Below are positions 1-64,000 of a stretch of DNA of 64,000 nt, one piece after another (within the stretch, counting starts at the first letter, position 1; each line of letters opens with the position of its first letter). The stretch is taken from NCBI GenBank assembly GCA_038043385.1, contig JBBTCA010000001.1, forward strand, positions 171,357 to 235,356, written 5' to 3'. Below the pieces are notes generated by a model that saw only the letters and a program-made list of their open reading frames with translations, had not been told where the DNA came from and made no database searches. Made by a program: the position numbers and the translations under genes. This DNA comes from Pseudomonadota bacterium (GTDB lineage Bacteria > Pseudomonadota > Gammaproteobacteria > Pseudomonadales > Moraxellaceae).

Positions 1-596
1 GTCTTCGCAAGCTGCATCCGTCCGTGCCGGTTTATGCGGTCATTGGCGATACCGGCGCTTCTGGTGCCTATTACATCGCCGTGGCTGCCGACAAGATTTT
101 CGTCAATCCGTCCAGTCTGGTTGGCTCGATTGGCGTCATCATGCCCGGTTTTGGCGTGCCGAATCTGATTCAGAAGCTGGGTGTGGAAGACCGCACGCTG
201 ACCGCCGGCGAGCACAAAAATCTGCTCAGCCCAACGCGAGCGGTGGATCCGGTCGAGCGTGAGCATGTGCAAAGCGTGCTGGATGCCGTGCACCGTCACT
301 TCATTGCTGCCGTCAAGGCCGGTCGTGGTTCGCGCCTGAGCCAGAACCCGGATCTGTTTTCGGGCTATTTCTGGAGTGGTGATCAGGCCATTGCCCTCGG
401 TTTGGCGGATGCCGTCGGCTCGGTGGGCTCGGTCGCGCGTGATGTCGTGAAGCAAGACACGCTGGTGGACTACACGCAGGTGCCTAATCCGCTGGATTCC
501 GTGCTGCGCCGCCTAGGCAGCTCGTTGGGCAAGTCGCTGGGCGCTGCTTTTCAGCAGAGCCTGAGCGAAACCTCGCAGGTGCCGCGCTTGCAGTAA
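1..596 (+). CDS. sppA: S49 family signal peptide peptidase SppA (5'-truncated by window edge)
   Basis: Frame open from window start; GASGAYYIA and SLVGSIGV motifs typical of S49 peptidases. Confidence 0.85.
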   Translation, partial: LRKLHPSVPVYAVIGDTGASGAYYIAVAADKIFVNPSSLVGSIGVIMPGFGVPNLIQKLGVEDRTLTAGEHKNLLSPTRAVDPVEREHVQSVLDAVHRHFIAAVKAGRGSRLSQNPDLFSGYFWSGDQAIALGLADAVGSVGSVARDVVKQDTLVDYTQVPNPLDSVLRRLGSSLGKSLGAAFQQSLSETSQVPRLQ

Positions 597-621
597 AGGT
601 CGCTGTAATAGCGCTTTCCCT

Positions 622-650
622 TTGACAGGGCGTGGGTGAATCCGTATCAT
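622..650 (+). promoter_or_regulatory. sigma70 promoter for yceD-rpmF-plsX-fab operon
   Basis: TTGACA (622-627), 17 nt spacer, TATCAT (645-650), then GC-rich discriminator CCCGCGCC. Confidence 0.75.
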
Positions 651-659
651 CCCGCGCCT

Positions 660-1190
660 ATGTCAGAGACTCCTTTGCTGCCGCACCTCGTTGATCCCGG
701 CAAAATGGCCGAACAGACTGCACAGCTGGTGTTGCGTACCCCGCTGGCGGCGTTCAAGCGTTTGCGCGAAGTCACCCTGAGTGATGACGGCGATGTGAGT
801 GTGCAGATCCGGTTTCATCGCGATGCTCGTGGTGTGCCCAACCTGCGTGGCTCGGTCAGTGCAACGGTTGAGCAAACCTGCCAGCGTTGCCTGAGTGCCG
901 TGAGTGTGGCGGTGCAGGCGGATGTGAATGTGTTTCTGCTGAACGATGAGGCGTATGCCGATCGTCTCAGCGAAGATGATGATTATGTGGTGTTCGGTGA
1001 TGATCGTCTCGATCTGCCCGAGCTCCTTGAAGATGAGCTGATCATGGCGCTGCCGCTGGTGGCGCGCCATGAAGACTGTCAACCGCAAGCGGCGTTGACA
1101 GTGTTGCCGGAAGCCGACGACGAGCCCATGCCGAAGAAAGAAAACCCGTTTCGTGTGCTGGCTGGCTTGAAGCCGTCAGACACGGAGTAA
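660..1190 (+). CDS. yceD: YceD/DUF177 large ribosomal subunit accumulation protein
   Basis: CQRCL motif, ELLEDELIMALPL, C-terminal ENPFRVLAGLK; directly upstream of rpmF. Start set at ATG 660 because the ORF-track start (636) lies inside the promoter. Confidence 0.9.
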   Translation: MSETPLLPHLVDPGKMAEQTAQLVLRTPLAAFKRLREVTLSDDGDVSVQIRFHRDARGVPNLRGSVSATVEQTCQRCLSAVSVAVQADVNVFLLNDEAYADRLSEDDDYVVFGDDRLDLPELLEDELIMALPLVARHEDCQPQAALTVLPEADDEPMPKKENPFRVLAGLKPSDTE

Positions 1191-1246
1191 TGTGATTTAA
1201 CCTGACTGCGGTGACGCAGCCGACCCAGTAAGTGCCGGAGTAGACC

Positions 1247-1429
1247 ATGGCCGTTCAACAAAACCGCAAGAGCCGTTCCCGTCGTGACATGCGTCGTTCG
1301 CATGACGCCCTGAATGGCCCGACCCTCAGCGTCGATCAGACCACTGGTGAATTGCACCGTCGTCACCATGTGACCAAAGACGGTTTCTACCGTGGTCACC
1401 AGCTGTTTGGCGCGAAAGACGAGACCTGA
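1247..1429 (+). CDS. rpmF: 50S ribosomal protein L32
   Basis: [22 protein letters not shown]...[14 protein letters not shown]; GGAG RBS. Confidence 0.97.
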
Positions 1430-1437
1430 TACGCGCC

Positions 1438-2484
1438 ATGCGTATCACCGTGGCGGTGGATGTGATGGGTGGCGACCACGGTGCCGCCGTCACTGTCCCC
1501 GCCGCATTGCAGGTTCTGGCGCAACAGCCTGACCTGCATCTTCTCCTCGTAGGCGATGAAGGGCTGATAACGCCGCTCATCGCCTCCGTCGCATCTGCGC
1601 AGCGCGCTCGTCTGCAGATCGTGCACACCACCGAATTTGTCACCATGAGTGACAAGGTTTCCGTGGCTCTGCGCAACAAGAAACAATCTTCCATGCGGTT
1701 GGCCATCAACGCGGTGCGTGACGGTCAGGCACAGGCTTGCGTGTCTGCCGGCAATACCGGCGCGCTCATGGCCATCGGTCGTTTTGTGCTGAAGACGCAT
1801 GCCGGCATTGATCGCCCGGCCATCATGACCGCCTTGCCGACGCAAACCGGCCATGCGCACATGCTCGACTTGGGCGCGAATGTGGACTCCGATCCGCATC
1901 ATCTCGTGCAATTCGCGGAAATGGGTTCGCTGGTGGCACAAGCGCTGGACGGTCACGGTAAGCCCCGCGTCGGTCTGCTCAACATCGGCGAAGAAGAAAT
2001 CAAGGGCAACGATTTCATCAAGGCCACGCATGAGCTGCTGCGCGCTTCCTCGCTGAATTACATCGGTTATGTGGAAGGCGACGGCATTTTTCATGGCGAT
2101 GCCGATGTGGTGGTATGTGATGGCTTCGTCGGCAATATCGCGCTGAAATGCTCCGAAGGTGTGGCGAAGATGATGGGCGCCAAGATCAAGGAGCAGATCA
2201 ATCGCAACTGGCTTACCAAGCTGCTGGGTCTGCTGGCTTACCCGATCTGGAAGGGTTTGAAGCAGGAAATGGATCCGGGTCGCTACAACGGTGCCAGCCT
2301 GGTCGGGCTCTCGGGCATCGTGGTGAAAAGTCACGGTAGTGCCCAGATTGACTCCTTTGCGCAAGCCTTGCGCGTGGCCATCAAGGAAGTCGAAAAAGAC
2401 ATTCCAGGCCTGCTTGCACGCCACTTCAGCGCCGCTGAAGCCGCCAGAAACGAGCTGGCCGTGGCAGCCGAGTCGTCAACTTAA
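1438..2484 (+). CDS. plsX: phosphate acyltransferase PlsX
   Basis: AVDVMGGDHG, SAGNTGALM, LDLGANVD, VVCDGFVGNIALK, VVKSHG motifs. Confidence 0.96.
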   Translation: MRITVAVDVMGGDHGAAVTVPAALQVLAQQPDLHLLLVGDEGLITPLIASVASAQRARLQIVHTTEFVTMSDKVSVALRNKKQSSMRLAINAVRDGQAQACVSAGNTGALMAIGRFVLKTHAGIDRPAIMTALPTQTGHAHMLDLGANVDSDPHHLVQFAEMGSLVAQALDGHGKPRVGLLNIGEEEIKGNDFIKATHELLRASSLNYIGYVEGDGIFHGDADVVVCDGFVGNIALKCSEGVAKMMGAKIKEQINRNWLTKLLGLLAYPIWKGLKQEMDPGRYNGASLVGLSGIVVKSHGSAQIDSFAQALRVAIKEVEKDIPGLLARHFSAAEAARNELAVAAESST

Positions 2485-2562
2485 GACTATCCGACGCGAC
2501 TTTCCGCGCACTTTTAGGCTACCCTCGCCAGCGTTCCCGATTTACTTCGCAAGGATTCTTCG

Positions 2563-3492
2563 ATGACAACGGCATGGGTATTTCCCGGTCAGGGCTCGCA
2601 GGCCATCGGCATGCTGGCCGATCTGGCAGCTGAATTTTCTACCGTTCAAGACACATTTTCTGAGGCTTCTGCAGCCTTGGGCAAGGATTTGTGGGTGCTG
2701 GCACAGCAAGGCCCGGAGGCTGAACTGAACGCCACTGAAAACACCCAACCCTTGCTGCTCACCGCCGGCATCGCCGTGTGGCGCACCTGGCAGGCACAAG
2801 GTGGCGAAACTCCTCAATTTCTGGCCGGGCACTCGCTTGGTGAATACACTGCGCTGGTCGCCGCTGGCGTATTGTCATTGGCCGATGGCGTGCGCCTGGT
2901 CGCCGAGCGCGGCCGCCTGATGCAGGCGGCGGTGCCGGCCGGGCAGGGTGCCATGGCCGCCATTCTTGGTCTCGATGATGCCGCCGTGATTGCCGCTTGC
3001 GCCGAGGCGGCTCAGGGCGATGTGGTATCGGCGGTGAATTTCAATTCGCCGGGCCAGGTCGTGATTGCCGGCAGCACCGCTGCTGTTGAGCGCGCGATGG
3101 CGGCCTGCAAGACGGCGGGCGCCAAGCGCGCTCTGCCGCTGCCGGTGAGTGCGCCGTCGCATTGTGCGCTGATGCAGCCGGCGGCCGAGAAGCTGGCCAT
3201 CCATCTGCAATCCCTGACCTTTAATACGCCTGTCATCCCGGTGGTGCAGAATGCGGCCGCGCGAATCGAGGCTGATCTGGTTAGTTTGCAATCGTCATTA
3301 ATTACGCAGCTGCACAGCCCGGTATTGTGGTCGCAGAGTGTGCAGTGGTTGGCTGAGCAAGGTGTGACGCGCTTTGTGGAAAGTGGGCCGGGCAAGGTGT
3401 TGACCGGCCTGAACAAGCGTATCGCCAAGGATGCCGAGCATGTGTCGGTGGAGTCCGCCGAAAGTCTCAAGGCCGCATTGGCACTGGTTTGA
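2563..3492 (+). CDS. fabD: malonyl-CoA:ACP transacylase
   Basis: FPGQGSQ, GHSLGEY catalytic motif, VSAPSHC, GPGKVL. Confidence 0.97.
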   Translation: MTTAWVFPGQGSQAIGMLADLAAEFSTVQDTFSEASAALGKDLWVLAQQGPEAELNATENTQPLLLTAGIAVWRTWQAQGGETPQFLAGHSLGEYTALVAAGVLSLADGVRLVAERGRLMQAAVPAGQGAMAAILGLDDAAVIAACAEAAQGDVVSAVNFNSPGQVVIAGSTAAVERAMAACKTAGAKRALPLPVSAPSHCALMQPAAEKLAIHLQSLTFNTPVIPVVQNAAARIEADLVSLQSSLITQLHSPVLWSQSVQWLAEQGVTRFVESGPGKVLTGLNKRIAKDAEHVSVESAESLKAALALV

Positions 3493-3525
3493 TAGCCTAT
3501 AAATAGTCGATTCAGGGGCATGTAT

Positions 3526-4275
3526 ATGGAAAAGTCATTGCAGGACAAAATTGCACTGGTCACTGGCGCTACTCGCGGCATCGGTCGTGCCATTGCGCTC
3601 ACGCTGGGTCGCGAAGGTGCGATTGTGATCGGCACGGCAACCACTGAAGCGGGTGCTGTCAGTATTACGCAGGCGCTGGCCGAGGCGGGCATCGCCGGCC
3701 GTGGCGTGGTGCTGGATGTGGCCGAGCTGAGCAGCATCGAGGCGGTGCTGGAGCAGGTTGTCGCCGAATTCGGCGCGCCGCTCATCGTCGTCAATAATGC
3801 TGGCATCACGCGCGATAACCTCATGCTGCGCATGAAAGAAGACGAGTGGCAGACGGTGATCAATACCAATCTGACTGCCATCTTCCGTGTCACCAAGGCC
3901 AGCCTGAAGGGCATGACCAAGGCACGCTGGGGCCGCATCATCAACATCAGCTCGGTGGTGGGCTCCATGGGCAATGGCGGCCAGGCCAACTACGCGGCTG
4001 CGAAGGCCGGTCTGGAAGGTTTCGGACGGGCGCTGGCTGCCGAGATTGCGTCGCGCAACATCACCGTGAACGCGATTGCGCCGGGCTTCATTGAAACCGA
4101 CATGACGCAGGCGTTGCCAGAAGCACAACGCGAGAAATTGCTGACGCAGGTGCCCGCCGGGCGCTTGGGTCAACCACAAGACATTGCAGAGGCGGTGGCC
4201 TTTCTGGCATCGGAGCGTGCGGCTTACATCACAGGCACGACCTTGCATGTAAACGGCGGGATGTACATGGCCTAG
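3526..4275 (+). CDS. fabG: 3-oxoacyl-ACP reductase
   Basis: TGATRGIG, NNAGITRDNLMLRMK, YAAAK; alternative start at 3520. Confidence 0.96.
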   Translation: MEKSLQDKIALVTGATRGIGRAIALTLGREGAIVIGTATTEAGAVSITQALAEAGIAGRGVVLDVAELSSIEAVLEQVVAEFGAPLIVVNNAGITRDNLMLRMKEDEWQTVINTNLTAIFRVTKASLKGMTKARWGRIINISSVVGSMGNGGQANYAAAKAGLEGFGRALAAEIASRNITVNAIAPGFIETDMTQALPEAQREKLLTQVPAGRLGQPQDIAEAVAFLASERAAYITGTTLHVNGGMYMA

Positions 4276-4341
4276 ACCGGCCAGTCATCCGACACTTATA
4301 AACCTGAAATAACTACTTACGGTTTGCCGGGCAGGCGGTGC

Positions 4342-4370
4342 TTGCCACTCACAGGACGCTTCAATACACT
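4342..4370 (+). promoter_or_regulatory. sigma70 promoter for acpP
   Basis: TTGCCA (4342-4347), 17 nt spacer, TACACT (4365-4370). Confidence 0.55.
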
Positions 4371-4411
4371 TGCGGCGACTTGTCGGCAGTCCGACATCAA
4401 AGGAGATTAAC

Positions 4412-4651
4412 GTGAGCACGATCGAAGAACGCGTCAAGAAAATTGTCGCTGAACAACTGGGTGTGAAGCTGGATGAAGTAACCAACGAAGCCTCATTCGT
4501 CGACGATCTGGGCGCTGATTCGCTGGACACCGTTGAGCTGGTCATGGCTTTGGAAGAAGAGTTCGAGACTGAGATCCCGGACGAAGAAGCAGAGAAGATC
4601 AGCACGGTGCAAACCGCGATCGATTACGTGACCGCGCACAGCAAGCAGTAA
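4412..4651 (+). CDS. acpP: acyl carrier protein
   Basis: GTG start after AGGAG RBS (4401-4405); [20 protein letters not shown] phosphopantetheine motif. Confidence 0.98.
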
Positions 4652-4668
4652 TTGCTGCGGTCAAGAAG

Positions 4669-4703
4669 ACCGCAGGTACGCTGAGCGTATCTGCGGTTTT
4701 TTT
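4669..4703 (+). terminator. rho-independent terminator after acpP
   Basis: ACCGCAGGTACGC-TGA-GCGTATCTGCGGT stem followed by a T-run. Confidence 0.85.
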
Positions 4704-4834
4704 ATGCCTGCGAATTGTCGATGTTGAAGATTTTCAGGGTATTCGCCATGAACAGGCGACTTGTTGTAGTCATGAAGTCGTCACGACTTGGTAACATCAT
4801 GGCGACTGGATGAATTCAGATGAGGAGTGACGCC

Positions 4835-6073
4835 ATGATGTCGCGGCGTGTAGTGGTAACTGGCATGGGCATGTTGACGGCGCTGGGTGCGTCGGTCGAG
4901 CAGACCTGGGCGGGCATTTTGGCCGGGAAAAGTGGCATTCGCGCTATCGATCACTTCGATACCTCGGCCTTTTCCACGCAGTTTGCCGGCACGGTGCTCG
5001 ATTTCGTGGTCGAGGATTATCTGCCGGCGAAAGAAGCGCGGCGTGTGGATGCCTTCATTCAATATGGCTTGGCCGCTGGCCAGCAGGCCTTGGTTGATTC
5101 GGGTCTGGTTGTCACGGAGGCCAATGCCGATCGTATTGGTGTTGCCGTCGGCTCCGGCATTGGCGGTTTGGCGACGATTGAAGATGGGCATATCAGCTTG
5201 CTGGAAGGCGGGCCGCGCAAGATTTCGCCATTCTTTGTGCCAGGTTCGATCATCAATATGGCGGCCGGCATGCTGTCTATTCGTCATGGCCTGAAAGGGC
5301 CGAACTTCTCAGTGACCACGGCCTGTACTACTGCGACCCACTGTATTGGCTTCGCCGCGCGTCTGATTGCCAGTGGCGATGCTGATGCCATGCTCGCTGG
5401 GGGCACCGAAAAGGCGTCTACCCCGCTGGGCATGGGCGGCTTCGGCGCAGCGCGCGCCTTGTCTACGCGCAATGACGATCCGACCAAGGCCAGCCGCCCG
5501 TTCGACAAAGATCGCGATGGCTTTGTGCTGGGCGATGGCGCCGGCGTGCTGATGCTGGAAGAGTATGAGCATGCCAAGGCTCGTGGCGCGCGCATTTACG
5601 CCGAGCTGATCGGCTTCGGCATGAGTGGCGATGCCTATCACATGACCTCGCCGCCGGAGAATGGTGCGGGCGCGGCGTCGGCGATGGCCAATGCCTTGCG
5701 CAATGCCGGCATCAAGCCGGAGCAGGTGCAGTACATCAATGCCCACGGCACTTCCACGCCAGCGGGCGACATCGCCGAGTCGCAGGCCATCATGCAGGTC
5801 TTTGGCGATCATGCGCCGCGACTGGCGGTCAGCTCCACGAAGTCGATGGTTGGTCACTTGCTCGGTGCGGCCGGCGGAGTCGAGGCTATCTTCAGCATTC
5901 TCGCCTTGCGTGACCAGATTGCACCGCCAACGATCAATCTGGATAACCCGGACCCAGCCTGCACGCTGGACTATGTACCGCATGTGGCGCGCGCCATGAA
6001 GATGGATGTCGCGCTGTCGAATTCCTTCGGCTTCGGCGGCACTAATGGCAGCCTGGTGTTTCGCCGCCTGTGA
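4835..6073 (+). CDS. fabF: beta-ketoacyl-ACP synthase II
   Basis: [14 protein letters not shown] active Cys, [24 protein letters not shown]; GAGGAG RBS before ATG 4835. Confidence 0.96.
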
Positions 6074-6900
6074 CCAACGCCATGCCGACGCAGATCTGGT
6101 ACGGCGATGAAGCCGTCGCGCATTGGGCGGCGGATGATCGTGGCATTGCCTATGGTGATGGCCTGTTCGAGACCATTCGCGTCTGTGCCGGTCGTGGCGT
6201 GCTGCTGGATGAGCATCTGCAGCGTTTGCAGCAGGGCTGTCGGCAGCTCGGCATTCCGTTTTTGCCGGCTTGGCCGCAGCACATCAGCCGATTTCTGGCC
6301 TCTGTGGCCGAGGATGGCATCCTGCGTGTGCAGGTGACGCGCGGCGCCGGGGGCCGTGGCTATCAGTCGCCGCCATCGATCACGCCGGGTTTTGCGCTGA
6401 GCTGGCATGCGTTGCCGAGCTATCCGGCGCAATACGCGCAGTGGGGCATTCGCGTGGCCGATGCGCCGTTTGCGTTGGCGGCGCAACCAGTGCTGGCCGG
6501 CATCAAACACAGCAATCGCCTGGAGCAAGTCTTGCTGCGCGACGCCTTGGCGACCCAGCCGCAATGTCAGGAGCTGGTGGTCTGTAATGCTGCCGGCGAG
6601 CTGGTCGAGGGCGTGTTCTCCAATCTCTTTCTGGTGCTTGACGGCCTCTTGCTGACGCCACCGGTGACCGCCTGCGGCATTGCCGGTGCGCTGCGCGCAG
6701 CTTTGCTGAGCGATGCACCTTTGTCGGTGCAGATCGCCACGCTAACGCCAGATGATCTGCTGGCCGCCGATGAAGTGTTTTTTGCCAACAGCGTCATGGG
6801 CATCTGGCCGGTTGCCGCTTATCGCCAACGGGCTTGGCCTGTGGGCCAATACACCCGACAATGCCAGGCTCATATCGCTGCCTGGTTTGCTCCCGCATGA
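6070..6900 (+). CDS. pabC: aminodeoxychorismate lyase
   Basis: [31 protein letters not shown]; conserved position after fabF. Confidence 0.92.
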
Positions 6901-7913
6901 GTCATGTTCGCCCGCGCAAGACCGTTGCTCCTCGTCCAAAACGCCGCATCCGCGTGTTCTGGGGAGTGGTCGTGTTGCTGGCGATACTTATCTATCGCAC
7001 GCTCCTGCAGTCGTTTGATCTGCCACCGCAGGGCTATCGCCTGAAAGTGCCGCGCGGCAGCAGCTGGGTCAGCGTGGCCGAGCAACTGGCCGAACAGAAT
7101 TTCATTACCTCGGCACTGAGCTTGCGCGTGTGGTTGTGGCTGCGGCCGGGCGAGGAAGTGCTGCGCTCTGGCGTCTTTGTGCTACGGCCCCCCATGACGC
7201 TGGATCAGCTCGTGCAGCGTCTGGCCGAGGCTCCCGATGGCACACAGCCGCTGGTGCTGATCGAGGGCGAGCGCTTCAAGGATCTGCGCAAGAAGCTGGC
7301 CGATCGCGACGATGTGCGTCAGGTCATGACGACCTTGACGGACAATGAAGTGCTGGGTGCCATCGGTGCCGAAGAGAGGCATCCTGAGGGCTTGTTTGCG
7401 CCCAATACCTATGTGCTGGAAGAGGGTGAGCGCGATCTCGACATTCTGCGCCGGCTCTATCAGCGGCAAAAACGCATCCTTGCCGAGGAGTGGGCCGGGC
7501 GGCAGTTGGGGCTGCCTTACAACAATGCCTACGAAGCCTTGATCATGGCGTCGATCATTGAAAAGGAAACCGGCGCGGCGGCTGAGCGTGAGCAGATTGC
7601 CGGTGTTTTTGTTCGTCGCTTGCAGATCGGCATGCGTCTACAGACGGACCCGACCGTCATCTACGGCGTGGGTGAGCGCTACAAGGGCGATATCACGCGA
7701 GCGCATCTGCGCCAGGACACGCCTTATAATACCTACCGCCGTGCCGGCCTGCCGCCCACGCCGATTGCCAATCCGGGCCGCGCCGCCATTCATGCCGCCC
7801 TGCATCCGGCCGAGGGCGATGCCCTGTATTTTGTGGCTGGCAGTGACGGTCGCCATATTTTCTCGGCCAATCTGACCGACCATAATCGCGCGGTCAACCG
7901 CCACCAACGCTGA
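6897..7913 (+). CDS. mltG: endolytic transglycosylase MltG
   Basis: N-terminal TM, EGLFAPNTY, ASIIEKETG, RLQTDPTVIYG, YNTY, LPPTPIANPG; ATG 6897 overlaps the pabC stop. Confidence 0.94.
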   Translation: MSHVRPRKTVAPRPKRRIRVFWGVVVLLAILIYRTLLQSFDLPPQGYRLKVPRGSSWVSVAEQLAEQNFITSALSLRVWLWLRPGEEVLRSGVFVLRPPMTLDQLVQRLAEAPDGTQPLVLIEGERFKDLRKKLADRDDVRQVMTTLTDNEVLGAIGAEERHPEGLFAPNTYVLEEGERDLDILRRLYQRQKRILAEEWAGRQLGLPYNNAYEALIMASIIEKETGAAAEREQIAGVFVRRLQIGMRLQTDPTVIYGVGERYKGDITRAHLRQDTPYNTYRRAGLPPTPIANPGRAAIHAALHPAEGDALYFVAGSDGRHIFSANLTDHNRAVNRHQR

Positions 7914-7920
7914 GCTATTC

Positions 7921-8562
7921 ATGACTGACTTGATGTCGCGTTTCATCACCCTGGAGGGTGGCGAAGGCGTGGGCAAATCCACCCATCTTGCGGCCGTCGC
8001 CGACTTTTTGCGTGCTGGCGGCGATGAAGTCGTGGTCACCCGTGAGCCCGGCGGCACGCCCTATGCCGAGGAGCTGCGCGCCTTGCTGCTGAGCCCGCGT
8101 GCCGAGGCGGTGATGCCATCGGCCGAATTGCTCACGCTGTTTGCCGCGCGTGCCCAGCATTGGCACGGCCTGATCTTGCCCGCCTTGCAGCGCGGTGCCT
8201 GGGTCTTGTCTGACCGATTTGTGGATGCCACTTATGCTTATCAGGGCGCGGGTCGTGGCCTGGCCGTTGCGGATATTGCCGCGCTGGAGCACTGGTTGTT
8301 GCAGGGTCAGCAGCCGGGTCTGACGCTGCTACTGGACATGCCGGTGGCCGACGGCATGGCGCGAGCGCGGGCACGGGCGGCGCTGGATCGCTTTGAGAGC
8401 GAGCAACTGGAGTTCTTCGAGCGTGTGCGGGCTGGGTATTTGGCTCGTGCGGCTGCTGATCCGCAACGCATCCGGCAAATTGATGCGGGGCAGTCTTTGC
8501 TGGCGGTGCAGGCGGATGTGTTGCAGGCGGTTCGTCGTTATCAAATGGCGGTGAAATCATGA
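7921..8562 (+). CDS. tmk: thymidylate kinase
   Basis: FITLEGGEGVGKST, TREPGG, DRFVDATYAYQG. Confidence 0.97.
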   Translation: MTDLMSRFITLEGGEGVGKSTHLAAVADFLRAGGDEVVVTREPGGTPYAEELRALLLSPRAEAVMPSAELLTLFAARAQHWHGLILPALQRGAWVLSDRFVDATYAYQGAGRGLAVADIAALEHWLLQGQQPGLTLLLDMPVADGMARARARAALDRFESEQLEFFERVRAGYLARAAADPQRIRQIDAGQSLLAVQADVLQAVRRYQMAVKS

Positions 8563-9581
8563 GCGCCATCTACCCCTGGCAGACCGGTTTGTGGCAGTCA
8601 CTTTGCCATCTCAGCCAGCAGAAGCGCCTGCCGCATGCCTTGCTGCTGGCGGCTCCGCAGGGGCTGGGCAAAGCCCATTTTGCCCGCCAGTTTGCCGCCT
8701 GGCGCTTGTGCGAGCAGCCGAGCGAGCAGGGCGTTTGTGGTGTTTGCCGCAGCTGCCAATTGCTGAGCACGGGGCATCACCCCGATCTGCTCTGGGTCAG
8801 CCCAGACGAGGAAGATGAGAAAGGCACAAAAGCGAGCAAGGTCATCAAGGTCGCTCAGGTGCGTACGGTGGTCGAATTCGCCACGCAGTCGGCGCATCGC
8901 CAGGGTGGTCAGCGCATTGTGGTGCTGGAGCCGGCGGATGCCCTGAATACGGCATCGGCCAATGCCTTGCTGAAGACGCTGGAAGAGCCGGGCCGCGATT
9001 CGCTGTTTCTGCTGTTGACTGACAAGCCGGCGGCATTACTCCCAACCGTACGCAGCCGCTGCCAGCTGCTGCCGATGCCTTTGCCGGCGCCCGAGCAGGC
9101 GCTGGCTTGGTTGCGCACGCAGGTGCAGCCGCCGGAAATGGCGGAGACGCTGCTGGAGCTGGCGCGCGGTGCGCCATTGGCAGCAGCGGCATTGCAGGCG
9201 CAACCGTGGTTCTCGGCGCGCGCTGATCTGCTGGTGGATTTGCTGGCGGTGGCGCAAACCCGCTTGATGCCCTTGCAGGCGGCGCAGCGCTGGCAGAAGC
9301 TGGACGCCGGCGAGCAGGCTCTGGCCTGGCAAAGCCTGCTCGATGATGCCGTGCCGGGTGCGCTGGTCGCGGACTATCCGACCCGTCACAGCGACTTGCG
9401 TGGCGAGATGGCGGCTTTGCTGGCGGCGGTTTCGGCGCAGGCGCTGCTCAACACCTTGTATGAAATCGTGGAGGCGCGCCGGCTGCTCGGCACCAGCGTG
9501 CAGCCACAAGCCATTCTGGAAGGTCTCTGGTTGCACTGGGGCCGCGAAACGCGTCAAAAACGAGGTTCACATGCTGGTTGA
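8559..9581 (+). CDS. holB: DNA polymerase III delta' subunit
   Basis: IYPWQ, CGVCRSC Zn motif, HPDL, ANALLKTLEEP, TVRSRC. Confidence 0.95.
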   Translation: MSAIYPWQTGLWQSLCHLSQQKRLPHALLLAAPQGLGKAHFARQFAAWRLCEQPSEQGVCGVCRSCQLLSTGHHPDLLWVSPDEEDEKGTKASKVIKVAQVRTVVEFATQSAHRQGGQRIVVLEPADALNTASANALLKTLEEPGRDSLFLLLTDKPAALLPTVRSRCQLLPMPLPAPEQALAWLRTQVQPPEMAETLLELARGAPLAAAALQAQPWFSARADLLVDLLAVAQTRLMPLQAAQRWQKLDAGEQALAWQSLLDDAVPGALVADYPTRHSDLRGEMAALLAAVSAQALLNTLYEIVEARRLLGTSVQPQAILEGLWLHWGRETRQKRGSHAG

Positions 9582-10365
9582 CAGTCACTGCCATCTCGAT
9601 TGCCTGAAGCTCGACCGGCACGGCGGCTCGCTGGATGCTGCGCTAGATGCGGCGCGCGCGCGCGGCGTCGGCCATTTTCTGTGCATTAGCATCGAGCTGG
9701 AAAAGTTCGATCAGATTCGCGCCATCGCCGAGGCCAATGACGATGTTTACGCCACCGTCGGCGTGCATCCCTGCCACACGCACTCGCATCAGCCCACGGT
9801 GGATGAGCTTTTCGCGCTGGCGCAGCACCCGAAAGTGATCGGCATCGGCGAGACCGGCCTCGATTATTTCCATGATGCCTCCACGCGCGACGCGCAGCAG
9901 GCCTTGTTCTCGACGCACATCGAAGTGGCCAAGCGCACCGGCAAACCGCTGATCATCCACACCCGCAATTCGCGTGACGATGTGTTGGCGCAGATGCGTC
10001 GCGAAGGGGCCGAGCGCGCCGTCATGCATTGCTTCACGGAAGATTGGGCGACAGCCGAGGCTGCGCTGGATCTGGGCTATTACATCTCCATTTCCGGTAT
10101 CGTGACTTTCCCGAAAGCGCTGGACCTGAAAGATGTGGCCAAGCGCATTCCGCTCGACCGCTTGCTGATCGAAACCGATGCGCCGTATCTGGCCCCGGCC
10201 CCGAATCGCGGCCGGCCCAACGAGCCGGCATTCCTGGCCGATACTGCTGCCTATATTGCGGCTTTGCGCGGGCTCAGCCTGGAGGCTTTGGCCGAGGCCA
10301 CCACGCGCAATTATCAGGCCGCGTTTCGTCTGGACACGCTACCGACACGGGCGTTGGCAAGTTAA
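9571..10365 (+). CDS. tatD: TatD family hydrolase (YcfH-like)
   Basis: MLVDSHCHLD, GETGLDY, IIHTR, MHCFTE, ETDAPYLAP; true start ATG 9571 with GAGG RBS. Confidence 0.93.
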   Translation: MLVDSHCHLDCLKLDRHGGSLDAALDAARARGVGHFLCISIELEKFDQIRAIAEANDDVYATVGVHPCHTHSHQPTVDELFALAQHPKVIGIGETGLDYFHDASTRDAQQALFSTHIEVAKRTGKPLIIHTRNSRDDVLAQMRREGAERAVMHCFTEDWATAEAALDLGYYISISGIVTFPKALDLKDVAKRIPLDRLLIETDAPYLAPAPNRGRPNEPAFLADTAAYIAALRGLSLEALAEATTRNYQAAFRLDTLPTRALAS

Positions 10366-10414
10366 ACTGCCGTCTTGGCTAAATCGCCGATCTGGCGGTG
10401 AATGAGGAGCAAAA

Positions 10415-11053
10415 ATGACCGATCTGGCGCGTGCAACGCAAAAAGCCCGTGAGTTTCGTCAACGAGAGCAGTCCATTCTGGACTGTGCTCAGGCACTGTT
10501 CATCGAACATGGTGAAGACAAAGTCACCGTGGAGATGATCGCGGACAAGGTCGGCATTGGCAAAGGCACCATCTACAAGCACTTCGAGACCAAGAACGAG
10601 ATTTATCTGCTGCTGATGATTCGTTACGAGGAAGTGCTGGCTGATCTCTTCCGTCGCATCGATATTTCCCAGGATAAACAGTCGCTGGTACGCGAATACT
10701 TCACCTTCCGAGTGCGCGATGCCGATCAATACCTGCTGTTTGATCGCTTGGAAAGCAAGCTGGTGGCTGACAAGGTCGTGCCGGCGCTGGTGGAGAAGCT
10801 GCACGCCATCCGTGCCGCCAACTTCGAGAAGCTTTGCGCAATGGTCGATGGCCAGATCAAGGCCGGCAAGCTCGCCGATGTGCCGCCGCAATACCATATC
10901 GCCGCTGCCTGGGCGCTGGCACACGGCGCATCGGCGCTGACCAAGTCCGGCTTCTATGCCGACTTCATCGGCGAGCAGGAGCCGTTTCTGGATTTCTTGC
11001 TGAATGTGGCCGTGCGCATGGGCAACAAGCGCGTGCTGGGCATGTCTAGCTGA
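10415..11053 (+). CDS. TetR/AcrR family transcriptional regulator
   Basis: N-terminal HTH IADKVGIGKGTIYKHFETK; GAGGAG RBS. Confidence 0.9.
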   Translation: MTDLARATQKAREFRQREQSILDCAQALFIEHGEDKVTVEMIADKVGIGKGTIYKHFETKNEIYLLLMIRYEEVLADLFRRIDISQDKQSLVREYFTFRVRDADQYLLFDRLESKLVADKVVPALVEKLHAIRAANFEKLCAMVDGQIKAGKLADVPPQYHIAAAWALAHGASALTKSGFYADFIGEQEPFLDFLLNVAVRMGNKRVLGMSS

Positions 11054-11217
11054 TGTGATATCGCCAGCCAAGACTCGTCTGTCAGGCTTGATGTGCCGGC
11101 CGGTTATTGACCGAACCGGCCTCAGACGGCAAGATAGCGGGCCTTTTGGGGGCTCATGCGTTGCGTGAGTGCCCTGGCTGAACTCTTATTCGTTCATCAA
11201 TGTAAGCTGAGGATTCC

Positions 11218-11964
11218 ATGAAGGTTCTGGTAGCTGTCAAACGCGTTGTCGATTACAACGTAAAAGTTCGCGTGAAAGCGGACAAGACGGGTGTTGAACT
11301 CGCCAACGTAAAAATGGCGATGAACCCGTTCTGCGAAATCGCGGTCGAAGAAGCCGTGCGTCTTAAAGAGAAAGGCATCGCCACTGAAATCGTGGTTGTG
11401 TCTGTTGGCCCGACCAATGCCCAGGAACAGCTGCGTACGGCCATGGCCCTCGGCGCTGATCGCGGCATTCTGGTTGAAGCGGCTGATGCCGAACCGCTGG
11501 CCATTGCCAAACTGCTGAAAGCCATCTGCGACCAGGAACAGCCGGGTCTGGTGATTCTTGGCAAGCAAGCCATCGACGGCGACAACAACCAGACTGGCCA
11601 GATGCTGGCTGCGCTGGCTGGCTATGCCCAGGGTACTTTCGCATCGATCGTTAAGGTCGATGGCAACAAGGCCCAGGTTACGCGTGAAGTCGACGGCGGT
11701 CTGCAGACCGTTGAGCTGGCACTGCCGGCCGTGGTCACCACCGACCTGCGCTTGAACGAACCGCGCTACGCCTCGCTGCCGAACATCATGAAGGCCAAGA
11801 AGAAGCCGCTGGACATCAAGTCCCCGGCCGACTACGGCGTTGATGTATCCCCGCGTGTGAAGACCCTCAAGGTCGAAGCACCGGCCGAGCGTTCCGCCGG
11901 CATCAAGGTCAAGACCATCGAAGAGCTGGTCGAAAAGCTGAAGAACGAAGCGAAGGTGATCTGA
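11218..11964 (+). CDS. etfB: electron transfer flavoprotein beta subunit
   Basis: [54 protein letters not shown]. Confidence 0.97.
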
Positions 11965-11966
11965 TC

Positions 11967-12896
11967 ATGGCTATTCTCGTTATTGCTGAACACGACAACG
12001 CCGCTATCAAGGGCGCCACGCTGAACACCGTTGCTGCGGCCAAGGCCATCGGCGGCGACATCCATGTGCTGGTTGCCGGTGCCGGTTGTGGCGCTGCTGC
12101 TGCCGCTGCTGCCCAGATCGCTGGCGTGAGCAAGGTACTAGTTGCTGACAATGCCGCTTACGCGCATCAGCTCGCTGAAAATGTGTCGCTGCTGGTTGCC
12201 GAGCTGGGCAAGGGCTACAGCCACATCCTGGCGCCTGCCACCAGCAACGGCAAGAACACCCTGCCGCGCGTTGCTGCGCTGCTCGATGTTGCGCAGATTT
12301 CGGAAATCTCCAAGGTGGTCTCGGCTGACACTTTCGAGCGCCCGATCTACGCTGGCAACGCCATCGCCACCGTGCAGTCTTCGGACAGCATCAAGGTCAT
12401 CACCGTGCGCCCGACAGGCTTCGATGCCGTTGCCGCCACCGGTGGTTCGGCTTCGACTGAAGCCGTTGCGTCCGCACAAGACGCTGGCACTTCCTCGTTC
12501 GTGAGCGAAGAGCTGGCCAAGCTCGATCGTCCGGAACTGGCCGGTGCCAAGATCGTCGTTTCCGGCGGTCGCGGTATGGGCAACGGTGACAACTTCAAGA
12601 TCCTCTACACCCTGGCTGACAAGCTCGGTGCTGCCGTTGGTGCCTCGCGCGCTGCCGTCGACGCCGGCTTCGTGCCGAACGACATGCAGGTCGGTCAGAC
12701 CGGTAAGGTCGTCGCGCCGCAGCTCTACATCGCCGTGGGCATCTCCGGTGCCATCCAGCATCTGGCCGGCATGAAGGACTCCAAGGTGATCGTTGCGATC
12801 AACAAGGACGAAGAAGCACCGATTTTCTCCGTTGCCGACTACGGCATCGTGGGCGATCTGTTCGACCTCGTTCCGCAGCTGGAAAAGCTGGTCTGA
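11967..12896 (+). CDS. etfA: electron transfer flavoprotein alpha subunit
   Basis: [45 protein letters not shown]. Confidence 0.97.
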
Positions 12897-12919
12897 TCGA
12901 CCGCTAGACCAAGCTGACG

Positions 12920-12954
12920 AAAAGGCCGCGCCGGGTAACCGGGGCGGCCTTTTT
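12920..12954. terminator. bidirectional rho-independent terminator between etfA and convergent ORF
   Basis: AAAAGGCCGC...GCGGCCTTTT GC-rich stem flanked by A- and T-runs. Confidence 0.8.
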
Positions 12955-13017
12955 CATGGGCGTTTTTTATGCGTTCGGTGCAATGCCGTGCAGTATTTCA
13001 GCGGCTCCCGCCAGATT

Positions 13018-13830
13018 TCAGCTGCCGCGTAAGCCCACCTTCATATCCAGCCGACCGCTCTGCACGCTCAAGTCCTTGACCTCGATCTGATTGACCAGCT
13101 GCTGCAGCCAGTCCTGGCTTTCCTGCAGCAGGTTCAGGCCAGGCAGGATGTTGCGATCGCCGAGGCTGACCAGTTTCTCCATGAACCAGGAGCGGTTGTT
13201 GAGGAAGTCGATCATGCCTGCTTCGGCCAGGTTCAGTCGCCATTGCTTGATGCCTTCGCGATGCAGGCCGGGAATGTGGCTGACGATCTGTTGCGTGAGC
13301 GATGGCAAGGGCAGTTTGCTGGCGAGCTGGAACGCGCCCTGGCCGAGGTGGCGGGTGGCCCAGTTCACCAGCATCGGCGCTTGTCGCCATTGCACATCCA
13401 GCGCCTGCTCGAGCTGTTGGAAGCGCATGAAGGGGGTGTCGCCGGTGAGCTGGCATTCCTTGACCATGACGGACAGCGTGAGCGTGTAGACCATGCGCTG
13501 GAAGTGGCCGTCGAGCTTGATGTCGAAGCGGTCGGGCAGGCAGTCGACCTGGATGTAGTCGATGTGCGGGTTGTCTTTCAGGCGGGCGCGAACCTGCTGG
13601 TTGAGCAGGGCTTCGGGCAGGGGCAGGGTCAGTGTGGAGTGGCGCAGATAGCGTTGCGCCAAGGCTAGCGCGGTGTCGCGCGTGCCCTGCGAGGCTTTGC
13701 CGACGGCTTCCTGCACGCCAACGACGGTGCTGCCCAGCGCTTGCTTGGCGATGTCGCGTGCAGTCTCTGCGGCAATGCCGGCGAGGCCGAAGGCCTGAGC
13801 GAAGGGGCTGGGCTTTTTCTCGTCTGCCAT
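13018..13830 (-). CDS. hypothetical protein
   Basis: ~270-aa ORF starting MADEKKPSPF after an AGAGG RBS; fills the gap between terminator and AraC gene; no motif recognised. Confidence 0.7.
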   Translation of the reverse strand: MADEKKPSPFAQAFGLAGIAAETARDIAKQALGSTVVGVQEAVGKASQGTRDTALALAQRYLRHSTLTLPLPEALLNQQVRARLKDNPHIDYIQVDCLPDRFDIKLDGHFQRMVYTLTLSVMVKECQLTGDTPFMRFQQLEQALDVQWRQAPMLVNWATRHLGQGAFQLASKLPLPSLTQQIVSHIPGLHREGIKQWRLNLAEAGMIDFLNNRSWFMEKLVSLGDRNILPGLNLLQESQDWLQQLVNQIEVKDLSVQSGRLDMKVGLRGS

Positions 13831-13932
13831 GATGCGGCCTCTGTGTGCTGATTTGCTGGCGCGGCGCTGGGTATAGCGCGGGCTATCCAACCGGTTATAC
13901 ACAAGCGCGGCAGCAGAGGGCAGTGTTCTCGG

Positions 13933-14958
13933 CTAGCTGCCCGACGGGTTGCGCCGATACAGACCGGGCGTGGTGCCGGTCCAGCGCTTGAAGGCGCGAT
14001 TGAAGTTGGCGACATCGGAGTAGCCGAGCTGCTCGGCGATGCGCTCCTGGTTCTGTCGTGGGTCGTCCAGCAGCAGGATGGCCTTTTGCCGGCGCAAGTC
14101 TTCGAGAATGTCCGTGAAGGTGGTGCCTTCGAGCGCGAGCTGGCGCTTCAGCGTGCGCTCCGACATGTGCAGGTCGCCGGCCACGGCTTCGACGCCGCGA
14201 AAACCTTCGTCCTCACGATAGATCAGCTCGCGCACCTCGCGCACGAAGCGGTTGTGCAGGCCGATGGCGACCAGCTCGCGCTCACATTGCTCCACGGCCA
14301 GCTGCATGGAGGCGGCGTCGGCCATGACCAGCGGCAGGTCGAGGTAGGCGGCATCGAAGGAGATGCGGTTACAGGACTGCCCGAACTTGATCTGCGCCGG
14401 CAGGATGTAACGAAACTCCTCGAAGCGCGGGTTCTCGGGGATATCGATGTCGGCCTCGCCGTACAGCGTCTCGCCGGTGATGACCTGCGCCATCTGCCCG
14501 AGGCCGACCATGAGCGCGGCTACGGCGGCATCGCGCAGGGGCTGCTGGGTCACGGCGGTGTCGAGGTAGAGGTGGGCGCGGTCGCCATCGCGCTCCAGGC
14601 GCAGGGCAAAGCCCATGAGACGCAGGCTGATGAAGCGCTCGGCCAGCTCCAGCGCCTGCGCCACGGTATCCGCGGTCATCGCCGCGAAGCCGATGAAGCC
14701 GTGGCTGGACAGCTTCATCTGCATGCCGATGTAGAACGGCAGGCCGGGCTCGCCGGTCAGCGCCAGCGCCTGCTCGTAGAGGCCGTTGACGGTATCCAGC
14801 GGGATGCGCGTGGTCGGCGCGGTGAGCATCTGCCGGGTCAGGCCAAAAGGCTCTAGCAGCGTTTCTTCGGCGATATGCCAGCGCTTCAGCACATCAAGCA
14901 CGAGCAATGCGTAGGCAGCGGGCAGGCCGGGGGTGGTATCGGTAGCAGATCGTGACAT
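13933..14958 (-). CDS. AraC family regulator (OruR/ArgR-like ligand domain)
   Basis: C-terminal double HTH MSERTLKRQL...IAEQLGYSDVANFNRAFKRWTG; N-terminal SHGFIGFAAMT. Confidence 0.9.
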   Translation of the reverse strand: MSRSATDTTPGLPAAYALLVLDVLKRWHIAEETLLEPFGLTRQMLTAPTTRIPLDTVNGLYEQALALTGEPGLPFYIGMQMKLSSHGFIGFAAMTADTVAQALELAERFISLRLMGFALRLERDGDRAHLYLDTAVTQQPLRDAAVAALMVGLGQMAQVITGETLYGEADIDIPENPRFEEFRYILPAQIKFGQSCNRISFDAAYLDLPLVMADAASMQLAVEQCERELVAIGLHNRFVREVRELIYREDEGFRGVEAVAGDLHMSERTLKRQLALEGTTFTDILEDLRRQKAILLLDDPRQNQERIAEQLGYSDVANFNRAFKRWTGTTPGLYRRNPSGS

Positions 14959-15069
14959 CAGCGAATGGCACATAAGGACAAGAAGTTGTCCCAAAATAAC
15001 CTGCTACTGCCGGCGGGTCAAAGGCACAGTTCGTCTTGCCCAATATGTATTTTTTTCTGGAGAGGCAAA

Positions 15070-15996
15070 ATGACTTCACTGAACACGACTGCGATGAGCA
15101 ATGCTGCCGCCACGACTGTGCCCCCGTCGGATGCGCCGCGTCAGCCCCTGGGTGCCAAGGTCGGTATTCCGCCGCGCCGTGTGGCGCTCGATTTCAGCAA
15201 ATCCGAAGGCGGCTATTGGTATGCCGACAGCCCGTTCCTGACCTATTTCTGGTCGGCATTCTCGGTGCTGCTGCCGGAAGGCGAACAGTTCTTTGTGGAA
15301 GCGGTGCGTCACTATCGTGACCAGATCACCGACGAGAACCTGAAGGCTGGCATCTCCGGCTTCATCGGCCAGGAAGCGCTGCACACGCAGGGCCACCAGG
15401 TGCTGAACCAGTTCATCAACGACAAGAAGCTGCCGGCGCATGAGCTGGAAGCCCAGCTCAAGCTGCTGCTGGATACTGTCGCCAAGATTCACCCGCGTCT
15501 GAATCTGGCTGCGACGATCTGTCTGGAGCATTTCACTGCGCTGATGGGCGAACAGCTGCTGGCTGAAGTCGATCATCACATGAGCGCGCGTGAAGACATC
15601 CGTCCGCTGTGGATGTGGCATGCGTTGGAAGAGACCGAGCACAAGGCCGTGGCCTGGGATGTGTATGAGCAGACCGGCGGTGGCTATGTGGTTCGTGCCG
15701 GCACTATGGTCATCACCACCGCCGTGCTGGGCGCCGTGATGGCCTATGCCACGGGTCGTCTGCTGGCGGCTGATGGTCAGCTCTTTAATGTGCGTGACAA
15801 TGTGAAGGGTGTGCGTGCGCTGTTCGGTCGCCAGGGTCGCATGACGCGCCTGCTGCCGAAGTTCCTGGACTTCTTCCGCCCGGACTTCCACCCGAACGAT
15901 CACGATACCAAGGCGCTGGTGACCGAGTGGCGCGAGAAGCTGTTTGGTGCCGATGGCGAGATGAATCATCTGCTGAAGGGCAAGACGGTGCACTAA
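15070..15996 (+). CDS. 'metal-dependent hydrolase' family protein (ferritin-like ExxH motifs)
   Basis: LPEGEQFFVEAVR, FIGQEALH, LEHFTA, WHALEETEHKAVAWDVY. Confidence 0.85.
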   Translation: MTSLNTTAMSNAAATTVPPSDAPRQPLGAKVGIPPRRVALDFSKSEGGYWYADSPFLTYFWSAFSVLLPEGEQFFVEAVRHYRDQITDENLKAGISGFIGQEALHTQGHQVLNQFINDKKLPAHELEAQLKLLLDTVAKIHPRLNLAATICLEHFTALMGEQLLAEVDHHMSAREDIRPLWMWHALEETEHKAVAWDVYEQTGGGYVVRAGTMVITTAVLGAVMAYATGRLLAADGQLFNVRDNVKGVRALFGRQGRMTRLLPKFLDFFRPDFHPNDHDTKALVTEWREKLFGADGEMNHLLKGKTVH

Positions 15997-16025
15997 GCGA
16001 CTGTTTAGGTTTTGCGGGAACGGTT

Positions 16026-16059
16026 AGCCGCCCTGATGTGAGTCAGGGCGGTTTTTTTT
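16026..16059 (+). terminator. rho-independent terminator
   Basis: GCCGCCCTGA-TGTGAG-TCAGGGCGGT stem followed by a T-run. Confidence 0.8.
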
Positions 16060-16082
16060 CGGCTGCGATTTGGCGGGCGTGT

Positions 16083-17291
16083 TCAAGCCCTCGCGATCTT
16101 CTGCTCGGTCGAGCCCCCCGGAAATGACATGCGCGTGAGCTTGATCAGTGTGGTGCCGAACTGGCGGGTCAGCGAGCCCTTGTTATAAGGCAGGCCGTAG
16201 CGCGCGCACAGCGCCTGTACGCGCTGCGAGATTTCCGGGTAGCGGCTGCTTGGCAGATCGGGGAATAGGTGATGTTCGATCTGGTAGCTGAGGTTGCCGG
16301 CAAACAGGTCGAAGGTGCGGCTGCCCTTGATGTTGCAGGAGCTGAGCAGCTGCCGGATGTACCAGCGGGCGCGCGTCTCGTCTTCGACTTGGGATTCGGT
16401 GAAGTTGTAGGTGCCTTCGGGGAAATGCCCGCAGAAGATGATGGTGAAGGCCCAAACATTGCGGATCAGATTGGCCACGACATTGGCTATCAGCACATAC
16501 AGAAAGACCTCGGGCAGGATGTCTGGCGTGAGGCCGAGCACGGGAATGTAGCCGCTGAGGCGAATCGGGATGGCGACCAGCAGGCCCACCAGCGGCCAGG
16601 CGATGTAGTCTTTGCGCGCTTGGCGCCACATCTTGCGGCCGATGTTGGCGAATACTGTGGCGGTCTGGCTGAAGCTGCGCTTGCCGCGCATCCACTCGTC
16701 CACATGGTCGTCGTGCAGGGCCACGGCCCATTCGAACAGCATCATGATGAAGAAGACATAGATCATCTGCGGCAAAAACAGCGGGTTCCATTTCTGCAGC
16801 GGTGTGACGCGTAGCACGCCGTAGCCGACATCGAGATCCTTGCCGACCACATTGGTCCAGGTGTGATGCACGATGTTGTGCGATTTCATCCAGGTGTCGG
16901 ACGGGCAGGTGTTGTCCCACTCCCAGGTGCTGGAGTGGATGCTCGGGTCTTTCATCCAGTCCCATTGCGCGTGCAGCACATTGTGGCCCAGCTCCATGTT
17001 CTCCAGGATCTTGGCCATGCCGAGCAGGAGCGTGCCGACGCCGAACAGGCTCAGCATGACGGTCTGCCCGGCCCAGGCGTGCTGCCACAGCGGGTGAAAG
17101 AACAGGCCGGCGAAGATGATCATGCGCGATACGAAGTCCATGCTGCGGTGCAGCTTGATGACGCGCAGGATGTACTTGCGGTCTTTGTCGCCGAGGGCGT
17201 CGAGCGTGTCTTCGCGGATGGCGTCCATCTCGCGGCCGAACTCTTCCAGTTCGGCGTCGTTCAGGGCAACAGGCAGCGTATGGGTCTTCAT
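16083..17291 (-). CDS. acyl-CoA fatty acid desaturase (DesB/DesA3-like)
   Basis: His boxes ENMELGHNVLH, HNIVHHTWTN, QIEHHLFPDLP; true start MKTHTL at 17291. Confidence 0.92.
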   Translation of the reverse strand: MKTHTLPVALNDAELEEFGREMDAIREDTLDALGDKDRKYILRVIKLHRSMDFVSRMIIFAGLFFHPLWQHAWAGQTVMLSLFGVGTLLLGMAKILENMELGHNVLHAQWDWMKDPSIHSSTWEWDNTCPSDTWMKSHNIVHHTWTNVVGKDLDVGYGVLRVTPLQKWNPLFLPQMIYVFFIMMLFEWAVALHDDHVDEWMRGKRSFSQTATVFANIGRKMWRQARKDYIAWPLVGLLVAIPIRLSGYIPVLGLTPDILPEVFLYVLIANVVANLIRNVWAFTIIFCGHFPEGTYNFTESQVEDETRARWYIRQLLSSCNIKGSRTFDLFAGNLSYQIEHHLFPDLPSSRYPEISQRVQALCARYGLPYNKGSLTRQFGTTLIKLTRMSFPGGSTEQKIARA

Positions 17292-17320
17292 GGCGTGCTC
17301 CCGAATGAGGGGTCGATGAG

Positions 17321-18436
17321 TCAGAGGTCGATTTCGCAGTCGCCGGCGGCGGCGCAGACGCAAATCTGGATGAGCTGACCGGTCTCGTTGATGACATTGC
17401 CGTTGCGCAGGTCGCGCACGCAGCCGGACTTCAGGGTGGCATCGCAGGTATGGCAGATGCCCATACGACAGCCGTGGGTCGGGTTCAGGCCGGCGTCTTC
17501 GGCGACGCGCAGCAGGTTGGTGGCGCTGTCGGCATCGACCGTGAGGCTGCTGCGCGTGAAGCTGACCTTGCCGCCGGTGGCATCCGCCGGCATTTCGCTG
17601 AAGGCGGCCCGGAAGCGCTCCAGATGCACATGACGCGACAGGCCGGCGTTTTCCCAATTGGCTTCGATGGCGGCGAGCAGCGTGGCCGGGCCGCAGGCAT
17701 AGACCTCGCGCTGACGCCAGTCCGGGCAGAGACTCTGCAATTGCTCGACGGTGAAGCGATTGTTGCCGGTGGGCTGGCCGCCCAGTTCCTGCGTGAACAC
17801 CAGCTTGAGCCGGTAGTGCGGGTGTTTGTCGGCCAGTGCCTTCAGCTCCTGGCCGAAGATCACATCGTAGTCGTGCGGGGCGTAGTGGATGTGCACGCTG
17901 TGCGGCAGGCGGTCGCGCGCGATCAGGCTGCGCAGCATGCTCATGACCGGGGTGATGCCGCTGCCGGCGCTGATGAACAGCGGCCGCACCGGGGTGGCGT
18001 CGGGCAGGGTGAAATCGCCTTGCGGCAGGCCGATGGGCAGGTAGCTGCCGACCTTGATCTGGCGCACCAGATGCGAGGAGATGCGTCCGCCCGGATGTGC
18101 CTTGACGGTGATGGTGATGCAGCCGTCATCGCGCTCGGGTGGCGACGAGATGGTGTAGGTGCGCGTGTAGTGCATGCCGCCGACCGGGATGCCGACGCGC
18201 ACATGCTGGCCGGCACGATGACCGCGCCAGTTCAGGCCGGGGCGCAGGGTGAGCGTGCGGGCATCGCGGGTTTCGTCCCAGACTTTCTCCACGCGGGCTT
18301 GCAGTGCATGTGTCGTCCACAGCGGATTCACCAGCTCCAGGTAGTGCGAGGTTCGTAGTGGCCAGGCCAGCATGTCGGTGAAGTAACTCAGACGGCCGAA
18401 CAGGCTGCCTTGCGGTGATTGCGGGCTCGGTTCCAT
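17321..18436 (-). CDS. ferredoxin reductase-like oxidoreductase partner of desaturase (FNR + 2Fe-2S)
   Basis: RTYTISS FAD motif, GSGITPVMSM, CGP, C-terminal GCRMGICHTC...C cluster motif; upstream of the desaturase on the same strand. Confidence 0.9.
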   Translation of the reverse strand: MEPSPQSPQGSLFGRLSYFTDMLAWPLRTSHYLELVNPLWTTHALQARVEKVWDETRDARTLTLRPGLNWRGHRAGQHVRVGIPVGGMHYTRTYTISSPPERDDGCITITVKAHPGGRISSHLVRQIKVGSYLPIGLPQGDFTLPDATPVRPLFISAGSGITPVMSMLRSLIARDRLPHSVHIHYAPHDYDVIFGQELKALADKHPHYRLKLVFTQELGGQPTGNNRFTVEQLQSLCPDWRQREVYACGPATLLAAIEANWENAGLSRHVHLERFRAAFSEMPADATGGKVSFTRSSLTVDADSATNLLRVAEDAGLNPTHGCRMGICHTCDATLKSGCVRDLRNGNVINETGQLIQICVCAAAGDCEIDL

Positions 18437-18523
18437 GCTGCGCTTCTCATGCTGACCAGGTGGTCATTTTGATAGCACATCGCTGGTCTGGCGTGTGCCG
18501 GTTTCCGATTAGCGGCCTGATCT

Positions 18524-19024
18524 TCAGCCCGGCAGAGATTGCCAGGTCAGGTGCAGGCGCAGGTCGAATTCGAGCTGGGCATAACCCGGCGCCATGTGCT
18601 CGCAGAGCTGGTAGAAGGCTTTGTTGTGATCCAGCTCTTTCAGGTGCGCGAGCTCGTGCACCACGATCATCTTGAGAAATTCCGGCGGCATGGCCTTGAA
18701 CAGCGAGGCGATGCGAATTTCGCGGCTGCTGCGCAGGCGGCCGCCGTGGTTGCGCGATTGTCGCGTGTGCAGGCCGAGCGCGTTCTGGATCACATCGAGC
18801 TTGCTGTCGTAGCAGGTGCGGTCGATGGCGGGAGCATTGCGCAGATGCGTCTGCTTGAGTTCGGTGACATAGGCATGCAGCGCCTTGTCGGACTGAACCG
18901 TGTGGCGCTCCGGGTATTTCCGGCTCAGGTAGTCACCGAGCTGACGGCTCTCGATCAGGCCCGAGACCTTCGCCAGCAAGGGCTCTGGGTATCCGCTCAG
19001 ATAGCGCCAGTGGGGGTTCGACAT
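18524..19024 (-). CDS. M48/YgjP-like metal-dependent hydrolase
   Basis: VVHELAHLKELDHNKAFY (HExxH). Confidence 0.85.
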   Translation of the reverse strand: MSNPHWRYLSGYPEPLLAKVSGLIESRQLGDYLSRKYPERHTVQSDKALHAYVTELKQTHLRNAPAIDRTCYDSKLDVIQNALGLHTRQSRNHGGRLRSSREIRIASLFKAMPPEFLKMIVVHELAHLKELDHNKAFYQLCEHMAPGYAQLEFDLRLHLTWQSLPG

Positions 19025-19387
19025 ACAGGTGTTCCTTGCGTAATGGCAGTGCTTATATAGGTTGGCATCGCTTATGCAACACCACCCTCAGAGCGCCCGG
19101 AAAATCCGTCAAAAAGTTGACGGGCTGCGGCCTGGTGAGGTGCCACATGTTGCCCATGACCCGCATTATCGATGCCAAATTCTGCCTTTGCATCTGTTTC
19201 GTCAAAGGTCTGTTCAAACTCATAGATGAGCTGGATCGCCAGGACATGATTGATGTGCTGACGGTGGAGCAGCGCGCACGATTGGGTTGGTGGGACTATC
19301 AATAGCCTAGCAATTATCCCGCTTGTGACAGTGAGGAATGCCGCGCCTCCGTTATCATGGCTGCTTCACTGGCTTTGAGTAGCGCCG

Positions 19388-21214
19388 ATGTTTGCCTGGT
19401 TTGAGCGTCGTCTGGACCCTTTCCCGCCGGAAGAACCGCAAGAGCCGCCACGCACGCTGGTGGCGTTCTGTCTGCATTACACCCGTGGTGCCTGGCCCTG
19501 GCTCACGGCCTCGGCCATCCTCATCGCGCTGATTGCCATGGCCGAAGTCTGGCTCTTCGGTTTTCTGGGCGATATCGTCAATTGGTTGTCGCAGCAGTCG
19601 CGCGAGACCTTCTGGGCGACGCAGCGCTGGCAGCTGCTGGGCATGGCTGCCGTGGTGCTGGCACTGCCGGTGATGACCTTCATGCACTCTCTGCTTAATC
19701 ATCAGACGCTGATGGGCAACTACCCCATGCGCATCCGCTGGATGGTTCACCGCTACCTGCTGCGCCAGTCCATGGCGTTCTATCAGGACGAGTTCGCCGG
19801 GCGCATCGCCACCAAGCTCATGCAGACGGCGCTGGCCGTGCGCGAGTGCGTGATCAAGCTCATTGATGTGCTGAATTACATCATTGTCTATTTCATCGGC
19901 ACGGTGGTGCTGATTGCCAGCGCGGACTGGCGGCTGGCGATGCCGCTGCTGGTCTGGCTGGCGTGCTACTTGCTCATGCTGCGCTATTTCGTGCCGCGCC
20001 TGAGTCGGGTGTCGCAAACCCAGGCCGATGCGCGTTCGCTGATGACGGGCCGGATTGTGGACAGCTACACCAACATCCAGACCGTGAAGTTGTTTTCGCA
20101 TGCGCAGCGAGAAGCGTCGTTTGCCCGCGAAGGCATGGGCGAGTTCATGGTCAGCGTGCATGGCCAGATGCGCTTGGTGACGCAGCTCAATGTCACGCTC
20201 TACAGCCTCAATGCCGTGTTGCTGCTGTCGGTGGCCGGGCTGGCGTTGTCGCTATGGCTGGATCAGCTGATTGCGGTCGGTGCCGTGGCGGTGGCGCTCG
20301 GGCTGGTGCTGCGCTTGTCTGGTATGTCGCAGTGGATCATGTGGGAAGTGTCGGCGCTGTTCGAGAACATCGGCACCGTGCAGGACGGCATCAGCTCGAT
20401 TGCCCGACCGCATCGCGTGGAGGATGTGCCTCAGGCGCCGGCGTTGGCGATTCAGGCTGGCGACATCGTGTTTGATCGGCTGCGCTTTCACTACGGCAAG
20501 GCCGCCGGCGTGTTCGAGGATTTGTCGCTGCATATCCGGCCGGGCGAGAAGGTCGGGCTGGTCGGGCGTTCAGGCGCGGGCAAGTCCACGCTGGTCAATC
20601 TGCTGCTGCGCTTCCACGATCTGGAGGGTGGCACCATTCGCATCGACGGGCAGGATATCGCGCAGGTGACGCAAGACTCGCTGCGCGCGCAGATCGGCAT
20701 GGTCACGCAGGATACTTCGCTGCTGCATCGCTCGGTGCGCGACAACATCCGCTACGGCCGGCCCGATGCTTCGGATGCCGAAGTGCTGGCGGCGGCCGCC
20801 CGCGCTCAGGCTGACGGGTTCATTGAGAGCTTGCAGGATGCCAAACACCGGCACGGCCTCGATGCTCATGTCGGCGAGCGCGGCGTCAAGCTCTCCGGCG
20901 GTCAGCGCCAGCGCATCGCCATCGCCCGCGTCATGCTCAAGGACGCGCCGATCCTGATTCTCGACGAGGCGACTTCAGCGCTGGATTCGGAAGTGGAGGC
21001 GGCGATCCAGGAGAACCTGTATCGCCTCATGGCCGGCAAGACGGTGATTGCCATCGCCCACCGGCTGTCCACGATTGCGGCTATGGACAGGCTGGTGGTG
21101 ATGGATCAGGGTCGCATCGTGGAAGTCGGCACGCATGCCGAGCTGGTTGCCGCCGGCGGCCTGTACGCGCAGCTGTGGGCGCGCCAGTCCGGGGGCTTTC
21201 TGGAGTCGGACTAA
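19388..21214 (+). CDS. ABC transporter, fused permease/ATP-binding (MsbA/MdlB-like exporter)
   Basis: Multiple TM segments, GRSGAGKST, LSGGQRQRIAIAR, ILDEATSALD. Confidence 0.93.
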   Translation: MFAWFERRLDPFPPEEPQEPPRTLVAFCLHYTRGAWPWLTASAILIALIAMAEVWLFGFLGDIVNWLSQQSRETFWATQRWQLLGMAAVVLALPVMTFMHSLLNHQTLMGNYPMRIRWMVHRYLLRQSMAFYQDEFAGRIATKLMQTALAVRECVIKLIDVLNYIIVYFIGTVVLIASADWRLAMPLLVWLACYLLMLRYFVPRLSRVSQTQADARSLMTGRIVDSYTNIQTVKLFSHAQREASFAREGMGEFMVSVHGQMRLVTQLNVTLYSLNAVLLLSVAGLALSLWLDQLIAVGAVAVALGLVLRLSGMSQWIMWEVSALFENIGTVQDGISSIARPHRVEDVPQAPALAIQAGDIVFDRLRFHYGKAAGVFEDLSLHIRPGEKVGLVGRSGAGKSTLVNLLLRFHDLEGGTIRIDGQDIAQVTQDSLRAQIGMVTQDTSLLHRSVRDNIRYGRPDASDAEVLAAAARAQADGFIESLQDAKHRHGLDAHVGERGVKLSGGQRQRIAIARVMLKDAPILILDEATSALDSEVEAAIQENLYRLMAGKTVIAIAHRLSTIAAMDRLVVMDQGRIVEVGTHAELVAAGGLYAQLWARQSGGFLESD

Positions 21215-21239
21215 CTTTAGTCCGACTCGCTGAGCTGGA

Positions 21240-22604
21240 TCAGGCCTCCAGTTCGGCGAGGCCGTCCTCCAGATACTGCAGCAGCTTCTGCATATGCGGC
21301 AGCGTGCGGCGGCAGGCGATGATGCCGATCTCGAACTTCTCGGCGTAGCTGACCACCGTGATGTTGGTGGCCTGGCCGTCCATCGCGATGGACACCGGGT
21401 AGATGCCCTCCAGCTTGGCGCCATTCCAGTACAGCGTTTCGCGCGGGCCCGGCACATTCGATACCACGATGTTGAACGCCTGCCAGGTCGGCGCGATGCC
21501 GGTCGCCATGTTGATGCCGCTGACCGCCATGGCGGTGGCCACATAGTTCATGATTTCCAGCTGATTCATGGTCGCGAACCTGTCCTTGCTGTTCTGCACC
21601 GAGCGCGCGATGGCATCCAGGCGCTCCAGCGGATCGGCGAGATGCGTGGCGAGGTTGGCGAGCACGACGCCGACCTGGTTGCCGCCCTCGGAGTCATCCT
21701 TGCGCAATGACATCGGCACCATGGCCACCAGCGGTTTGTCGGGCAGGGCGTTGAGTTCAATCAGGTATTTGCGGACGGCGGCAGCACACATGGCCAGCAC
21801 GATGTCGTTGAGTGTGGCGTTGTGGCGTTTGGCGGCGGCTTTGATGCGCGGCAAGTGCCACGATTGCGCGGCGAAACGCCGTGAGGCGCTGATCGGCTGG
21901 TTGAGGATGGTGCGCGGTGCCTGGAACACCGACACATAGTCGGCGTCGGAGCTGCGTGCCTTAATCGACTTGTAGATCTCGCGGGCCACGGTGGGCCAGG
22001 TTGAGGCTTGCTCTTTGACGATGCTGGCGAATTTCGCAGCACGCGACAGTGGCTGCGTGACCTGCGCCACAACGCCATCGGCCGGAGCGCGCTTGCGTGG
22101 CGGAATCGCCCAGAACGGCACGGTATCGCGCACGGCAGGATCGGGCGACATGCTGCGCTGCAACATGCGCATGCCCGCCACACCATCGACCAGAGCATGG
22201 TGGATACGGCTGTAGACGGCGACGCGGCCATCTTCCACGCCATCAATGATGTAGATCTCCCAAAGTGGCTTGGCGCGATCCATCACACCGCTATGCAGCT
22301 TGGAAACAATCGCCAGCAGCTCGCGGATACGGCCCGGCTTGGGCAGCGAGATGTGGTGGAAATGAGCTTCGAGGTCGAATTCGGTGTCGTCAGTCCAGAA
22401 CGGCAGGCCGAGCTTGTAAGTCAGCAGCTGATTGAACGGCGGCTGCGCCTTGGTGTAGGAGCGCGCCCAGTCGGCCAGCTCCTGCGCGTAGTTGGGGCCG
22501 GCATCCGGCGGCGGCGACAGCAGCATCAGGCTGCCCACATGCATGGGCTGATTGCGGCGCTCAACGAGCAGGAACATCTGGTCTTGCGGGGAAAGCGGCG
22601 TCAT
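21240..22604 (-). CDS. wax ester synthase/diacylglycerol acyltransferase (WS/DGAT)
   Basis: LSPQDQMFL...QPMHVG, HHALVDG catalytic motif, NIVVSNVPGP. Confidence 0.94.
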   Translation of the reverse strand: MTPLSPQDQMFLLVERRNQPMHVGSLMLLSPPPDAGPNYAQELADWARSYTKAQPPFNQLLTYKLGLPFWTDDTEFDLEAHFHHISLPKPGRIRELLAIVSKLHSGVMDRAKPLWEIYIIDGVEDGRVAVYSRIHHALVDGVAGMRMLQRSMSPDPAVRDTVPFWAIPPRKRAPADGVVAQVTQPLSRAAKFASIVKEQASTWPTVAREIYKSIKARSSDADYVSVFQAPRTILNQPISASRRFAAQSWHLPRIKAAAKRHNATLNDIVLAMCAAAVRKYLIELNALPDKPLVAMVPMSLRKDDSEGGNQVGVVLANLATHLADPLERLDAIARSVQNSKDRFATMNQLEIMNYVATAMAVSGINMATGIAPTWQAFNIVVSNVPGPRETLYWNGAKLEGIYPVSIAMDGQATNITVVSYAEKFEIGIIACRRTLPHMQKLLQYLEDGLAELEA

Positions 22605-24457
22605 AGCTTGATGCTCTTATTATGAATTTCTTGATGGATGGCGGCGGTCAGCGGCTCGTAGCCGCGAGCGCGGTCGGCGAGCACGAACAGCGGCTCGCCG
22701 ATGCGCTCGGGATCGAAGCCTTCCTGCTTGAGTTCGACCTTGCGGTACTTGAAGGTGCCGGTGGTTTCCTGCGCGGCCTGCACGCGGATGAACAGGGGCA
22801 CGGCGTAGGCGGGCAGCGTGGCGGCGAGATGCTGTGCCAGCGCCGCACCATCCAGCGCGTGACCGGCTTTCAGGGTGATGGCGGCCATGCCGGCGCGACC
22901 GTCGCAGCCCGGCACATTCACCCCATAGACGGCCCCGTGCTCGATACTGTCGAAGCGGGCGACCGCGCCCTCGACTTCGGTGCTGGCCACATTTTCGCCC
23001 TTCCAGCGGAAGGTATCGCCCACGCGGTCAACGAACTGGATGTGGCGCAGACCCTGATCGCGCACGAGGTCGCCGGTGTTGAAGTAGCAGTCGCCCTTCT
23101 TGAACACACCTCGGATCAGCTTCTTCTCGCCGGCGGCGGGGTCGGTGTAGCCATCGAACGGGCGGCGCTCGCTGACCTCGCTGATGAGCAGGCCGATGCC
23201 ACCTTTTTTCACTTTGATCAGATGCCCCTTGGCGTCCTTCACCGGCTCGTCGCTGTCGGCATCGAACTCAACGATGGCAAACGGCAGCGGCGAGAAACCG
23301 GCCGTCTCGGACACGCCGAAGGCATTGATGAAGCCGATGTTGGACTCGCTGGCGCCGTAGAATTCGTAGATGCGCTCGATGGCAAAGCGCTTCTGGAATT
23401 GCTGCCAGATTTCCGGGCGCAGGCCGTTGCCGGTGATCAGGCGGATCTTGTGATCCTGATCGCGCGCGGTGGCATCGCGATTGAGCAGATAGCGCAGCAG
23501 CTCGCCGATGTAGGTGAAGGCGGTGGCGTCGTAATGGCGGATGCGATCCCAGAACTGGCTGGCGCTGAACTTGCGGTCTATCGCCAGCGTAGCCCCAGCG
23601 GAGAGCACGCAGCCCCAGGCCACGGTCAGCGCGTTGTTGTGATACAGCGGCAGGCAGCAATAGAAAATATCGTCTGATTTCAGGCGCATGGTGGCGTTGC
23701 CGACACCGGCCATCGACGCCAGCCAGCGGTAGTGCGTCATCACCGAGGCTTTTGGCATGCCGGTGGTGCCTGAGGTGAAGATGTAATAGCAGGGCTGCCG
23801 GGCCGTCACTTCGCGGGTGCTGGCTGGGTTGATGCTGCGCTGGCGGCCGCTGTCGCGATCCAGATCGATATAACCGTCCGGGGCCGGCGTCCGTGCGTCG
23901 CCGCCGGTCCAGAAGAAGGTCATGGCGTTGCTGCCGGGCTGGCAGTCGGTGGATTCCAGCGCAGCGCGGCATTCGGCGCTGAGCACCAGCACCTTGGGCT
24001 TGACCAGGCCGATGCTGTGGCTGAGCGTTTCGCCGCGCTGGTTGAAATTGAGCATGCCGGCGATGGCACCGAGCTTCACCGCCGCTGCCACGCAGGCGAG
24101 CTGCATCGGGCTGTTTTCGGCGAGGATGGCTACGGTGTCGCCACTGCCTACGCCCTGCGCGGCAAAGCTGGCGGACAGGCGATTGGCCCAGCTGTTGAAC
24201 TCGGCATAGGTCCACTGCTGATCCTGCCAGCGCACGGCCACGCGCTGCGGTGCTTGCCGGGCCCAGCGTTCGAGCACACGGCCGATGGACAGCTTGCTGT
24301 CTGGCTTCAGCGTGGCGAGGCCGAACAGGCCCTTGTTGAGCGTGACCAGATCGGGGATGGCTTGCAGCGCGCCGCGAGCAATGTCGCGCAGACCGACTTT
24401 TTTAGGAGCGTCAGGCTTGGCGGCGTCAGAGGCCGCTGGATTAGAGGATGCGCACAT
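22601..24457 (-). CDS. long-chain acyl-CoA synthetase (FATP/VLACS type)
   Basis: YIFTSGTTGMPKA, YGASE, YFNTGDL, DRVGDTFRWKGENVAS; start trimmed to MCASSN since the longer ORF runs into modE. Confidence 0.9.
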   Translation of the reverse strand: MCASSNPAASDAAKPDAPKKVGLRDIARGALQAIPDLVTLNKGLFGLATLKPDSKLSIGRVLERWARQAPQRVAVRWQDQQWTYAEFNSWANRLSASFAAQGVGSGDTVAILAENSPMQLACVAAAVKLGAIAGMLNFNQRGETLSHSIGLVKPKVLVLSAECRAALESTDCQPGSNAMTFFWTGGDARTPAPDGYIDLDRDSGRQRSINPASTREVTARQPCYYIFTSGTTGMPKASVMTHYRWLASMAGVGNATMRLKSDDIFYCCLPLYHNNALTVAWGCVLSAGATLAIDRKFSASQFWDRIRHYDATAFTYIGELLRYLLNRDATARDQDHKIRLITGNGLRPEIWQQFQKRFAIERIYEFYGASESNIGFINAFGVSETAGFSPLPFAIVEFDADSDEPVKDAKGHLIKVKKGGIGLLISEVSERRPFDGYTDPAAGEKKLIRGVFKKGDCYFNTGDLVRDQGLRHIQFVDRVGDTFRWKGENVASTEVEGAVARFDSIEHGAVYGVNVPGCDGRAGMAAITLKAGHALDGAALAQHLAATLPAYAVPLFIRVQAAQETTGTFKYRKVELKQEGFDPERIGEPLFVLADRARGYEPLTAAIHQEIHNKSIKL

Positions 24458-24584
24458 GAGGGTCAGCTCTCTGAAAAGAGTCTTGTTAGATACGGGCAAT
24501 GAGTTTGCCATAAAAGAGTTGCTGTCAGACTGTGATGCCGGCGTGGCAAGATAAAAGGCGGTGTTTACAAGACTGGGAGCGGGC

Positions 24585-24965
24585 ATGTTGATACATCGTA
24601 TCCGCCTGATGCAGGGTGATGAGATTGCGCTGGGGCCGGGCAAGGCCGATATCTTGAGGGCGATTCGCGAGCACGGCTCGATCTCGGCGGCGGCGCGTCG
24701 CATGGGCATGAGCTATCGCCGCGCCTGGCTGCTGGTGGACACCATGAACCGGTGTTTCCGCGAGCCACTGGTGCTGTCGGCGGCGGGTGGCAGCCAGGGC
24801 GGCGGGGCCAGCCTGACGCCGCATGGCGAGGAGGTCTTGAGTCACTACGAAAAGATGGAGGCCGAAGTGAGTCGTGTCACCGATTCATACGAGGGGCAAT
24901 TCAACGGCTGGCTGCGCGATGACGCGTCTGAGCAACGGCCGGCCGAGCCATCAGGCACCGACTAG
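24585..24965 (+). CDS. modE: short ModE-type winged-helix molybdenum regulator (no MOP/TOBE domain)
   Basis: LGPGKADIL...GSISAAARRMGMSYRRAWLLVDTMN...GGGASLT; adjacent to modABC. Confidence 0.88.
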   Translation: MLIHRIRLMQGDEIALGPGKADILRAIREHGSISAAARRMGMSYRRAWLLVDTMNRCFREPLVLSAAGGSQGGGASLTPHGEEVLSHYEKMEAEVSRVTDSYEGQFNGWLRDDASEQRPAEPSGTD

Positions 24966-25592
24966 CCGCCCATCGGCCAGCGTCAGCACATGCGGCGTCA
25001 GCGCCTCGATTTCATCACGCGAATGGCTCACATAGAGCATGGGGATGCCGGTCTCGTCGCGCACGCGCTGTAGGAACGGCAGGATCTGCGCCTTCAGCCG
25101 GCTGTCTAGCGCGGATAGCGGCTCGTCGAGTAACAGCAGCTGCGGCGAATAGAGCAGCGCGCGACCCAGCGCCACACGCTGGCGCTCGCCGCCAGACAGC
25201 TGCTGCGGCATGCGCGCCAGCAACGAACCGATGTCGAGCATGGCCACGATGTCATCCAGCGCATAACGCCGCTGCTCTGGCCGCAGCCGCTGCCAGCCAT
25301 AGAGCAGGTTCTGGCGCACGGCGAGGTGCGGAAACAGCCGGCCATCCTGAAACAGCAGCCCGATGTGGCGCTGATGCGGCGGCACAAACACACGCTGGCG
25401 GGTATCCACCAACACGCGATCAGCCAGCACGATACGGCCCTGCGTGGGCGCCAACAGGCCGGCCAGCAAGGCCAGCAGCGTGCTCTTACCGGCGCCGGAT
25501 GCACCGAAGATCGCCGTCACCGGCTCGTTCAGCGTGGCCGCCATGTGCAGCTGAAACTCGCCGCGCTGCAGGGTCAGATCAAAGTTCAGCAT
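24951..25592 (-). CDS. modC: molybdate ABC transporter ATP-binding protein (short, no TOBE)
   Basis: GASGAGKST, FQDGRLFPHL, LSGGERQRVALGRAL, YVSHSRDE. Confidence 0.92.
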   Translation of the reverse strand: MLNFDLTLQRGEFQLHMAATLNEPVTAIFGASGAGKSTLLALLAGLLAPTQGRIVLADRVLVDTRQRVFVPPHQRHIGLLFQDGRLFPHLAVRQNLLYGWQRLRPEQRRYALDDIVAMLDIGSLLARMPQQLSGGERQRVALGRALLYSPQLLLLDEPLSALDSRLKAQILPFLQRVRDETGIPMLYVSHSRDEIEALTPHVLTLADGRLVGA

Positions 25593-26283
25593 GATGGCCC
25601 TGACCCAGGCGCTGCGCGGCGCGTCGTGAGAGATAGTTGCCGAGCAGCAGCGAGGCAAACGCCAGCGTCAGCGAAATCAGGATCAGGCGCATGGCCATCG
25701 GTTCGCCATCAATACGCTGGACGGCGCTGTAAATGGCCAGCGGCAGTGTGCGCGTTTCCCCCTCGATGTTGCCGACGAAGGTGATGGTGGCACCAAACTC
25801 GCCGAGGCTGCGACTGAAGGTGAGCAGCGCCCCGACCAGAATGCCAGGCAGGGCCAGCGGCAGCGTGACGCTGGCAAAAAGCATCAGCGGCGAGGCTCCG
25901 AGCGTGCGCGCGGCGTTTTCCAGACGGGCATCGACCAGTTGCATGGACAGCCGCACCGACTGCACCAGCAGCGGAAAGCCCATGACCGCCGACGCCAGCG
26001 CTGCGCCCAGCCAGTTGAACGAAAACGACACCCCGCAGCAGTCCGCAAGCCAGCGCCCGACCGGCCCTTGGCTGCCGAAAGCCAGCAGCAGCAAGTAGCC
26101 CGGTACCACCGGCGGCAGGACCATGGGTAGATGCACCACGGCATCGAGCATGGCCTTGCCGACGAACTCGCGCTTGGCCAGCAGCCAGCCGAGAAAGATG
26201 CCGGGCAGGAGGCTGGCCAGCGTGGCGATACCGGCGACCTTGAAGGAAAGCCAGAGGGCCGATTGTTCTTCCGGTGTCAGCAT
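25579..26283 (-). CDS. modB: molybdate ABC transporter permease
   Basis: HLPMVLPPVVPGY, EAA-like ENAARTLGA, RSLGEFGATI, TRTLPLAIY. Confidence 0.95.
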   Translation of the reverse strand: MLTPEEQSALWLSFKVAGIATLASLLPGIFLGWLLAKREFVGKAMLDAVVHLPMVLPPVVPGYLLLLAFGSQGPVGRWLADCCGVSFSFNWLGAALASAVMGFPLLVQSVRLSMQLVDARLENAARTLGASPLMLFASVTLPLALPGILVGALLTFSRSLGEFGATITFVGNIEGETRTLPLAIYSAVQRIDGEPMAMRLILISLTLAFASLLLGNYLSRRAAQRLGQGHHAEL

Positions 26284-26308
26284 ACGGTTGCGTTGCTCAT
26301 GCTTTGGC

Positions 26309-27076
26309 TCAAGGGGTCAGTACCACGAAGCCGGCCTGGCGATAAACCGCCTTGGCGGCATCGCTCTGCAGGTAGCGGTAAAAGTCGCGGGCCTCACTAG
26401 AGGCGCGCGGCAGCAGGGCGATGGGGTAGATGATAGGGTCGTGCGAGCTGGCGGCAAAGCGTCCGGCGATCATGACCTGCGTGCTGGCAGCGGCATCGGT
26501 GGCATAGACCACACCCAGCGGGCATTCGCCGCGCTGCACAAACGCCAGTGCTGTGCGCACATCCTCGGTGCCGACCACGCGCTTCGCCAGCGCATCCCAC
26601 CAGCCCAGGCTTTGCAGCGCCTGTTGCCCGTAGATGCCGGCCGGCACATGGCTGGGGTCGCCCATGCAGAGCTTGCCGGTGAAGCTGGCGGCGAGGTCAG
26701 TGCCCTTTTTCATGACCACGGTGCGCGGCTGGGCAGCCGACGCAATCAGTACCAGCTCGTTGCCAAGCAGGTTCTTGCGCGAGCCTTTGTCGATCAGCCG
26801 GCGGGTTTGCAGATAGTCCATCCACTGCGTATCGGCAGCGATGTAGAGGCCTGCCGGCGCGCCGGCTTCGATCTGCTTGGCCAGCGTCGAAGAGGAAGCG
26901 AACGACGGCTTGATGTGCGTTGATTTGTCCTGCTCGTAGCTCGTGGCCAGGGTCTTGATGACATTGGTCAGGCTGGCGGCGGCGTAGATCGTGACATCGC
27001 CTGCCCATAGCGGGGATGCCAGGAAAAGGCATCCTGCCAGCGCGAGTTTTGCGAGTGAGGTGTTGCGTTGCGCCAT
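26309..27076 (-). CDS. modA: molybdate ABC transporter periplasmic binding protein
   Basis: Signal peptide, YAAASL, FASSSTLAKQIEAGAPA, VPAGIYG, DVRTALAFVQRGE. Confidence 0.95.
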   Translation of the reverse strand: MAQRNTSLAKLALAGCLFLASPLWAGDVTIYAAASLTNVIKTLATSYEQDKSTHIKPSFASSSTLAKQIEAGAPAGLYIAADTQWMDYLQTRRLIDKGSRKNLLGNELVLIASAAQPRTVVMKKGTDLAASFTGKLCMGDPSHVPAGIYGQQALQSLGWWDALAKRVVGTEDVRTALAFVQRGECPLGVVYATDAAASTQVMIAGRFAASSHDPIIYPIALLPRASSEARDFYRYLQSDAAKAVYRQAGFVVLTP

Positions 27077-27105
27077 GTTGAATCTCCTTTGATTGTATTT
27101 TGCCT

Positions 27106-27129
27106 GGTTATATCTTGTTGTATATAACG
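27106..27129. promoter_or_regulatory. ModE box upstream of modA
   Basis: GGTTATATC-N6-TATATAACG matches the ModE consensus CGYTATATA-N6-TATATARCG. Confidence 0.85.
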
Positions 27130-27213
27130 ATTTCTACTGCCATGATTCGCCCACTTCCAGGTTTGGCTTTTCCGGCTGCTGTTCAGGTTGCTGTCGCATG
27201 CTTCAACATGCGG

Positions 27214-27237
27214 CGCTATGTATAAGCAAATATAGCG
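27214..27237. promoter_or_regulatory. second ModE box upstream of porin gene
   Basis: CGCTATGTA-N6-AATATAGCG, one mismatch per half-site, 22 nt before the porin ATG. Confidence 0.75.
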
Positions 27238-27259
27238 ACAACTTCAACAGGAGCCACAC

Positions 27260-28537
27260 ATGAAATTCAATTTTTCACGGACACCGATGTTTGCATTGCC
27301 GCTGCTGACCACATTGGCCACGCCTGTTTTTGCTGGCGATGCCACGCTGGAGTTGCTCGCCCAGAAGGGCATCATCAGCGCCGAGGAATACGCCACGCTG
27401 AAAGCCAAGCAGAAAGATCAGGCTCAGGTCAGCCTCAAGGACGGCCTGAAAATCACCAGTCAGGATGGCAAGGGCAATGTCCAGTTTGGTGCCTTGATGC
27501 AGCTGGATGCGGCGCACTTTACCAACAAGAGTAGCGGGGCCAGCAAGGACTACGGCGATGGCAGCGAGCTGCGGCGCGGCCGTCTGAGCATGTCTGGCAC
27601 CAGCGGTGCCTGGGATTTCCGCCTAGAGACCGAGCTGTCGCCGAATGCCACGCTCGGCATTACCGATGCCTGGGCGACCTGGCGCGGGCCGGTGAACATC
27701 ACAGCCGGCAACTTCAAGGTGCCCTACAGCATGGAAGCGCTGATGAGCGACAAGAATCTGGCCTTCATGGAGCGTTCGCTGGCGGCGGCATTTCTGCCAG
27801 TACGGGCGCCGGGCATCATGGTCAGCAAAAGCAGCCCGCACGGCAGCCTAGCCGCCGGTGTTTTTGGCGAACCGCTGAGCACCGCCACGAGCGATGACGA
27901 AGGCGGTGGCTTCAGTGCCCGCGCAACTTGGGCGCCGATGATTGCCAGCGGCCATGTGCTGCATGTGGGCGGCTCGATGCACTGGCGTCAGCCAACTCAG
28001 GTGTCGGCCGGCAGCAAGCTGGAAACGCTGCGGCTGTCGAGCAAACCGGAGATGAACCTGTTCCCGGATCGGCTGGTGGATACCGGCAACATTGCCGGCG
28101 ATGTGCGCGACAGCCGCGTTGCTGCGCTGGAGCTGGCCACAACGCAAGGCCCGGTGACGGCGCAGGCGGAATATGCGATGACGCAGGTTCGTCGTGAGAC
28201 CGGCAGCAATCTCGACTTTACCGGCGCCTATGCCCAGATCGCCTGGGCCGTGACCGGCGAAGTGCGTGGCTACAAGCCGGAAACGGGCGTGCTGGACGGC
28301 ATCCGACCGAATGGGGCGGTGGCCTGGGAGCTGGCGGCGCGCTATTCCAAGTTGGATCTGACGGATGGCACGGTCAAGGGCGGCGAAGAGCGCAATGCCA
28401 GCTATGCCATCAACGCCTATGTGGGGCCGAATGTGAAGCTGAGCCTGAACTATGTGGATGTGCTGTCGGTCAAAGGCGGGCTCATGAACGGCAATGAACC
28501 ATCGGCAGTGATGCTGCGCACGCAGTTCAGTTATTAA
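27260..28537 (+). CDS. OprO/OprP-family anion-selective outer membrane porin
   Basis: Signal peptide, N-terminal LAQKGIISAEEY helix, ELRRGRL, FKVPYSME...FMERS, WELAARYS, C-terminal RTQFSY beta-signal; AGGAG RBS. Confidence 0.85.
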   Translation: MKFNFSRTPMFALPLLTTLATPVFAGDATLELLAQKGIISAEEYATLKAKQKDQAQVSLKDGLKITSQDGKGNVQFGALMQLDAAHFTNKSSGASKDYGDGSELRRGRLSMSGTSGAWDFRLETELSPNATLGITDAWATWRGPVNITAGNFKVPYSMEALMSDKNLAFMERSLAAAFLPVRAPGIMVSKSSPHGSLAAGVFGEPLSTATSDDEGGGFSARATWAPMIASGHVLHVGGSMHWRQPTQVSAGSKLETLRLSSKPEMNLFPDRLVDTGNIAGDVRDSRVAALELATTQGPVTAQAEYAMTQVRRETGSNLDFTGAYAQIAWAVTGEVRGYKPETGVLDGIRPNGAVAWELAARYSKLDLTDGTVKGGEERNASYAINAYVGPNVKLSLNYVDVLSVKGGLMNGNEPSAVMLRTQFSY

Positions 28538-28597
28538 GCTGATGTGCTAGCGGCACGGGGATCTGTCAAAAGCCCTGTGCCGCGAACACAAGAGGCT

Positions 28598-30487
28598 TTA
28601 AAGCTCGACCTGCGTACCCATCTCCACCACACGGTTGGTCGGGATCTGGAAAAAGTCGGTGGCCGAGACTGCGTTACGCGCCATCGCCACAAACAGCTTT
28701 TCGCGCCAGCGCGACATGCCGTGACGACCGTTCGCGATGATGCGCTCACGGGACACGAAGAAGCTCGTGTCCATCATATCGAAGCTCAAGCCCTGCGTTT
28801 TGCAGAGCGTGAACAGTGCCGGCACATCGGGTTGTTCCTTGAAACCGTAGGCGGCTGTGACCAAGTAGAACTCATGCGCAATACGCTCGATGACCAGGCG
28901 CTCGCTATCATCCACAAAGGGCACATCGCGGGTCATCAGCGTGAGCAGCACATTGCGCTCGTGGATGATCTTGTTGTGCTTCATGTTGTGCAGCAGCGCG
29001 TGCGGCACATAGTGATGCGAGCCGGTCATGAACACCGCCGTGCCTGGCACCGTCTGGCCGGCGCTGGCGCCAATGCTGTTGATGAAGAGCTTGAGCGGCA
29101 TGGTCTCGGAATTCAGGCGATGACTGAGAATGTCCCGCCCTGCCTTCCAGGTTGCCATCACGAAAAATGCCGAACAGCCAATCGCCAGCGGGAACCAGCC
29201 GCCCTGCAGCACTTTCAGCGATGTGGCGCCGAAGAACACCAGATCCACAGCCAGGAATGGTATGGCAACGGCCGCCGCCAGTGCCGGGTGCCAACCCCAC
29301 AGCTTATGTGCGACCACGAGCAGCAGCAGGGCATCGCAGATCATGGTCATGGTCACGGCAATGCCGTAGGCAGAAGCCAGGTTGCTCGACGACTTAAATA
29401 CCAGCACTAGCAGGATGATGGTGCCCAGCAGTGTCCAGTTGAAAAACGGAATATAGATCTGGCCCATCTCGCGATCGGAGGTGTGGTTGATCTGGAAGCG
29501 CGGCAGATAGCCCAGCAGCATGGCCTGACGGGCAATCGAGAAGACCCCGGAGATCACGGCCTGCGATGCAATCACGGTGGCCAGCGTGGACAGCATAATC
29601 AACGGCACCAAGCCCCAGTCCGGCACCAGCCGGTAGAACGGATTCTCGATGGCGGTGGGATCGCTGAGCAGCAGTGCACCTTGGCCGGCGTAATTCAGCA
29701 GCAGTGCCGGAAACACCAGAAAGAACCACGCACGACGGATCGGCTTGCGGCCAAAATGGCCCATGTCGGCATACAGCGCCTCGCCGCCGGTCACGGTCAG
29801 CACCACCGCACCCATGGCAATGAACGCGGCCAGCGGATGCTCACCAATAAAACTGATGGCCCAGACCGGATTCACCAGCATCAGCACTTCCGGCGAGTGA
29901 CGCACATTAGCGATGCCGAGCACGGCCAGCGTGGTGAACCAGACCAGCATCACCGGCCCGAAAAAGGTGCCAATCGACGCCGTGCCGTGGCGCTGAATCA
30001 GGAACAGCGAAATCAGCACAGCGATGGTGATGGGGATAACGAACGCCTCCAGCCCCGGCGACACCACCTTCAAGCCCTCGACGGCCGACAGCACTGAGAT
30101 GGCGGGCGTGATCATGCCATCGCCAAAGAACAGCGCGGCACCGAACAGGCCGATGCCGATCAGCACGGGGCGTAGCCAGGTATGGCGATACTGAGCGCGC
30201 AAGGCCAGCGCCAGCAGGGCCATGATGCCGCCCTCGCCACGGTTGTCGGCACGCATGATAAAGGCGATGTACTTGATGGACACGATGATGGTCATCGACC
30301 AAAAAATCATGGACAGGATACCGAGCACATTGGCCTGTGTGAGCTCCAGGCCGTGGGCTGCGTGAAAGCATTCCTTGAGCGCGTAAAGCGGACTGGTGCC
30401 GATATCGCCGAAGACCACACCGAGCGCGCCTGCAGTGAGGGCCAGCTGGTGCTTGAAGCGGGGTGAGCCGGATGACTCAGCTTGCAT
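28598..30487 (-). CDS. kup: potassium uptake protein Kup
   Basis: LGVVFGDIGTSPLYA, DNRGEGG, GGEALYADMGHFG, GQIYIP, AYGIAVT; start trimmed to 30487 because the longer ORF overlaps the tRNA. Confidence 0.96.
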   Translation of the reverse strand: MQAESSGSPRFKHQLALTAGALGVVFGDIGTSPLYALKECFHAAHGLELTQANVLGILSMIFWSMTIIVSIKYIAFIMRADNRGEGGIMALLALALRAQYRHTWLRPVLIGIGLFGAALFFGDGMITPAISVLSAVEGLKVVSPGLEAFVIPITIAVLISLFLIQRHGTASIGTFFGPVMLVWFTTLAVLGIANVRHSPEVLMLVNPVWAISFIGEHPLAAFIAMGAVVLTVTGGEALYADMGHFGRKPIRRAWFFLVFPALLLNYAGQGALLLSDPTAIENPFYRLVPDWGLVPLIMLSTLATVIASQAVISGVFSIARQAMLLGYLPRFQINHTSDREMGQIYIPFFNWTLLGTIILLVLVFKSSSNLASAYGIAVTMTMICDALLLLVVAHKLWGWHPALAAAVAIPFLAVDLVFFGATSLKVLQGGWFPLAIGCSAFFVMATWKAGRDILSHRLNSETMPLKLFINSIGASAGQTVPGTAVFMTGSHHYVPHALLHNMKHNKIIHERNVLLTLMTRDVPFVDDSERLVIERIAHEFYLVTAAYGFKEQPDVPALFTLCKTQGLSFDMMDTSFFVSRERIIANGRHGMSRWREKLFVAMARNAVSATDFFQIPTNRVVEMGTQVEL

Positions 30488-30596
30488 ACAGATCCTCGAT
30501 GGGCGAGCAGCGAATCTGCCGGCCACCTCGTTTGCGGGCAGTGATTTTAGCACCGCTATTGGCGCGATAGCCAAGCACTTGCCGTGCAAAAAGGCT

Positions 30597-30625
30597 TTGC
30601 CTTGCCGTAGAGCTTCCGCTAGGAT
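30597..30625 (+). promoter_or_regulatory. sigma70 promoter for tRNA-Ser
   Basis: TTGCCT (30597-30602), N17, TAGGAT (30620-30625), then GC-rich discriminator GCGCGCCG. Confidence 0.6.
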
Positions 30626-30659
30626 TGCGCGCCGCTGAAGTGCAAAGCTTCGGCGCGCT

Positions 30660-30750
30660 GGTGAGGTGTCCGAGTGGCTGAAGGAGCACGCCTGGAAAGC
30701 GTGTATACGGTAATCCCGTATCGAGGGTTCGAATCCCTCTCTCACCGCCA
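30660..30750 (+). tRNA. tRNA-Ser(GGA)
   Basis: Acceptor GGTGAGG/TCTCACC, D-arm GTCCGAGTGGCTGAAGGAG, anticodon arm CACGC-CTGGAAA-GCGTG, long variable arm, GGTTCGAATCC, encoded CCA. Confidence 0.97.
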
Positions 30751-30763
30751 AGTTAAATTCACT

Positions 30764-30790
30764 AAAGCCCTGATAATTCAGGGCTTTTTT
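30764..30790 (+). terminator. terminator after tRNA-Ser (inside island)
   Basis: AAAGCCCTGA-TAAT-TCAGGGCTTT plus T-run. Confidence 0.85.
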
Positions 30791-31134
30791 GTTTTCTAAG
30801 CCTCAAAAAATCATTCAGACCCCCCAAAAGAAACTTCAAAAATATTTGCTCATAAAATGAGAAGTCAAAAATAGCTCACCCCTTCGCTGACGGTGGAAGC
30901 TTTCATGGCGCGGGATCGGGGATTTCGACAGGCTCTGAAGTGAGAGGCGTAGTCGCCAAGCGCTTTGCGAGCAGCTGCTTCGGGGTACGATCAAACGAAG
31001 ACAAGGCCATACTTTCCTTATAGAAATAGATTTCTAACATTTTTATGTTGAAACTAGCTTTTAATTCCGAATTAAAGGACTATCCTCCGCTGCAAGAGCG
31101 ACTGCAAACGAGCAGCGATGAGGGAGGAAAAGCC

Positions 31135-32319
31135 ATGCTTCGGTCATTCAGCCTGAAGAATTTTCAGTCATTCCTGGAAGAGGCCAGCATCTCGCTGGAG
31201 CTTAACAAGAATGCACCTGTTGATGATCGATCTGCTGAGTCTCAGACCGGTGATCGCATCACCAAAGTCATGGCGGTGATTGGTGCCAATGCCAGTGGTA
31301 AGACGACGCTGATCAAGTCGCTGGGCTTTCTGGATTGGTTCATCAAGTACTCGTTCCACAACCGTATCGACGCCGATCTGCCGATTGATCCGCATTTTTC
31401 AGCCCGTGACCAAGCCTCCGAATTTGAAGCTGAATTTGAAATGGATGGTCAGGTTTGGCGCTATAGCCTTCAGGCCACTCGCGAGCGCGTCTTGCTGGAG
31501 TCCTTGCATCGCAGGCTGAGCCGTACATTTTCCTATGTGTTCATTCGCACTTGGGATGCTGATGCCAATACCTATACGGTCAAGCAGCAGCAGTTTGGCA
31601 TGCCGCAGCGCGAGGCGGTGAAGACCCGGCCGAATGCGTCGATGATCTCAACCGCTGCGCAGTTTGATGTCGATCTCGCGACCCGTTTGGTTAACCTGCA
31701 GGTGTTCAGCAATGTCACCGGTATGGGCCGTGCCTACATGGACAACAACCAGATTCTGTTGGCCTCTGACTTTTATGCCCAAAACGAGCTTTATCAAACC
31801 CAAATGTCGAACTTGTTGCGACAGTGGGACTTGGGCTTGTCTGCCGTGAGGCTGGTAAAGCAGGAAGTTACCGACAGTAATGGCGAGAAAAAAGAGATTC
31901 ATGTGCCGTATGGCGTGCATGCCATCCATGGCCGAGAACATGAATTGATCCTCATGCAGGAGTCCAGCGGTACGCAAGGCGCATTTACCTTGCTGTCTCG
32001 CATCTTGCCGGCGCTGAGCGCAGGCGGCTTGGCGATCATTGACGAATTGGAGTCAGACCTGCATCCGCACATGCTGACGCCTATTCTGAATCTATTTTTC
32101 TCGCCCAAGACCAATCCGCATAACGCGCAGATCATCTTCACGACGCATGCCATCGAGGTCATGAATCAGCTGCACAAAGCTCAAATCGTGCTGGTCGAAA
32201 AAGATGCTGCTTGCGAGAGTGATGCCTGGCGGCTGGATGACATCAAGGGCGTACGCGTGGAGGACAACCTCTACGCCAAATACATGGCTGGCGCGTACGG
32301 CGCTATTCCTCAGTTCTGA
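31135..32319 (+). CDS. ABC/AAA_21-type ATPase (RloA/AbiLi/AriA-like)
   Basis: MLRSFSLKNFQSF start after GGAGG RBS, Walker A GANASGKTT, signature ESSGT, Walker B AIIDELE, H-loop QIIFTTH, C-terminal YMAGAYGAIP. Confidence 0.88.
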   Translation: MLRSFSLKNFQSFLEEASISLELNKNAPVDDRSAESQTGDRITKVMAVIGANASGKTTLIKSLGFLDWFIKYSFHNRIDADLPIDPHFSARDQASEFEAEFEMDGQVWRYSLQATRERVLLESLHRRLSRTFSYVFIRTWDADANTYTVKQQQFGMPQREAVKTRPNASMISTAAQFDVDLATRLVNLQVFSNVTGMGRAYMDNNQILLASDFYAQNELYQTQMSNLLRQWDLGLSAVRLVKQEVTDSNGEKKEIHVPYGVHAIHGREHELILMQESSGTQGAFTLLSRILPALSAGGLAIIDELESDLHPHMLTPILNLFFSPKTNPHNAQIIFTTHAIEVMNQLHKAQIVLVEKDAACESDAWRLDDIKGVRVEDNLYAKYMAGAYGAIPQF

Positions 32320-32331
32320 GGGGTATGAAGA

Positions 32332-32841
32332 GTGGCTAAACGCATCCGTCATACCCGAAGCACGCTGCTCGTCGTAGGCGAGGGCGATACCGAGGTGGCC
32401 TTTCTGAGGCACCTGCGTGTGATCTTTTGCTCAGACGGCAAAGGGGTCGAGGTCACCATCCGGAATGCTTACGGAAAAGGCCCGGAGAATGTGATCAACA
32501 CCGTGATCGGCCATTGCCGCAGCATTGACTATGACCATCGCATGGCGTTTTTGGATACGGATTTGTTGTGGACGGCCAGCCTGAAAAAACAGGCTCGGGC
32601 GGAGAAGGTTGAGATGATCGGGTCGACACCTTGCATCGAGGGCTTGCTGCTTCAGATTTTGGGCGAGCCCGTGCCCTCGTCATCTTCAGCGTGCAAGAAA
32701 AAGCTTCAGGATTTATTAGGTTCGGACATGACTGATCGTGATCATTATGGCAGTCGGTTTTCCCGTGGAGTTTTGATGGCTGCGCGCCTGAAAATACCTG
32801 AACTCCATGCGCTTCTGAATCGCTTTGACGGCGGCAAGTGA
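32332..32841 (+). CDS. RloB-like TOPRIM-fold protein
   Basis: LLVVGEGDTEVAFL (EGxTE), FLDTD (DxD), STPCIEGLLL; directly after the ATPase. Confidence 0.8.
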   Translation: MAKRIRHTRSTLLVVGEGDTEVAFLRHLRVIFCSDGKGVEVTIRNAYGKGPENVINTVIGHCRSIDYDHRMAFLDTDLLWTASLKKQARAEKVEMIGSTPCIEGLLLQILGEPVPSSSSACKKKLQDLLGSDMTDRDHYGSRFSRGVLMAARLKIPELHALLNRFDGGK

Positions 32842-33069
32842 TGAGCCTCACGCGAGACTGTCAAACAGACCGTAGTTGAGCGCGTTGCGCGTGATCAGTC
32901 GTTTGCGAAAGCGCTGCTGGCCTCGCTCACCGAAAAGCCCAGCAAAAGCCTGCATCGCATGCTGTCCTCGAAGGATAATCCCAGCATGGATAATCTCGCC
33001 GCGATCTTCGGTGCTCTCAAGGATGCCCTGCAGGTCAGATTTGATGTGCGCGTGGTCGAGGCAGCCTGA
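32841..33069 (+). pseudogene. frameshifted HigA-like/addiction-module antidote HTH protein
   Basis: MSLTRD, then a +1 frameshift (TGTC at 32859-32862), then KQTVVERVARDQSFAKALL...KPSKSLHRMLSSKDNPSMDNLAAIFGAL...VEAA*. Confidence 0.7.
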
Positions 33070-33197
33070 GTGGCGCACAGCACATTTGTTTAGATTTTTC
33101 GCTGAAATTCGTCCCTAGCTATAAATTTGGCGACAAATCTAATCATTTTGCAGCTCTGTTATGATTTGTTCGCAGTTTGCGAATATGGAATGGCAAC

Positions 33198-33698
33198 ATG
33201 AATCTCAAGCCACAAGATGTCATGGTCGTGCTCGGCGCTGTCATCAAGCCGCCGGCAAGTGCGATCTATCAGGATCGGGCCTGGCAGCTCGCCATGAGTA
33301 GCTCAGAAGTTCATGCAGCTGATCGCCGGCTGAAAGCAGCTGGCTTGCTGGCCGAAGGGCGGCCAGTACGGGCGGCGCTGGAGGAGTTTCTGGTTCATGG
33401 CCTGCGTTATGTTTTTGTGCCTGAGCTAGGTTCGGTGGTCAGAGGTATGCCGACTGCCCATGCCGGCCCGGGTTTGTCGGCATTGTTCGCCGAAGACGAG
33501 CTGCCCCCGGTCTGGCCAGACCCTGAAGGTCAGATTCGTGGCTTATCGTTCTCGCCGTTATATCGATCAGCGCCAGAAGCTGCGCGTCGTGACATCAGGT
33601 TGTATGAGCTGCTGGCACTGGCGGATGCGTTGCGTGGTGGCCGTGCTCGCGAGCGCAAGCTAGCGGCTGAATTGATGCGCAAACACTTGAGCCGGTGA
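33198..33698 (+). CDS. winged-HTH hypothetical protein, likely antitoxin-like partner of nucleotidyltransferase toxins
   Basis: MNLKPQDV...AMSSSEVHAADRRL...EEFLVHGLRYVF...RGMPTA...PVWP...PLY...LYELLALADALRGGRARER; family association recalled, not searched. Confidence 0.65.
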   Translation: MNLKPQDVMVVLGAVIKPPASAIYQDRAWQLAMSSSEVHAADRRLKAAGLLAEGRPVRAALEEFLVHGLRYVFVPELGSVVRGMPTAHAGPGLSALFAEDELPPVWPDPEGQIRGLSFSPLYRSAPEAARRDIRLYELLALADALRGGRARERKLAAELMRKHLSR

Positions 33699-33750
33699 AA
33701 AGTTTGATGGAAGTTGCTCTATCTCCCTCACCGTTCAGGAGCACTGATCA

Positions 33751-34164
33751 TTGTCACTGAAACCAGCATTACTTGAGCAGCGAGTACAGAGGCTTGTTGC
33801 CGAATATCCTGGCGATGTGTTTTTGCGCGCTGACTTTGAGGGGCTGGGCGGCTACGCTCAAGTTGGCCGTGCATTGCATGCAATGGTCAAAAGCGAGAAA
33901 TTGCTCAGGATTGGCTATGGCGTCTATGCCCGTGCGGTGACAAGTCCCATCAGCGGCAAGCCAATGCCACCAAAGGGCTTGGTTACCCTCATAGAAGCCG
34001 TGGAACGGCTAGGCTTCAAAGTGCTGCCAACGCGTATGGATCAGAACTATAGCAGTGGTAAAACGACTCAAGTACCAACGGGTCGTGCCGTTGCCATCAA
34101 GGGCCGCCTTCGGCGAAAGCTCGGCTATAACGGTGTTTATCTGAGTTTTGAGCGTGCTAAGTGA
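33751..34164 (+). CDS. DUF6088/AbiEi-like type IV antitoxin
   Basis: VFLRADF..LGGYAQVGRAL...LLRIGYGVYARA wHTH and TTQVP motif. Confidence 0.7.
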   Translation: MSLKPALLEQRVQRLVAEYPGDVFLRADFEGLGGYAQVGRALHAMVKSEKLLRIGYGVYARAVTSPISGKPMPPKGLVTLIEAVERLGFKVLPTRMDQNYSSGKTTQVPTGRAVAIKGRLRRKLGYNGVYLSFERAK

Positions 34165-34228
34165 TCGTAGTCTTACCGGAACCATTCGGGCCGGCAACAA
34201 CGATCAGGATTGGTCTATCACCAGTCAC
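34157..34228 (-). pseudogene. truncated zeta-toxin-like P-loop kinase (first 23 codons only)
   Basis: GTG-start MTGDRPILIVVAGPNGSGKTTIT*: Walker A then an immediate stop; overlaps the stop of the upstream 59-aa ORF. Confidence 0.65.
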
Positions 34229-34397
34229 GGGCTAGTTCCTGGCGGCGGACTACCCCTGAATTGATCGCGGCCTTGAGTCGTTCCGAGTGAGTTGCCATCG
34301 CCTGCGTACGACGCTCGATAGCTTCAATCCTAGCGTTGCGCATAACCGCACCTAGTGCGCGCTCGCCCTGACTTTCGGAAGGTGATTTTTTGATCAT
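34218..34397 (-). CDS. 59-aa hypothetical protein, putative partner of zeta-like gene (missed by ORF track)
   Basis: MIKKSPSESQGERALGAVMRNARIEAIERRTQAMATHSERLKAAINSGVVRRQELARDW*; AGGAAAAT before ATG. Confidence 0.55.
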   Translation of the reverse strand: MIKKSPSESQGERALGAVMRNARIEAIERRTQAMATHSERLKAAINSGVVRRQELARDW

Positions 34398-34451
34398 ATT
34401 TTCCTGCCTTAGACAAAAGCTATGTGTGACAGTATAGCTCTCGGATGAGCT

Positions 34452-34574
34452 TTAATCGGGCATTTTCGAGCTTTCCTGCAGTACTTTGGACGCGACCAGT
34501 CCTTCCAAGGCTGAGCTTGCCATCGCATTGCGGGCGGCGCGTTCGCGTCGCTTTCTGAGTTCGAGTTCAGGCAT
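34452..34574 (-). pseudogene. VbhA-like Fic antitoxin remnant (40 aa)
   Basis: MPELELRKRRERAARNAMASSALEGLVASK...: NAxASxxLEG contains the SxxxEG Fic-inhibitory motif. Confidence 0.65.
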
Positions 34575-34746
34575 GGCTGGTTGCTCTGTTGTGCATGCTC
34601 AATGCTTTAGGCTAGCTATCGCGAGGGTCTAATTTTTCTGGTTTGGCATGGGGTGCTAAGTATAGGAATTATGGTGGGTATGATTGCTGAATATGTATAC
34701 AAGTAATTGATTTTAAACATATAGTTGGTCTCTCTCACCGCCGTAT

Positions 34747-34808
34747 GAAAATGAGAGCCGTTATCTCAGTCAAAAAAAGACTTAAAGATGACGGCCTTTT
34801 TCATTTTC
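34747..34808. terminator. hairpin just outside attR, likely native tRNA/katG terminator
   Basis: GAAAATGA..GCCGTTATC / GATGACGGC..TCATTTTC inverted repeat immediately after the att duplicate. Confidence 0.5.
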
Positions 34809-34833
34809 CTGTGCCCTGCGTCAGCCGATCTCT

Positions 34834-38295
<3,462 letters not shown>

Positions 38296-38299
38296 ACGC

Positions 38300-39484
38300 T
38301 TAGCCCTCAATCGCCTTGCGAATACGACCCAGCGCATCTTCCAGTACCTTCGGCGCGGTCGCATACGAGATGCGCATATGGCCGTCGAGACCGAAAGCCG
38401 AGCCCGGCACCACGGCCACGCCGACGGTGTTGAGCAGGTATTCGGAGAACTCCAGGTCGTTCTTCAGGCCGAGCTTGGCGATGGCGCCCTCGACATTGGC
38501 AAACGCATAGAACGCGCCATCAGCCGGCGAGCAAGACACGCCTTCGATGGTGTTTAGCGTGGCCACCACATAGTCATGGCGCTCCTTGAACGCCTTGACC
38601 ATCGGCACCAGCACTTCCTGCGGGCCGTTCAGCGCGGCTTCGGCGGCGACCTGCGAGATCGAGGTCGGGTTCGAGGTTGACTGCGACTGCACATTGGTCA
38701 TGGCGGCGATGAGCTTCTGCGGGCCGGCACAGTAGCCGATGCGCCAGCCGGTCATGGCATAGGCCTTGGACACGCCGTTGAGCACGATGGTGCGGTCGTA
38801 CAGATCCGGCGCCACGGTGACGATGTTTTCGTACTTCTCGGCCGTCCAGATGATGTGCTCGTACATGTCATCGGTGGCGATCATGACCTGCGGGTGCTTG
38901 CGCAGCACCTCGACCAGCGCCAGCAGCTCGGCCTTGCTGTAGACCATGCCGGTCGGGTTCGACGGCGAGTTCAGCACCAGCAGGCGCGTTTTCGGCGTGA
39001 TGGCAGCTTCGAGCTGGGCGGCGGTGATCTTGTAGCCCTGCGACTGCGGGCACTCGACGATGACCGGGGTGCCGTCGGCAATGATCACCATATCCGGGTA
39101 AGACACCCAGAACGGGGCCGGGATGATGACTTCATCGCCCTTATTGAGCAGCGCCAGCGACAGGTTGAAGAAGCTCTGCTTGCCGCCGCAAGACACGAGA
39201 ATCTGGTTGGCCGCGTAGTCCAGGCCCTGATCGCGCTTGAACTTGGCGATGATGGCCTGCTTCAGGCTAGGCGTGCCGTCGACGGCGGTGTACTTGGTGA
39301 AGCCCTTGCCGATGGCGGCAACGGCAGCAGCCTTCACATGCTCCGGGGTATCGAAGTCCGGTTCCCCGGCACCTAGGCCGATGATGTCCTTGCCGGCAGC
39401 TTTCAGCTCGGCGGCCTTCTTGGTCACGGCCAGAGTCGGCGAGGGCTTGATGCTGAGAACGCGTTGCGAGAGCTGAATATCCAC
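38300..39484 (-). CDS. class I/II PLP aminotransferase (aspartate aminotransferase-like)
   Basis: GEPDFDTP, NSPSNPTG, DDMYE, NGVSKAYAMTGWRIGY, VVPGSAFG. Confidence 0.93.
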   Translation of the reverse strand: MDIQLSQRVLSIKPSPTLAVTKKAAELKAAGKDIIGLGAGEPDFDTPEHVKAAAVAAIGKGFTKYTAVDGTPSLKQAIIAKFKRDQGLDYAANQILVSCGGKQSFFNLSLALLNKGDEVIIPAPFWVSYPDMVIIADGTPVIVECPQSQGYKITAAQLEAAITPKTRLLVLNSPSNPTGMVYSKAELLALVEVLRKHPQVMIATDDMYEHIIWTAEKYENIVTVAPDLYDRTIVLNGVSKAYAMTGWRIGYCAGPQKLIAAMTNVQSQSTSNPTSISQVAAEAALNGPQEVLVPMVKAFKERHDYVVATLNTIEGVSCSPADGAFYAFANVEGAIAKLGLKNDLEFSEYLLNTVGVAVVPGSAFGLDGHMRISYATAPKVLEDALGRIRKAIEG

Positions 39485-39559
39485 GGATGACTCCTCGTGC
39501 GCCGGGCACGGTCAGGCTGGGGGCAAAAACCGCCGAATCATACCGGAACACGGCGCTGA

Positions 39560-40432
39560 CTAAAACCGCTGGTGGCCAAGAATCGGTGTCAACAATGGTA
39601 TGGCTCCGGCAGCCTTGATTTCGGCGATGAAGCCGGGCAAGTCCACGCCCGGCAGCAGATCGGGCTCGGCCTCAATGGGCGTGATCATGGTGTCCCAGTG
39701 GCAGGGGATGATCCAGCGCGGTTTCAGGTGCTTGACCACATCGCGCACATAGTTCGGCCGCGACTGCCGGCCGATGGCACACAGGCAGACGATGTCGCAG
39801 GCATGGCCTTGCAGCTCTTCGTCAATAAAGTCAGCGGAATCAATGTGCATGACCTTGAGCTTGCCGGTATCGACCAGCCAGTTCAGCACCAGGCCGTGGC
39901 GGAGCTGGTACATGCGCGCCGGCCACGGTGGTGGCGAGGTGAGGTCGCCGGGGAAGGGGATGCGCCCGAAAATCTTGCCGTGTCGCGACGGAAAGCCGCG
40001 CACCGTCCATGTCCCGGAGGCGATGTCTTCGCGGCCGTCGGTGCTGACGAGCTGCTCCGGCGGCAGGCCGGCGGCGATGCCGACCTGCATCGTCGATGAC
40101 GAACCGATGAGGCGGGCGCCGGTCTGCTTGCAGAGATCGGGGCCGTCGAGAATGTGGTCGTGATGGGCGTGGCCGATGAGCACATCGTTGGCGTTGGGGA
40201 TCAGGCGCTGGATCAGCGCTGCATCCGGCACCAGCGGCTGCGTCAGCGAGGTGGTCAGGTCGGGGCGGGTCACATAGGGGTCGAGCACCACATGGTGGCC
40301 GTCCTGACTGATGACGAAGCCGGCGGTGCCGAGGTATTGAATGCAGAGATCGCCTTCGCGGGCGGCGGCGCTCGGCACATAGGTGCTTGCATCGGGGCTT
40401 TTCACGCCCAGCCAGTGTGTCCATCGCTTCAT
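39560..40432 (-). CDS. MBL-fold metallo-hydrolase
   Basis: YLGTAG, LDPYVTRP, GHAHHDHILD, IPCHWD. Confidence 0.85.
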   Translation of the reverse strand: MKRWTHWLGVKSPDASTYVPSAAAREGDLCIQYLGTAGFVISQDGHHVVLDPYVTRPDLTTSLTQPLVPDAALIQRLIPNANDVLIGHAHHDHILDGPDLCKQTGARLIGSSSTMQVGIAAGLPPEQLVSTDGREDIASGTWTVRGFPSRHGKIFGRIPFPGDLTSPPPWPARMYQLRHGLVLNWLVDTGKLKVMHIDSADFIDEELQGHACDIVCLCAIGRQSRPNYVRDVVKHLKPRWIIPCHWDTMITPIEAEPDLLPGVDLPGFIAEIKAAGAIPLLTPILGHQRF

Positions 40433-40531
40433 TGCTGTTTCCTCGGTATGCCGGGCAGGCCGACTTGTGCAGTCGCTTAAGGTTACACTTGCCGGTTACT
40501 GTTTGATGGCTTTTTAACCCGAGCATGCGCG

Positions 40532-42562
40532 ATGAGTGAAGGTCAGTTTCAGGTCGTATCGAAATATCAGCCCGCCGGCGACCAGCCCACGGCCATCGAA
40601 GGGCTGGTGCAGGGCGTGGAAGACGGCCTCAGCCATCAGACGCTGCTGGGCGTGACCGGCTCGGGCAAGACCTTCACCATGGCTAATGTCATTGCCCGGC
40701 TCGGCCGCCCAGCCATCATCATGGCGCCGAACAAGACGCTGGCGGCGCAGCTCTACGGCGAGTTCAAGGAGTTCTTCCCGAATAACGCCGTCGAGTATTT
40801 CGTCAGCTATTACGACTATTACCAGCCGGAAGCCTATGTGCCGTCGTCGGACACCTTTATCGAGAAGGACGCCGCGATCAACGAGCACATCGAGCAGATG
40901 CGGTTGTCGGCGACGCGGGCGCTGCTGGAGCGGCGCGATGCCATCATCGTGGCCACGGTGTCGGCGATCTACGGCTTGGGCGACCCCGAGGCCTACATGA
41001 AGATGCTGCTGCATGTGGCGCGCGGTGATCGCATCGATCAGCGCGGCCTGCTGCGGCGACTGGCCGAGCTGCAGTACACGCGCAACGATGTCGAGTTCTA
41101 TCGCGGCCATTACCGCGTGCGTGGCGATGTCATCGATGTCTATCCCGCCGAGTCGGAAATGGACGCGGTGCGCATCGAGCTCTTCGATGAGGAAGTCGAG
41201 TCCATCTACTGGTTTGACCCGCTCACCGGCGAGGTGCGCAAGCGTGTGGCGCGCGTGACGATCTACCCGAAAACGCATTATGTGACGCCAAAAGAGCGTA
41301 TTCATGGCGCCATCGAGCAGATTCAGGTGGATCTGAAGGAGCGCCTGGAGTGGTTCCGCGCCAACGACAAGCTGGTCGAGGCGCAGCGCCTTGATCAGCG
41401 CACCAAGTTCGATCTGGAGATGCTGCAGCAGCTCGGCTACTGCCAGGGCATCGAGAATTACTCGCGCTACCTGTCTGGCCGCGAGCCCGGTTCGCCGCCG
41501 CCGACGCTGTTTGACTATGTGCCGGCGGATGCGCTGCTGCTGGTGGACGAGTCGCATGTGACCATCCCGCAGATTGGCGGCATGTATAACGGTGACCGCT
41601 CGCGCAAGGAGAATCTGGTGAATTACGGCTTCCGCCTGCCATCCGCCATGGACAACCGGCCGATGCGCTTCGAGGAGTTCGAGCGCATTTCGCCGCAGAC
41701 CATCTTTGTGTCGGCCACGCCCGGCAATTACGAGGCCGAGAAGGCGCAGGCGGTGGTTGAGCAGCTGGTGCGCCCGACCGGGCTGGTGGATCCGCAACTG
41801 GAAGTGCGCCCGGCGGCGACGCAGGTGGACGATCTGTTGTCGCAGATTCGTCAGCGCGTGGCGGTGGAAGAGCGCGTGTTGGTGACGACGCTGACCAAGC
41901 GCATGGCCGAAGACCTCAGCGAGTACCTGAGCGAGCACGGCGTGAAGGTGCGCTATCTGCATTCCGACATCGACACCGTGGAGCGCGTCGAGATCATCCG
42001 CGACTTGCGTCTCGGCGTGTTCGATGTGCTGGTCGGCATCAACCTGTTGCGTGAGGGCCTGGACATGCCCGAGGTGTCACTGGTGGCGATTCTCGATGCT
42101 GACAAGGAGGGCTTTCTGCGCTCGGAGCGCTCGCTGATCCAGACTATCGGCCGTGCCGCGCGCCATCTCAACGGCAAGGCCATCCTTTATGCCGACCGCA
42201 TGACCGGCTCCATGCAGCGCGCCATCGGCGAGACCGAGCGCCGTCGCGAACGACAGATTGCCTTTAACTTGGCGCAGGGCATCACGCCGGTGGGTGTGGC
42301 ACGGTCGGTCAGCGACATTCTCGAAACCTACGCCGGTGCGTCGGCCGCGAATGGCGGCGGCAGCCCGAGTCGTGGCAACAAGCGCAGCAGCGTGCGGCCG
42401 GGCAGCAAGCCGGTGCCTATGGACCCGAAGGCGATGGCGCAGGAAATTGTGCTGCTGGAAAAGACCATGATGGAAAAGGCCCGCAACCTCGAGTTCGAGG
42501 AGGCCGGGCGCTTGCGCGATCAGATGCTGGAATTGCGGAAAATGCTCATCAAACTGGGCTGA
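40532..42562 (+). CDS. uvrB: excinuclease ABC subunit B
   Basis: [46 protein letters not shown]-terminal UVR domain. Confidence 0.98.
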
Positions 42563-42692
42563 TCCCGGTATTTTGGCGGCTTGGCGGGGCTGTCAAGCAC
42601 ACACCGCCCGCTTTTTGTGCACATGGTGAAACCAATCGTGTGCATTTTGAGCGAATACTTTGCAGACTTGCCCAAAAACCGCTCGCTTAATC

Positions 42693-42705
42693 TAAGTTGT
42701 TGATT
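42693..42705 (-). promoter_or_regulatory. IHF binding site
   Basis: Minus strand AATCAACAACTTA = perfect WATCAANNNNTTR, next to an AT-rich tract. Confidence 0.65.
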
Positions 42706-42777
42706 TAATTTAATTAAATTAATTGGGTAAAAAAGCGTCGAACGGTCGAAAGCCGCTTGCTCAGCGGAATTGGCCTC

Positions 42778-42824
42778 TTATCCAATTACTTGTCCACGAA
42801 GTTATCCACAGGAATTGGGGATAA
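42778..42824. promoter_or_regulatory. DnaA-box cluster (DARS-like)
   Basis: TTATCCAAT-3-TTGTCCACG-3-TTATCCACA-5-TGGGGATAA (last box inverted). Confidence 0.75.
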
Positions 42825-42842
42825 CTTTCGTGGAGCTTGGAA

Positions 42843-43919
42843 TCAAGGAGTTAGCGTGATTTTTGCGAGGCTTTTCTCGGTCAGCGAACCAAAGTACAAC
42901 TGATTGCCGACCTGACGCACGCTGGTAATCGGCGAGTAATTGCCAGGGTTGCTGTCTTGCAGATTGGCCACGATGCGGCCATCGGCATCCAGGCCCAGCA
43001 CCATGGCGCGATGCTCGACCAGCTTGGGAATGACCTTGAGCGCGCGGACCATGATCTTGCGCATGAAGGGTTTGTCGGCAAAGACATCGAGAAAAACATT
43101 GCGCGGCGTGAAGATGGCGACCCAGAAGCGATCCTGATCGTTGAAGCTGATGTTGTCGGGCAAGCCCGGCAGATTGTCGCGGAAGGTATCGTGCTGACCG
43201 GCTTTGCTGCCTTTTAGCCAGAGCCGGCTGATGCGATAGGCACCGGTTTCGGCGACCAGCACATACTCCTCGTTCGGGCCCAGTGCCACGCCGTTGGCAA
43301 ACTCCAGACCTGCCAGCAGGGCCTTGGTTTCGCCATTGTGGAAGTCGTAGACCAGCAGGCGGCCATCGCCACGATGTTCAATGACCGCTTCACTGTCTTC
43401 GCCGTAATGCCAGCGGATGGAGGCATCGCTGAAGTAGGCATACTGGCCGTCGGCGGAAATATCCACATCATCGGCAAAACCAAAAGGCACGCCGTCGGAT
43501 TCGGTGCTCAGTACCGTCAGCTCACCATTACTGACATTCAGTGCAAGCAAGCCTTTGATGCCATCGGCAATGATCAGGCGGCCATCCGGGTGCCAGGCCA
43601 GCCCGAGTGGCCGTCCTCCGGTGTGTGCCAGCGTTTCCAGACTTTTGCCATCCACACTCAGGCGCACAATGCGACCATCTTGCAAGCCGGTCAGGATGCG
43701 TTCTTGTGCATCGGCAAGCACCGCTTCGGGGCCATGCAATTCCAGACCTTTGCCAAAACGCTCGATGCCGGCCAGACGCGAGTTCTGCTTGAACTCGCCT
43801 TCCTCCAGCGAGGGCGCCACTGGCGGTGTCCAGCTTGCCGGATCAATGTCTGTGGGAGCGAACAGCAGGTAGCCCGCCACAATGGCGAATACAGAGCCAG
43901 CCCAATAGCGTTTCTTCAT
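42843..43919 (-). CDS. SMP-30/strictosidine synthase-like beta-propeller (possible lactonase)
   Basis: GPEAV, GRPLGL, FADDVDI, YFSDAS, FANGVAL, LPGLPDNI. Confidence 0.85.
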   Translation of the reverse strand: MKKRYWAGSVFAIVAGYLLFAPTDIDPASWTPPVAPSLEEGEFKQNSRLAGIERFGKGLELHGPEAVLADAQERILTGLQDGRIVRLSVDGKSLETLAHTGGRPLGLAWHPDGRLIIADGIKGLLALNVSNGELTVLSTESDGVPFGFADDVDISADGQYAYFSDASIRWHYGEDSEAVIEHRGDGRLLVYDFHNGETKALLAGLEFANGVALGPNEEYVLVAETGAYRISRLWLKGSKAGQHDTFRDNLPGLPDNISFNDQDRFWVAIFTPRNVFLDVFADKPFMRKIMVRALKVIPKLVEHRAMVLGLDADGRIVANLQDSNPGNYSPITSVRQVGNQLYFGSLTEKSLAKITLTP

Positions 43920-43921
43920 CC

Positions 43922-44671
43922 TTATCCTCCCAGTTTTGCGACCCAGCGCAGCGGCAAATGCTGCATCAGAAAGCCGATGATCGTCCATGGTTGCGATGGC
44001 ACGCAGGCCGTAGCCGGTTCGCGATCAATGGCGTTGACCAGTGCGCGGGCGCCGACTTCCGCACTGACCTCGAAGGGCAGCTTGCCGGCACCTTCATTAA
44101 GCTCAGTGCGAATATAGCCCGGAAACAGGGTGGTGACTTTTATCGGTGTGTTAAGCAATTCAGCACGGATACCTTCGCTGAGCAACGCCAGGCCGGCCTT
44201 GGACGCGGCATAGGTGGTCAGGTGTTTGGGCAGGCCACGCTTGGCGCTCATCGACGAGACGGTGACGAGGTGGCCAGCGTTCTGTCGGCGGAAGATGCCG
44301 ACGGCAGCTTCGCACTGGGCGAGGGCGGCGATGAAGTTGGTTTCGGCGGTCTGTCGGTTGATCTCGAAATGACCCTTGCCGATGCGCCGGCCGTTGCCGA
44401 CGCCGGCGTTGACGATGACGCGATCGAGTGTGCCGAACTCGGCGGCAAAGGCCTCGAAGACCTCAAACACCTGCGCGTAATCGGTGACATCCAGCGCGCG
44501 CACCGAAACGCGAACGCCGTGCGCGCTTTCCAGCTCCTGACGCAGCGTTTCCAGCCGCTCGGTGCGACGGGCGCAGAGCGCCAGGTCGTGGCCGCGTGAG
44601 GCGAATTCGCGCGCCATGCCGGCGCCGATGCCGGAGCTGGCACCGGTGATCAGAATTGTTTTGCGTTTCAT
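43922..44671 (-). CDS. short-chain dehydrogenase/reductase
   Basis: TGASSGIG, NAG, YAASK. Confidence 0.9.
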   Translation of the reverse strand: MKRKTILITGASSGIGAGMAREFASRGHDLALCARRTERLETLRQELESAHGVRVSVRALDVTDYAQVFEVFEAFAAEFGTLDRVIVNAGVGNGRRIGKGHFEINRQTAETNFIAALAQCEAAVGIFRRQNAGHLVTVSSMSAKRGLPKHLTTYAASKAGLALLSEGIRAELLNTPIKVTTLFPGYIRTELNEGAGKLPFEVSAEVGARALVNAIDREPATACVPSQPWTIIGFLMQHLPLRWVAKLGG

Positions 44672-44698
44672 GACGGCGTTATTTCCTTAGCGGGCTTT

Positions 44699-45394
44699 TT
44701 AACGATAGGTCAGCAGATCGCGATGACGACCGCTGAAATGGCTGTGTTCATTGAGGCTGATCAGGTTGCGATGCGCGCTGCCCTGGCTGATGCGACTCAG
44801 GCCGGCATTGGCGAGCGTGAGGTTTACGCGGAAAGTGGCGTCGTCGCTGAGGCCGAGAAGGCCCTGGCTGATCACGGAGATGCAGCCGCCGGAGGTGAAC
44901 ACCAGTGCCCGGCCACGCGCCGGCAGATTGCTCAGCGCCTCATCGAGCGCGGTACGCGAGCGCTGCTGGAAATGCTTCCAGGACTCATCGTAGTCGCTGT
45001 CGTGAGCGCCGCCGACCCAGCGCGCGATGGCCTGCCTGAACATCTGGCCAAACAGCTCGCCGGGGTTGGCGTGCTTGGCCATTTCCGCCACCAGCCAGTC
45101 GCGGTCGCGATAACGCGGCTCGTAGCGCTCGATGACCTGCTCGTGATTGAACTCGTTGAAACCCGGCAGCACGGTCAGCGGCAGGGCGGACAGTCCCGCC
45201 GTTTCCAGGCAGGCTTCGGCGGTCTGCCGATGCCGCTTCATGGCACCGATGAAGACGGTATCCACCGGCTCCTCGCGCTCGCGCAGCACCGTGCCGAGGT
45301 GGCGCGCCTGCTCGTAGCCAAGCTCGGAGAGCTGGTCATAGTCGGCCTTGCCGAACGAGGCCTGGCCATGACGAATCAAAGTGATGGACGCCAT
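44699..45394 (-). CDS. histidine phosphatase family protein
   Basis: LIRHGQASFG (RHG motif), FNEF, FTSGG. Confidence 0.88.
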   Translation of the reverse strand: MASITLIRHGQASFGKADYDQLSELGYEQARHLGTVLREREEPVDTVFIGAMKRHRQTAEACLETAGLSALPLTVLPGFNEFNHEQVIERYEPRYRDRDWLVAEMAKHANPGELFGQMFRQAIARWVGGAHDSDYDESWKHFQQRSRTALDEALSNLPARGRALVFTSGGCISVISQGLLGLSDDATFRVNLTLANAGLSRISQGSAHRNLISLNEHSHFSGRHRDLLTYR

Positions 45395-45396
45395 GC

Positions 45397-46485
45397 TCAA
45401 CGACCTCCTTTTTTAGAAGAATGCTTGTCGGCCGCAATCAACTGACGGCAACGCCGCCAGATCGCCCAGTTGATGATCCAGAAGTTCTTGAACGCCGGGT
45501 TGTCGGTCTGCTTGTGGTGATAGCGGTAGTAAATTTGCTGCAGAATCGCGGCCACGCGGAACAGTCCGAAGACCTCGTAGAACGCCCAGTGATGGATCGT
45601 CACGCCGGTTTTTTGCTGGTAGTAGGCCACCACTTCCTTGCGCGTGAGCATGCCCTTCAGGTGCGTAGGCTGGCGGCGTGTTTTGCGCAGGATGCCGTTG
45701 TCGTCGGCCTGGATCCAGTACGCCAGCACATTGCCCAGCTCCATCAGCGGATCGCCCAGCGTGGCCATCTCCCAGTCCAGCACGCCAATCACGCGGGATG
45801 GCTCGTTGGCATCCAGCACCACATTGTCGAAGCGCCAGTCGTTGTGCACCACGCAGGTCGCCGAATCTTCCGGCGTATGCTGCTTGAGCCAGGCGCGAAT
45901 ATCGGTGTAGCGCGGCACATTCCAGGTCTGCGCCTTCTGGTAGCGATCGCTCCAGCCATCAACCTGGCGTTTGCAGAAACCGCTGCCCTTGCCCAGCCGC
46001 TCCAGGCCGGCCGCGCGCACATCGACCTGATGCAGCGCAATCAGCTGATCCAGCGTGTTGGTGCAGAGCTGGCGCACCTGCGCTTCGCTCAGCTCAAGCT
46101 CTTTCGGCAGATTCGCCCGCGGAATGATGCCTTCGAGGCGACGCATCACATAGAAGTCGCAGCCGATCACCGACGGGTCGGTGCACAGCCCGATCATGTC
46201 GGCCACCACCGGATACACCGGCTTCAGGGCATCCTGCACGGTGTACTCGCGCACCATGTCGTGCGCCGATTTGGCTTTCGTGCCCGCCGGCGGACGCCGC
46301 AAAATCAGATCGTGGCTGGCGTACTTCAGGCGATAGGTCCAGTTCGACGCACCACCGCTGTATTGCGTGACTTCCGGCAGGCCCGGCGACAATTGCGGCA
46401 GCAGCGCGCGCAACCAAGCATCGACCTTGCCGACCTCCAACTCTTCCCCGTGGCGGACGCTGCCGCCCACATCAATCAGTGCCAT
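45397..46485 (-). CDS. APH-family phosphotransferase (ACAD10/11 N-terminal or LvaA-like)
   Basis: YSGGASNWTY, ILRRPP, AHDMVREY, VHNDWRFDN, VLDWEMATLGDP. Confidence 0.9.
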   Translation of the reverse strand: MALIDVGGSVRHGEELEVGKVDAWLRALLPQLSPGLPEVTQYSGGASNWTYRLKYASHDLILRRPPAGTKAKSAHDMVREYTVQDALKPVYPVVADMIGLCTDPSVIGCDFYVMRRLEGIIPRANLPKELELSEAQVRQLCTNTLDQLIALHQVDVRAAGLERLGKGSGFCKRQVDGWSDRYQKAQTWNVPRYTDIRAWLKQHTPEDSATCVVHNDWRFDNVVLDANEPSRVIGVLDWEMATLGDPLMELGNVLAYWIQADDNGILRKTRRQPTHLKGMLTRKEVVAYYQQKTGVTIHHWAFYEVFGLFRVAAILQQIYYRYHHKQTDNPAFKNFWIINWAIWRRCRQLIAADKHSSKKGGR

Positions 46486-46491
46486 GGCTGC

Positions 46492-47313
46492 TTATCTCTC
46501 GCTACGCGGCTTCATGCCCTTCATGCTTTTCTGCAACATGCGGCTGTAAAGCACATGCGGCAGATAGCGCTTGGCGCGCCACAGGCGTTCGCCGGCCACA
46601 TGCGGCAGGATGTGAACCTGCTTCTTCGCCACGCCATCCACGATGGCATCGGCCACCTGATCGGCGCTGAGCTTGCCGCTAGCGAGCAGCTTGCTCATCA
46701 TCTTGATCAGGCCCGGATCGGTGGCGCGCATGGTCTCGCCCAGGTTGGTCTGGAAGAACGACGGGCAGACCACGCTGACGCCGATGCCGAACTCCATCAG
46801 CTCCTGCTCCAGCGTCGTGCTCAAGGCCACCACCGCCGCCTTCGACACGTTGTACGACGACATGCGCGGCACATCGAGCAAGCCGGCCATGGACGCGATA
46901 TTGACGATATGGCCGTTGCCCTGGCGCTTGAAGATCGGCGTGAACACCTTGCAGCCGCGCACCACGCCAAACAGGTTGATGTTCACGATCCATTCCCAGT
47001 CGGCCAGCGACACCTCATCGATGGCCCCGGCCTGCGCCACGCCAGCGTTGTTGACCAGCACATCCAGCCCGCCCCAGACGCGGCTCAGCTCATCGGCAAT
47101 GGCCTGCAAGTCGGCCTCGCAAGTCACATCGGCATGGCGATAAAGCGCCTCGGCGGCACCGGCCGCCGCCAGCTCCGCGCGCGTGCTGTCGCCACGCTCA
47201 TCGTTCAGGTCGGCGATGCACACGCGCCAGCCGTCACGGGCATAGCGCAAGGCGAGGGCACGGCCGAGGCCGCTGGCCCCGCCGGTAATGAAAACGCGAT
47301 TTGCTTGGGTCAT
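46492..47313 (-). CDS. short-chain dehydrogenase/reductase
   Basis: TGGASGLG, NNAGV, YNVSK. Confidence 0.9.
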   Translation of the reverse strand: MTQANRVFITGGASGLGRALALRYARDGWRVCIADLNDERGDSTRAELAAAGAAEALYRHADVTCEADLQAIADELSRVWGGLDVLVNNAGVAQAGAIDEVSLADWEWIVNINLFGVVRGCKVFTPIFKRQGNGHIVNIASMAGLLDVPRMSSYNVSKAAVVALSTTLEQELMEFGIGVSVVCPSFFQTNLGETMRATDPGLIKMMSKLLASGKLSADQVADAIVDGVAKKQVHILPHVAGERLWRAKRYLPHVLYSRMLQKSMKGMKPRSER

Positions 47314-47400
47314 GGGGTCGCTGCTTCTTCTAATAGTGTTTGCGGAAATGGCGGTGCGGTGACTGCCAGTGACCTAGCAGTCATTTGTGTTGTGCCGAGC

Positions 47401-48633
47401 TTATTTGCTGAAGCCGCGCTTGGCGAGTTCTATCTTCGCGATCACGCCCTTGTGCACCTCATCCGGGCCGTCGGCCAGGCGCAAGCTGCGCGCCTGCGCA
47501 AAAAACGCCGTCAACGGCGTATCGCGCGATACCCCGGCGCCGCCATGAATCTGGATGGCCATGTCCACCACCTGCTGCAGCACATTCGGCGCCACCACCT
47601 TGATCGCCGAAATCTCGGTCATCGCCGCAAAAGTACCCACGGCATCCATCTTCCACGCCGCATACAGCGTGAGCAGCCGTGCCTGATCGATGGCGATGCG
47701 CGCCTCGGCGATACGCTCGCGGTTGCCGCCCAAGTTGATCAGCGGCTTGCCAAACGCAGTACGCGAGATGCCGCGATCGATCATCAGCTCCAGCGCCTTT
47801 TCCGCCGCACCGATGCAGCGCATGCAATGGTGAATGCGGCCCGGCCCGAGACGACCCTGCGCAATCGAAAACCCCTGACCCGGCCCACCGATGAAATTGC
47901 TCACCGGCACGCGCACATTGGTGAACAGCACCTCACCGTGGCCGTGCGGCGCATCGTAATCGCCGAACACCGGCAGCATGCGCTGGATCTCCACGCCCGG
48001 CGTGTTCAGCGGTACCAGCACCATGGAGTGCTGGCTGTGACGGCCCTTCTCGGCATCCGGCGTGTGCGCCATGAAGATCGCGATCTTGCAGTCCGGGTCG
48101 CCGATGCCGCTCGACCACCACTTGCGGCCGTTGAGCACGATTTCATCGCCCTCGATGATCGCCGTGGCCTGCATATTGGTCGCATCCGACGACGCCACAT
48201 CCGGCTCGGTCATGCAGAACACGGAGCGGATTTCGCCATTTAATAGCGGCGTCAGCCATTGAGCCTTCTGCGCCTCGCTGCCATAACGCCACAGCACCTC
48301 CATGTTGCCGGTATCCGGCGCGTTGCAGTTGAACACGGTGGGCGCGAGCAGGCTGCGGCCGGTCTGCTCGGCGATGTGCGCGTACTCGGCGATGGTCAGG
48401 CCGGCTCCCAGCTCCTCGCTCGGCATCCACAGATTCCACAATCCTTGCGCCTTGGCCTTGCGCTTCAATTCTTCCAGCACGGCCGGGTGCTTCCACTGGC
48501 GCCAGTCGCCATCCGGATTGCTGGCATGCACCTCGGCCCAGAAGGCCGGCTCGACCGGCTCGATGTGCTCGCGCATGAATGCTTTCACACGCGCCACATA
48601 ATCCTGACCGCGTTCGCTGAGTTCGAAATGCAT
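47401..48633 (-). CDS. acyl-CoA dehydrogenase (ACAD10/11 or LvaC-like)
   Basis: GLWNLW, FNCNAPDTGNME, MTEPDVASSDA, QGRLGPGRIHHCMR, RLADGPDEVH. Confidence 0.93.
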   Translation of the reverse strand: MHFELSERGQDYVARVKAFMREHIEPVEPAFWAEVHASNPDGDWRQWKHPAVLEELKRKAKAQGLWNLWMPSEELGAGLTIAEYAHIAEQTGRSLLAPTVFNCNAPDTGNMEVLWRYGSEAQKAQWLTPLLNGEIRSVFCMTEPDVASSDATNMQATAIIEGDEIVLNGRKWWSSGIGDPDCKIAIFMAHTPDAEKGRHSQHSMVLVPLNTPGVEIQRMLPVFGDYDAPHGHGEVLFTNVRVPVSNFIGGPGQGFSIAQGRLGPGRIHHCMRCIGAAEKALELMIDRGISRTAFGKPLINLGGNRERIAEARIAIDQARLLTLYAAWKMDAVGTFAAMTEISAIKVVAPNVLQQVVDMAIQIHGGAGVSRDTPLTAFFAQARSLRLADGPDEVHKGVIAKIELAKRGFSK

Positions 48634-48780
48634 GACGATTTTCCTGAATCAAGGGAATGACAAGTGACCGATCCTAGTGCCTGGCGTACGATGCAGGAAA
48701 TGATGATTTCTCATGGTTGGTCATGAATCAGATGAATGGATTGGCGCACGCGCGGCTCAGCTAGGTACTAGCGATACCTA

Positions 48781-48810
48781 TTGACGAAGCAGGGTGCCAG
48801 CGCCTAGAAT
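48781..48810 (+). promoter_or_regulatory. sigma70 promoter with no downstream ORF (drives putative ncRNA)
   Basis: TTGACG (48781-48786), N18, TAGAAT (48805-48810). Confidence 0.65.
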
Positions 48811-48816
48811 TTTTTC

Positions 48817-48937
48817 TGTGAGGCTTCCTATGCCGATGGGAGAAGCCGCCCGCCCGAAAGGGTCCTAGCCAAGTCTGGGTATAAAGAGGAATCGGTCCGT
48901 TTCAACAAAAGCCCTGCTCATGCAGGGCTTTTGTTTT
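48817..48937 (+). ncRNA. putative ~120-nt structured non-coding RNA
   Basis: Promoter upstream, stems GGCTTC/GAAGCC and CCC-GAAA-GGG, possible pseudoknot, strong terminator at the end; no credible ORF. Confidence 0.55.
48904..48937. terminator. bidirectional terminator shared by ncRNA and convergent ORF
   Basis: Perfect 14-bp stem AACAAAAGCCCTGC-TCAT-GCAGGGCTTTTGTT with T-tracts on both strands. Confidence 0.88.
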
Positions 48938-48951
48938 ATGAGGCTCTTTTT

Positions 48952-49533
48952 TCACGATTTTGCCGCTTTCACCGACTTGCTGCTTGGGCCCTTGGCTTTC
49001 GCCGGTATTACGCCCAGTAGCTCGGCACAAAGCCTGCCAAAGGCTTTTCGTTGCTCACGCCGCATGCCTCCGGGATTGTCTTTCAGGTAGGCGCTTTGCA
49101 AGTACAGTATCAGCAGCCTGCCTTCGTGCGGTGACCGATACAGATCGAAAAACAGCAAATAAGGCGAGTCACCATCGCCATCTGCCGGTGGCTTCCAGAC
49201 CATGTAGTTGTTGTACTTGGCGCGATAGCAAGGAATTGCATCGGCAACCAGAGCCATGACAATAGTGGGCAGCTCCAGCGATCTCAGATACCGGCTTTCG
49301 GCGAACTTGCGGCAATGACCGCCACGATCCAGCCAATAGGCCGGCCCGGTGGCTACGATGGTTGATTTCTCCGTCACCACATGGCAATCAAAGACCACAC
49401 GGATGATAGCGCTGAGTGCAGGCAATGGCCCTTTGGCAGGCTTATCAAAGGAAATATCAAATGTACGAAGGTGCCGAAAAGAAAAGGCCCTGCCATTGAT
49501 GCAGCGATCTGCCCAGACATTGTTTTGTGCCAT
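48952..49533 (-). CDS. hypothetical protein, possible BECR/RelE-like ribonuclease
   Basis: 193 aa, AAGGAAG RBS, atypical lower-GC codon use; VFDCHVVTE, SRYLRSLELP, C-terminal LILYLQSAY strand, basic tail. Confidence 0.7.
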   Translation of the reverse strand: MAQNNVWADRCINGRAFSFRHLRTFDISFDKPAKGPLPALSAIIRVVFDCHVVTEKSTIVATGPAYWLDRGGHCRKFAESRYLRSLELPTIVMALVADAIPCYRAKYNNYMVWKPPADGDGDSPYLLFFDLYRSPHEGRLLILYLQSAYLKDNPGGMRREQRKAFGRLCAELLGVIPAKAKGPSSKSVKAAKS

Positions 49534-49679
49534 CGGATCTGCTTCCTTGCAGCCAGCGTGAGAGGGTGCGACTTCCTGTCGTCACCTACACCTATTGTAG
49601 ATCGGCAAATGGCGCATTGCTGTTGCTGTTTCGCTGACTCGGCTACGATGCACAAAATGAAGCACAGCAGCGGGCAGCC

Positions 49680-50630
49680 ATGAATAAAACGAATGACACA
49701 AACTGGCCCGGCCAGCCCGACTCCAGCCGCCCGGACATCAGCCGTCTCGACCTCAATCTCTTCCGCGTCTTCGACACCATCTACCGCGAGCGCAACCTCA
49801 CGCGCGCCGCCGAGATACTGTGCCTGAGTCAGTCCGCTGTCAGTCATGCCATTGGTCGCCTGCGCACGCAGCTCGGCGACCCGCTGTTCGTGCGCGAAGG
49901 GCAGGGCGTGGTGCCGACGCCGCTGGCGGATCGCCTGTGGCCGGATATCCAGGAGGCGCTGGCGCTGTTCCGCCAGGCTGTGCATCGCAGCCAGGTCTTC
50001 GAGCCGGCGCGCGACATCGCGCAGATCACGCTGGCGATGAACGACGAGCTGGAGCCGAGCATCCTGCCCGTGCTGGTGCGGGCCTTGCGCGCGGCGGTGC
50101 CGGCGTTGCGCATCGCCAGTGTGCGGCTGGACCGCGCCAGCCTGCGCGCCGACCTCGCCGCCGGGCGGCTCGATTGCGCCATCGACATCGCGCAGCCGGT
50201 ATCGCCAGACCTCTGTCATGCCCTGTTATTGCAGGATGACTTCGTGGTGGTCAGCCGCGCCTCGCCCAAAGCGCCGCGCAAACTTGATGCCAAGGCCTAT
50301 CTCGCCGCGCAGCATGTGACCGTGTCATCGCGCCGTACCGGTCGTGCCGTGGAGGATCTGGGCCTGGCGCGGCTGGGGCTGGAACGGCAGGTGGTGATGC
50401 GCTGTCAGCACTACGAGGCCGCGTGCCGGATTGTGGCGGAGACGGATCTACTGCTGACCATGCCCCGGCGGCAGGCCGAGGCTATTAATGCGGCAGTGGG
50501 TAATGCCGTGCTGGAACTGCCGGTGCAGCTGCCGGGCGTGGAGCTGCATTTGTACTGGCATCGACAGCGCGAGGCGGATCCGGCTAATCAGTGGTTGCGG
50601 GAGCGGGTGATGGCCGGGGTGCGTGGCTGA
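49680..50630 (+). CDS. LysR family transcriptional regulator
   Basis: LDLNLFRVFDTIYRERNLTRAAEILCLSQSAVSHAIGRLR HTH; LAAGRLDCAID. Confidence 0.94.
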   Translation: MNKTNDTNWPGQPDSSRPDISRLDLNLFRVFDTIYRERNLTRAAEILCLSQSAVSHAIGRLRTQLGDPLFVREGQGVVPTPLADRLWPDIQEALALFRQAVHRSQVFEPARDIAQITLAMNDELEPSILPVLVRALRAAVPALRIASVRLDRASLRADLAAGRLDCAIDIAQPVSPDLCHALLLQDDFVVVSRASPKAPRKLDAKAYLAAQHVTVSSRRTGRAVEDLGLARLGLERQVVMRCQHYEAACRIVAETDLLLTMPRRQAEAINAAVGNAVLELPVQLPGVELHLYWHRQREADPANQWLRERVMAGVRG

Positions 50631-51663
50631 GCCGCGCCGCACTCGGCGTCATCCCCGTTCTTGACCTGAACGCCCGCGTGAAATTCGCCGGATCTTCATA
50701 GCCCAGCAGCTGCGCGATCTGGCGGATCTCCAGCTCCGGTTGTGCCAGCAGCGCCAGCGCATCGCGCGCCCGAGCCGCATCCAGCAACGCCTGATAGCCA
50801 CTGCCCTCGGCTGCGAGCCGGCGTCGCAGCGTGCGCAACGACAGATGCAGCCGATCCGCCAGCTCGTCCGGGCCGGGATAGCCGCGTCCGGTCAGGGCCA
50901 TTTCGGCCTGGGCGCGGGCGAGCAGCGGCTGGCGAGCGGCATCATCGCCCCATAACGCCATTTCGCGAGCACACAGCGCCAGCGCCTGCTGACGCGCCTC
51001 GGGGTTGCCGGTAGACAGCGGCTTGTCGAACAGCGCCTTGTTCAGCACCGAAACGGTATTTTCGGCCTGACCATAGCGCAGTACGGGTAGCCGCTCGCGA
51101 TAGCGACCGTGATGTGCCGGTTCGGGCATGACAAAGCCGATTTCGCCGGGAAAGACAGGTGTGCCGAGTAAAAACTGCACGCCCTGGCAGAAGCTGACCA
51201 GCATGGCTTCCGTCAGCACCTGCGCCAGCGCAGGCGGCAGCACAAGCTCGCCGTGAAAATCAAAGCGTAGCGTGGTGTCGGTTTCTGTCCAGCCGAATCG
51301 CAGACCGCGACCGCGCAAGCCCCAGTATTGCTGCAGCGTGTCCAGCGCTTCACGCGGATGGCTGGCGCAAATTAGTGCATAACCGAGGTTGCCATGGGCA
51401 GTCAGCGGCAGGCGCAGCCCGACCTCCATGCCCATGTCGTCCATGCTCCCGGTGGCCAGCAGCGCGGTGAGAAAGCGAAGGAAGTTGGCCAGACTGATAC
51501 GCGCGCCGGGTGTGGCCAGCTGGGCTGCATCCAGGCCGGCGGCGGCGAGCAGCGTTGTCGTATCCAGCCCGCGCGCTTCGGCCAGCGCCAGGTATTGCGC
51601 GGGATAGGTCACCGGCGTGTTGAGCTGTTCAGCCCAAGCGGGATAGTCTGTTGCTGCACGCAT
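50584..51663 (-). CDS. AraC family regulator (OruR/ArgR-like ligand domain)
   Basis: AHGNLGYALIC; LSLRTLRRRL...IAQLLGYEDPANFTRAFR. Confidence 0.88.
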   Translation of the reverse strand: MRAATDYPAWAEQLNTPVTYPAQYLALAEARGLDTTTLLAAAGLDAAQLATPGARISLANFLRFLTALLATGSMDDMGMEVGLRLPLTAHGNLGYALICASHPREALDTLQQYWGLRGRGLRFGWTETDTTLRFDFHGELVLPPALAQVLTEAMLVSFCQGVQFLLGTPVFPGEIGFVMPEPAHHGRYRERLPVLRYGQAENTVSVLNKALFDKPLSTGNPEARQQALALCAREMALWGDDAARQPLLARAQAEMALTGRGYPGPDELADRLHLSLRTLRRRLAAEGSGYQALLDAARARDALALLAQPELEIRQIAQLLGYEDPANFTRAFRSRTGMTPSAARLSHAPRPSPAPATTD

Positions 51664-51771
51664 GCAGTGGTCACCAATGACAAGCAGAATGTCCGCGCAG
51701 CATCTCACGAGGGCTGCGAGCGTGCCAGTACCATGCAGTCACATTACCAGCGCATGCCTCAGGAGTTTGCC

Positions 51772-52623
51772 ATGACCGCCGCCGCCCGCATTCCCAGCCA
51801 TATTTCCCAGAAACCCCGCCACGATCTGAAAGTCCGTCATATGGATTTCAGCTTCGACCAGAGCATCCCGACCTGGTGGTACGACAACGACCCGTTCAAG
51901 ACGCTGCTGCTCAGCGCGCTGTCGGGCGGCTTTCCCGAGGGCGAGCGATTCTTCATCGAGTCGGTGCGCCACTATCGCGACCGCATTACCGATCCGGCGC
52001 TGCAAGAGGCGATCCGCGCCTTCATCGGCCAGGAGGGGCATCACTCGCGTGAGCACAAGTCGCTGAATGACTTCTTCGTGGCGCGCGGGCTGCCGGTGGA
52101 TGTGATTGACCGCAATGTCGGTGCGTTCATGCGCTGGATGCGCAAGAACCTGTCGCCCGAGCGCCAGCTCGCACACACGGTGGCGGTCGAGCATTTCACG
52201 GCCATTCTGTCGGAGGGTTTCATGCTCGACGAGGCCGAGCTGGGCAAGATGGATGAGCGCATGGCGAAGATCTGGGCCTGGCATGCGGTCGAGGAGACTG
52301 AGCACAAGGCGGTGGCCTTCGATGTGTACAAGGCCACGGTCAATAACGAGTGGATTCGCGTGTCTGAAATGGCGCTGGTGACGCTGCTGTTTGGCGGATT
52401 CACGGCTGTCGATCACTTCCGCCTGATGCGCAGCGTCGGCAAGGCCGGTGATGTGAAGATGTGGCTGCGTGGGATGAACGAGCTGTGGGGCGTGCCGGGT
52501 CGCTTCCGTAAGATGCTGCCGGCCTATCTCGACTTCTATCGCCGCGATTTCCACCCCAGTCAGCACGATGCCAGCGAGCAGCTGGCGCGCGTCAAAGCGC
52601 GCTATCTGGGCGACAAGGCCTGA
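51772..52623 (+). CDS. 'metal-dependent hydrolase' family protein (paralog of 15070-15996)
   Basis: FPEGERFFIESVR, FIGQEGHH, VEHFTA, WHAVEETEHKAVAFDVY; AGGAG RBS. Confidence 0.85.
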   Translation: MTAAARIPSHISQKPRHDLKVRHMDFSFDQSIPTWWYDNDPFKTLLLSALSGGFPEGERFFIESVRHYRDRITDPALQEAIRAFIGQEGHHSREHKSLNDFFVARGLPVDVIDRNVGAFMRWMRKNLSPERQLAHTVAVEHFTAILSEGFMLDEAELGKMDERMAKIWAWHAVEETEHKAVAFDVYKATVNNEWIRVSEMALVTLLFGGFTAVDHFRLMRSVGKAGDVKMWLRGMNELWGVPGRFRKMLPAYLDFYRRDFHPSQHDASEQLARVKARYLGDKA

Positions 52624-52626
52624 CGC

Positions 52627-53028
52627 TCAATCCAGCAAAAAGTGCGCTCTTGCCACGGCCACCGGCTTGTCCGGCGATTCCTGCCAGACCGAGACCTGCA
52701 CATTGGCGATTTGCTGGCCGTGCTTGGTCACGCTGCACGCGGCGTGCAGTTCGCGCGCCAGGCCGGGGCGCAGGTAGTCGATGGAGAAATCCACCGTGCG
52801 TGGCACCGTGTTGCTTTCGCGCACCCACAGCAGGTGCATGATCGCGACCATCTCCATGAAGCCGCCAATCAGGCCGCCATGCAGTGCCGGCAGCTGATCG
52901 TTGCCGATGTTGTCGGGGTGAAATGGCAGCGAGAAGCGCAGTTCGCCATCCACCTCGGTCAGCTGCATGCCGATTTGGCGGGCGTAGGGCGAGTAATCCA
53001 GCAGGTTATCCACGGTAAGGGTGCTCAT
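52627..53028 (-). CDS. PaaI family hotdog thioesterase
   Basis: IGNDQLPALHGGLIGGFME, TVDFSIDYLRP. Confidence 0.85.
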   Translation of the reverse strand: MSTLTVDNLLDYSPYARQIGMQLTEVDGELRFSLPFHPDNIGNDQLPALHGGLIGGFMEMVAIMHLLWVRESNTVPRTVDFSIDYLRPGLARELHAACSVTKHGQQIANVQVSVWQESPDKPVAVARAHFLLD

Positions 53029-53504
53029 GCCTGCGCTCCGGTAATAACGGCTTCGCCCTTGTGGCTCTTGCGCCGCATGAAGGTGGCCACGCCATAGGCG
53101 ACCGGTTGCGGGTTGCCGTCTTGATACGCGGTGGCGCGGGTGAAGGCGATTTCGCGGCCCATGCGATAGCACTCGGCCGTGCAGTACACCTTCAATCCGG
53201 GCGTGGCCGGGCGCAGGTAGTCGATGCGCAGATCCAGCGTTGGGTAGCCGCTGGCTTCTTCCAGCAGCGAGAAGATGCTCAGCGCGCTGGTGTTGTCGAT
53301 CAGTGTGGTGATGACGCCGCCGTGCAGCACGCCGGTGCGGCTGTCGCCGATCAGGCGCTCCTGATATGGCAGGCACATGGTGGCGCGGCCGCGCTCGGCC
53401 TGCACGAATTCGATTTGCAGGATGCGGCTGTGCGGAATCCGGCACAGCCACTGCGCGACCTCGTTGAAAAGCGCAGGGTTTCTTACGGGCAGGGGCAGGC
53501 TCAT
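53025..53504 (-). CDS. PaaI family hotdog thioesterase
   Basis: GVLHGGVITTLID, TLDLRIDYLRPA; stop overlaps the next start. Confidence 0.85.
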   Translation of the reverse strand: MSLPLPVRNPALFNEVAQWLCRIPHSRILQIEFVQAERGRATMCLPYQERLIGDSRTGVLHGGVITTLIDNTSALSIFSLLEEASGYPTLDLRIDYLRPATPGLKVYCTAECYRMGREIAFTRATAYQDGNPQPVAYGVATFMRRKSHKGEAVITGAQA

Positions 53505-53606
53505 GGCGTCTCCACATTTCATTCAAGGTCGCCATGATAAAGCGTGCGCGGCCATTTTCTCCGCTATTATCGCGCCATTCAGAAATACAGAACTGAGGAG
53601 TCACGC

Positions 53607-54953
53607 ATGCCGGAACTGTCGCCAAATCAGCGGAAACGCGCATTATTGCAGGCGTTGCCGCAGTCACCGGGCTTGCCGCTGCTGGGCAATACGCTGGCCT
53701 CTTTGCGAGACCCCGGCGGCTTGATGTTGCAGCTGGCAACCACTCACGGCCCAGTAGTGCGCACGCGTTTTTTCGGTGAAGACACCGTGGTGCTGCTCGG
53801 TCCCGAGGCCAATCAGCAAGTCTTTCGCAACGAGGGCGATACTTTCTCCAGCGCGCAAGGTTGGGCGTTCTATATTGGCCGCTTCTTTCATCGCGGGCTC
53901 ATGCTGCTCGACTTCGATGAGCATCGCTTTCATCGCGGCATCATGCAGGGCGCTTTCAAGAAGCCGTATCTGGTGCAGTACCTGGCGGGCATGAATCCGG
54001 TCATCGCGCGGGGTTTGAAGCGCTGGCGGCCCAGTTCGCGCTTCATGGTGTATCCGCAGTTGAAGCAGCTGACGCTGGATATTGCCACCGAGGTGTTCAT
54101 GGGCGAGCAGCTCGGGCCGGAGGCGGATCGCATCAATCGCGCTTTTGTGGATTGCGTGCTGGCGGGGTCGGCGGTGGTGCGCTATCCGGTGCCGGGCCTG
54201 CGCTGGCAGCGCGGTATTGCGGGACGGCAAGTGCTGGAGGCGTTCTTCCGCGAGCGTATCGCCAGCAAGCGCGCACAACCGGGCGATGACCTGTTCTCGC
54301 GCCTGTGCCAGGCTGAAGACGAGCAGGGCCAGCGCTTTTCCGATGACGATGTGATTAACCACATGATTTTCCTGATGATGGCGGCGCACGACACCACCAC
54401 CATCACGCTGTCGTCGGTGATGTACTTCCTGGCGCGGCATCCCGAGTGGCAGGCTCGAGTGCGCGAAGAGGCGCTGAGCATCGGCCGTGATGCCTTGCAG
54501 CATGAGGATCTGGCGAAACTGACGGTGATGGATCAGGTCATGAAGGAAAGCCTGCGCCTGATCTCGCCGGTGCATGTGCTGCCGCGACGCACCGTCAAGG
54601 AGGTCGAGGTGGCGGGGCATGTGTTGCCGGCGGATACGGCCATTGTCATCGCGCCGCTGGCGACGCATCACATGACTGACTGGTGGACGGCGCCCGAGCA
54701 TTTTGATCCGGAGCGTTTCAGCGCCGAGCGTCAGGAGCACAAGCGCCATCCGGGCCAGTTTGTGCCCTTTGGCGGCGGCGCGCACATGTGCATCGGCCTG
54801 CATTTTGGCGACATGGAAGTGAAGGCGCTGCTGCATCAGCTGGTGTTGCAGTTTGCCTGGCAGGTGCCGGCGAATTACACGATGGCGGTGAATTTCACCA
54901 GCCTGCCGCGCCCTGCGGATCATCTGCCGGTGTCGTTGATGCGGATTGCGTAG
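53607..54953 (+). CDS. cytochrome P450 (CYP136-like)
   Basis: I-helix MAAHDTT, KESLR (ExxR), FDPERF, heme motif FGGGAHMCIG; GAGGAG RBS. Confidence 0.94.
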   Translation: MPELSPNQRKRALLQALPQSPGLPLLGNTLASLRDPGGLMLQLATTHGPVVRTRFFGEDTVVLLGPEANQQVFRNEGDTFSSAQGWAFYIGRFFHRGLMLLDFDEHRFHRGIMQGAFKKPYLVQYLAGMNPVIARGLKRWRPSSRFMVYPQLKQLTLDIATEVFMGEQLGPEADRINRAFVDCVLAGSAVVRYPVPGLRWQRGIAGRQVLEAFFRERIASKRAQPGDDLFSRLCQAEDEQGQRFSDDDVINHMIFLMMAAHDTTTITLSSVMYFLARHPEWQARVREEALSIGRDALQHEDLAKLTVMDQVMKESLRLISPVHVLPRRTVKEVEVAGHVLPADTAIVIAPLATHHMTDWWTAPEHFDPERFSAERQEHKRHPGQFVPFGGGAHMCIGLHFGDMEVKALLHQLVLQFAWQVPANYTMAVNFTSLPRPADHLPVSLMRIA

Positions 54954-55092
54954 TGGCCCATTCGGGCTTTCGCGACGATTTTTCAGGTCGTGCATGGCGA
55001 ATGCCAAGGCTGTGTCCTATAACTGTTGTGATTGGTGGTTGATCTGCCCTGATTCAGGGCGCAAAATAACCCAAGCAGAATAGGTTTTAGAG

Positions 55093-55341
55093 ATGCCGAC
55101 GGTACTGATGGTTTTCGGCCTGCGTGTGATCATTTATCCGAATGATCATCGTCCGGCGCATGTTCATGTTGCTGGTAATGGCTGTGAGGCGGTTTTCCAG
55201 TTGCATTGCCTCGAAGGGCAGCCTGAACTGCGTGAAAATTACGGTTTTTCCAAGAAGGATCTCATGAGAGTCATGCGTGAACTTGCCGCCAGCCTGGCGA
55301 GCTTGTGCCAGCACTGGAGACAAATACATGGAAATTACTGA
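55093..55341 (+). CDS. DUF4160 family protein (putative toxin)
   Basis: MPTV...GLRVIIYPNDHRPAHVHV. Confidence 0.8.
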   Translation: MPTVLMVFGLRVIIYPNDHRPAHVHVAGNGCEAVFQLHCLEGQPELRENYGFSKKDLMRVMRELAASLASLCQHWRQIHGNY

Positions 55342-55750
55342 CAAGACATTGGCGGTCGCCAATCGACGCGGTGTCGTGAAAAAAGCCAATTTCCCGGCAG
55401 TAGTTTCCGTGCGCTATGACCGGCGCGTGGCGCGAGTGGTGGTGGCATTGGCCACGGGTATCGAGCTGGCATTCTCTCCTCGGCAGGTGCAGGGCTTGGA
55501 GCATGCGCATCCGGCGGATCTCATGGATGCCGAAATTTCGCCGTCAGGTCTGGGTGTGCATTTTCCACGGATTGATGCGGATATTTATTTGCCTGCACTA
55601 TTGGAAGGATTTCTGGGCTCTAAGCGCTGGATGGCAGCCGAGCTGGGCAAGCGCGGAGGTGCTGTCTCTAGCGATGCCAAGGCTGCTGCGGCGCGTGCGA
55701 ATGGCAAGCTGGGTGGCCGACCCAGAAAAGACAAAGGGCTGGCGGCCTGA
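55328..55750 (+). CDS. DUF2442 family protein (putative antitoxin)
   Basis: EISPSGLGVHFPRIDADIYLPAL, basic C-tail AARANGKLGGRPRK; overlaps the DUF4160 stop. Confidence 0.8.
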   Translation: MEITDKTLAVANRRGVVKKANFPAVVSVRYDRRVARVVVALATGIELAFSPRQVQGLEHAHPADLMDAEISPSGLGVHFPRIDADIYLPALLEGFLGSKRWMAAELGKRGGAVSSDAKAAAARANGKLGGRPRKDKGLAA

Positions 55751-55837
55751 AATTCCGACGCACCTACTGGCAATAACGCCGCCCTCGGCGCTATTGTTCG
55801 GATGCTCAATTTTCCTCGATCACTCAGGTAGCACGCC

Positions 55838-56263
55838 ATGCTAGAACACAGTCCTATCCTCGCCCCCGTCATTGCCCTCGTGGTCTGGTCGCACATCATG
55901 TGGGGCTGGATGTATCTGACCCGCATTCCCGCCATCAGCCGGATGCGCATGAAGCTGGATTCGTTTGCGCCGCGTGGCGAGCAGATGAGCACGCTGCCGG
56001 CGCAGGTGCGCTGGAAGGCCGACAACTATAACCATCTCATGGAGCAGCCGACGCTGTTCTACGCCGTGGCGCTGGTGCTGGCGCTGGTCGGGCAGGGCGC
56101 GGGCAATAGCCTGACGCTGGCCTGGGCCTATGTCGGCCTGCGCGTGGCGCACAGTCTGGTGCAGTCACTGATCAATAAGATCGAAGTCCGCTTTGCCCTA
56201 TTCTTTCTATCGTCGCTGGTGCTGATCGCCCTCACCGTGAATGCCGCGAGGGTCGTGCTATGA
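55838..56263 (+). CDS. MAPEG family membrane protein
   Basis: 4 TM segments, ADNYNHLMEQPTLFY, LRVAHS. Confidence 0.85.
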   Translation: MLEHSPILAPVIALVVWSHIMWGWMYLTRIPAISRMRMKLDSFAPRGEQMSTLPAQVRWKADNYNHLMEQPTLFYAVALVLALVGQGAGNSLTLAWAYVGLRVAHSLVQSLINKIEVRFALFFLSSLVLIALTVNAARVVL

Positions 56264-56943
56264 GCGTGGTTCTGCATCAGTGGGAAATCTCACCGTTCTG
56301 CCAGAAAGTGGCGCGAGCCTTGCGGCACAAGGGCATCGCCTTCGAGGCAGTGAATTACAACGGCGTGCTGGCGACCAAGGTTCAGGGCCTGAGCAAGGTC
56401 GGCAAGGTGCCCGTGTTAGACATCGATGGCCACCGCATCCAAGACAGCACCCGCATCGCGCGCTATCTGGACGATGCCTATCCGCAGCTGCCACGGCTGT
56501 ATCCGCAAGACCCAGCGCTGAAGGCGCAGGTAGAGCTTTGGGAAGACTGGGCCGATGAGCTGCTGTATTTCTACGAAGTCTATTTCCGCGCCAAAGACCC
56601 TGTGGCGCTGAATGCGGCGGTGGATGTCGCGGTACAAGGCCGCCCCGGCTACGAACGCGCCATCCTCAAGCCGGTACTCAAGTCCAGCCTGCTGGCGATG
56701 CTGTACTTTCAGGGCCTGGGGCGCATGGCGGCGGCGGATGTCGAGGCCGAATTCATGCGTCATCTAGATCGTATCGAATCAGTTTTGCCGGCCACCGGCT
56801 GGCTGGTCGGGCCGGACAGAACCATTGCCGACATGGCCGTGGGTTCGCAGCTGGCCGAGGTGGTACGCACCAGCAAGCGTATGGGCCCGATGATCCTGAG
56901 CCGGCCGGCCACAGCGCGCTGGTTGCAGGCGCTGGATGCCTGA
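56260..56943 (+). CDS. glutathione S-transferase family protein
   Basis: ISPFCQKV, GKVPVL, QDSTRIARYLD, TIADMAV. Confidence 0.88.
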   Translation: MSVVLHQWEISPFCQKVARALRHKGIAFEAVNYNGVLATKVQGLSKVGKVPVLDIDGHRIQDSTRIARYLDDAYPQLPRLYPQDPALKAQVELWEDWADELLYFYEVYFRAKDPVALNAAVDVAVQGRPGYERAILKPVLKSSLLAMLYFQGLGRMAAADVEAEFMRHLDRIESVLPATGWLVGPDRTIADMAVGSQLAEVVRTSKRMGPMILSRPATARWLQALDA

Positions 56944-57057
56944 GATGAGCCTCTTGAGGCTGCAGGTCTGATTTATGCTGCATTGTCATGAAATTGAAAC
57001 AGTAATCTGATTCAAGTTTGACTAGACTCACAGCCATCTCATTACCTGCAGAGCAAG

Positions 57058-57711
57058 ATGGCCAAGTTCATTTCCGTGGCGCAACTCAAGGGCGGCGCCG
57101 GAAAAAGCACAATCGTGACAAACCTAGTAGGCGCCTTGTCGCGAGAGTTTCGAACCGGCCTGATTGATGCCGACTTGCCGCAGGCCACATCCGCACGCTG
57201 GGCGAGTTTGCGGCAGGCCGCTGGCGATGAGTTTCCGGACATCACCGTGGCATTGGCCGATACCGTGGCCGATCTGGCGCGCGAGGCCGAGCGCCTTGAA
57301 GACCTCTGCGATGTGGTGGTCATCGATCTGCCGCCGCGCAGCCTGAAGTTCCTCCGTGAAATCATGCCCTACACCGATCTGGTGGTGATGCCGCTGTCGG
57401 CGTCGCCGGCGGATGTCTGGTCTACCGAACAGCTCATGGATGCCGTGCGCGAGGGCAAGAAAACCAGCAAGCGCCTGAAGGCCAGACTGGTGTGGAACCG
57501 TCTGCGGGCCAGCAAGGCCACCAGCCTGTTTCTGGCCGAAGCCGGGGAGGCTCTGCGCGCCAAAGAGCTGGAGTCGCATCTCGCCAGTCGCACAGCCTAT
57601 GTGGAAGCGCTGGGGCGCGGCCTGACCGTGCTGGAGTGGTCTGACCCGAAAGCGCGTGCCGAGTTCGAGCTTTTCTGCAACGAAGTGAAGGCGCAGATCA
57701 AGCTGGTCTGA
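57058..57711 (+). CDS. ParA/MinD-family ATPase (short, ParF-like, orphan)
   Basis: Deviant Walker A LKGGAGKST, IDADLPQ, VIDLPP. Confidence 0.85.
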   Translation: MAKFISVAQLKGGAGKSTIVTNLVGALSREFRTGLIDADLPQATSARWASLRQAAGDEFPDITVALADTVADLAREAERLEDLCDVVVIDLPPRSLKFLREIMPYTDLVVMPLSASPADVWSTEQLMDAVREGKKTSKRLKARLVWNRLRASKATSLFLAEAGEALRAKELESHLASRTAYVEALGRGLTVLEWSDPKARAEFELFCNEVKAQIKLV

Positions 57712-57716
57712 ACTCT

Positions 57717-57740
57717 AGTGCTGACTTGAGTGCTGACTTG
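57717..57740 (+). repeat. 12-bp tandem duplication
   Basis: AGTGCTGACTTG x2 immediately after the parA stop. Confidence 0.8.
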
Positions 57741-57790
57741 CCGGTCAGCGAGTCGTATGCTCTGGTCTTTGTCGCCGTTATCCATCGGCG

Positions 57791-58786
57791 TTGTCTGGAG
57801 TGTGTCTTTTGTCCCTGTCTGCCCCGCAAGCGCTAGAGCGCGAATTCATCATTGAAGTAGCACCGGTCTATCTCGCCAAGGCGCGTCCGCCCAAGCCCGA
57901 GCGCGTTGCGAGCTGGCGTTCGCGCAGCCTGCTGCCATTGCTTAATCGCCTGCACAGCCCGGTCACCGGTCTGGTGCAACAGCATATGCGGGTGGATGGT
58001 CATCGCATGGTCTGGCTGGAGGGCGGTAATCGTCTCGGCGAGCCGGTCGTGCTGCTGCATGGCTTCGGTGCCAGCAAGGAAAACTGGCTGCCGCTGCTGC
58101 CATTTCTGGCGAAACGCTATCACCTGTTCATACCGGATCTGCCGGCCTGGGGCGAAAGCCAGTTCAATCCCGAGGCGCGATACGGCATGGATGAGCAGGT
58201 GGCTCGCGTCGCCGCCTGGCTGCCGGCGGCGGTGCGCGGCCCGGCGCATGTGGTCGGCAACTCCATGGGCGGCGGTGTGGCTGGGCTGCTGGCGGGGCGG
58301 CATCCACAGCTGGTGCGCTCACTGGTGCTGATGAATGCGGCCGGGGTTGCCGGCAAGGAGCACACGCCCTTCGAGCTGGGCTTGATGCAAGGTCGTAACG
58401 GGCTCATCGCGCATAACCTGAAAGGTGTTTTCGACTTGCTCGCCATGACCATGTCCAGCCGTGTTCTGGCTGCGTTGATGGCTCCGGCGATGTCCAGCGA
58501 CCTGATCTCGCGCCGGCATGTCAACGAGCATCTGTTTCGTCAGCTGCTGGCGCTGGACCCCGATCCGGCACTGCCGGCGTTCTCCAGCGTGCAGGTACCG
58601 ACGCTGGTGCTCTGGGGCCGCGATGATCATGTGCTGCATGTGAGCTGCACGGATGTGTTTCAAAAGCTGATTCCGCAGGCGCAGGTCAAAATTCTGGATC
58701 GTGTCGGGCACTTGCCGATGGTCGAGGTGCCGCGTGTGACGGCGCGGCTACTTCGCCGGCACTGGCGTCAAACCGGCAACCACTGA
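57791..58786 (+). CDS. alpha/beta hydrolase (lipase/esterase); start uncertain
   Basis: LLHGFG, GNSMGG nucleophile elbow, WGRDD, GHLPMVE. Confidence 0.88.
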   Translation: MSGVCLLSLSAPQALEREFIIEVAPVYLAKARPPKPERVASWRSRSLLPLLNRLHSPVTGLVQQHMRVDGHRMVWLEGGNRLGEPVVLLHGFGASKENWLPLLPFLAKRYHLFIPDLPAWGESQFNPEARYGMDEQVARVAAWLPAAVRGPAHVVGNSMGGGVAGLLAGRHPQLVRSLVLMNAAGVAGKEHTPFELGLMQGRNGLIAHNLKGVFDLLAMTMSSRVLAALMAPAMSSDLISRRHVNEHLFRQLLALDPDPALPAFSSVQVPTLVLWGRDDHVLHVSCTDVFQKLIPQAQVKILDRVGHLPMVEVPRVTARLLRRHWRQTGNH

Positions 58787-58788
58787 TC

Positions 58789-59571
58789 ATGTCCGATGCT
58801 GCGCTGCGGCTGGGCATCTTTATCGCGGCATTTGCGCTGCTGGCCTGCGCGGAAAGCCTGTGGCCTCGCCGTAAGCAGCCCTTGCCGCGCGGTCAGCGCT
58901 GGCCCGGCCATTTGGCGCTGCAAGTGCTGAGTGTCTTGCTGCTCAGGGTAGTCTTTCCCGGAGCGGCCATCGGGCTGGCTATGCAGGTGGATGCGCTGGG
59001 CTGGGGCCTGTTCAATCTCTGGCCACTATCTGCCGGGATGACCGTGGTGCTGAGCTTGCTGCTGCTCGATCTCGGCATCTACGGCCAGCATGTTGCCAGC
59101 CATCGCTGGCCTTGGCTGTGGCGACTGCATCGGTTGCATCACAGCGATCGTCAGCTAGACCTGACCTCGGCGCTGCGCTTTCATCCGCTGGAAATTCTGT
59201 TGTCGATGGTGTGGAAGGGTTTGCTGATTACCGTCATTGGCGCGCCAGTGCTGGCGGTGCTGATCTTTGAGGTCATGCTCAATGCTTCGGCCCTGTTCAA
59301 TCATGCCAATCTGCGTCTGCCGCTCGCTCTGGATGCCGGGCTGCGCAAGTTTCTGGTCACGCCGGATATGCATCGTGTGCATCATTCGCGACGCGAGCAC
59401 GAGACGGACAGCAACTACGGCTTTTGCCTGCCCTGGTGGGATCGGCTGTTTGGTAGCTATTGTGCGCAGCCGGAAGCCGGCCATGACGGCATGCAGATCG
59501 GGTTACAGGAGTTTGGTGCGGTCAGCGAGTCACGGCTGCGTCAGATGTTGACGCAGCCGTTTCGCGATTAG
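58789..59571 (+). CDS. sterol desaturase/fatty acid hydroxylase family
   Basis: His boxes HVASH, HRLHH, RFHPLE, FNHAN, HRVHH, NYG. Confidence 0.88.
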   Translation: MSDAALRLGIFIAAFALLACAESLWPRRKQPLPRGQRWPGHLALQVLSVLLLRVVFPGAAIGLAMQVDALGWGLFNLWPLSAGMTVVLSLLLLDLGIYGQHVASHRWPWLWRLHRLHHSDRQLDLTSALRFHPLEILLSMVWKGLLITVIGAPVLAVLIFEVMLNASALFNHANLRLPLALDAGLRKFLVTPDMHRVHHSRREHETDSNYGFCLPWWDRLFGSYCAQPEAGHDGMQIGLQEFGAVSESRLRQMLTQPFRD

Positions 59572-59602
59572 AAGCGGCTCTTTCTTAAAAGCGGCTCTTT
59601 TC

Positions 59603-61432
59603 TCAGAAGCGGAACTTGCCAGCGATGATATCGGCGTAGACCTCATCGCAGACCGGCACATAGTTCGTAGTGCCCGGCAGCAGTACATACACGGCTTCAC
59701 CTGCGCACTGTGCCGGATCAAAGCCTTCCTTCTTCAGCCCGGCCTTCTGGTATTTGAAGGTGCCGGTGGTTTCCATGGCCGCTTTCACACGCAGGAACAC
59801 GGGCACGGCATAGGCCGGCAGCTCGCGCTTCAGGTGTTGATACAGCCCGTCAAAATCCGTCGTCATGCCGTCGTGCGGCGTGATGGCGGCCATGCCGGCG
59901 CGACCGTTGGTGTTGGGAATTTCCACGCCATAGACCACGGCCTCGGCGAGGTCGTGATGAGCCGTCATGATGTTTTCGACTTCGGTGGTCGAGACATTCT
60001 CGCCCTTCCAGCGGAAGGTATCGCCGGTGCGGTCAACGAACTGGGCGTGACGGAAGCCGATCTCGCGCATCAGGTCGCCGGTATTGAAGTACTTGTCGCC
60101 CTTGGTGAACACATCCGTAAAGATGCAGGAGCTGTTCTTGCCCTGATCGGTGTAGCCGTCGAACGGGGTTTTGTCGGTGATTTCGCCAATCAGCAGGCCG
60201 ATTTCGCCGCGCTTGACCTTGATCATGTTGCCTTTTTTGTCACGGACGGGCGCTTCGGCATCCTTGTCGTATTTCACCAGCGCGTAGGGCATGGGCGAGA
60301 AACCGACGGTGTTGTCGAAGTTGAAAATGTTGGTGAAGCCCACATTGCCTTCCGACGAGGCATACAGCTCGGCGACTTCTTCAATGCCGAAACGATTCTT
60401 GAAGCCGCCCCAGATGTTCGGGCGCAGGCCGTTGCCGACCATCTTGCGCACCTTGTGCTGGCGGTCTGCGGCGCTGGCCGGGCGTTCCAGCAGGTAGCGG
60501 CAAAGCTCGCCCACATAGCCGATGGCCGTGGCGTTGTACTTGCGTGCGTCATCCCAGAATTCGCTAGCAGAGAACTTGCGGCGCAGCGCGATGCCGGCGT
60601 TGCCAGCCAGCACCGAGCCCCAGCACACCACCATCGCGGTGGCGTGATAGAACGGCAGGGTGGCGTAGAGCACATCATCTTTGCCGAGGTTGAAGGTGAA
60701 GCCGAAGCCGCCGTAAGCCTTCATCCAGCGGCCATGATTGAACACGGCGGCTTTCGGCAGGCCGGTGGTGCCGGAGGTGTAGATGTAGAACAGGCCGTCC
60801 TTGCGGAAGGTGTGCTTGGTGGTCGGCGGGTTGTAGCTCGGGCAGCCCTGCAGCTCGATGGCCAGATTGGTCCATTCGGCGGGCGCGGTGCCGGGTTCGC
60901 TGCGCGTGTCGGCATCGGCCAGCCAGAAGCAGTGACGGGTTTCGACTTCCAGCGAATCCTGCACATCAATCAGGTTCTGTACGCACTCGGCGCCGGCGAT
61001 GATGCGCTTGGGCTTCACCAGATTGACGCTGTGCGTGAGCACCTTGCCGGTCTGCGCGGTATTCACCATGGCGCAGATCACGCCGATCTTGGCCAGGCCC
61101 GCGACGGTCGCCAGCAGTTCCGGGCGATTCTCAATGAGCACGATGACCACATCGCCTTTCTTCAGGCCCTGAGCCAAAAAGTAGTGAGCGATGCGATTGG
61201 CCCATTGGTTGAGCGCGGCGTAAGTGACCTTGCTGTCGCGATAGTAGACGGCCACGCCATGTGGGTTTTCCATCGTGGCTTTTTCCACAGCCCAGGCCAG
61301 ACCGACGGTTTCGGTGTTGTCGGTGCTGTTGGCCATCATCAGGCCGCGAATCATGCGCGGCGCTTTCAGTGCCAGTGCTGGAATTTTGCGCAGGAAATCG
61401 ATAGAGCTGATGACATCTTGATGCTGAGCCAT
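59603..61432 (-). CDS. long-chain acyl-CoA synthetase (FATP/VLACS type), second paralog
   Basis: YIYTSGTTGLPKA, YASSE, YFNTGDL, DRTGDTFRWKGENVST; GAGG RBS before MAQHQD. Confidence 0.92.
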   Translation of the reverse strand: MAQHQDVISSIDFLRKIPALALKAPRMIRGLMMANSTDNTETVGLAWAVEKATMENPHGVAVYYRDSKVTYAALNQWANRIAHYFLAQGLKKGDVVIVLIENRPELLATVAGLAKIGVICAMVNTAQTGKVLTHSVNLVKPKRIIAGAECVQNLIDVQDSLEVETRHCFWLADADTRSEPGTAPAEWTNLAIELQGCPSYNPPTTKHTFRKDGLFYIYTSGTTGLPKAAVFNHGRWMKAYGGFGFTFNLGKDDVLYATLPFYHATAMVVCWGSVLAGNAGIALRRKFSASEFWDDARKYNATAIGYVGELCRYLLERPASAADRQHKVRKMVGNGLRPNIWGGFKNRFGIEEVAELYASSEGNVGFTNIFNFDNTVGFSPMPYALVKYDKDAEAPVRDKKGNMIKVKRGEIGLLIGEITDKTPFDGYTDQGKNSSCIFTDVFTKGDKYFNTGDLMREIGFRHAQFVDRTGDTFRWKGENVSTTEVENIMTAHHDLAEAVVYGVEIPNTNGRAGMAAITPHDGMTTDFDGLYQHLKRELPAYAVPVFLRVKAAMETTGTFKYQKAGLKKEGFDPAQCAGEAVYVLLPGTTNYVPVCDEVYADIIAGKFRF

Positions 61433-61621
61433 GGGGGTGGTGTCCTCGGCAGGCGCGACGGGAGACTGGGCTGCACCGTGCGGAAGTAGAAAGGAAGCGT
61501 GTTTGCGCTCCACTGCGTGGCCGTAACTTAACCGCGTGTCTCAGGCTTGACAAGACTTGACAGGCAACTGACTACGCCGGATGTCAGCCCCTTCACGGTT
61601 CCGAAAAGGGGCTGTTCTGGC

Positions 61622-63142
61622 TTAGTTGGGCTTGCCGTAGAAAGTATAGCTACCTGTTCCGCTGACAATCCGGACATTCCAGCGATAGGTCGCCGATGCT
61701 GCCTTGTAGGAGATATCGATGAGATTGCCGGTGTTGCTGGTGTAGACCGCCGACCAGCGATTCTTGGCAAATTTCTCCAGCACTACCTTGCCCGTCATGC
61801 CAGACGGTGCGCGCAGCCAGCCTTGCAGGGTGCCGCCGGCAAAGCTGAAGCCCGTGCTGCTTGGCAGATACGCGGTCTGGCCGCTGCTGCCGGTTTGTGC
61901 ATAGCTCATGCAGCCGGTGCAGGGGGCCGAGGGGGGTACAGCACCGCTGGGCATCTGCAGGATGCGGTTCGGGCTGCCGGTGCCGGCATTGCCGATGCTG
62001 ACATTGGCGGCGTCGTTGATGAGCAGGGTGTGCAGCTGTGCTGCTGTGGCTCCCGGCGATGTGGCCAGATGATGCGCGATGACGCCGGCGGCATGCGGTG
62101 CTGCCATCGATGTGCCGGTGTAATAGCCGGCAGCGTTGTTGCTGCCGTTCAGTGCCGACAAAATCTGCTCGCCGGGAGCAAAGATATCCACACAAGTGCC
62201 GGTATTCGAGGTGCTGACCCGGCTGTCATTTTGAGTCACTGCAGCCAATGTCAGCGCTTCGCTGACCCGGCTTGGCGAGTAGTTGCAGGCGTCGGCGTTG
62301 TTATTGCCAGCCGCGACAACCACTTCAATGCCACTGCCGACGGCTTTGCGCACGGCTTCATCGAGCGTGGTGTTCGGGCTGGTACTGAGCGACAAGTTGG
62401 CCACGGCCGGGCGCTGCACATTGGCGAGCATCCAGTCCAGCCCGGAAATCACGCCCGAAACGGTGCCGGACTTGTTGCAGTCGAGTACGCGCACGGGATG
62501 CAGCGTGGCGGCCTTGGCCACGCCATAGGTGGTACCGGCGGCGATGCCGGCCACATGCGTGCCGTGGCCGTTGCAGTCTTCGGTATTGAGCGGATCAACC
62601 GTGCTGGAGCCGGTGCTGTTGGCGGCAAAGTTGCGGCCATTGCCCATGCGGCCGGCGAATTCGTTATGCGCGCTGCGAATGCCGGTGTCGAGCAGATAGA
62701 TATGCGTGCCGGCGGCACCGTTATCGGGTGCGGCGAAGGCTTGATTCAGCGGAAGTGCCGGCTGATCGATGCGATCCAGTCCCCAGGGCGGCGACACTTG
62801 TGTCAGGCTGCCGGTCACGAGCTGATCAGCTTCCACGCGCGTCACGCCGGGCAGTTGCTTCAAGCGTTCGGCAGCCGCTGGCGATAGCAAAATGGAAAAG
62901 CCGGTCAGTGCATGTTCGTAGACTTGGCCGATTTTGCCGCCACCGACGGTGCCGGCTAGCAGAGCAGCTACATCGGCTGTGCGTGTCAGACCGTAAATGT
63001 CATGAACTGCGTCCAGATCAATGCTGACCAGATACAGCTGTGGGCGGTGTTGCAGCGAAATAGTGGGGGTTTGTGCGGCAGCAATTCCCGGACTTAGGCA
63101 CAGCGCGCCCAGCAAAACAGTGGTGGTGACCACGGATTTCAT
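61622..63142 (-). CDS. secreted S8 subtilase (aqualysin/proteinase K-like) with I9 propeptide
   Basis: Signal peptide, [15 protein letters not shown] (Asp), [10 protein letters not shown] (His), [11 protein letters not shown] (Ser), small C-terminal domain. Confidence 0.93.
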
Positions 63143-63241
63143 TCACAGCTCCTCATCAGCGATTCACGAAAGCAGCGGTCGGATACTGACACGCTGCTTG
63201 CGCGAAAACACGGATTGTTACTGGCTATTTGCCCAAAAAGC

Positions 63242-64000
63242 TCAGCGCTTTTTGCCAGGCAAAGTGCCGTTGAGCTTGCAGATGATGCCGAGCATGACCT
63301 CGTCGGCGCCGCCGCCGATAGAGGCAAGACGACCGTCGCGATAGGCGCGGGCAATCGGGTTGTCCCAGGTGAAGCCCTGGCCACCCCAGTACTGCAGACA
63401 GCTGTCGGTGACTTCGCGCATCAGGCGGCCGGCCTTGAGCTTGGCCATCGACGCCAGCATGGTCACGTTGTCGCCGGCGATGTGCTGTTCGCAGACCGAG
63501 TGCACGAGGCCGCGCAGGGCTTCGATCTCGGTCATCAGTTCGGCGAGGCGGAAGTGAACCACCTGCTGATCCAGCAGCGGCTTGCCGTAGATCATGCGCG
63601 AGCGGGCATAGTCCGTGGTCAGCTCAACGCACTTGGTCAGGCCGCCCAAGGCGCTGGCGGCACAGAAAATGCGCTCTTCCTGGAACTGCATCATCTGCAT
63701 CATGAAGCCCATGTTTTCGCCGCCGATGACATTGCTCTGCGGCACGCGCACATCATCAAAGAAGACCTGCGCGGTGTCCGAGCTGCGCTGGCCGAGCTTG
63801 TCGATGGGCTTGGAGAACGAGATGCCCGGCGTCTTCGACGGCACGATGATCAGCGACTTGTTGTTGTACGGGCCTTCGTCGCTGGTGTTAGCGAGCAGGC
63901 AGAAGAAATCGGCCTGCAAGCTGTTGGTGATCCACATCTTGGAGCCGTTGATGACATAGTCGTCGCCATCCTTGACGGCGCGGGTCTTGATCGCCGCCAC
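63242..64000 (-). CDS. acyl-CoA dehydrogenase (5'-truncated by window edge)
   Basis: INGSKMWITN, KLGQRSSDTA, QFQEER, CLQYWGG, IGGGADEVM. Confidence 0.92.
   Translation of the reverse strand: MAAIKTRAVKDGDDYVINGSKMWITNSLQADFFCLLANTSDEGPYNNKSLIIVPSKTPGISFSKPIDKLGQRSSDTAQVFFDDVRVPQSNVIGGENMGFMMQMMQFQEERIFCAASALGGLTKCVELTTDYARSRMIYGKPLLDQQVVHFRLAELMTEIEALRGLVHSVCEQHIAGDNVTMLASMAKLKAGRLMREVTDSCLQYWGGQGFTWDNPIARAYRDGRLASIGGGADEVMLGIICKLNGTLPGKKR

Follow-up and report, generated by a model that had tools for sequence, protein, structure and literature searches.

Molybdate is a trace nutrient, present at nanomolar concentrations, that is required for nitrate reduction, formate oxidation and nitrogen fixation. 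The locus described here lies in a stretch of 64,000 nucleotides (the whole stretch that was analysed, hereafter referred to as the window). In this locus, a gene for an OprO/OprP-family porin diverges from the modA-modB-modC genes, which raises the question of whether this porin is a channel through which molybdate passes the outer membrane. Molybdate is thought to cross this membrane by diffusion through porins (review, PMC8264917), and another route, composed of T6SS-secreted ModA and the outer-membrane protein IcmP, is found in Pseudomonas aeruginosa (PMC8602904). The preliminary description of the locus knew of no well-characterised Mo porin; likewise, no described molybdate porin was found in the open-access literature searched, an absence that is not proof, and no porin was found there as a member of the ModE regulon. 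For a porin of a known family, the substrate class predicted here and the predicted membership of the ModE regulon are new.

Genes of the locus

The porin gene is located at 27260–28537 on the forward strand and encodes a Porin_O_P protein of 425 aa. An intergenic region of 183 bp (27077–27259) separates it from the divergent modA gene (26309–27076, reverse strand) for the periplasmic molybdate-binding protein, to which modB (25579–26283; importer permease) and modC (24951–25592; importer ATPase) belong on the same strand. The profile scores were as follows: for ModA, 259.5 bits with NF007958 (cut-off 253) and 185.2 bits with TIGR01256 (cut-off 62.5), with a match to Pfam SBP_bac_11; for ModB, 317.3 bits with NF006939 (cut-off 262) and 222 bits with TIGR02141 (cut-off 182.6); and for ModC, 290.4 bits with TIGR02142 modC_ABC (cut-off 285.05), where only model positions 4–212 of 353 were covered. 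Since all three are above the NCBIfam equivalog cut-offs, ModA, ModB and ModC are a bona fide molybdate importer. With 213 aa when read from the ATG at 25592, ModC is a short form that lacks the C-terminal TOBE domain, and ABC_tran was its sole Pfam domain.

A modE-like regulator gene (24586–24965, forward strand; about 126 aa with the ATG at 24586 as start) adjoins modC and is convergent with it; in the ORF listing, this frame begins at a GTG at 24561. Its product matched TIGR00637 ModE_repress with an E-value of 3.2e-25 and 88.1 bits, the cut-off (98.5) being just above this score, and the full-length ModE model NF007957 was matched at model positions 15–94 only. A tblastn search with an approximate E. 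coli ModE query, which is used as a lead only, gave the same picture: residues 19–90 were aligned, and the C-terminal half was unmatched. The regulator thus consists of the DNA-binding domain only and carries no molybdate-binding Mop domains. That the regulator is without Mop domains and ModC without TOBE counts against the Mo-responsive control proposed below. The search of the 64-kb window for a Mop-like ORF gave none, and an Rfam scan of the whole window gave a tRNA only and no Moco riboswitch. The neighbors of the porin gene in the window are modABC and kup; no pst or pho genes were found near it in the ORF list and by Pfam. The public sequencing runs that contain this region are DNA metagenomes only (groundwater, aquaculture and soil).

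Predicted fold of the porin

The porin matched Pfam PF07396 (Porin_O_P) over residues 79–425 (E-value 1e-61; 209.7 bits, cut-off 20.9), and this match, together with the NCBIfam scores given above, bears out the pairing of an OprO/OprP-family porin with divergent modABC that the preliminary description had proposed. The profile made from the porins of the mod-linked clade, in turn, matched OprP with an E-value of 1.8e-56. Three parts can be distinguished in the protein. One is a signal peptide at residues 1–25 (MKFNFSRTPMFALPLLTTLATPVFA/GD, with cleavage after VFA, as read from the sequence). Another is a SHOCT-like helical segment at residues of about 27–52, for which the PF09851 match (E-value 8.6e-4) is below the cut-off. 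The last is a predicted 16-stranded OprP-type β-barrel at residues of about 56–425, which ends with an aromatic residue (...LRTQFSY). The features for outer-membrane targeting, namely, the Sec signal peptide and the C-terminal aromatic residue, are accordingly present.

The AlphaFold2 model of the monomer had a pLDDT of 83.3 and a pTM of 0.78. When it was compared with known structures by Foldseek, the top ranks were taken by OprP and OprO (2o4v, 4rjx and 4rjw; TM 0.73–0.77), the best match being OprP 2o4v (E-value 4.7e-23; TM 0.74/0.77). General porins were far behind (TM 0.6–0.7 on the target; E-values of about 1e-11 and weaker). As judged from this model, the fold of the window porin is OprP-like.

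ModE boxes in the divergent control region

The published ModE operator is ATCGCTATATANNNNNNTATATAACGAT, of the type CGnTATATA-N6-TATATAnCG (PMC2700814). Its core, CGNTATATA-N6-TATATANCG, was used as the query, and up to 3 mismatches were allowed. Exactly two matches were found in the 64-kb window, while 0.02 were expected, and none of 100 shuffled sequences gave two matches. Both lie in the modA/porin intergenic region: box 1 (GGTTATATCTTGTTGTATATAACG; 27106–27129) is located 29 nt upstream of the modA ATG, and box 2 (CGCTATGTATAAGCAAATATAGCG; 27214–27237) ends 22 nt upstream of the porin ATG, each with 2 mismatches. The consensus search thus recovered the two boxes at the coordinates given in the preliminary description. 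Box 2 is directly followed by the porin ribosome-binding site; a Shine-Dalgarno sequence, AGGAG, can be read at 27249–27253, 6 nt before the ATG.

The preliminary description had seen no Pho box in this region, and a search with CTGTCAT-N4-CTGTCAT (up to 3 mismatches) agreed, finding none between modA and the porin gene; in the whole window, a single match occurred at 3219, as compared with 5 expected by chance. A σ70 promoter scan of 26950–28700 found no promoter-like site, and by-eye inspection of homologous intergenic regions gave weak, ambiguous −35/−10 candidates only. Since no σ70 consensus promoter was found, the operator–promoter geometry described below is drawn from distances only. 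A terminator scan of the same segment gave one terminator-like site, which is inside the porin ORF and is fewer than expected by chance. From the sequence, the porin gene is predicted to be a member of the ModE regulon.

Conservation of the arrangement in other genomes

An orthologous porin gene beside modABC with ModE boxes was found in about 20 genomes of several bacterial families. The divergent modA(BC)–porin arrangement was present in all 18 orthologous loci that have enough upstream DNA: modABC was divergently adjacent in every one of the 12 genome loci whose porin has an identity of 41% or more, and in all 6 further loci obtained by independent gene calls, which include the isolate Cellvibrio zantedeschiae. 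For GC-rich loci, genes were called with a codon-position GC score in combination with the independent gene calls. These mod-linked loci span Moraxellaceae, Steroidobacteraceae, Cellvibrio/Cellvibrionaceae, Panacagrimonas/Solimonas and Alcanivorax.

At least one ModE box lies between the genes in all 18 divergent loci, and the modA-side box was found in all orthologous loci. In L006, where the contig end comes shortly before the porin gene, a ModE box also occurs. Wherever upstream DNA was available, the clade loci had a box (19 of 19); among 66 porin loci outside the clade, for which the 400 bp upstream of the porin gene were searched, none had one. Elsewhere in these loci, only 4 ModE boxes were found in about 0.72 Mb. 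Both checks that had been proposed for the molybdate reading, synteny and box conservation in homologs, thus came out in its favor.

Two box patterns were found. Short intergenic regions (79–141 bp) carry one central box for both genes. A second, porin-proximal box recurs in the sub-clade of the window: it is located 18–37 nt before the porin ATG in L083, L084, L085 and L086 (computed distances) and, as counted by hand, at about the same distance in L001, L002 and L009, the box of L002 having 4 mismatches while being a perfect palindrome. The idea of DNA looping between the two boxes was dropped, as their spacing varies from 51 to 108 bp among the loci without conserved helical phasing.

Proposed function and regulation

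The window porin is probably a regulated molybdate channel of the OprP/OprO fold that is tied to modABC via ModE-type operators. The preliminary description had interpreted it as a porin for molybdate, and the parts of this interpretation that can be tested on the sequence all turned out favorable to it, so that it may be regarded as supported. In the proposed mechanism, molybdate uptake would have acquired an outer-membrane channel of this fold as an additional component. This channel would pass molybdate, and probably also the near-isosteric tungstate, at nanomolar concentrations, which are typical of groundwater and fresh water, and would hand molybdate to periplasmic ModA for import by ModBC.

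Transcription of the porin gene would be linked to that of modABC by the ModE-type operators in the shared control region. When Mo is sufficient, the ModE-type regulator encoded beside modC would occupy box 1, over the modA promoter region, and also box 2 at the porin side; when Mo is limiting, both transcription units would be derepressed. Since box 2 is so close to the porin ribosome-binding site, it would be a repressor site only, acting by promoter occlusion or as a roadblock. The binding of the boxes by ModE, the direction of regulation and molybdate as the substrate are all inferred in this scheme.

Anion-site residues and partner transporters

The central phosphate site of OprP consists of D94, Y62, S124, S125, K121, K126, R34 and R133, and OprO has F at the position of Y62 (PMC5877670). 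In a sequence-profile alignment (about 23–25% identity; uncertain by one position near D94), D94, Y62, S124 and S125 correspond to T135, R108, S163 and D164 of the window porin, and K121, K126, R34 and R133 correspond to A160, K165, L79 and R172. Only three of the eight residues (S124, K126 and R133) are kept, and this pattern is clade-wide; with the other five changed in the alignment, the porin does not have the phosphate site that characterizes OprP/OprO. Four of the replacements are typical of the clade: R34 by Leu/Met, K121 by Ala/Ser/Asn, S125 by Asp and D94 by Thr/Ile/Met. Two others, Y62 to Arg and Y114 to Lys, are common to the whole subfamily. When a strict filter for clade-specific residues was applied, four positions remained (A183, P184, A209 and A380 of the window porin), and none of them is a known OprP site residue. 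Because the strictly clade-specific positions are so few, the molybdate-selective site remains putative. An 'RAPG' motif at 182–185 is a marker of the clade.

The mod-linked porins form one clade, with bootstrap values of 98 and 100. In its sister clade (84), the porin genes diverge from ABC genes for a Tup-like tungstate transporter, which are accompanied by a regulator of the ModE_N type (L013, L015 and L017). In another clade, the porin genes have those for MoaC, MoaE, a TupA-like protein and a ModE_N-PBP regulator as neighbors (L016, L018, L019, L023, L027 and L036), and two loci (L020 and L021) have full-length modE, porin and modABC in this order on one strand. These three types resemble the window porin in having Arg at 62, Lys at 114 and the SHOCT-like N-terminus, and in their pairing with an importer for group-VI oxyanions and with a regulator of the ModE_N type. 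They differ from the window locus in the partner binding protein and the gene order, in carrying Tyr or Arg at 34, Ala or Gln at 121 and Ala/Gly/Ser at 125, and in having no E. coli-type ModE box directly upstream of the porin gene. More distant porin clades adjoin sulfate-binding, PstS-family or PhnD-like (phosphonate) binding proteins. The partner transporters differ clade by clade, and thus the porin clade tracks the partner transporter.

These data bear on the alternative that survives best, that is, a general small-anion or oxyanion channel, lacking a site selective for molybdate and also passing sulfate, phosphate and other anions, which is co-regulated with modABC so that the permeability of the outer membrane is raised under Mo limitation. 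Genomic association cannot separate such a merely co-regulated channel from a molybdate-selective one, only four strictly clade-specific positions were found, and Arg 62 and Lys 114, the features that set the porin apart most from OprP/OprO, occur subfamily-wide, including the clades linked to PstS, PhnD-like and sulfate-binding proteins. However, the tight correlation between clade and transporter, together with the monophyly of the mod clade (98–100), implies selection on something substrate-specific; clade-typical changes fall on four of the eight central-site positions (34, 94, 121 and 125); and the OprP fold is a narrow binding-site pore, unlike a general diffusion pore (PMC5877670; the Foldseek ranking above). 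A general channel is hence unlikely, though it deserves consideration ahead of the other alternatives.

More tentatively than the molybdate function itself, the subfamily marked by Arg 62, Lys 114 and the SHOCT-like helix may represent dedicated channels for group-VI tetrahedral oxyanions, each clade having a matching importer and regulator. The partners would be ModABC and ModE boxes in one case, Tup-like transporters together with Moco genes and ModE_N-PBP regulators in another, and Sbp/CysPTWA in a third. The window clade would then be the high-affinity molybdate channel, whose selectivity would come from the clade-wide replacements of R34, K121, S125 and D94. If so, the outer-membrane passage of molybdate, tungstate and sulfate would be substrate-specific and regulated in many environmental Gammaproteobacteria, as opposed to simple diffusion.

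The short regulator and other alternatives

Short, DNA-binding-only ModE forms are not confined to the window, as they were also found in L001, L002, L005, L009, L010, L081, L085 and L086. This recurrence and the lack of a Mop-like ORF in the window agree with an alternative in which the short ModE-type protein binds the boxes independently of molybdate, so that the porin and modABC would be kept at a fixed or otherwise controlled level; the porin could still carry molybdate in that case. Nevertheless, the corresponding gene of L003, L004, L008, L014, L054 and L082 encodes full-length ModE (Mop/TOBE), and these loci share the box–porin arrangement, which suggests that the ancestral logic is Mo-responsive. 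In addition, a distinct Mop protein or partner could be encoded outside the 64-kb window. Molybdate-independent binding is therefore considered improbable, and Mo-responsive control by the regulator is preferred.

The porin could also be an ordinary phosphate/polyphosphate porin that lies beside modABC by accident, the second ModE-like box being a chance match. The Pfam family name and the annotation of relatives as 'OprO/OprP family phosphate-selective porin' point in this direction. Against it, the arrangement and the boxes are kept in at least 18 loci of several families and are absent from the 66 other porin loci, two boxes stand against an expectation of 0.02, neither a Pho box nor pst/pho genes accompany the porin gene, and five of the eight phosphate-site residues are changed. 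This reading was rejected as very improbable on account of the conserved mod linkage and boxes, the missing Pho box and the changed phosphate site.

Other Mo traffic, such as the import of chelated Mo (molybdophore) or the export of surplus oxyanion, is just as hard to credit: a TonB-dependent receptor gene does lie beside the modE-like gene in Cellvibrio-type loci, but the 16-stranded OprP-type barrel with a charged constriction in the model suits small anions and is unsuited to chelates, the partner ModA binds the free oxyanion, and the repressor-type position of the box argues for induction under scarcity and against a role in excess. The receptor genes hint at possible chelate uptake alongside the porin in the Cellvibrio-type loci.

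Relation to known systems

OprP (phosphate; 2O4V) and OprO (diphosphate; 4RJW) of Pseudomonas aeruginosa share with the window porin PF07396, the 16-stranded barrel and the residues R59, R60, S124, K126 and R133. The proposed logic is also alike: a specific anion channel is induced when the nutrient is scarce and feeds the periplasmic binding protein of an ABC importer. The window porin differs from them, however, in several respects: the identity is about 23–25%, with a long branch and a split of bootstrap 100; R34, Y62, D94, Y114, K121 and S125 have given way to other residues, and the periplasmic lysine cluster has largely disappeared; modABC and ModE boxes stand in place of pst/pho and a Pho box; and an extra N-terminal SHOCT-like helical segment is present. 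With respect to the ModE regulon of E. coli and other Proteobacteria, the same palindromic operator type (PMC2700814), a box upstream of modA and a ModE-type gene beside the mod operon are shared. In the window, by contrast, the divergent region is predicted to serve an outer-membrane channel gene as well, and the E. coli system differs from the window lineage, where the Mop domains of the regulator and the TOBE domain of ModC are missing.

The general-porin and IcmP routes resemble the proposed one in bringing molybdate across the outer membrane to ModABC. General porins are, however, non-specific and unregulated by Mo, whereas the porin of the mod locus would be a passive channel of the OprP type, and the IcmP route, unlike such a channel, depends on a binding protein that is secreted and on an outer-membrane protein of the metalloproteinase type. 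If the molybdate reading is true, a ModE-controlled OprP-type channel would be the missing first step of the textbook ModABC pathway, and the ModE regulon would extend to the outer membrane. Related pores for phosphate and diphosphate and those linked to molybdate, tungstate and sulfate would then form a natural series in which the discrimination of tetrahedral oxyanions by narrow channels can be studied.

Precedents exist for a 'phosphate-selective porin' annotation on Porin_O_P-like proteins whose regulation or phenotype is tied to other substrates: the 'psp' porin of Geobacter/Desulfuromonas is preceded by a FUR box (PMC545781), and in Geobacter sulfurreducens, ExtI, which shares about 12% identity with OprP, has been implicated in selenite/tellurite reduction (PMC5877670). 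Both are very distant from the window porin in sequence and have other regulators and partners, and neither is linked to molybdate or ModE. The porins of the mod clade are themselves annotated at present as 'phosphate-selective porin' or 'hypothetical', and the phosphate-porin annotation would mislead metagenomic readings of phosphate and Mo limitation in groundwater and soil.

Organization of the mod-porin locus

The porin gene (27260-28537, + strand) encodes a protein of 425 aa that matches Pfam Porin_O_P (PF07396) over residues 79-425 with an E value of 1e-61. Its product has a typical signal peptide at the N-terminus (MKFNFSRTPMFALPLLTTLATPVFA/GD) and an aromatic last residue at the C-terminus (...QFSY). 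The neighboring modA (26309-27076), modB (25579-26283) and modC (24951-25592), all on the − strand, are transcribed away from the porin, and each scored above the NCBIfam curated equivalog cut-off for the molybdate ABC importer. The match of ModC covers positions 4-212 of the 353-position model; thus, the C-terminal TOBE domain is absent from this protein. A modE-like gene (24586-24965, + strand) is convergent with modC, and its product of ~126 aa consists of the ModE N-terminal DNA-binding domain only (TIGR00637, E 3.2e-25; 88 bits in the profile match, below the cut-off of 98.5). Both usual molybdate-sensing modules are therefore missing from the locus, the regulator having no Mop domains and ModC no TOBE domain, and no Mop-like ORF was found within the 64-kb window. 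The same short forms occur in the comparison loci L001, L002, L005, L009, L010, L081, L085 and L086, and related loci with a full-length ModE have the same layout of box and porin. The sequence comes from a groundwater metagenome, and the nearest genome is that of L001, an unclassified Pseudomonadota MAG, the two porins being 92% identical.

The region between modA and the porin is 183 bp long. When the whole 64 kb was searched with the core of the published ModE consensus ATCGCTATATANNNNNNTATATAACGAT (PMC2700814), allowing at most 3 mismatches, exactly two matches were obtained, both of them in this region. Box 1 (27106-27129) is 29 nt away from the start of modA, and box 2 (27214-27237) ends 22 nt before the porin start, with AGGAG directly after it. 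The chance expectation was 0.02 matches in 64 kb, and two matches were found in no shuffle. A search for a Pho box in the intergenic region gave nothing. The preliminary description, an OprO/OprP-family porin divergent from modABC with two ModE boxes and no Pho box between them, is correct in every detail, including the positions of the boxes.

Conservation of the synteny and the ModE boxes

A degenerate-pattern scan covering one genome per GTDB species provided 435 porin relatives, and the best 80 of these 435 loci were kept. The porin is at least 41% identical to that of the window in 14 of the best 80. Among these, the porin is directly preceded by modA, modB and modC on the other strand in all 12 loci with enough upstream DNA, and all 12 have an intergenic ModE box with 0-3 mismatches. 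In L006, whose contig ends ~230 bp upstream of the porin, a perfect ModE box precedes the extrapolated start of the porin by 56 bp, counted from start to start. Outside the group of at least 41% identity, none of the 66 loci has a ModE box in the 400 bp preceding its porin, and their 0.72 Mb contain only four boxes in all. Six further loci (L081-L086), including the isolate Cellvibrio zantedeschiae (L081) and a locus from a 3.6-Mb contig (L082), were examined by exact-protein look-ups, independent gene calls and Pfam labels. In all six, the porin is divergent from a gene of the SBP_bac_11 (ModA) type and ModE boxes are present in the intergenic region, and a permease and an ATPase come next wherever the contig reaches far enough. 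The carriers are Moraxellaceae, Steroidobacteraceae, Cellvibrio, Panacagrimonas/Solimonas, Alcanivorax and unclassified Gammaproteobacteria. The conservation of synteny and boxes in homologues was thus borne out, and this strong comparative evidence supports the interpretation of the gene product as a putative molybdate porin. A separate observation is that Cellvibrio-type loci (L081, 599-2950; L005, 598-2991) carry a TonB-dependent receptor gene directly beside the modE-like gene.

Two arrangements of the boxes were found. One is that of the single-box sub-clade, in which an intergenic region of 79-141 bp has one central ModE box, at 21-57 nt from the start of modA and 31-61 nt from that of the porin (distances counted by hand, except for the computed L081 and L082). 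With one central box in so short a region, one operator must serve both divergent promoters. Another is that of the window's sub-clade (bootstrap 100), in which the region is 172-212 bp long (measured in L083-L086) and a modA-side box is accompanied by a second one that precedes the porin start by 18-37 nt; this layout was found in the window, L001, L002, L009 and L083-L086. The porin-side box is so near the ribosome-binding site that it can only act negatively. Looping between the two boxes was considered, and no such geometry is implied because their spacing varies from 51 to 108 bp. It was also found that TGTCAA(T/A) occurs toward the porin, 7-8 nt from the ModE box, in the single-box loci L003, L005, L007, L008, L010, L012, L054 and L081; its reverse complement is TTGACA, and the spacing to -10-like hexamers is non-canonical.

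Phylogeny of the porins and their partner transporters

A neighbor-joining tree of 79 porins, rooted on OprP, placed the mod-linked porins in one clade (bootstrap 98 and 100 in two runs). In its sister group (L013, L015 and L017; bootstrap 84), the porin is divergent from a Tup-like tungstate ABC operon, for which TupA and TupB are the best NCBIfam matches with scores under the equivalog cut-offs; the operon of L013 ends with a regulator that fuses a ModE N-terminal domain to a PBP-like domain. The porin of a Methylophaga-type clade has MoaC, MoaE, a TupA-like protein and a ModE_N-PBP-like regulator as its neighbors, and in L020 and L021 full-length modE, the porin and modABC are all on one strand. 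In more distant clades, the porin adjoins a sulfate-binding protein and cysTWA (L032, L033 and L040), PstS-family proteins (those of L039 and L063 scoring above the cut-off) or PhnD-like proteins. Since the partner genes differ clade by clade, the porin clade tracks the adjoining oxyanion importer, a pattern expected if pore specificity diverged along with the partner.

Porin relatives between MoaC/MoaE and a TupA-like gene, with the ModE_N-PBP-like regulator, were noted in L016, L018, L023 and L036. The relatives linked to Sbp/cysTWA, Tup and MoaC/MoaE suggest that other, as yet undescribed porins may be specific for the oxyanions sulfate and tungstate.

Fold and binding residues of the porin

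The AlphaFold2 model of the porin is a 16-stranded barrel (pLDDT 83.3, pTM 0.78). Its best structural matches are OprP (2o4v; TM 0.74/0.77) and OprO (4rjw, 4rjx), with general porins far behind, and the sequence identity to OprP/OprO is only 23-25%. Residues were mapped by profile alignment to 2o4v, the family alignment and the published list of the OprP central phosphate site, i.e., R34, Y62, D94, K121, S124, S125, K126 and R133 (PMC5877670). Three of these are kept (S124 as S163, K126 as K165 and R133 as R172), while R34, Y62, D94, K121 and S125 are changed to L79, R108, T135, A160 and D164, respectively; the D94 mapping may be off by one, as the invariant D136 aligns to E95. Y114, the second residue setting OprP apart from OprO (entry 4rjx being the F62Y/D114Y mutant), is replaced by K153. 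R59 and R60 are retained (R105 and R106), and the periplasmic lysine cluster of OprP is mostly lost.

In OprP numbering, the whole subfamily (the 80 loci kept of the 435 relatives) shares Arg-62 and Lys-114. In the mod clade, position 34 is typically Leu/Met, position 94 Thr (rarely Ile or Met), position 121 Ala/Ser (Asn in L009) and position 125 Asp; with a strict clade-only filter, four other positions were obtained, including an RAPG motif at residues 182-185 of the window's porin. A molybdate-selective site in the pore is plausible from these residues, and the main rival explanation, which keeps the co-regulation and makes the porin a non-selective small-anion channel, seems rather unlikely to us. 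Because five of the eight central-site residues are changed, the pore is clearly predicted not to be a phosphate site of the OprP type, and the phosphate porin of the database names is very unlikely: although the protein belongs to the Porin_O_P structural family by profile and fold, it departs from a functional OprP/OprO orthologue in both binding residues and Pho linkage.

Between the signal peptide and the barrel, residues ~27-52 (27338-27415) form a conserved helical segment, 'LELLAQKGIITxEEYxKLKA', whose similarity to the SHOCT domain (PF09851) does not reach the cut-off (E 8.6e-4), and the porin relative P0074 has a precomputed SHOCT match. The segment is found in the whole porin subfamily, beyond the mod clade; trimer contact and periplasmic docking are possibilities for its role.

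Predicted function of the porin

The regulatory signature of the porin matches that of the ModE regulon, and the porin is probably a ModE-repressed, molybdate-specific channel that feeds ModA. When molybdenum is sufficient, a ModE-type regulator would bind its one or more operators between the divergent genes and repress modABC and the porin together. When it is scarce, both would be expressed, and the porin would offer a specific path for molybdate, and probably for tungstate, across the outer membrane to ModA. This pairing would parallel that of OprP, which serves PstS under phosphate starvation.

No molybdate or tungstate porin was found in the open-access literature searched, nor was any porin member of the ModE regulon. 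One review presumes that molybdate passes the outer membrane by porin-mediated diffusion (PMC8264917). The one specific outer-membrane molybdate route found described there is that of P. aeruginosa, with T6SS-secreted ModA and IcmP (PMC8602904). Precedents for a link between PF07396-like porins and other ions are a FUR-box porin predicted in Geobacter (PMC545781) and ExtI, implicated in selenite/tellurite reduction (PMC5877670). A known specific porin family would thus gain a new predicted substrate and a new regulon.

Genes surrounding the locus

Two genes on the − strand (21240-24709) adjoin the mod locus, one for a wax-ester synthase/DGAT and one for an AMP-binding (acyl-CoA synthetase-like) protein. 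In its listed form, the AMP-binding ORF runs into the modE-like gene, and translation probably begins farther downstream; the homologue in L001 has 613 aa. On the porin side, the listed TTG start of a Kup potassium transporter ORF (28598-30751, − strand) overlaps a tRNA-Ser(GGA) gene (30660-30750) on the other strand. As the Kup Pfam domain begins at residue 106, translation probably starts from an internal Met, well downstream of the TTG. The tRNA gene is followed by a stretch of lower GC content (0.54-0.55 vs ~0.61), in which 31045-32319, 32332-32841 and 33177-33698 encode an AbiL-type defence pair (PADLOC AbiLi, E 3.6e-76; AbiLii, E 7.9e-17) and a PDC-M21A-like protein; this is probably a small island inserted at tRNA-Ser. 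Farther downstream, a catalase-peroxidase-type gene (34834-37014, − strand; Pfam peroxidase in two stretches) and uvrB (40532-42562, + strand) appear to be ordinary housekeeping context.

Follow-up and report, generated by a model that had tools for sequence, protein, structure and literature searches.

The stretch described here is a low-GC island of 4 kb (30751-34742) in a window of 64 kb, the window being the whole length of DNA that was analysed. The island is flanked by tRNA-Ser(GGA) on one side and by a 13-nt repeat of the 3′ end of this tRNA on the other side, and it harbours, between 32838 and 34574, five antitoxin-type genes and no cognate toxin (Table 1). Ahead of these genes an AbiL abortive-infection system, that is, an AAA ATPase followed by a RloB-like protein, is present with both open reading frames intact. 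A preliminary description had named the five elements as a HigA-like antidote pseudogene, a winged-helix-turn-helix (wHTH) protein normally paired with a nucleotidyltransferase (NTase), a DUF6088/AbiEi-like antitoxin, a small open reading frame whose zeta-like partner is cut after 23 codons, and a VbhA-like Fic antitoxin. All five were found again at or beside the places where it had put them. That they lack an intact cognate toxin was likewise borne out within the 64-kb window: tblastn with zeta, TIGR02683, PDC-M21B and HepT queries (AbiEii was not among the queries) returned no homologue and there is no Fic motif. The suggested assignment by HMMs succeeded in part. PADLOC places two of the proteins in the PDC-M21A and AbiEi families, but the VbhA-like protein scores below the cut-off, and the antidote fragment and the 59-aa protein have no match.

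Table 1 Features of the island, with strand and basis of each assignment
Feature	Position	Strand	Basis or remark
tRNA-Ser(GGA)	30660..30750	+	Left boundary and integration site of island; ARAGORN
DUF2274 gene, 3′ remnant (..EAFMARDRGFRQ..)	30875..30940	+	tblastn with DUF2274 of L003 and L019; blastn to L003 12852-13004
AbiLi-like AAA ATPase, intact	31045..32319	+	PADLOC AbiLi 3.6e-76; Pfam AAA_21 8e-30
AbiLii / RloB-like protein, intact	32332..32841	+	PADLOC AbiLii 7.9e-17; Pfam RloB 2.6e-6, below cut-off
HTH antidote pseudogene	32838..33069	+	blastn and alignment against intact orthologues in L015 and L003
166-aa wHTH protein, PDC-M21A family, intact, no PDC-M21B partner	33198..33698	+	PADLOC PDC-M21A 5.3e-36
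137-aa short AbiEi-type antitoxin (DUF6088), intact, no AbiEii	33751..34164	+	PADLOC AbiEi 2e-42
Zeta-like toxin stub, 23 codons including Walker A (GPNGSGKT), then stop	34157..34228	-	Translation; tblastn
Deletion junction	34158..34161		blastn end points 34157 and 34161; three-way alignment
59-aa gene in antitoxin position of zeta-like toxin, intact	34218..34397	-	Gene order in related loci
VbhA-like remnant, 40 aa	34452..34574	-	Pfam VbhA; alignment to L003 gene
13-nt direct repeat of tRNA-Ser 3′ end	34730..34742	+	Right boundary of island, attR-like

Island boundaries and ICE genes

The last 13 nt of tRNA-Ser, CTCTCTCACCGCC, have two matches in the window (0.12 expected by chance), the second one being the right boundary of the island. 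Between the repeats the GC content is 0.51-0.55 against about 0.62 outside. The island opens with the final codons of a DUF2274 gene, which in related integrative conjugative elements (ICEs) comes after trbI (gene order in the related loci L019 and L049). In L049 and L050 a full TraG-TrbB..TrbI-DUF2274 module is followed by PDC-M21A and PDC-M21B. An insertion at a tRNA 3′ end with direct repeats, as in Trb/MPF_T ICEs, is thus found here as well. The integrase, relaxase/coupling protein and T4SS genes, complete in the siblings L049 and L050, are missing from the window, where searches for integrase and T4SS homologues found none. Since only the 3′ remnant of the DUF2274 gene persists of the ICE genes, we regard the window as carrying an ICE remnant and not an ICE. 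The region is, to judge from homology and gene order, what erosion has left of the right-hand cargo end of a Trb-type ICE, its integrase and transfer genes lost. Exact-pattern scans of metagenome contigs for the empty site (tRNA-Ser joined to the katG flank, and the right flank alone) gave 0 matches, and we found no intact ICE at this exact tRNA-Ser site. The boundaries of the island are therefore drawn from the repeat, the GC dip and the homology.

Antidote, zeta and VbhA-like genes in comparison with sibling loci

Intact toxin–antitoxin (TA) pairs, which the preliminary description had proposed to look for in related islands, do exist for these families. L003 has the TIGR02683 toxin with its antidote as well as the order VbhA, 59-aa gene and zeta, L049-L052 have PDC-M21A with PDC-M21B, and L041-L048 have DUF6088 with AbiEii. 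Comparison with such siblings allows the junctions in the window to be read at base resolution, and microhomology of 4-7 nt is seen at the two in-frame deletions described below.

The antidote pseudogene has retained its start (GTGATG) and its reading frame is broken. An extra G at 32860, not present in related contigs, leads to a +1 frameshift, and compared with the intact 107- and 108-aa genes of L015 and L003 a stretch of 96 nt is deleted in frame between 7-nt repeats GCTGGCC (32916-32922). The family call is based on these intact orthologues; their match to TIGR02684 (HI1420-type HTH antidote) is weak and far below the cut-off (E = 0.009 and 0.03), and the window fragment gives no hit. In L003 the antidote gene lies directly downstream of a 115-aa RelE/ParE toxin (TIGR02683, 3.5e-19, 69 bits with a cut-off of 62.85), the two overlapping in GTGATGA. 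In the window, AbiLii is found in place of this toxin, and the junction alignment puts its stop codon and that of the L003 toxin in one and the same AAGTGATGA string. L015 represents an intermediate state with AbiLii, an intact antidote, the 166-aa gene, DUF6088 and LysR. The comparison shows that AbiLi/AbiLii took the place of the RelE/ParE reading frame and that the antidote gained the frameshift and the 96-nt deletion afterwards.

The 59-aa protein matches no antitoxin HMM and is recognised by its position. In L003-L012 its gene shares 11 nt with the start of an intact zeta gene of 205 aa (for the L003 protein Pfam Zeta_toxin 3.4e-10, 40.1 bits with a cut-off of 22.3), a homologue precedes zeta in L035, and small overlapping open reading frames occupy the same position in L036-L039. 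The window has kept this small overlapping gene directly upstream, and of the zeta-family P-loop kinase gene there are left only the 23 codons up to Walker A (34228-34160), the very number given in the preliminary description and 23/23 identical to the N-terminus of the L003 protein. On its left side the junction tracks L015, where the sequence continues into LysR, and on its right side L003, where it continues into the zeta toxin. One deletion fused the stop of DUF6088 to zeta codon 23; it took the zeta body and LysR, spared the 59-aa antitoxin and supplied the last codon and the stop of the DUF6088 gene. That this deletion, with its junction at 34158-34161, also took out an AbiEii gene was considered and rejected, because the closest DUF6088 relatives carry no AbiEii and have a convergent LysR directly after DUF6088.

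The VbhA-like gene is shorter than its 66-aa counterpart in L003 by an in-frame deletion of 78 nt, that is, 26 internal codons, with GAAA microhomology. It scores 20.6 bits with Pfam VbhA (cut-off 25.9; intact L003 gene 42.3 bits) and keeps an S-x-x-x-E-G motif (SSALEG), which we take to be the inhibitory motif (S/T)xxxE(G/N) of VbhA/FicA Fic antitoxins. As a Fic partner we found neither a Fic motif in the 64-kb window nor a called Fic gene in the ten related loci L003-L012. The motif fits the earlier naming as a Fic antitoxin, but the score falls short of the cut-off, and what is present is a damaged remnant of 40 aa with no Fic partner in any relative examined. We rejected the idea that VbhA is a part of the zeta module; neither L035-L040 nor four plasmid loci have it upstream of zeta.

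It could be argued that the cognate toxins are encoded elsewhere in the genome, on another island, a plasmid or a prophage, and that the genes are working antitoxins in trans. TA genes, however, are almost always adjacent and co-regulated. Here a truncated toxin stub lies in cis, the sibling loci carry their toxins in cis, and a related toxin was not found in the window. Of the genome these 64 kb were examined, and orphan antitoxins with a distant toxin have been discussed (PMC7192599); we nevertheless consider such an arrangement highly improbable.

The 166-aa and DUF6088 genes

We set the true start of the wHTH gene at 33198, giving 166 and not 173 aa, because MNLKPQDV is conserved in 32 homologues. 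The protein has 3677 homologues. In relatives the gene is either succeeded by PDC-M21B or part of a fusion with an MNT nucleotidyltransferase that precedes HepT, in agreement with the NTase pairing claimed before. PDC-M21B, a protein of about 235 aa which is NTase-like and weakly AbiEii-like, lies immediately downstream in L023, L028 and L049-L052 and is absent in the window, where only the A component is found. The AF2 model (pLDDT 79) has an N-terminal wHTH; a PDB profile search and Foldseek with this model gave weak wHTH matches only, none with E under 0.18, and 0 matches for the C-terminal domain. This alpha/beta domain contains the highly conserved motifs HGLRYVF, PPVWPDPEG and GGRARER.

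The DUF6088 protein belongs to a family of 134-145 aa and is by PADLOC (2e-42 and 1.5e-40) the AbiEi-type wHTH antitoxin of AbiE, as had been proposed; the Pfam matches to DUF6088 (1e-4) and AbiEi_4 stay below the cut-offs. In homologues with 57-63% identity AbiEii comes next (L041-L048). An AbiEii (DUF1814) immediately downstream is found neither in the window nor in the relatives with 79-91% identity. A derivation of the gene from the AbiEi_3 gene of L050 was rejected, the wHTH motif alone being in common. In the literature we found no paper on "PDC-M21" and incidental mentions only of "DUF6088".

The two genes lie side by side in the same orientation, with 53-62 nt between them, in the window, in L015-L018 and in L019-L022, and overlap in L013. 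An entire ICE clade keeps them without toxins in several ICE contexts. Among the toxin-less lineages, with dS up to 0.76, dN/dS is 0.06-0.09 for the 166-aa gene and 0.20-0.39 for the DUF6088 gene; the window branch has 6 synonymous and 0 nonsynonymous changes in the former and 9 synonymous and 2 nonsynonymous changes in the latter. By this dN/dS check, which the preliminary description had called for on the intact orphans, the pair is evidently under purifying selection, and it is the sole toxin-less pair still under clear selection. On the window branch, part of this signal may be older than the island's decay. The ratio has no power for the 59-aa gene (5 differences) and the VbhA remnant (11 differences), and a current function is not demonstrable for the antidote, the VbhA-like gene or the 59-aa antitoxin. 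The description as orphans left by toxin deletion needs a correction for two of the genes: the 166-aa and DUF6088 genes were not orphaned recently but make up a pair that is conserved without toxins in several ICE contexts.

Might the pair be a self-contained two-gene system, either a new TA-like or defence pair or a two-component regulator, in which one protein supplies the former NTase effector activity, for example via the C-terminal domain of the 166-aa protein? The close, co-oriented arrangement in several independent contexts, the purifying selection on both genes and the high conservation of a domain with no PDB match would fit. However, the 166-aa family holds the antitoxin or regulator position by PDC-M21B and is fused to the MNT antitoxin domain, relatives of the DUF6088 protein pair with AbiEii as canonical AbiEi proteins, and neither protein has a recognisable enzymatic domain. 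In our view a self-contained system is very unlikely.

On ICESsuHN105, AbiEi and SezA regulate excision and copy number (PMC11062541). By analogy, the 166-aa and DUF6088 proteins most likely act as DNA-binding regulators, and it is less likely that they neutralise related toxins in trans. No operator was found, and a scan for promoters and terminators gave counts no higher than in shuffles and is no evidence on expression. The single RNA-seq run with similar sequence (X3) does not bear on transcription here; its alleles are those of the intact relatives and not the island's own, and DNA may be present in it. It is conceivable, though rather unlikely, that the ICE clade carries the tandem as a counter-defence or anti-addiction device against AbiE-like NTase toxins of recipients or competing elements, the window copy being still selected and having outlived its ICE.

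This must be distinguished from the alternative of the preliminary description that the whole set is a selected anti-addiction or anti-defence cassette, directed against RelE/ParE, AbiEii-type NTases, zeta and Fic toxins of incoming plasmids, ICEs and abortive-infection systems. All five genes are of antitoxin type with no toxin within 64 kb, the 166-aa and DUF6088 genes persist toxin-less under purifying selection in several ICE contexts, and such a role has been proposed for orphan antitoxins on mobile elements (PMC5675462; PMC7192599). Against this, the set includes two broken genes, the antidote pseudogene and a VbhA-like gene short of 26 of its 66 codons. Nor do the five stay together as a unit: the subset present differs between L003, L015, L019 and L050. 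Further, the protein-level identity of the zeta stub to L003 (23/23) and the nucleotide identity of about 96% in this region indicate a recent loss and not a long retention. A five-gene cassette is thus not supported, and we hold it to be improbable.

Proposed decay and comparison with known systems

We consider it very probable that the locus is the eroded cargo end of a Trb-type ICE at tRNA-Ser(GGA), in which the modules decayed toxin first and the 166-aa/DUF6088 pair has been kept under selection. The probable course of events is as follows. An ICE inserted into tRNA-Ser(GGA). Its cargo stack would have comprised RelE/ParE (TIGR02683) with the HTH antidote, PDC-M21A with its NTase-like partner, the AbiEi-type gene, and the small antitoxin with the zeta-like kinase, beside a lone VbhA-like gene. 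The 166-aa and DUF6088 genes probably lost their NTase-type partners in an ancestor common to several ICEs and have since stayed intact under purifying selection. A large deletion from attL to the last DUF2274 codons would have removed integrase and transfer genes and left about 4 kb. Sequence comparison shows, besides the exchange of RelE/ParE for AbiL, a single deletion by which zeta codon 23 came to abut the stop of DUF6088, and the loss of 26 codons from the VbhA-like gene. The antitoxin genes presumably remain because the loss of a toxin is survivable, whereas losing the antitoxin first kills the cell; toxin loss before antitoxin loss is the expected decay pattern. Stepwise toxin-first decay is well supported by the intact sibling modules and the readable junctions. 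The stepwise deletion of toxins put forward earlier holds with the corrections given above and one more: one toxin was swapped for the AbiL cassette and not simply deleted. Apart from the conserved pair and this decay record, we see ordinary island decay.

The families involved are known from systems which differ from the present locus. As in AbiE, a type IV TA and abortive-infection system (PMC3985639), and in PDC-M21, a candidate defence system of PADLOC, the DUF6088 protein fits AbiEi models and the 166-aa protein fits PDC-M21A. In contrast to both systems the window is without either NTase gene and has two antitoxin-type genes in tandem, an arrangement common to a clade of ICE cargo ends. 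With epsilon/zeta and PezAT/SezAT the locus shares a small upstream gene overlapping the gene of a P-loop zeta-family kinase, and the L003 order of small gene, antitoxin and zeta resembles omega-epsilon-zeta. However, the toxin is short (205 aa, 40 bits to Zeta_toxin) and cut at codon 23 in the window, and the 59-aa protein fits no antitoxin model. Moreover, the first gene does not encode a ribbon-helix-helix repressor but belongs to the VbhA family, and the next relatives lack it. With regard to class I Fic antitoxins (VbhA/FicA), the intact orthologue scores above the Pfam VbhA cut-off and the window copy keeps the inhibitory motif, but there is no adjacent Fic gene in the window or in ten related loci and the window copy is without 26 codons.

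SezAT and AbiE co-occur on an ICE (PMC11062541). ICESsuHN105 carries wHTH antitoxins with roles beyond toxin neutralisation and in this respect offers a model for selection on toxin-less copies. Unlike the window element it keeps both toxins; the latter belongs to a different ICE family in Proteobacteria. The 166-aa/DUF6088 pair is kept toxin-less across ICEs with dN/dS down to 0.06 and is therefore a defined candidate for AbiE-type antitoxins acting as ICE regulators or anti-defence factors.

A Klebsiella survey (PMC7192599) shows orphan antitoxins to be frequent and to originate in TA loci that degrade, and the Bartonella plasmid pVbh has four of them (PMC5675462). As here, antitoxins are found in such loci without a functional toxin, often in the original context on the non-toxin side, and roles as relic, regulator or anti-addiction factor have been proposed. 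The difference is that here five are found in 1.7 kb, that each loss event can be rebuilt at base resolution from siblings and that one toxin was swapped for a defence cassette rather than mutated. Genome surveys report many orphan antitoxins and usually leave their origin open. The present locus, compared with its siblings, provides a base-resolution record of toxin-first decay: a defence cassette took the place of one toxin, a deletion sparing both neighbours cut another, and two orphaned genes of these modules have been damaged since. It also sets relics apart from genes on which selection still acts.

Boundaries and content of the island

The low-GC stretch (0.51-0.55 from 30751 to about 34742 versus about 0.62 outside) begins directly after the tRNA-Ser(GGA) gene and closes with 13 nt that repeat the 3′ end of the tRNA, CTCTCTCACCGCC, for which a pattern count gives 2 matches in the window versus 0.12 expected by chance. 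Between these limits a DUF2274 remnant is followed by an intact AbiLi/AbiLii pair and then by five antitoxin-type elements. In the island we found neither an integrase nor transfer genes, and pattern scans of metagenome contigs for the tRNA-Ser/katG junction and the right flank yielded no empty tRNA-Ser site. The window itself stems from a groundwater metagenome-assembled genome. A 490-aa open reading frame antisense to katG (35518-36990, plus strand) was rejected as a gene; it is a typical spurious long reading frame of GC-rich DNA.

The preliminary description had reported five antitoxin-type genes with no intact cognate toxin. PADLOC and Pfam searches, sibling comparison and ORF checks bear out the five elements, and of the toxins nothing beyond the zeta stub was found in the 64-kb window (tblastn with zeta, TIGR02683, PDC-M21B and HepT; a regular expression for Fic).

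Features of the island and its flanks (window coordinates)
Feature	Position	Strand	Remarks
kup	28598-30751	minus	left flank
tRNA-Ser(GGA)	30660-30750		
DUF2274 3′ remnant	30875-30940		first gene trace in the island
AbiLi/AbiLii pair	31045-32841		intact; PADLOC 3.6e-76 and 7.9e-17
HTH antidote pseudogene	32838-33069		start GTGATG retained
166-aa wHTH gene	33198-33698		start set at 33198
137-aa short AbiEi/DUF6088 gene	33751-34164		PADLOC 2e-42
Zeta stub	34228-34160	minus	reads VTGDRPILIVVAGPNGSGKTTIT, then stop; exactly 23 codons
59-aa ORF	34218-34397	minus	overlaps zeta start
VbhA-like ORF	34452-34574	minus	S-x-x-x-E-G motif retained
Copy of tRNA 3′ end	34730-34742		right end of low-GC stretch
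katG	34834-37014	minus	right flank

Sibling elements and the order of decay

In the related loci L049/L050 the ICE is intact: TraG, TrbB-C-D-E-J-L-F-G-I and DUF2274 are followed by PDC-M21A, which shares 92% identity with the protein of the window, by PDC-M21B (2e-67), by an AbiEi_3 gene and by LysR in convergent orientation. The islands L003/L004 contain DUF2274, a TIGR02683 toxin with its antidote, a broken version of the 166-aa gene, a LysR fragment, further cargo, then the zeta gene, the 59-aa gene and the 66-aa VbhA-like gene, with a split integrase at the far end. Intact modules in these relatives are TIGR02683 toxin–antidote and zeta–59-aa in L003 and PDC-M21A+B in L049/L050. Because the right flank of L050 matches the left-flank chromosome of L003 with 97.6% identity, the intact ICE and the decayed island occupy the same chromosomal site. 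There the cargo is PDC-M21A+B and AbiEi_3 in L050 and HigBA-like and zeta modules in L003, and an IS3-like fragment lies at the junction (L050 1-14700; L003 1773-7414). Locus L015, 93-96% identical to window positions 32208-34157, has the order AbiLii, intact antidote, 166-aa gene, DUF6088, LysR.

From these states we infer the following order of events in the window lineage. Loss of attL through the end of DUF2274 removed the element core. Then the RelE/ParE reading frame was exchanged for AbiLi/AbiLii, a stage preserved in L015. In L003 the stop codon of a RelE/ParE-family toxin of 115 aa (TIGR02683, 3.5e-19, above cut-off) is overlapped by the antidote gene, which matches TIGR02684 only weakly; in the window the AbiL pair takes this toxin's place. 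AbiLii ends within AAGTGATGA, the string holding the toxin stop and antidote start in L003, which puts the swap junction very near the toxin stop. Since in L015 (1-957) an intact, translationally coupled antidote directly follows AbiLii, the antidote may have been captured by the defence cassette as a downstream gene. Afterwards it suffered a frameshift (an extra G at 32860) and a 96-nt deletion between two GCTGGCC copies, both scored against the intact 107/108-aa genes of L015 and L003. A single deletion at 34158-34161 removed LysR, any intervening cargo and all of zeta beyond codon 23. Leftward of this junction the sequence follows L015 and rightward L003, and the junction supplied DUF6088 with an additional codon and its present stop. 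Finally, the VbhA-like gene lost 26 codons.

Loss of a toxin would be tolerated, loss of the antitoxin first would not, so that antitoxins would accumulate as survivors and decay once unneeded. The best account, in our view, is that the addiction and defence genes carried by a dead ICE decayed toxin first. The preliminary description had also considered a retained anti-addiction cassette. The three genes of the decayed modules fit a time series, with the antidote dead, the VbhA-like gene damaged and the 59-aa gene intact, which speaks against selection of the five genes as a cassette. The preliminary interpretation is supported in part: stepwise toxin loss agrees with the sibling states and junctions. 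The 59-aa gene was probably orphaned recently, as the region has about 96% nucleotide identity to L003. As a whole, the locus documents the decay of a mobile element well, but the case is an ordinary one.

The zeta remnant and its neighbours

The zeta-like partner had been described as cut after 23 codons, and all 23 residues are indeed identical to the start of the intact 205-aa Zeta_toxin protein of L003. The overlap of the 59-aa ORF with the zeta start recurs in L003-L012. In a Burkholderiaceae MAG a homologue of the kinase with 76% identity is preceded by a 59-aa homologue, those of Bacteroidota and Lentisphaerae (47-54%) by a small overlapping ORF, and plasmid homologues have the same two-gene layout. 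The VbhA-like gene is absent from the Burkholderiaceae, Bacteroidota and Lentisphaerae zeta loci examined. The 59-aa gene is thus the positional antitoxin of the zeta-like kinase and the VbhA-like gene a separate neighbour, even though the gene order of L003 is similar to omega-epsilon-zeta. The VbhA-like gene, for which even the best-preserved relatives have no Fic partner, has shrunk from 66 to 40 aa through the loss of 78 nt in frame at GAAA microhomology (Pfam VbhA 20.6 bits, cut-off 25.9, versus 42.3 bits in L003). In a Burkholderiaceae MAG (L035) near-identical repeats at 6328-6585 and 7506-7751, translating to MHATPRRGAGFVMALHARPLR, flank the 59-aa–zeta module and look like REP- or MITE-type repeats.

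A pair kept without toxins

The 166-aa protein, whose start is marked by MNLKPQDV (conserved in 32 homologues), matches PADLOC PDC-M21A (5.3e-36) and has 3677 homologues. An AlphaFold model (pLDDT 79) places a winged helix at the N-terminus; for the alpha/beta domain at the C-terminus no solved relative was found. In L023 and L028 the family gene is followed by a 235-aa PDC-M21B, whose resemblance to AbiEii is weak (Pfam E 6e-4 to 7e-3, below the cut-off). In some relatives one protein combines the domain with an MNT nucleotidyltransferase ahead of HepT; in L029 (3001-4207) this 287-aa fusion immediately precedes a short HepT gene. Thus, the domain serves different NTase-based toxin–antitoxin systems as a portable front end. 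The DUF6088 protein is full length (family range 134-145 aa), and the relatives that are 57-63% identical to it are canonical AbiEi, with genes overlapping a 301-309-aa AbiEii gene. The first family calls for both genes were therefore right.

An imperfect 23-nt inverted repeat (33087-33145; 78% complementary, 13-nt spacer) in the gap that separates the 166-aa gene from the antidote pseudogene could be an operator. Neither L019 nor L050 preserves it ahead of the 166-aa gene; their homology to the window starts only at about 33155.

The layout of 166-aa gene, 53-62 nt, DUF6088 and convergent LysR is NTase-free in L015-L018 and in L019-L022; in the latter it lies behind TrbI-DUF2274 of a different ICE. 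L013/L014 likewise have the two genes side by side and no NTase gene, but other downstream neighbours. In toxin-less lineages dN/dS is 0.06-0.09 for the 166-aa gene (dS up to 0.76) and 0.20-0.39 for DUF6088 (dS up to 0.65); the window branch has 6 synonymous and 0 nonsynonymous changes in the former, 9 and 2 in the latter. Both genes have been retained without toxins and are no fresh relics. L013 (1062-2086) has a second DUF6088 gene (152 aa) and, 33 nt on, a DUF6933 gene (177 aa), which may be another partner type of DUF6088 proteins. In L049/L050 (11530-12294) a 254-aa AbiEi_3 antitoxin with no adjoining AbiEii lies between PDC-M21B and the convergent LysR, the slot in which the window lineage has DUF6088; ICEs of this family may in general have an AbiEi-type gene with no toxin here.

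The conservation of a toxin-less PDC-M21A-like/DUF6088 pair on ICEs merits an experimental test. Family membership, context and selection make DNA-binding regulators the most economical reading; on ICESsuHN105, AbiEi together with SezA controls both excision and copy number (PMC11062541). It is also possible that the pair neutralises related toxins in trans, an anti-addiction role proposed for orphan antitoxins of pVbh (PMC5675462) and Klebsiella (PMC7192599).

Follow-up and report, generated by a model that had tools for sequence, protein, structure and literature searches.

The region 48781-49533 of the window (the whole 64,000-nt stretch of DNA analysed here) carries a promoter, a structured RNA, a terminator and a convergent open reading frame (ORF), each at or near the place where the initial annotation had put it. 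Our analysis suggests, with a probability of about 0.6, that these elements constitute a self-contained module of two genes, one for an RNA and one for a protein, comparable in kind to the yjaZ-sroH locus of E. coli K-12. The claim that the RNA and the ORF belong to one module is well supported by our comparison of related loci, in which a convergent RNA accompanies every sufficiently complete homologue of the gene, on plasmids as well. Since the RNA recurs at every close homologue and its helices carry compensatory base changes, the cassette feature lies far beyond chance.

Organization of the cassette

The low-GC cassette spans about 1 kb, with a GC content of 0.51-0.55 compared to 0.61-0.74 in the flanks, in agreement with the self-contained unit of lower GC originally described. 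The small RNA has a sigma-70-like promoter, TTGACG-N18-TAGAAT (48781..48810, + strand, 10/12 matches), which was present as annotated and represents the sole promoter-like site in the 1.3 kb between 48500 and 49800, where shuffled sequence yielded a mean of 0.7. Of 25 related loci, 17 likewise have a promoter-like site whose end lies 2-13 nt upstream of the RNA core, and the promoter sequences differ from each other.

The small RNA and the ORF share a bidirectional intrinsic terminator (48904..48939, serving both strands), the perfection of which was confirmed: its 14-nt arms (48904-48917 and 48922-48935) are 100% complementary, enclose a 4-nt loop and are preceded by an A-run and followed by a T-run, so that a + strand transcript ends in a T-run and a - strand transcript in a U-rich one. 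The terminator stem covaries among related loci. The stop codon of the ORF is located 16 nt past the 3' arm of the hairpin, and the antisense overlap of the two transcripts is limited to the terminator hairpin, as the initial annotation had proposed.

The small RNA and its fold

The 131-nt non-coding stretch has a folding energy of -53.1 kcal/mol (z = -3.3), which bears out the earlier description of a structured non-coding RNA. The structured core of this SroH-like small RNA, about 85 nt in length (48817..48900, + strand), is represented by our covariance model R1, which scored 69.1 bits (E 6e-20) on the window core and gave this one significant match in the whole window. In the consensus structure 94.7% of cells are paired, compared to 23-53% with the partners slid, compensatory changes occur at 10 pairs, and three hairpins and a pseudoknot are supported by covariation.

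The P1 hairpin (48822..48847, + strand) is formed by pairing of 48822-48827 with 48842-48847, contains an invariant GCCG in its loop and covaries at pairs 8:38 (UA 14, CG 10, UG 2) and 7:39 (GC 23, CG 3). It is followed by a near-invariant (G/A)CCC linker (48848-48851), the CCC part of which is invariant, and by the P2 hairpin GCCC-GAAA-GGGU (48852..48863, + strand), where pairs 48:61 and 49:60 covary (AU/UA/CG/GC), the loop differs in length and sequence across loci and the closing G-U pairs are compatible with the + strand only. The P3 hairpin, CCUAG...CUGGG (48864..48879, + strand; helix 4, 92.7% paired), covaries at pair 66:78 (UA 8, CG 6). The pseudoknot (48833..48895, + strand) connects CCGAU of the P1 loop (48833-48837) with AUCGG (48891-48895); pair 21:93 is AU in 14 and GC in 12 cases with zero violations, and three more pairs are invariant C-G or G-C. 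This pseudoknot was proposed by RNAalifold and holds on a plain MAFFT alignment too. Immediately 5' of its 3' strand lies the near-invariant single-stranded AAGAGGA (48884..48890, + strand), of which AAGAGG is invariant among 23 distinct sequences and the final A is nearly so (G in 4). With no conserved start codon downstream, this segment does not read as a working ribosome-binding site.

Searches of Rfam assigned the window RNA to no known family: run at a permissive threshold on this region and at the gathering threshold on the whole window and 12 related loci, they returned only terminator-driven noise, along with tRNAs and sRNA-Xcc1 elsewhere. Our analysis defines one or more RNA families that Rfam does not contain. 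Concerning RNA-seq, the window was contained in no RNA run, and three Xanthomonas-labelled runs and one wastewater metatranscriptome contributed zero reads.

The convergent gene encodes a YjaZ-family protein

The convergent gene (48952..49533, - strand) encodes a protein of 193 aa with a basic C-terminal tail. Its own ribosome-binding site, AGGAAG (49543..49548, - strand), 9 nt before the ATG at 49533, was recognised by sequence reading as the initial annotation had indicated, but the designation of the ORF as an orphan did not hold: 62 homologues were found, every one bearing the precomputed tag PF27200.1 (P0001 being 98% identical). The same tag is carried by relatives of E. coli YjaZ. PF27200 bears the name "YjaZ" and comprises about 900 clusters at 50% identity, and hhalign comparison of the family profile with E. 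coli YjaZ gave an E-value of 3.9e-5 and a probability of 70%. The ORF product is a member of the PF27200/YjaZ family. A Pfam-A copy predating PF27200 contained no match for the ORF, nor even for E. coli YjaZ; NCBIfam and PHROGs likewise showed no match for the ORF, and no defence-system family of PADLOC-DB 2.0 matched it at E <= 10.

The AlphaFold model of the ORF is confident (pLDDT 89.3, pTM 0.84), globular and mostly beta, and showed no fold neighbours; no solved-structure relative was found by sequence or fold. The ORF had been described as RNase-like, which nothing in our data supports, as no nuclease signature was found in it and its model has no fold neighbour.

Pairing of the RNA with the YjaZ-family gene across genomes

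Conservation of the RNA beside homologues of the ORF, proposed as a check of the initial annotation, was observed with nhmmer at 9/9 genome loci and at 30 of 37 loci overall, the seven misses being five contig-truncated loci and two distant subfamilies. At about 30 loci, plasmids included, the window-type RNA stands in the convergent position, and no close homologue that is sufficiently complete lacks it. Model R1 matched 27 of the 37 sources searched, among them three loci outside its building set (L038-L040), with E-values of 3e-17 to 1.5e-28 and, where a contig end truncates the match, of 1e-9. In further searches it also matched plasmids of Collimonas and Xanthomonas, the Xanthomonas protein being only 27% identical. 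Conservation is higher in the RNA than in the protein (mean p-distance 0.28 vs 0.56), and the RNA and protein distances correlate (rho 0.49).

RNA of the SroH type was found in the convergent position in Aeromonas, Thiolinea, Oceanimonas and two cyanobacteria, and further structured RNA types occupy this position at L035/L037 and on plasmids of Citrobacter, Fluviibacter, Ralstonia and Vibrio. Searches with R1 of the SroH-type loci and of three other plasmid types gave no match. The convergent arrangement is the same in all YjaZ subfamilies examined, with a gap of 15-61 nt between the stop codon and the RNA core that corresponds to the terminator. The tail-to-tail pairing of the RNA with the YjaZ-family gene from cyanobacteria to beta-proteobacteria indicates that both uncharacterised genes form one functional unit.

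Comparison with the yjaZ-sroH locus of E. coli

The cassette had been presented as a candidate new module, which is not supported in the strict sense, as yjaZ-sroH of E. coli has the same architecture. E. coli K-12 yjaZ (b3989, formerly htrC), which neighbours the gene of the small RNA SroH (b4691, RF00372), has its protein family PF27200 in common with the window ORF, at an identity of only about 22-28% over the aligned part. The sroH gene lies tail-to-tail with yjaZ, 1 nt past its stop codon, and the window RNA is likewise convergent; both small RNAs possess their own promoter and run up to the stop codon of the neighbouring gene. By eye, the order of elements also matches, beginning with P1, whose loop is elaborated, and continuing with a C-rich linker, ACC-hairpin-GGUC, a further hairpin that is short, GGUAA, the complement of the P1 loop and the terminator. 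SroH differs from the window RNA in its extra hairpins (P1b and P4) and a 5' extension of about 30 nt. The pseudoknot is supported by covariation in the window type, whereas the SroH type displays only an invariant 4-bp complementarity.

The Rfam sroH model (RF00372) scored 201 bits on E. coli and did not match the window RNA even at E <= 10. As this model carries the terminator stem only, it is in effect an enterobacterial sequence profile, and the Rfam sroH entry is much too narrow and devoid of structure. By eye, the RNA subtypes appear to have their layout and the motifs ACC-hairpin-GGUC and GGUAA in common; R1 reaches the Xanthomonas plasmid type, not the SroH type. Because R1 has no match at SroH-type loci, RNA homology between the window and SroH is without statistical support; their position, the order of their helices and the short motifs (ACC-hairpin-GGUC, then GGUAA) suggest that the window RNA may be homologous to SroH.

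SroH of E. coli is an annotated and experimentally detected RNA that is polyadenylated and PNPase-bound, which shows that it is turned over. It was reportedly described in 2003, and yjaZ/htrC in 1990. Our search of the literature on PF27200, yjaZ, SroH and htrC found no paper linking SroH with YjaZ functionally; the htrC designation has been retracted (PMC11551758). Since yjaZ and SroH co-travel as one unit, two orphan annotations become one hypothesis, which is testable in E. coli K-12.

A putative RNA-protein complex

We favour the explanation that the two gene products form a dedicated, putative RNA-protein complex. A small RNA of about 125 nt would be transcribed from its own sigma-70-type promoter, fold into three hairpins locked by the pseudoknot of the P1 loop with a segment downstream of P3, and end at the intrinsic terminator held in common with the convergent YjaZ-family gene. 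In parallel with known pairs of structured RNAs and proteins, this RNA would serve as the dedicated partner of the YjaZ-family protein, with a putative protein-binding surface made up of the pseudoknotted core and the invariant single-stranded CCC and AAGAGG, to which the basic tail of the protein perhaps contributes. The RNA may tune, restrain or direct the activity of the protein, and a further layer of control in cis may come from the complementarity between the 3' ends of the two transcripts. A stress- or maintenance-related accessory role, borne by mobile DNA, would be the most likely one. This partnership hypothesis is built on a protein fold that has no solved relative; no recognisable RNA-binding domain and no fold neighbour were found for the protein, which counts against it.

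The analogy concerns Rsr/Ro with Y RNA and SmpB with tmRNA, in which a structured RNA gene is kept beside the gene of its partner protein over wide phylogenetic distance. SmpB, like the window protein, is small and beta-rich and carries a basic tail. However, the window protein is related to Ro or SmpB neither in sequence nor in fold, and the likeness is an analogy only.

Alternative explanations, distribution and mobility

A toxin-antitoxin or defence role for the module is unproven. A type III-like toxin-antitoxin or abortive infection system, in which a toxic YjaZ-family protein is neutralised by the pseudoknotted RNA and freed when the labile RNA is lost after plasmid loss or phage attack, seems unlikely to us. 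Such a system would agree with a self-contained two-gene low-GC cassette, with the turnover of polyadenylated, PNPase-bound SroH and with a patchy, context-independent distribution, the genomic context being different at every locus. It would also agree with carriage of the YjaZ-family gene on 23 plasmid records (13 of them conjugative), where par, res, rep or RelE genes are often its neighbours, with a ColE1-like Citrobacter plasmid of 4.4 kb that has just three annotated genes, this one among them, and with the accessory occurrence of the locus in E. coli (3741 of 5426 genomes, 69%). However, E. coli tolerates deletion of sroH, becoming only sensitive to envelope stress (PMC5389530, PMC13572404), which argues against a strict antitoxin, and the protein matches no PADLOC, PHROGs or toxin family, has no nuclease motif or fold match and has zero homologues in 50,697 phage records.

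Moreover, the structural hallmarks of ToxIN, CptIN and TenpIN are all missing. These type III systems resemble the cassette in their compact RNA and protein genes, plasmid and chromosome carriage, intergenic terminator and pseudoknot-forming RNA. Their antitoxin is, however, a tandem repeat array located upstream on the strand of the toxin, whereas the window RNA (+ strand) is single-copy and converges with the ORF (- strand); no tandem repeats occur in 48600-49700, which upholds the initial distinction of the cassette from type III repeat arrays. The window protein is also unrelated to endoribonucleases of the ToxN/AbiQ/CptN/TenpN type, with no Pfam, NCBIfam or PADLOC match. It is doubtful, in our estimate, that YjaZ-family proteins and SroH-like RNAs represent an unrecognised ancient class of mobile modules, in which an effector of new fold would have a convergent single-copy RNA as its antitoxin, its sensor or its specificity subunit, with a plasmid-stabilising or anti-phage function distinct from types I and III and a native copy in E. 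coli K-12. If the module were an addiction or defence system, it would constitute a new architecture for RNA-based toxin control.

Purely antisense control in cis of the convergent mRNA through the common terminator and 3' end (by transcriptional interference, RNase III cleavage or 3'-end stability, as in par/Fst), with no RNA-protein complex involved, is rather improbable. It would account for the tail-to-tail geometry with its 15-61 nt gap, which no subfamily has lost although some of their RNA sequences have diverged beyond recognition, and for an apparent overlap of the RNA 3' end with the coding end in L009/L026/L030, judging from a gap of 15-16 nt, and in L035/L037, judging from the lack of a U-tract before the stop codon. 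The transcript overlap in the window is, however, essentially just the hairpin, and the covarying pseudoknotted core, which is more conserved than the protein, lies outside it; the initial argument against a simple antisense mechanism is strengthened by this covariation-supported fold, which antisense pairing does not need. A par-like pairing model was rejected, since duplex energies of the RNA with the region of the translation start, calculated with approximately placed start codons, were the same for cognate (mean -34.5 kcal/mol) and non-cognate (-34.7 kcal/mol) partners. The par/Fst system of pAD1 (RNA I-RNA II, type I) has convergent transcripts, one common terminator and plasmid carriage in common with the cassette, but its toxin is a short hydrophobic membrane peptide, in contrast to the 193-aa soluble beta-rich product of the window gene, and its antisense RNA pairs with the toxin translation start, whereas the overlap in the window is the terminator hairpin and the conserved core is located outside. 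As a counterpoint to the module reading, selection could be acting on antisense control in cis, and not on protein binding, given that the convergent geometry is invariant.

That the RNA is an ordinary trans-acting base-pairing small RNA with targets elsewhere, the ORF being its neighbour by chance, is very improbable. SroH has been reported to bind kbl mRNA, a proposed target, in vitro (PMC6172242), and the envelope-stress phenotype of the sroH deletion would be in line with such a function, but linkage to the YjaZ family persists across Beta- and Gammaproteobacteria, Cyanobacteria and small plasmids despite differing host targets, and the conserved positions are structural, with no single-stranded seed. 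There is hardly any chance that the conserved block is not an RNA gene and represents a tiny ORF, a DNA site bound by a protein or a 3' untranslated region, even though the P1 loop almost always contains an AUG or GUG and the block directly adjoins the ORF. The block lies beyond the terminator of the ORF's own transcript, P1, P2 and P3 contain G-U pairs that only the + strand can form, promoter-like sites point along the + strand in most loci, and the SroH of E. coli has been detected as an RNA. The strand-specific G-U pairs and the promoter orientation led us to reject a minus-strand 3' untranslated region; a tiny ORF within the RNA was rejected because the AUG is directly followed by UGA in one locus and the length changes of P2 are not multiples of three.

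The module occurs in Beta- and Gammaproteobacteria and Cyanobacteria, on chromosomes and on plasmids, and the cassette of the window was probably acquired horizontally, as a distant relative of the E. coli yjaZ-sroH locus; mobility is supported by its low GC, by the different genomic context of each locus, by the plasmid records and by its presence in only part of the E. coli genomes. Cultured carriers include Collimonas arenae Cal35 (on a plasmid), Cupriavidus respiraculi and Xanthomonas euvesicatoria. An imperfect direct repeat of 26 nt flanks it (48678..48703 on the left and 49635..49660 on the right), which is a possible insertion scar; chance can yield two-copy repeats of this kind, with the two copies here showing 77% identity at a spacing of 957 nt and positions that match the edges of the low-GC block.

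Anatomy of the cassette

Between the acyl-CoA dehydrogenase gene (47401-48633, minus strand) and the LysR regulator gene (49680-50630, plus strand) lies a block of about 1 kb with a GC content of 0.51-0.55, compared with 0.61-0.74 in its flanks. The block carries the only sigma-70-like promoter of the region (TTGACG-N18-TAGAAT, 48781-48810), a well-folding non-coding stretch of about 90 nt (-53.1 kcal/mol, z = -3.3), a hairpin with a mismatch-free 14-bp stem and a loop of 4 nt (arms 48904-48917 and 48922-48935), with an A-run and a T-run at its sides, and on the minus strand a 193-aa ORF (49533-48952) with an AGGAAG ribosome-binding site, whose stop codon is located 16 nt past the 3' arm of the hairpin. 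The sequence-level description in the initial annotation was therefore accurate, since promoter, folded stretch, hairpin and ORF with its ribosome-binding site are all present. The low-GC block is bracketed by two imperfect direct copies of a 26-nt sequence (48678-48703 and 49635-49660; 20/26 identical, 77%; 957 nt apart). The chance level of such a match is roughly estimated at about 1 in 100, and the repeat may be the trace of an insertion or of a target duplication.

Linkage of the RNA and protein genes

Extraction of the flanks of ORF homologues revealed that the RNA is conserved beside them. All nine species-representative genomes encoding a close relative (Massilia, Ralstonia, two Cupriavidus, Lysobacterales, two Luteibacter, Noviluteimonas, Xanthomonas) have the non-coding block directly 3' of the ORF, in opposite orientation. 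When 28 metagenome loci were included, single-sequence nhmmer detected the block at 30 of 37 loci; among the misses, five are contigs that stop at the ORF or shortly beyond it and two are distant subfamilies. R1, a covariance model of the window-type RNA core built from 23 distinct cores, scored 60-96 bits at every sufficiently complete close-subfamily locus, its matches including three loci outside the training set (L038-L040), with one additional match cut by its contig end; on the window itself it gave 69.1 bits (E 6e-20) at 48817-48900. The R1 search also recovered an RNA of this type on a Collimonas plasmid and another on a Xanthomonas plasmid (34.6 bits, E 7e-9), where the adjacent protein is only 27% identical to that of the window.

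The stop codon and the RNA core are separated by only 15-61 nt, which correspond to the terminator. The RNA core is the more conserved of the two components (mean p-distance 0.28 vs 0.56 for the protein), and RNA and protein distances correlate (rho 0.49). Of 25 loci, 17 have promoter-like hexamers, differing in sequence, that end 2-13 nt 5' of the core. Given that the two genes are strictly linked in a fixed geometry and that the RNA core is under stronger constraint than the protein, they very probably constitute a functionally coupled module.

Structure of the RNA

RNAalifold recovered the terminator, hairpin P2 and, unexpectedly, a long-range helix that joins the P1 loop (GCCGAU) to a downstream AUCGG. 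The full structure, consisting of hairpins P1, P2 and P3 and the pseudoknot of the P1 loop with a segment downstream of P3, was written by hand, and its pairs were counted on a MAFFT alignment and on a model-fitted alignment of 26 sequences. Standard pairs were formed in 92.7% (MAFFT) and 94.7% (model-fitted) of cells, and in 23-51% and 23-53%, respectively, after partners were slid by 1-3 columns; compensatory changes occurred at 8 and 10 pairs, and the observed covariation score was reached by 0/500 shuffles on either alignment. At the pair diagnostic of the pseudoknot, 14 of the model-fitted sequences have AU and 12 have GC, with no violations. The plus strand alone accommodates the G-U pairs. 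The CCC within the linker and AAGAGG are invariant single-stranded segments. Outside the helices, one isolated pair also covaries (columns 13:91, window 48829/48890; UA 21, CG 3, UG 1, one mismatch), with changes confined to one lineage; tentatively, it may be a tertiary contact that stacks on the pseudoknot. A small ORF inside the RNA was rejected, as UGA comes immediately after its AUG at one locus and indels in P2 disrupt the reading frame. No Rfam family matched this RNA at E <= 10 in the region or at the gathering threshold across the whole window; the window-type family is not yet in Rfam.

The YjaZ-family protein

A search of 5.8 billion proteins returned 62 homologues of the ORF (39-98% identity), all tagged PF27200, which is named "YjaZ" in neighbourhood tables, so that the ORF can no longer be regarded as an orphan. 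The assignment derives from these tags, since the local Pfam copy predates the model and leaves E. coli YjaZ likewise unmatched. The profile of the window subfamily aligned with E. coli YjaZ (NCBIfam name "stationary phase growth adaptation protein") over 127 columns (E 3.9e-5), with the common motifs H-x-x-T, R-x-F-x3-RY and SAY. According to an exhaustive HMMER scan of 50%-identity clusters, the family comprises 893 representatives at E <= 1e-3 and 338 at E <= 1e-10.

The AlphaFold prediction is confident (pLDDT 89.3, pTM 0.84) and mostly beta, with a tail that is rich in lysine and disordered. Nothing supported the earlier label "RNase-like": Foldseek detected no PDB fold neighbour (best E 0.12, TM <= 0.22), BFVD yielded no structural neighbour, the sequence profile found no relative among PDB chains, and PADLOC and PHROGs gave no match.

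Relation to yjaZ-sroH of E. coli

In E. coli MG1655, sroH (4190327-4190487, minus strand) comes next after yjaZ (4189786-4190325, plus strand), in the same tail-to-tail layout as the window cassette. SroH-like RNAs, about 68% identical among themselves, occupy the same position beside YjaZ homologues at SroH-type loci (L042, which is E. coli, L043-L045 and L049-L052) in Aeromonas, Thiolinea, Oceanimonas, an Erwinia-like metagenome contig, the cyanobacteria Waterburya and Symploca and one further contig, and the range of SroH thus extends outside enterobacteria. These RNAs contain covarying hairpins P1b, P2 and P4, none of them encoded in Rfam's sroH model, which represents the terminator stem only.

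Further RNA subtypes were found in the same position at loci L035/L037 and on Citrobacter, Fluviibacter, Ralstonia and Vibrio plasmids. All subtypes follow a common order: P1 with an elaborated loop, a C-rich linker, ACC-hairpin-GGU(C), a short hairpin, GGUAA or UAAGAG, a P1-loop-complementary segment and the terminator; the complementary segment occurs in four of five subtypes and was not found in that of Fluviibacter/Ralstonia. R1 does not score SroH-type RNAs, and the homology of the window RNA to SroH is therefore positional and architectural, without statistical support.

The yjaZ gene (synonym htrC) is listed as uncharacterised, its original designation having been retracted (PMC11551758). 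SroH, whose function is described as "still unknown", is polyadenylated and PNPase-bound, and mutants lacking it are viable, with a sensitivity to cell-envelope stress (PMC5389530, PMC13572404); kbl is one target proposed in vitro (PMC6172242). No paper tying SroH to YjaZ was found in the literature.

Mobility and genomic context

The genomic context differed in every lineage examined. Upstream and downstream neighbours, respectively, are rpoC and thiH in E. coli, tuf-rpsJ and a ROK-family gene in metagenome contig L038, an XAC0095-domain gene and a short-chain dehydrogenase in Lysobacter, an RDD-family gene and phage tail genes in Aeromonas, a 73-aa ORF (with sodB farther upstream) and pyrF in Waterburya, and cheW and cheA in contig L045. 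In Aeromonas hydrophila (L043 5375-8543) the module adjoins phage tail genes (HP1_ORF34, tail-assembly domains) and thus lies at a prophage edge. By tblastn, 23 plasmids carry the family, 13 of them conjugative, often with rep, par, resolvase or RelE genes as neighbours; 0/50,697 phage records carry it. The ColE1-like Citrobacter freundii plasmid NZ_CP133850.1 (4448 bp) has only three annotated genes, namely a YjaZ-family gene, rop and an excisionase-family gene, and its convergent structured RNA shows CCGGA / UCCGG loop-to-tail complementarity.

In E. coli, yjaZ-sroH is accessory: it was detected in 3741 of 5426 complete genomes (query L042:760-1520), with five copies on plasmids, and some genomes retain just a 45-nt remnant. 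In one wastewater metagenome, assembly depth drops from ~1000-5000 to ~10-20 just left of the cassette (48600-48750) and a high-depth contig diverges at 48738, which suggests that abundant relatives differ in sequence right of this point and is consistent with a strain-variable insertion, without proving it. In Noviluteimonas (L007 2447-2520 and 3393-3478) the module is preceded, at a distance of 0.5-1.5 kb, by a tRNA and by a match to sRNA-Xcc1, a family linked to integron cassettes, and a tRNA lies upstream in a Lysobacterales metagenome-assembled genome (L004 1822-1892); these neighbours hint at islands or integration hot spots.

Possible function of the module

The mechanism that we favour, with a probability of roughly 0.6 for the statement as a whole, is a dedicated RNA-protein complex, in which the protein would recognise the pseudoknotted core and the invariant single-stranded segments, while the 3' ends common to both transcripts may add control in cis. 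Control exerted purely by antisense in cis, an improbable alternative, would account for the geometry but leaves the conserved core unexplained. No cognate complementarity of the RNA to the translation start region was found. A type III-like toxin-antitoxin or defence role, suggested by plasmid carriage and patchy distribution, appears unlikely: the sroH deletion is viable, no signature of a toxin or of defence was seen, and the family is absent from phage genomes. Of the features that define type III and type I systems, the cassette displays none of those open to testing.

The cassette is real and represents a variant of the yjaZ-sroH locus type, which is known but uncharacterised; its RNA family is new to Rfam. 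As a homologous locus already exists in E. coli K-12, the finding is less out of the ordinary than a new toxin-antitoxin class would be. At the same time its interest exceeds that of an isolated cassette, in that it reveals the yjaZ-sroH locus type as an ancient, mobile RNA-protein unit.

Two further features were noted. The ORF contains a perfect 14-nt inverted repeat (49030-49043 and 49430-49443, 386 nt apart) encoding KPAKG and FGRL, which is unlikely to have arisen by chance in 1.1 kb. The sole gathering-level Rfam match of the 64-kb window is an 88-nt tRNA gene at 30660-30747.
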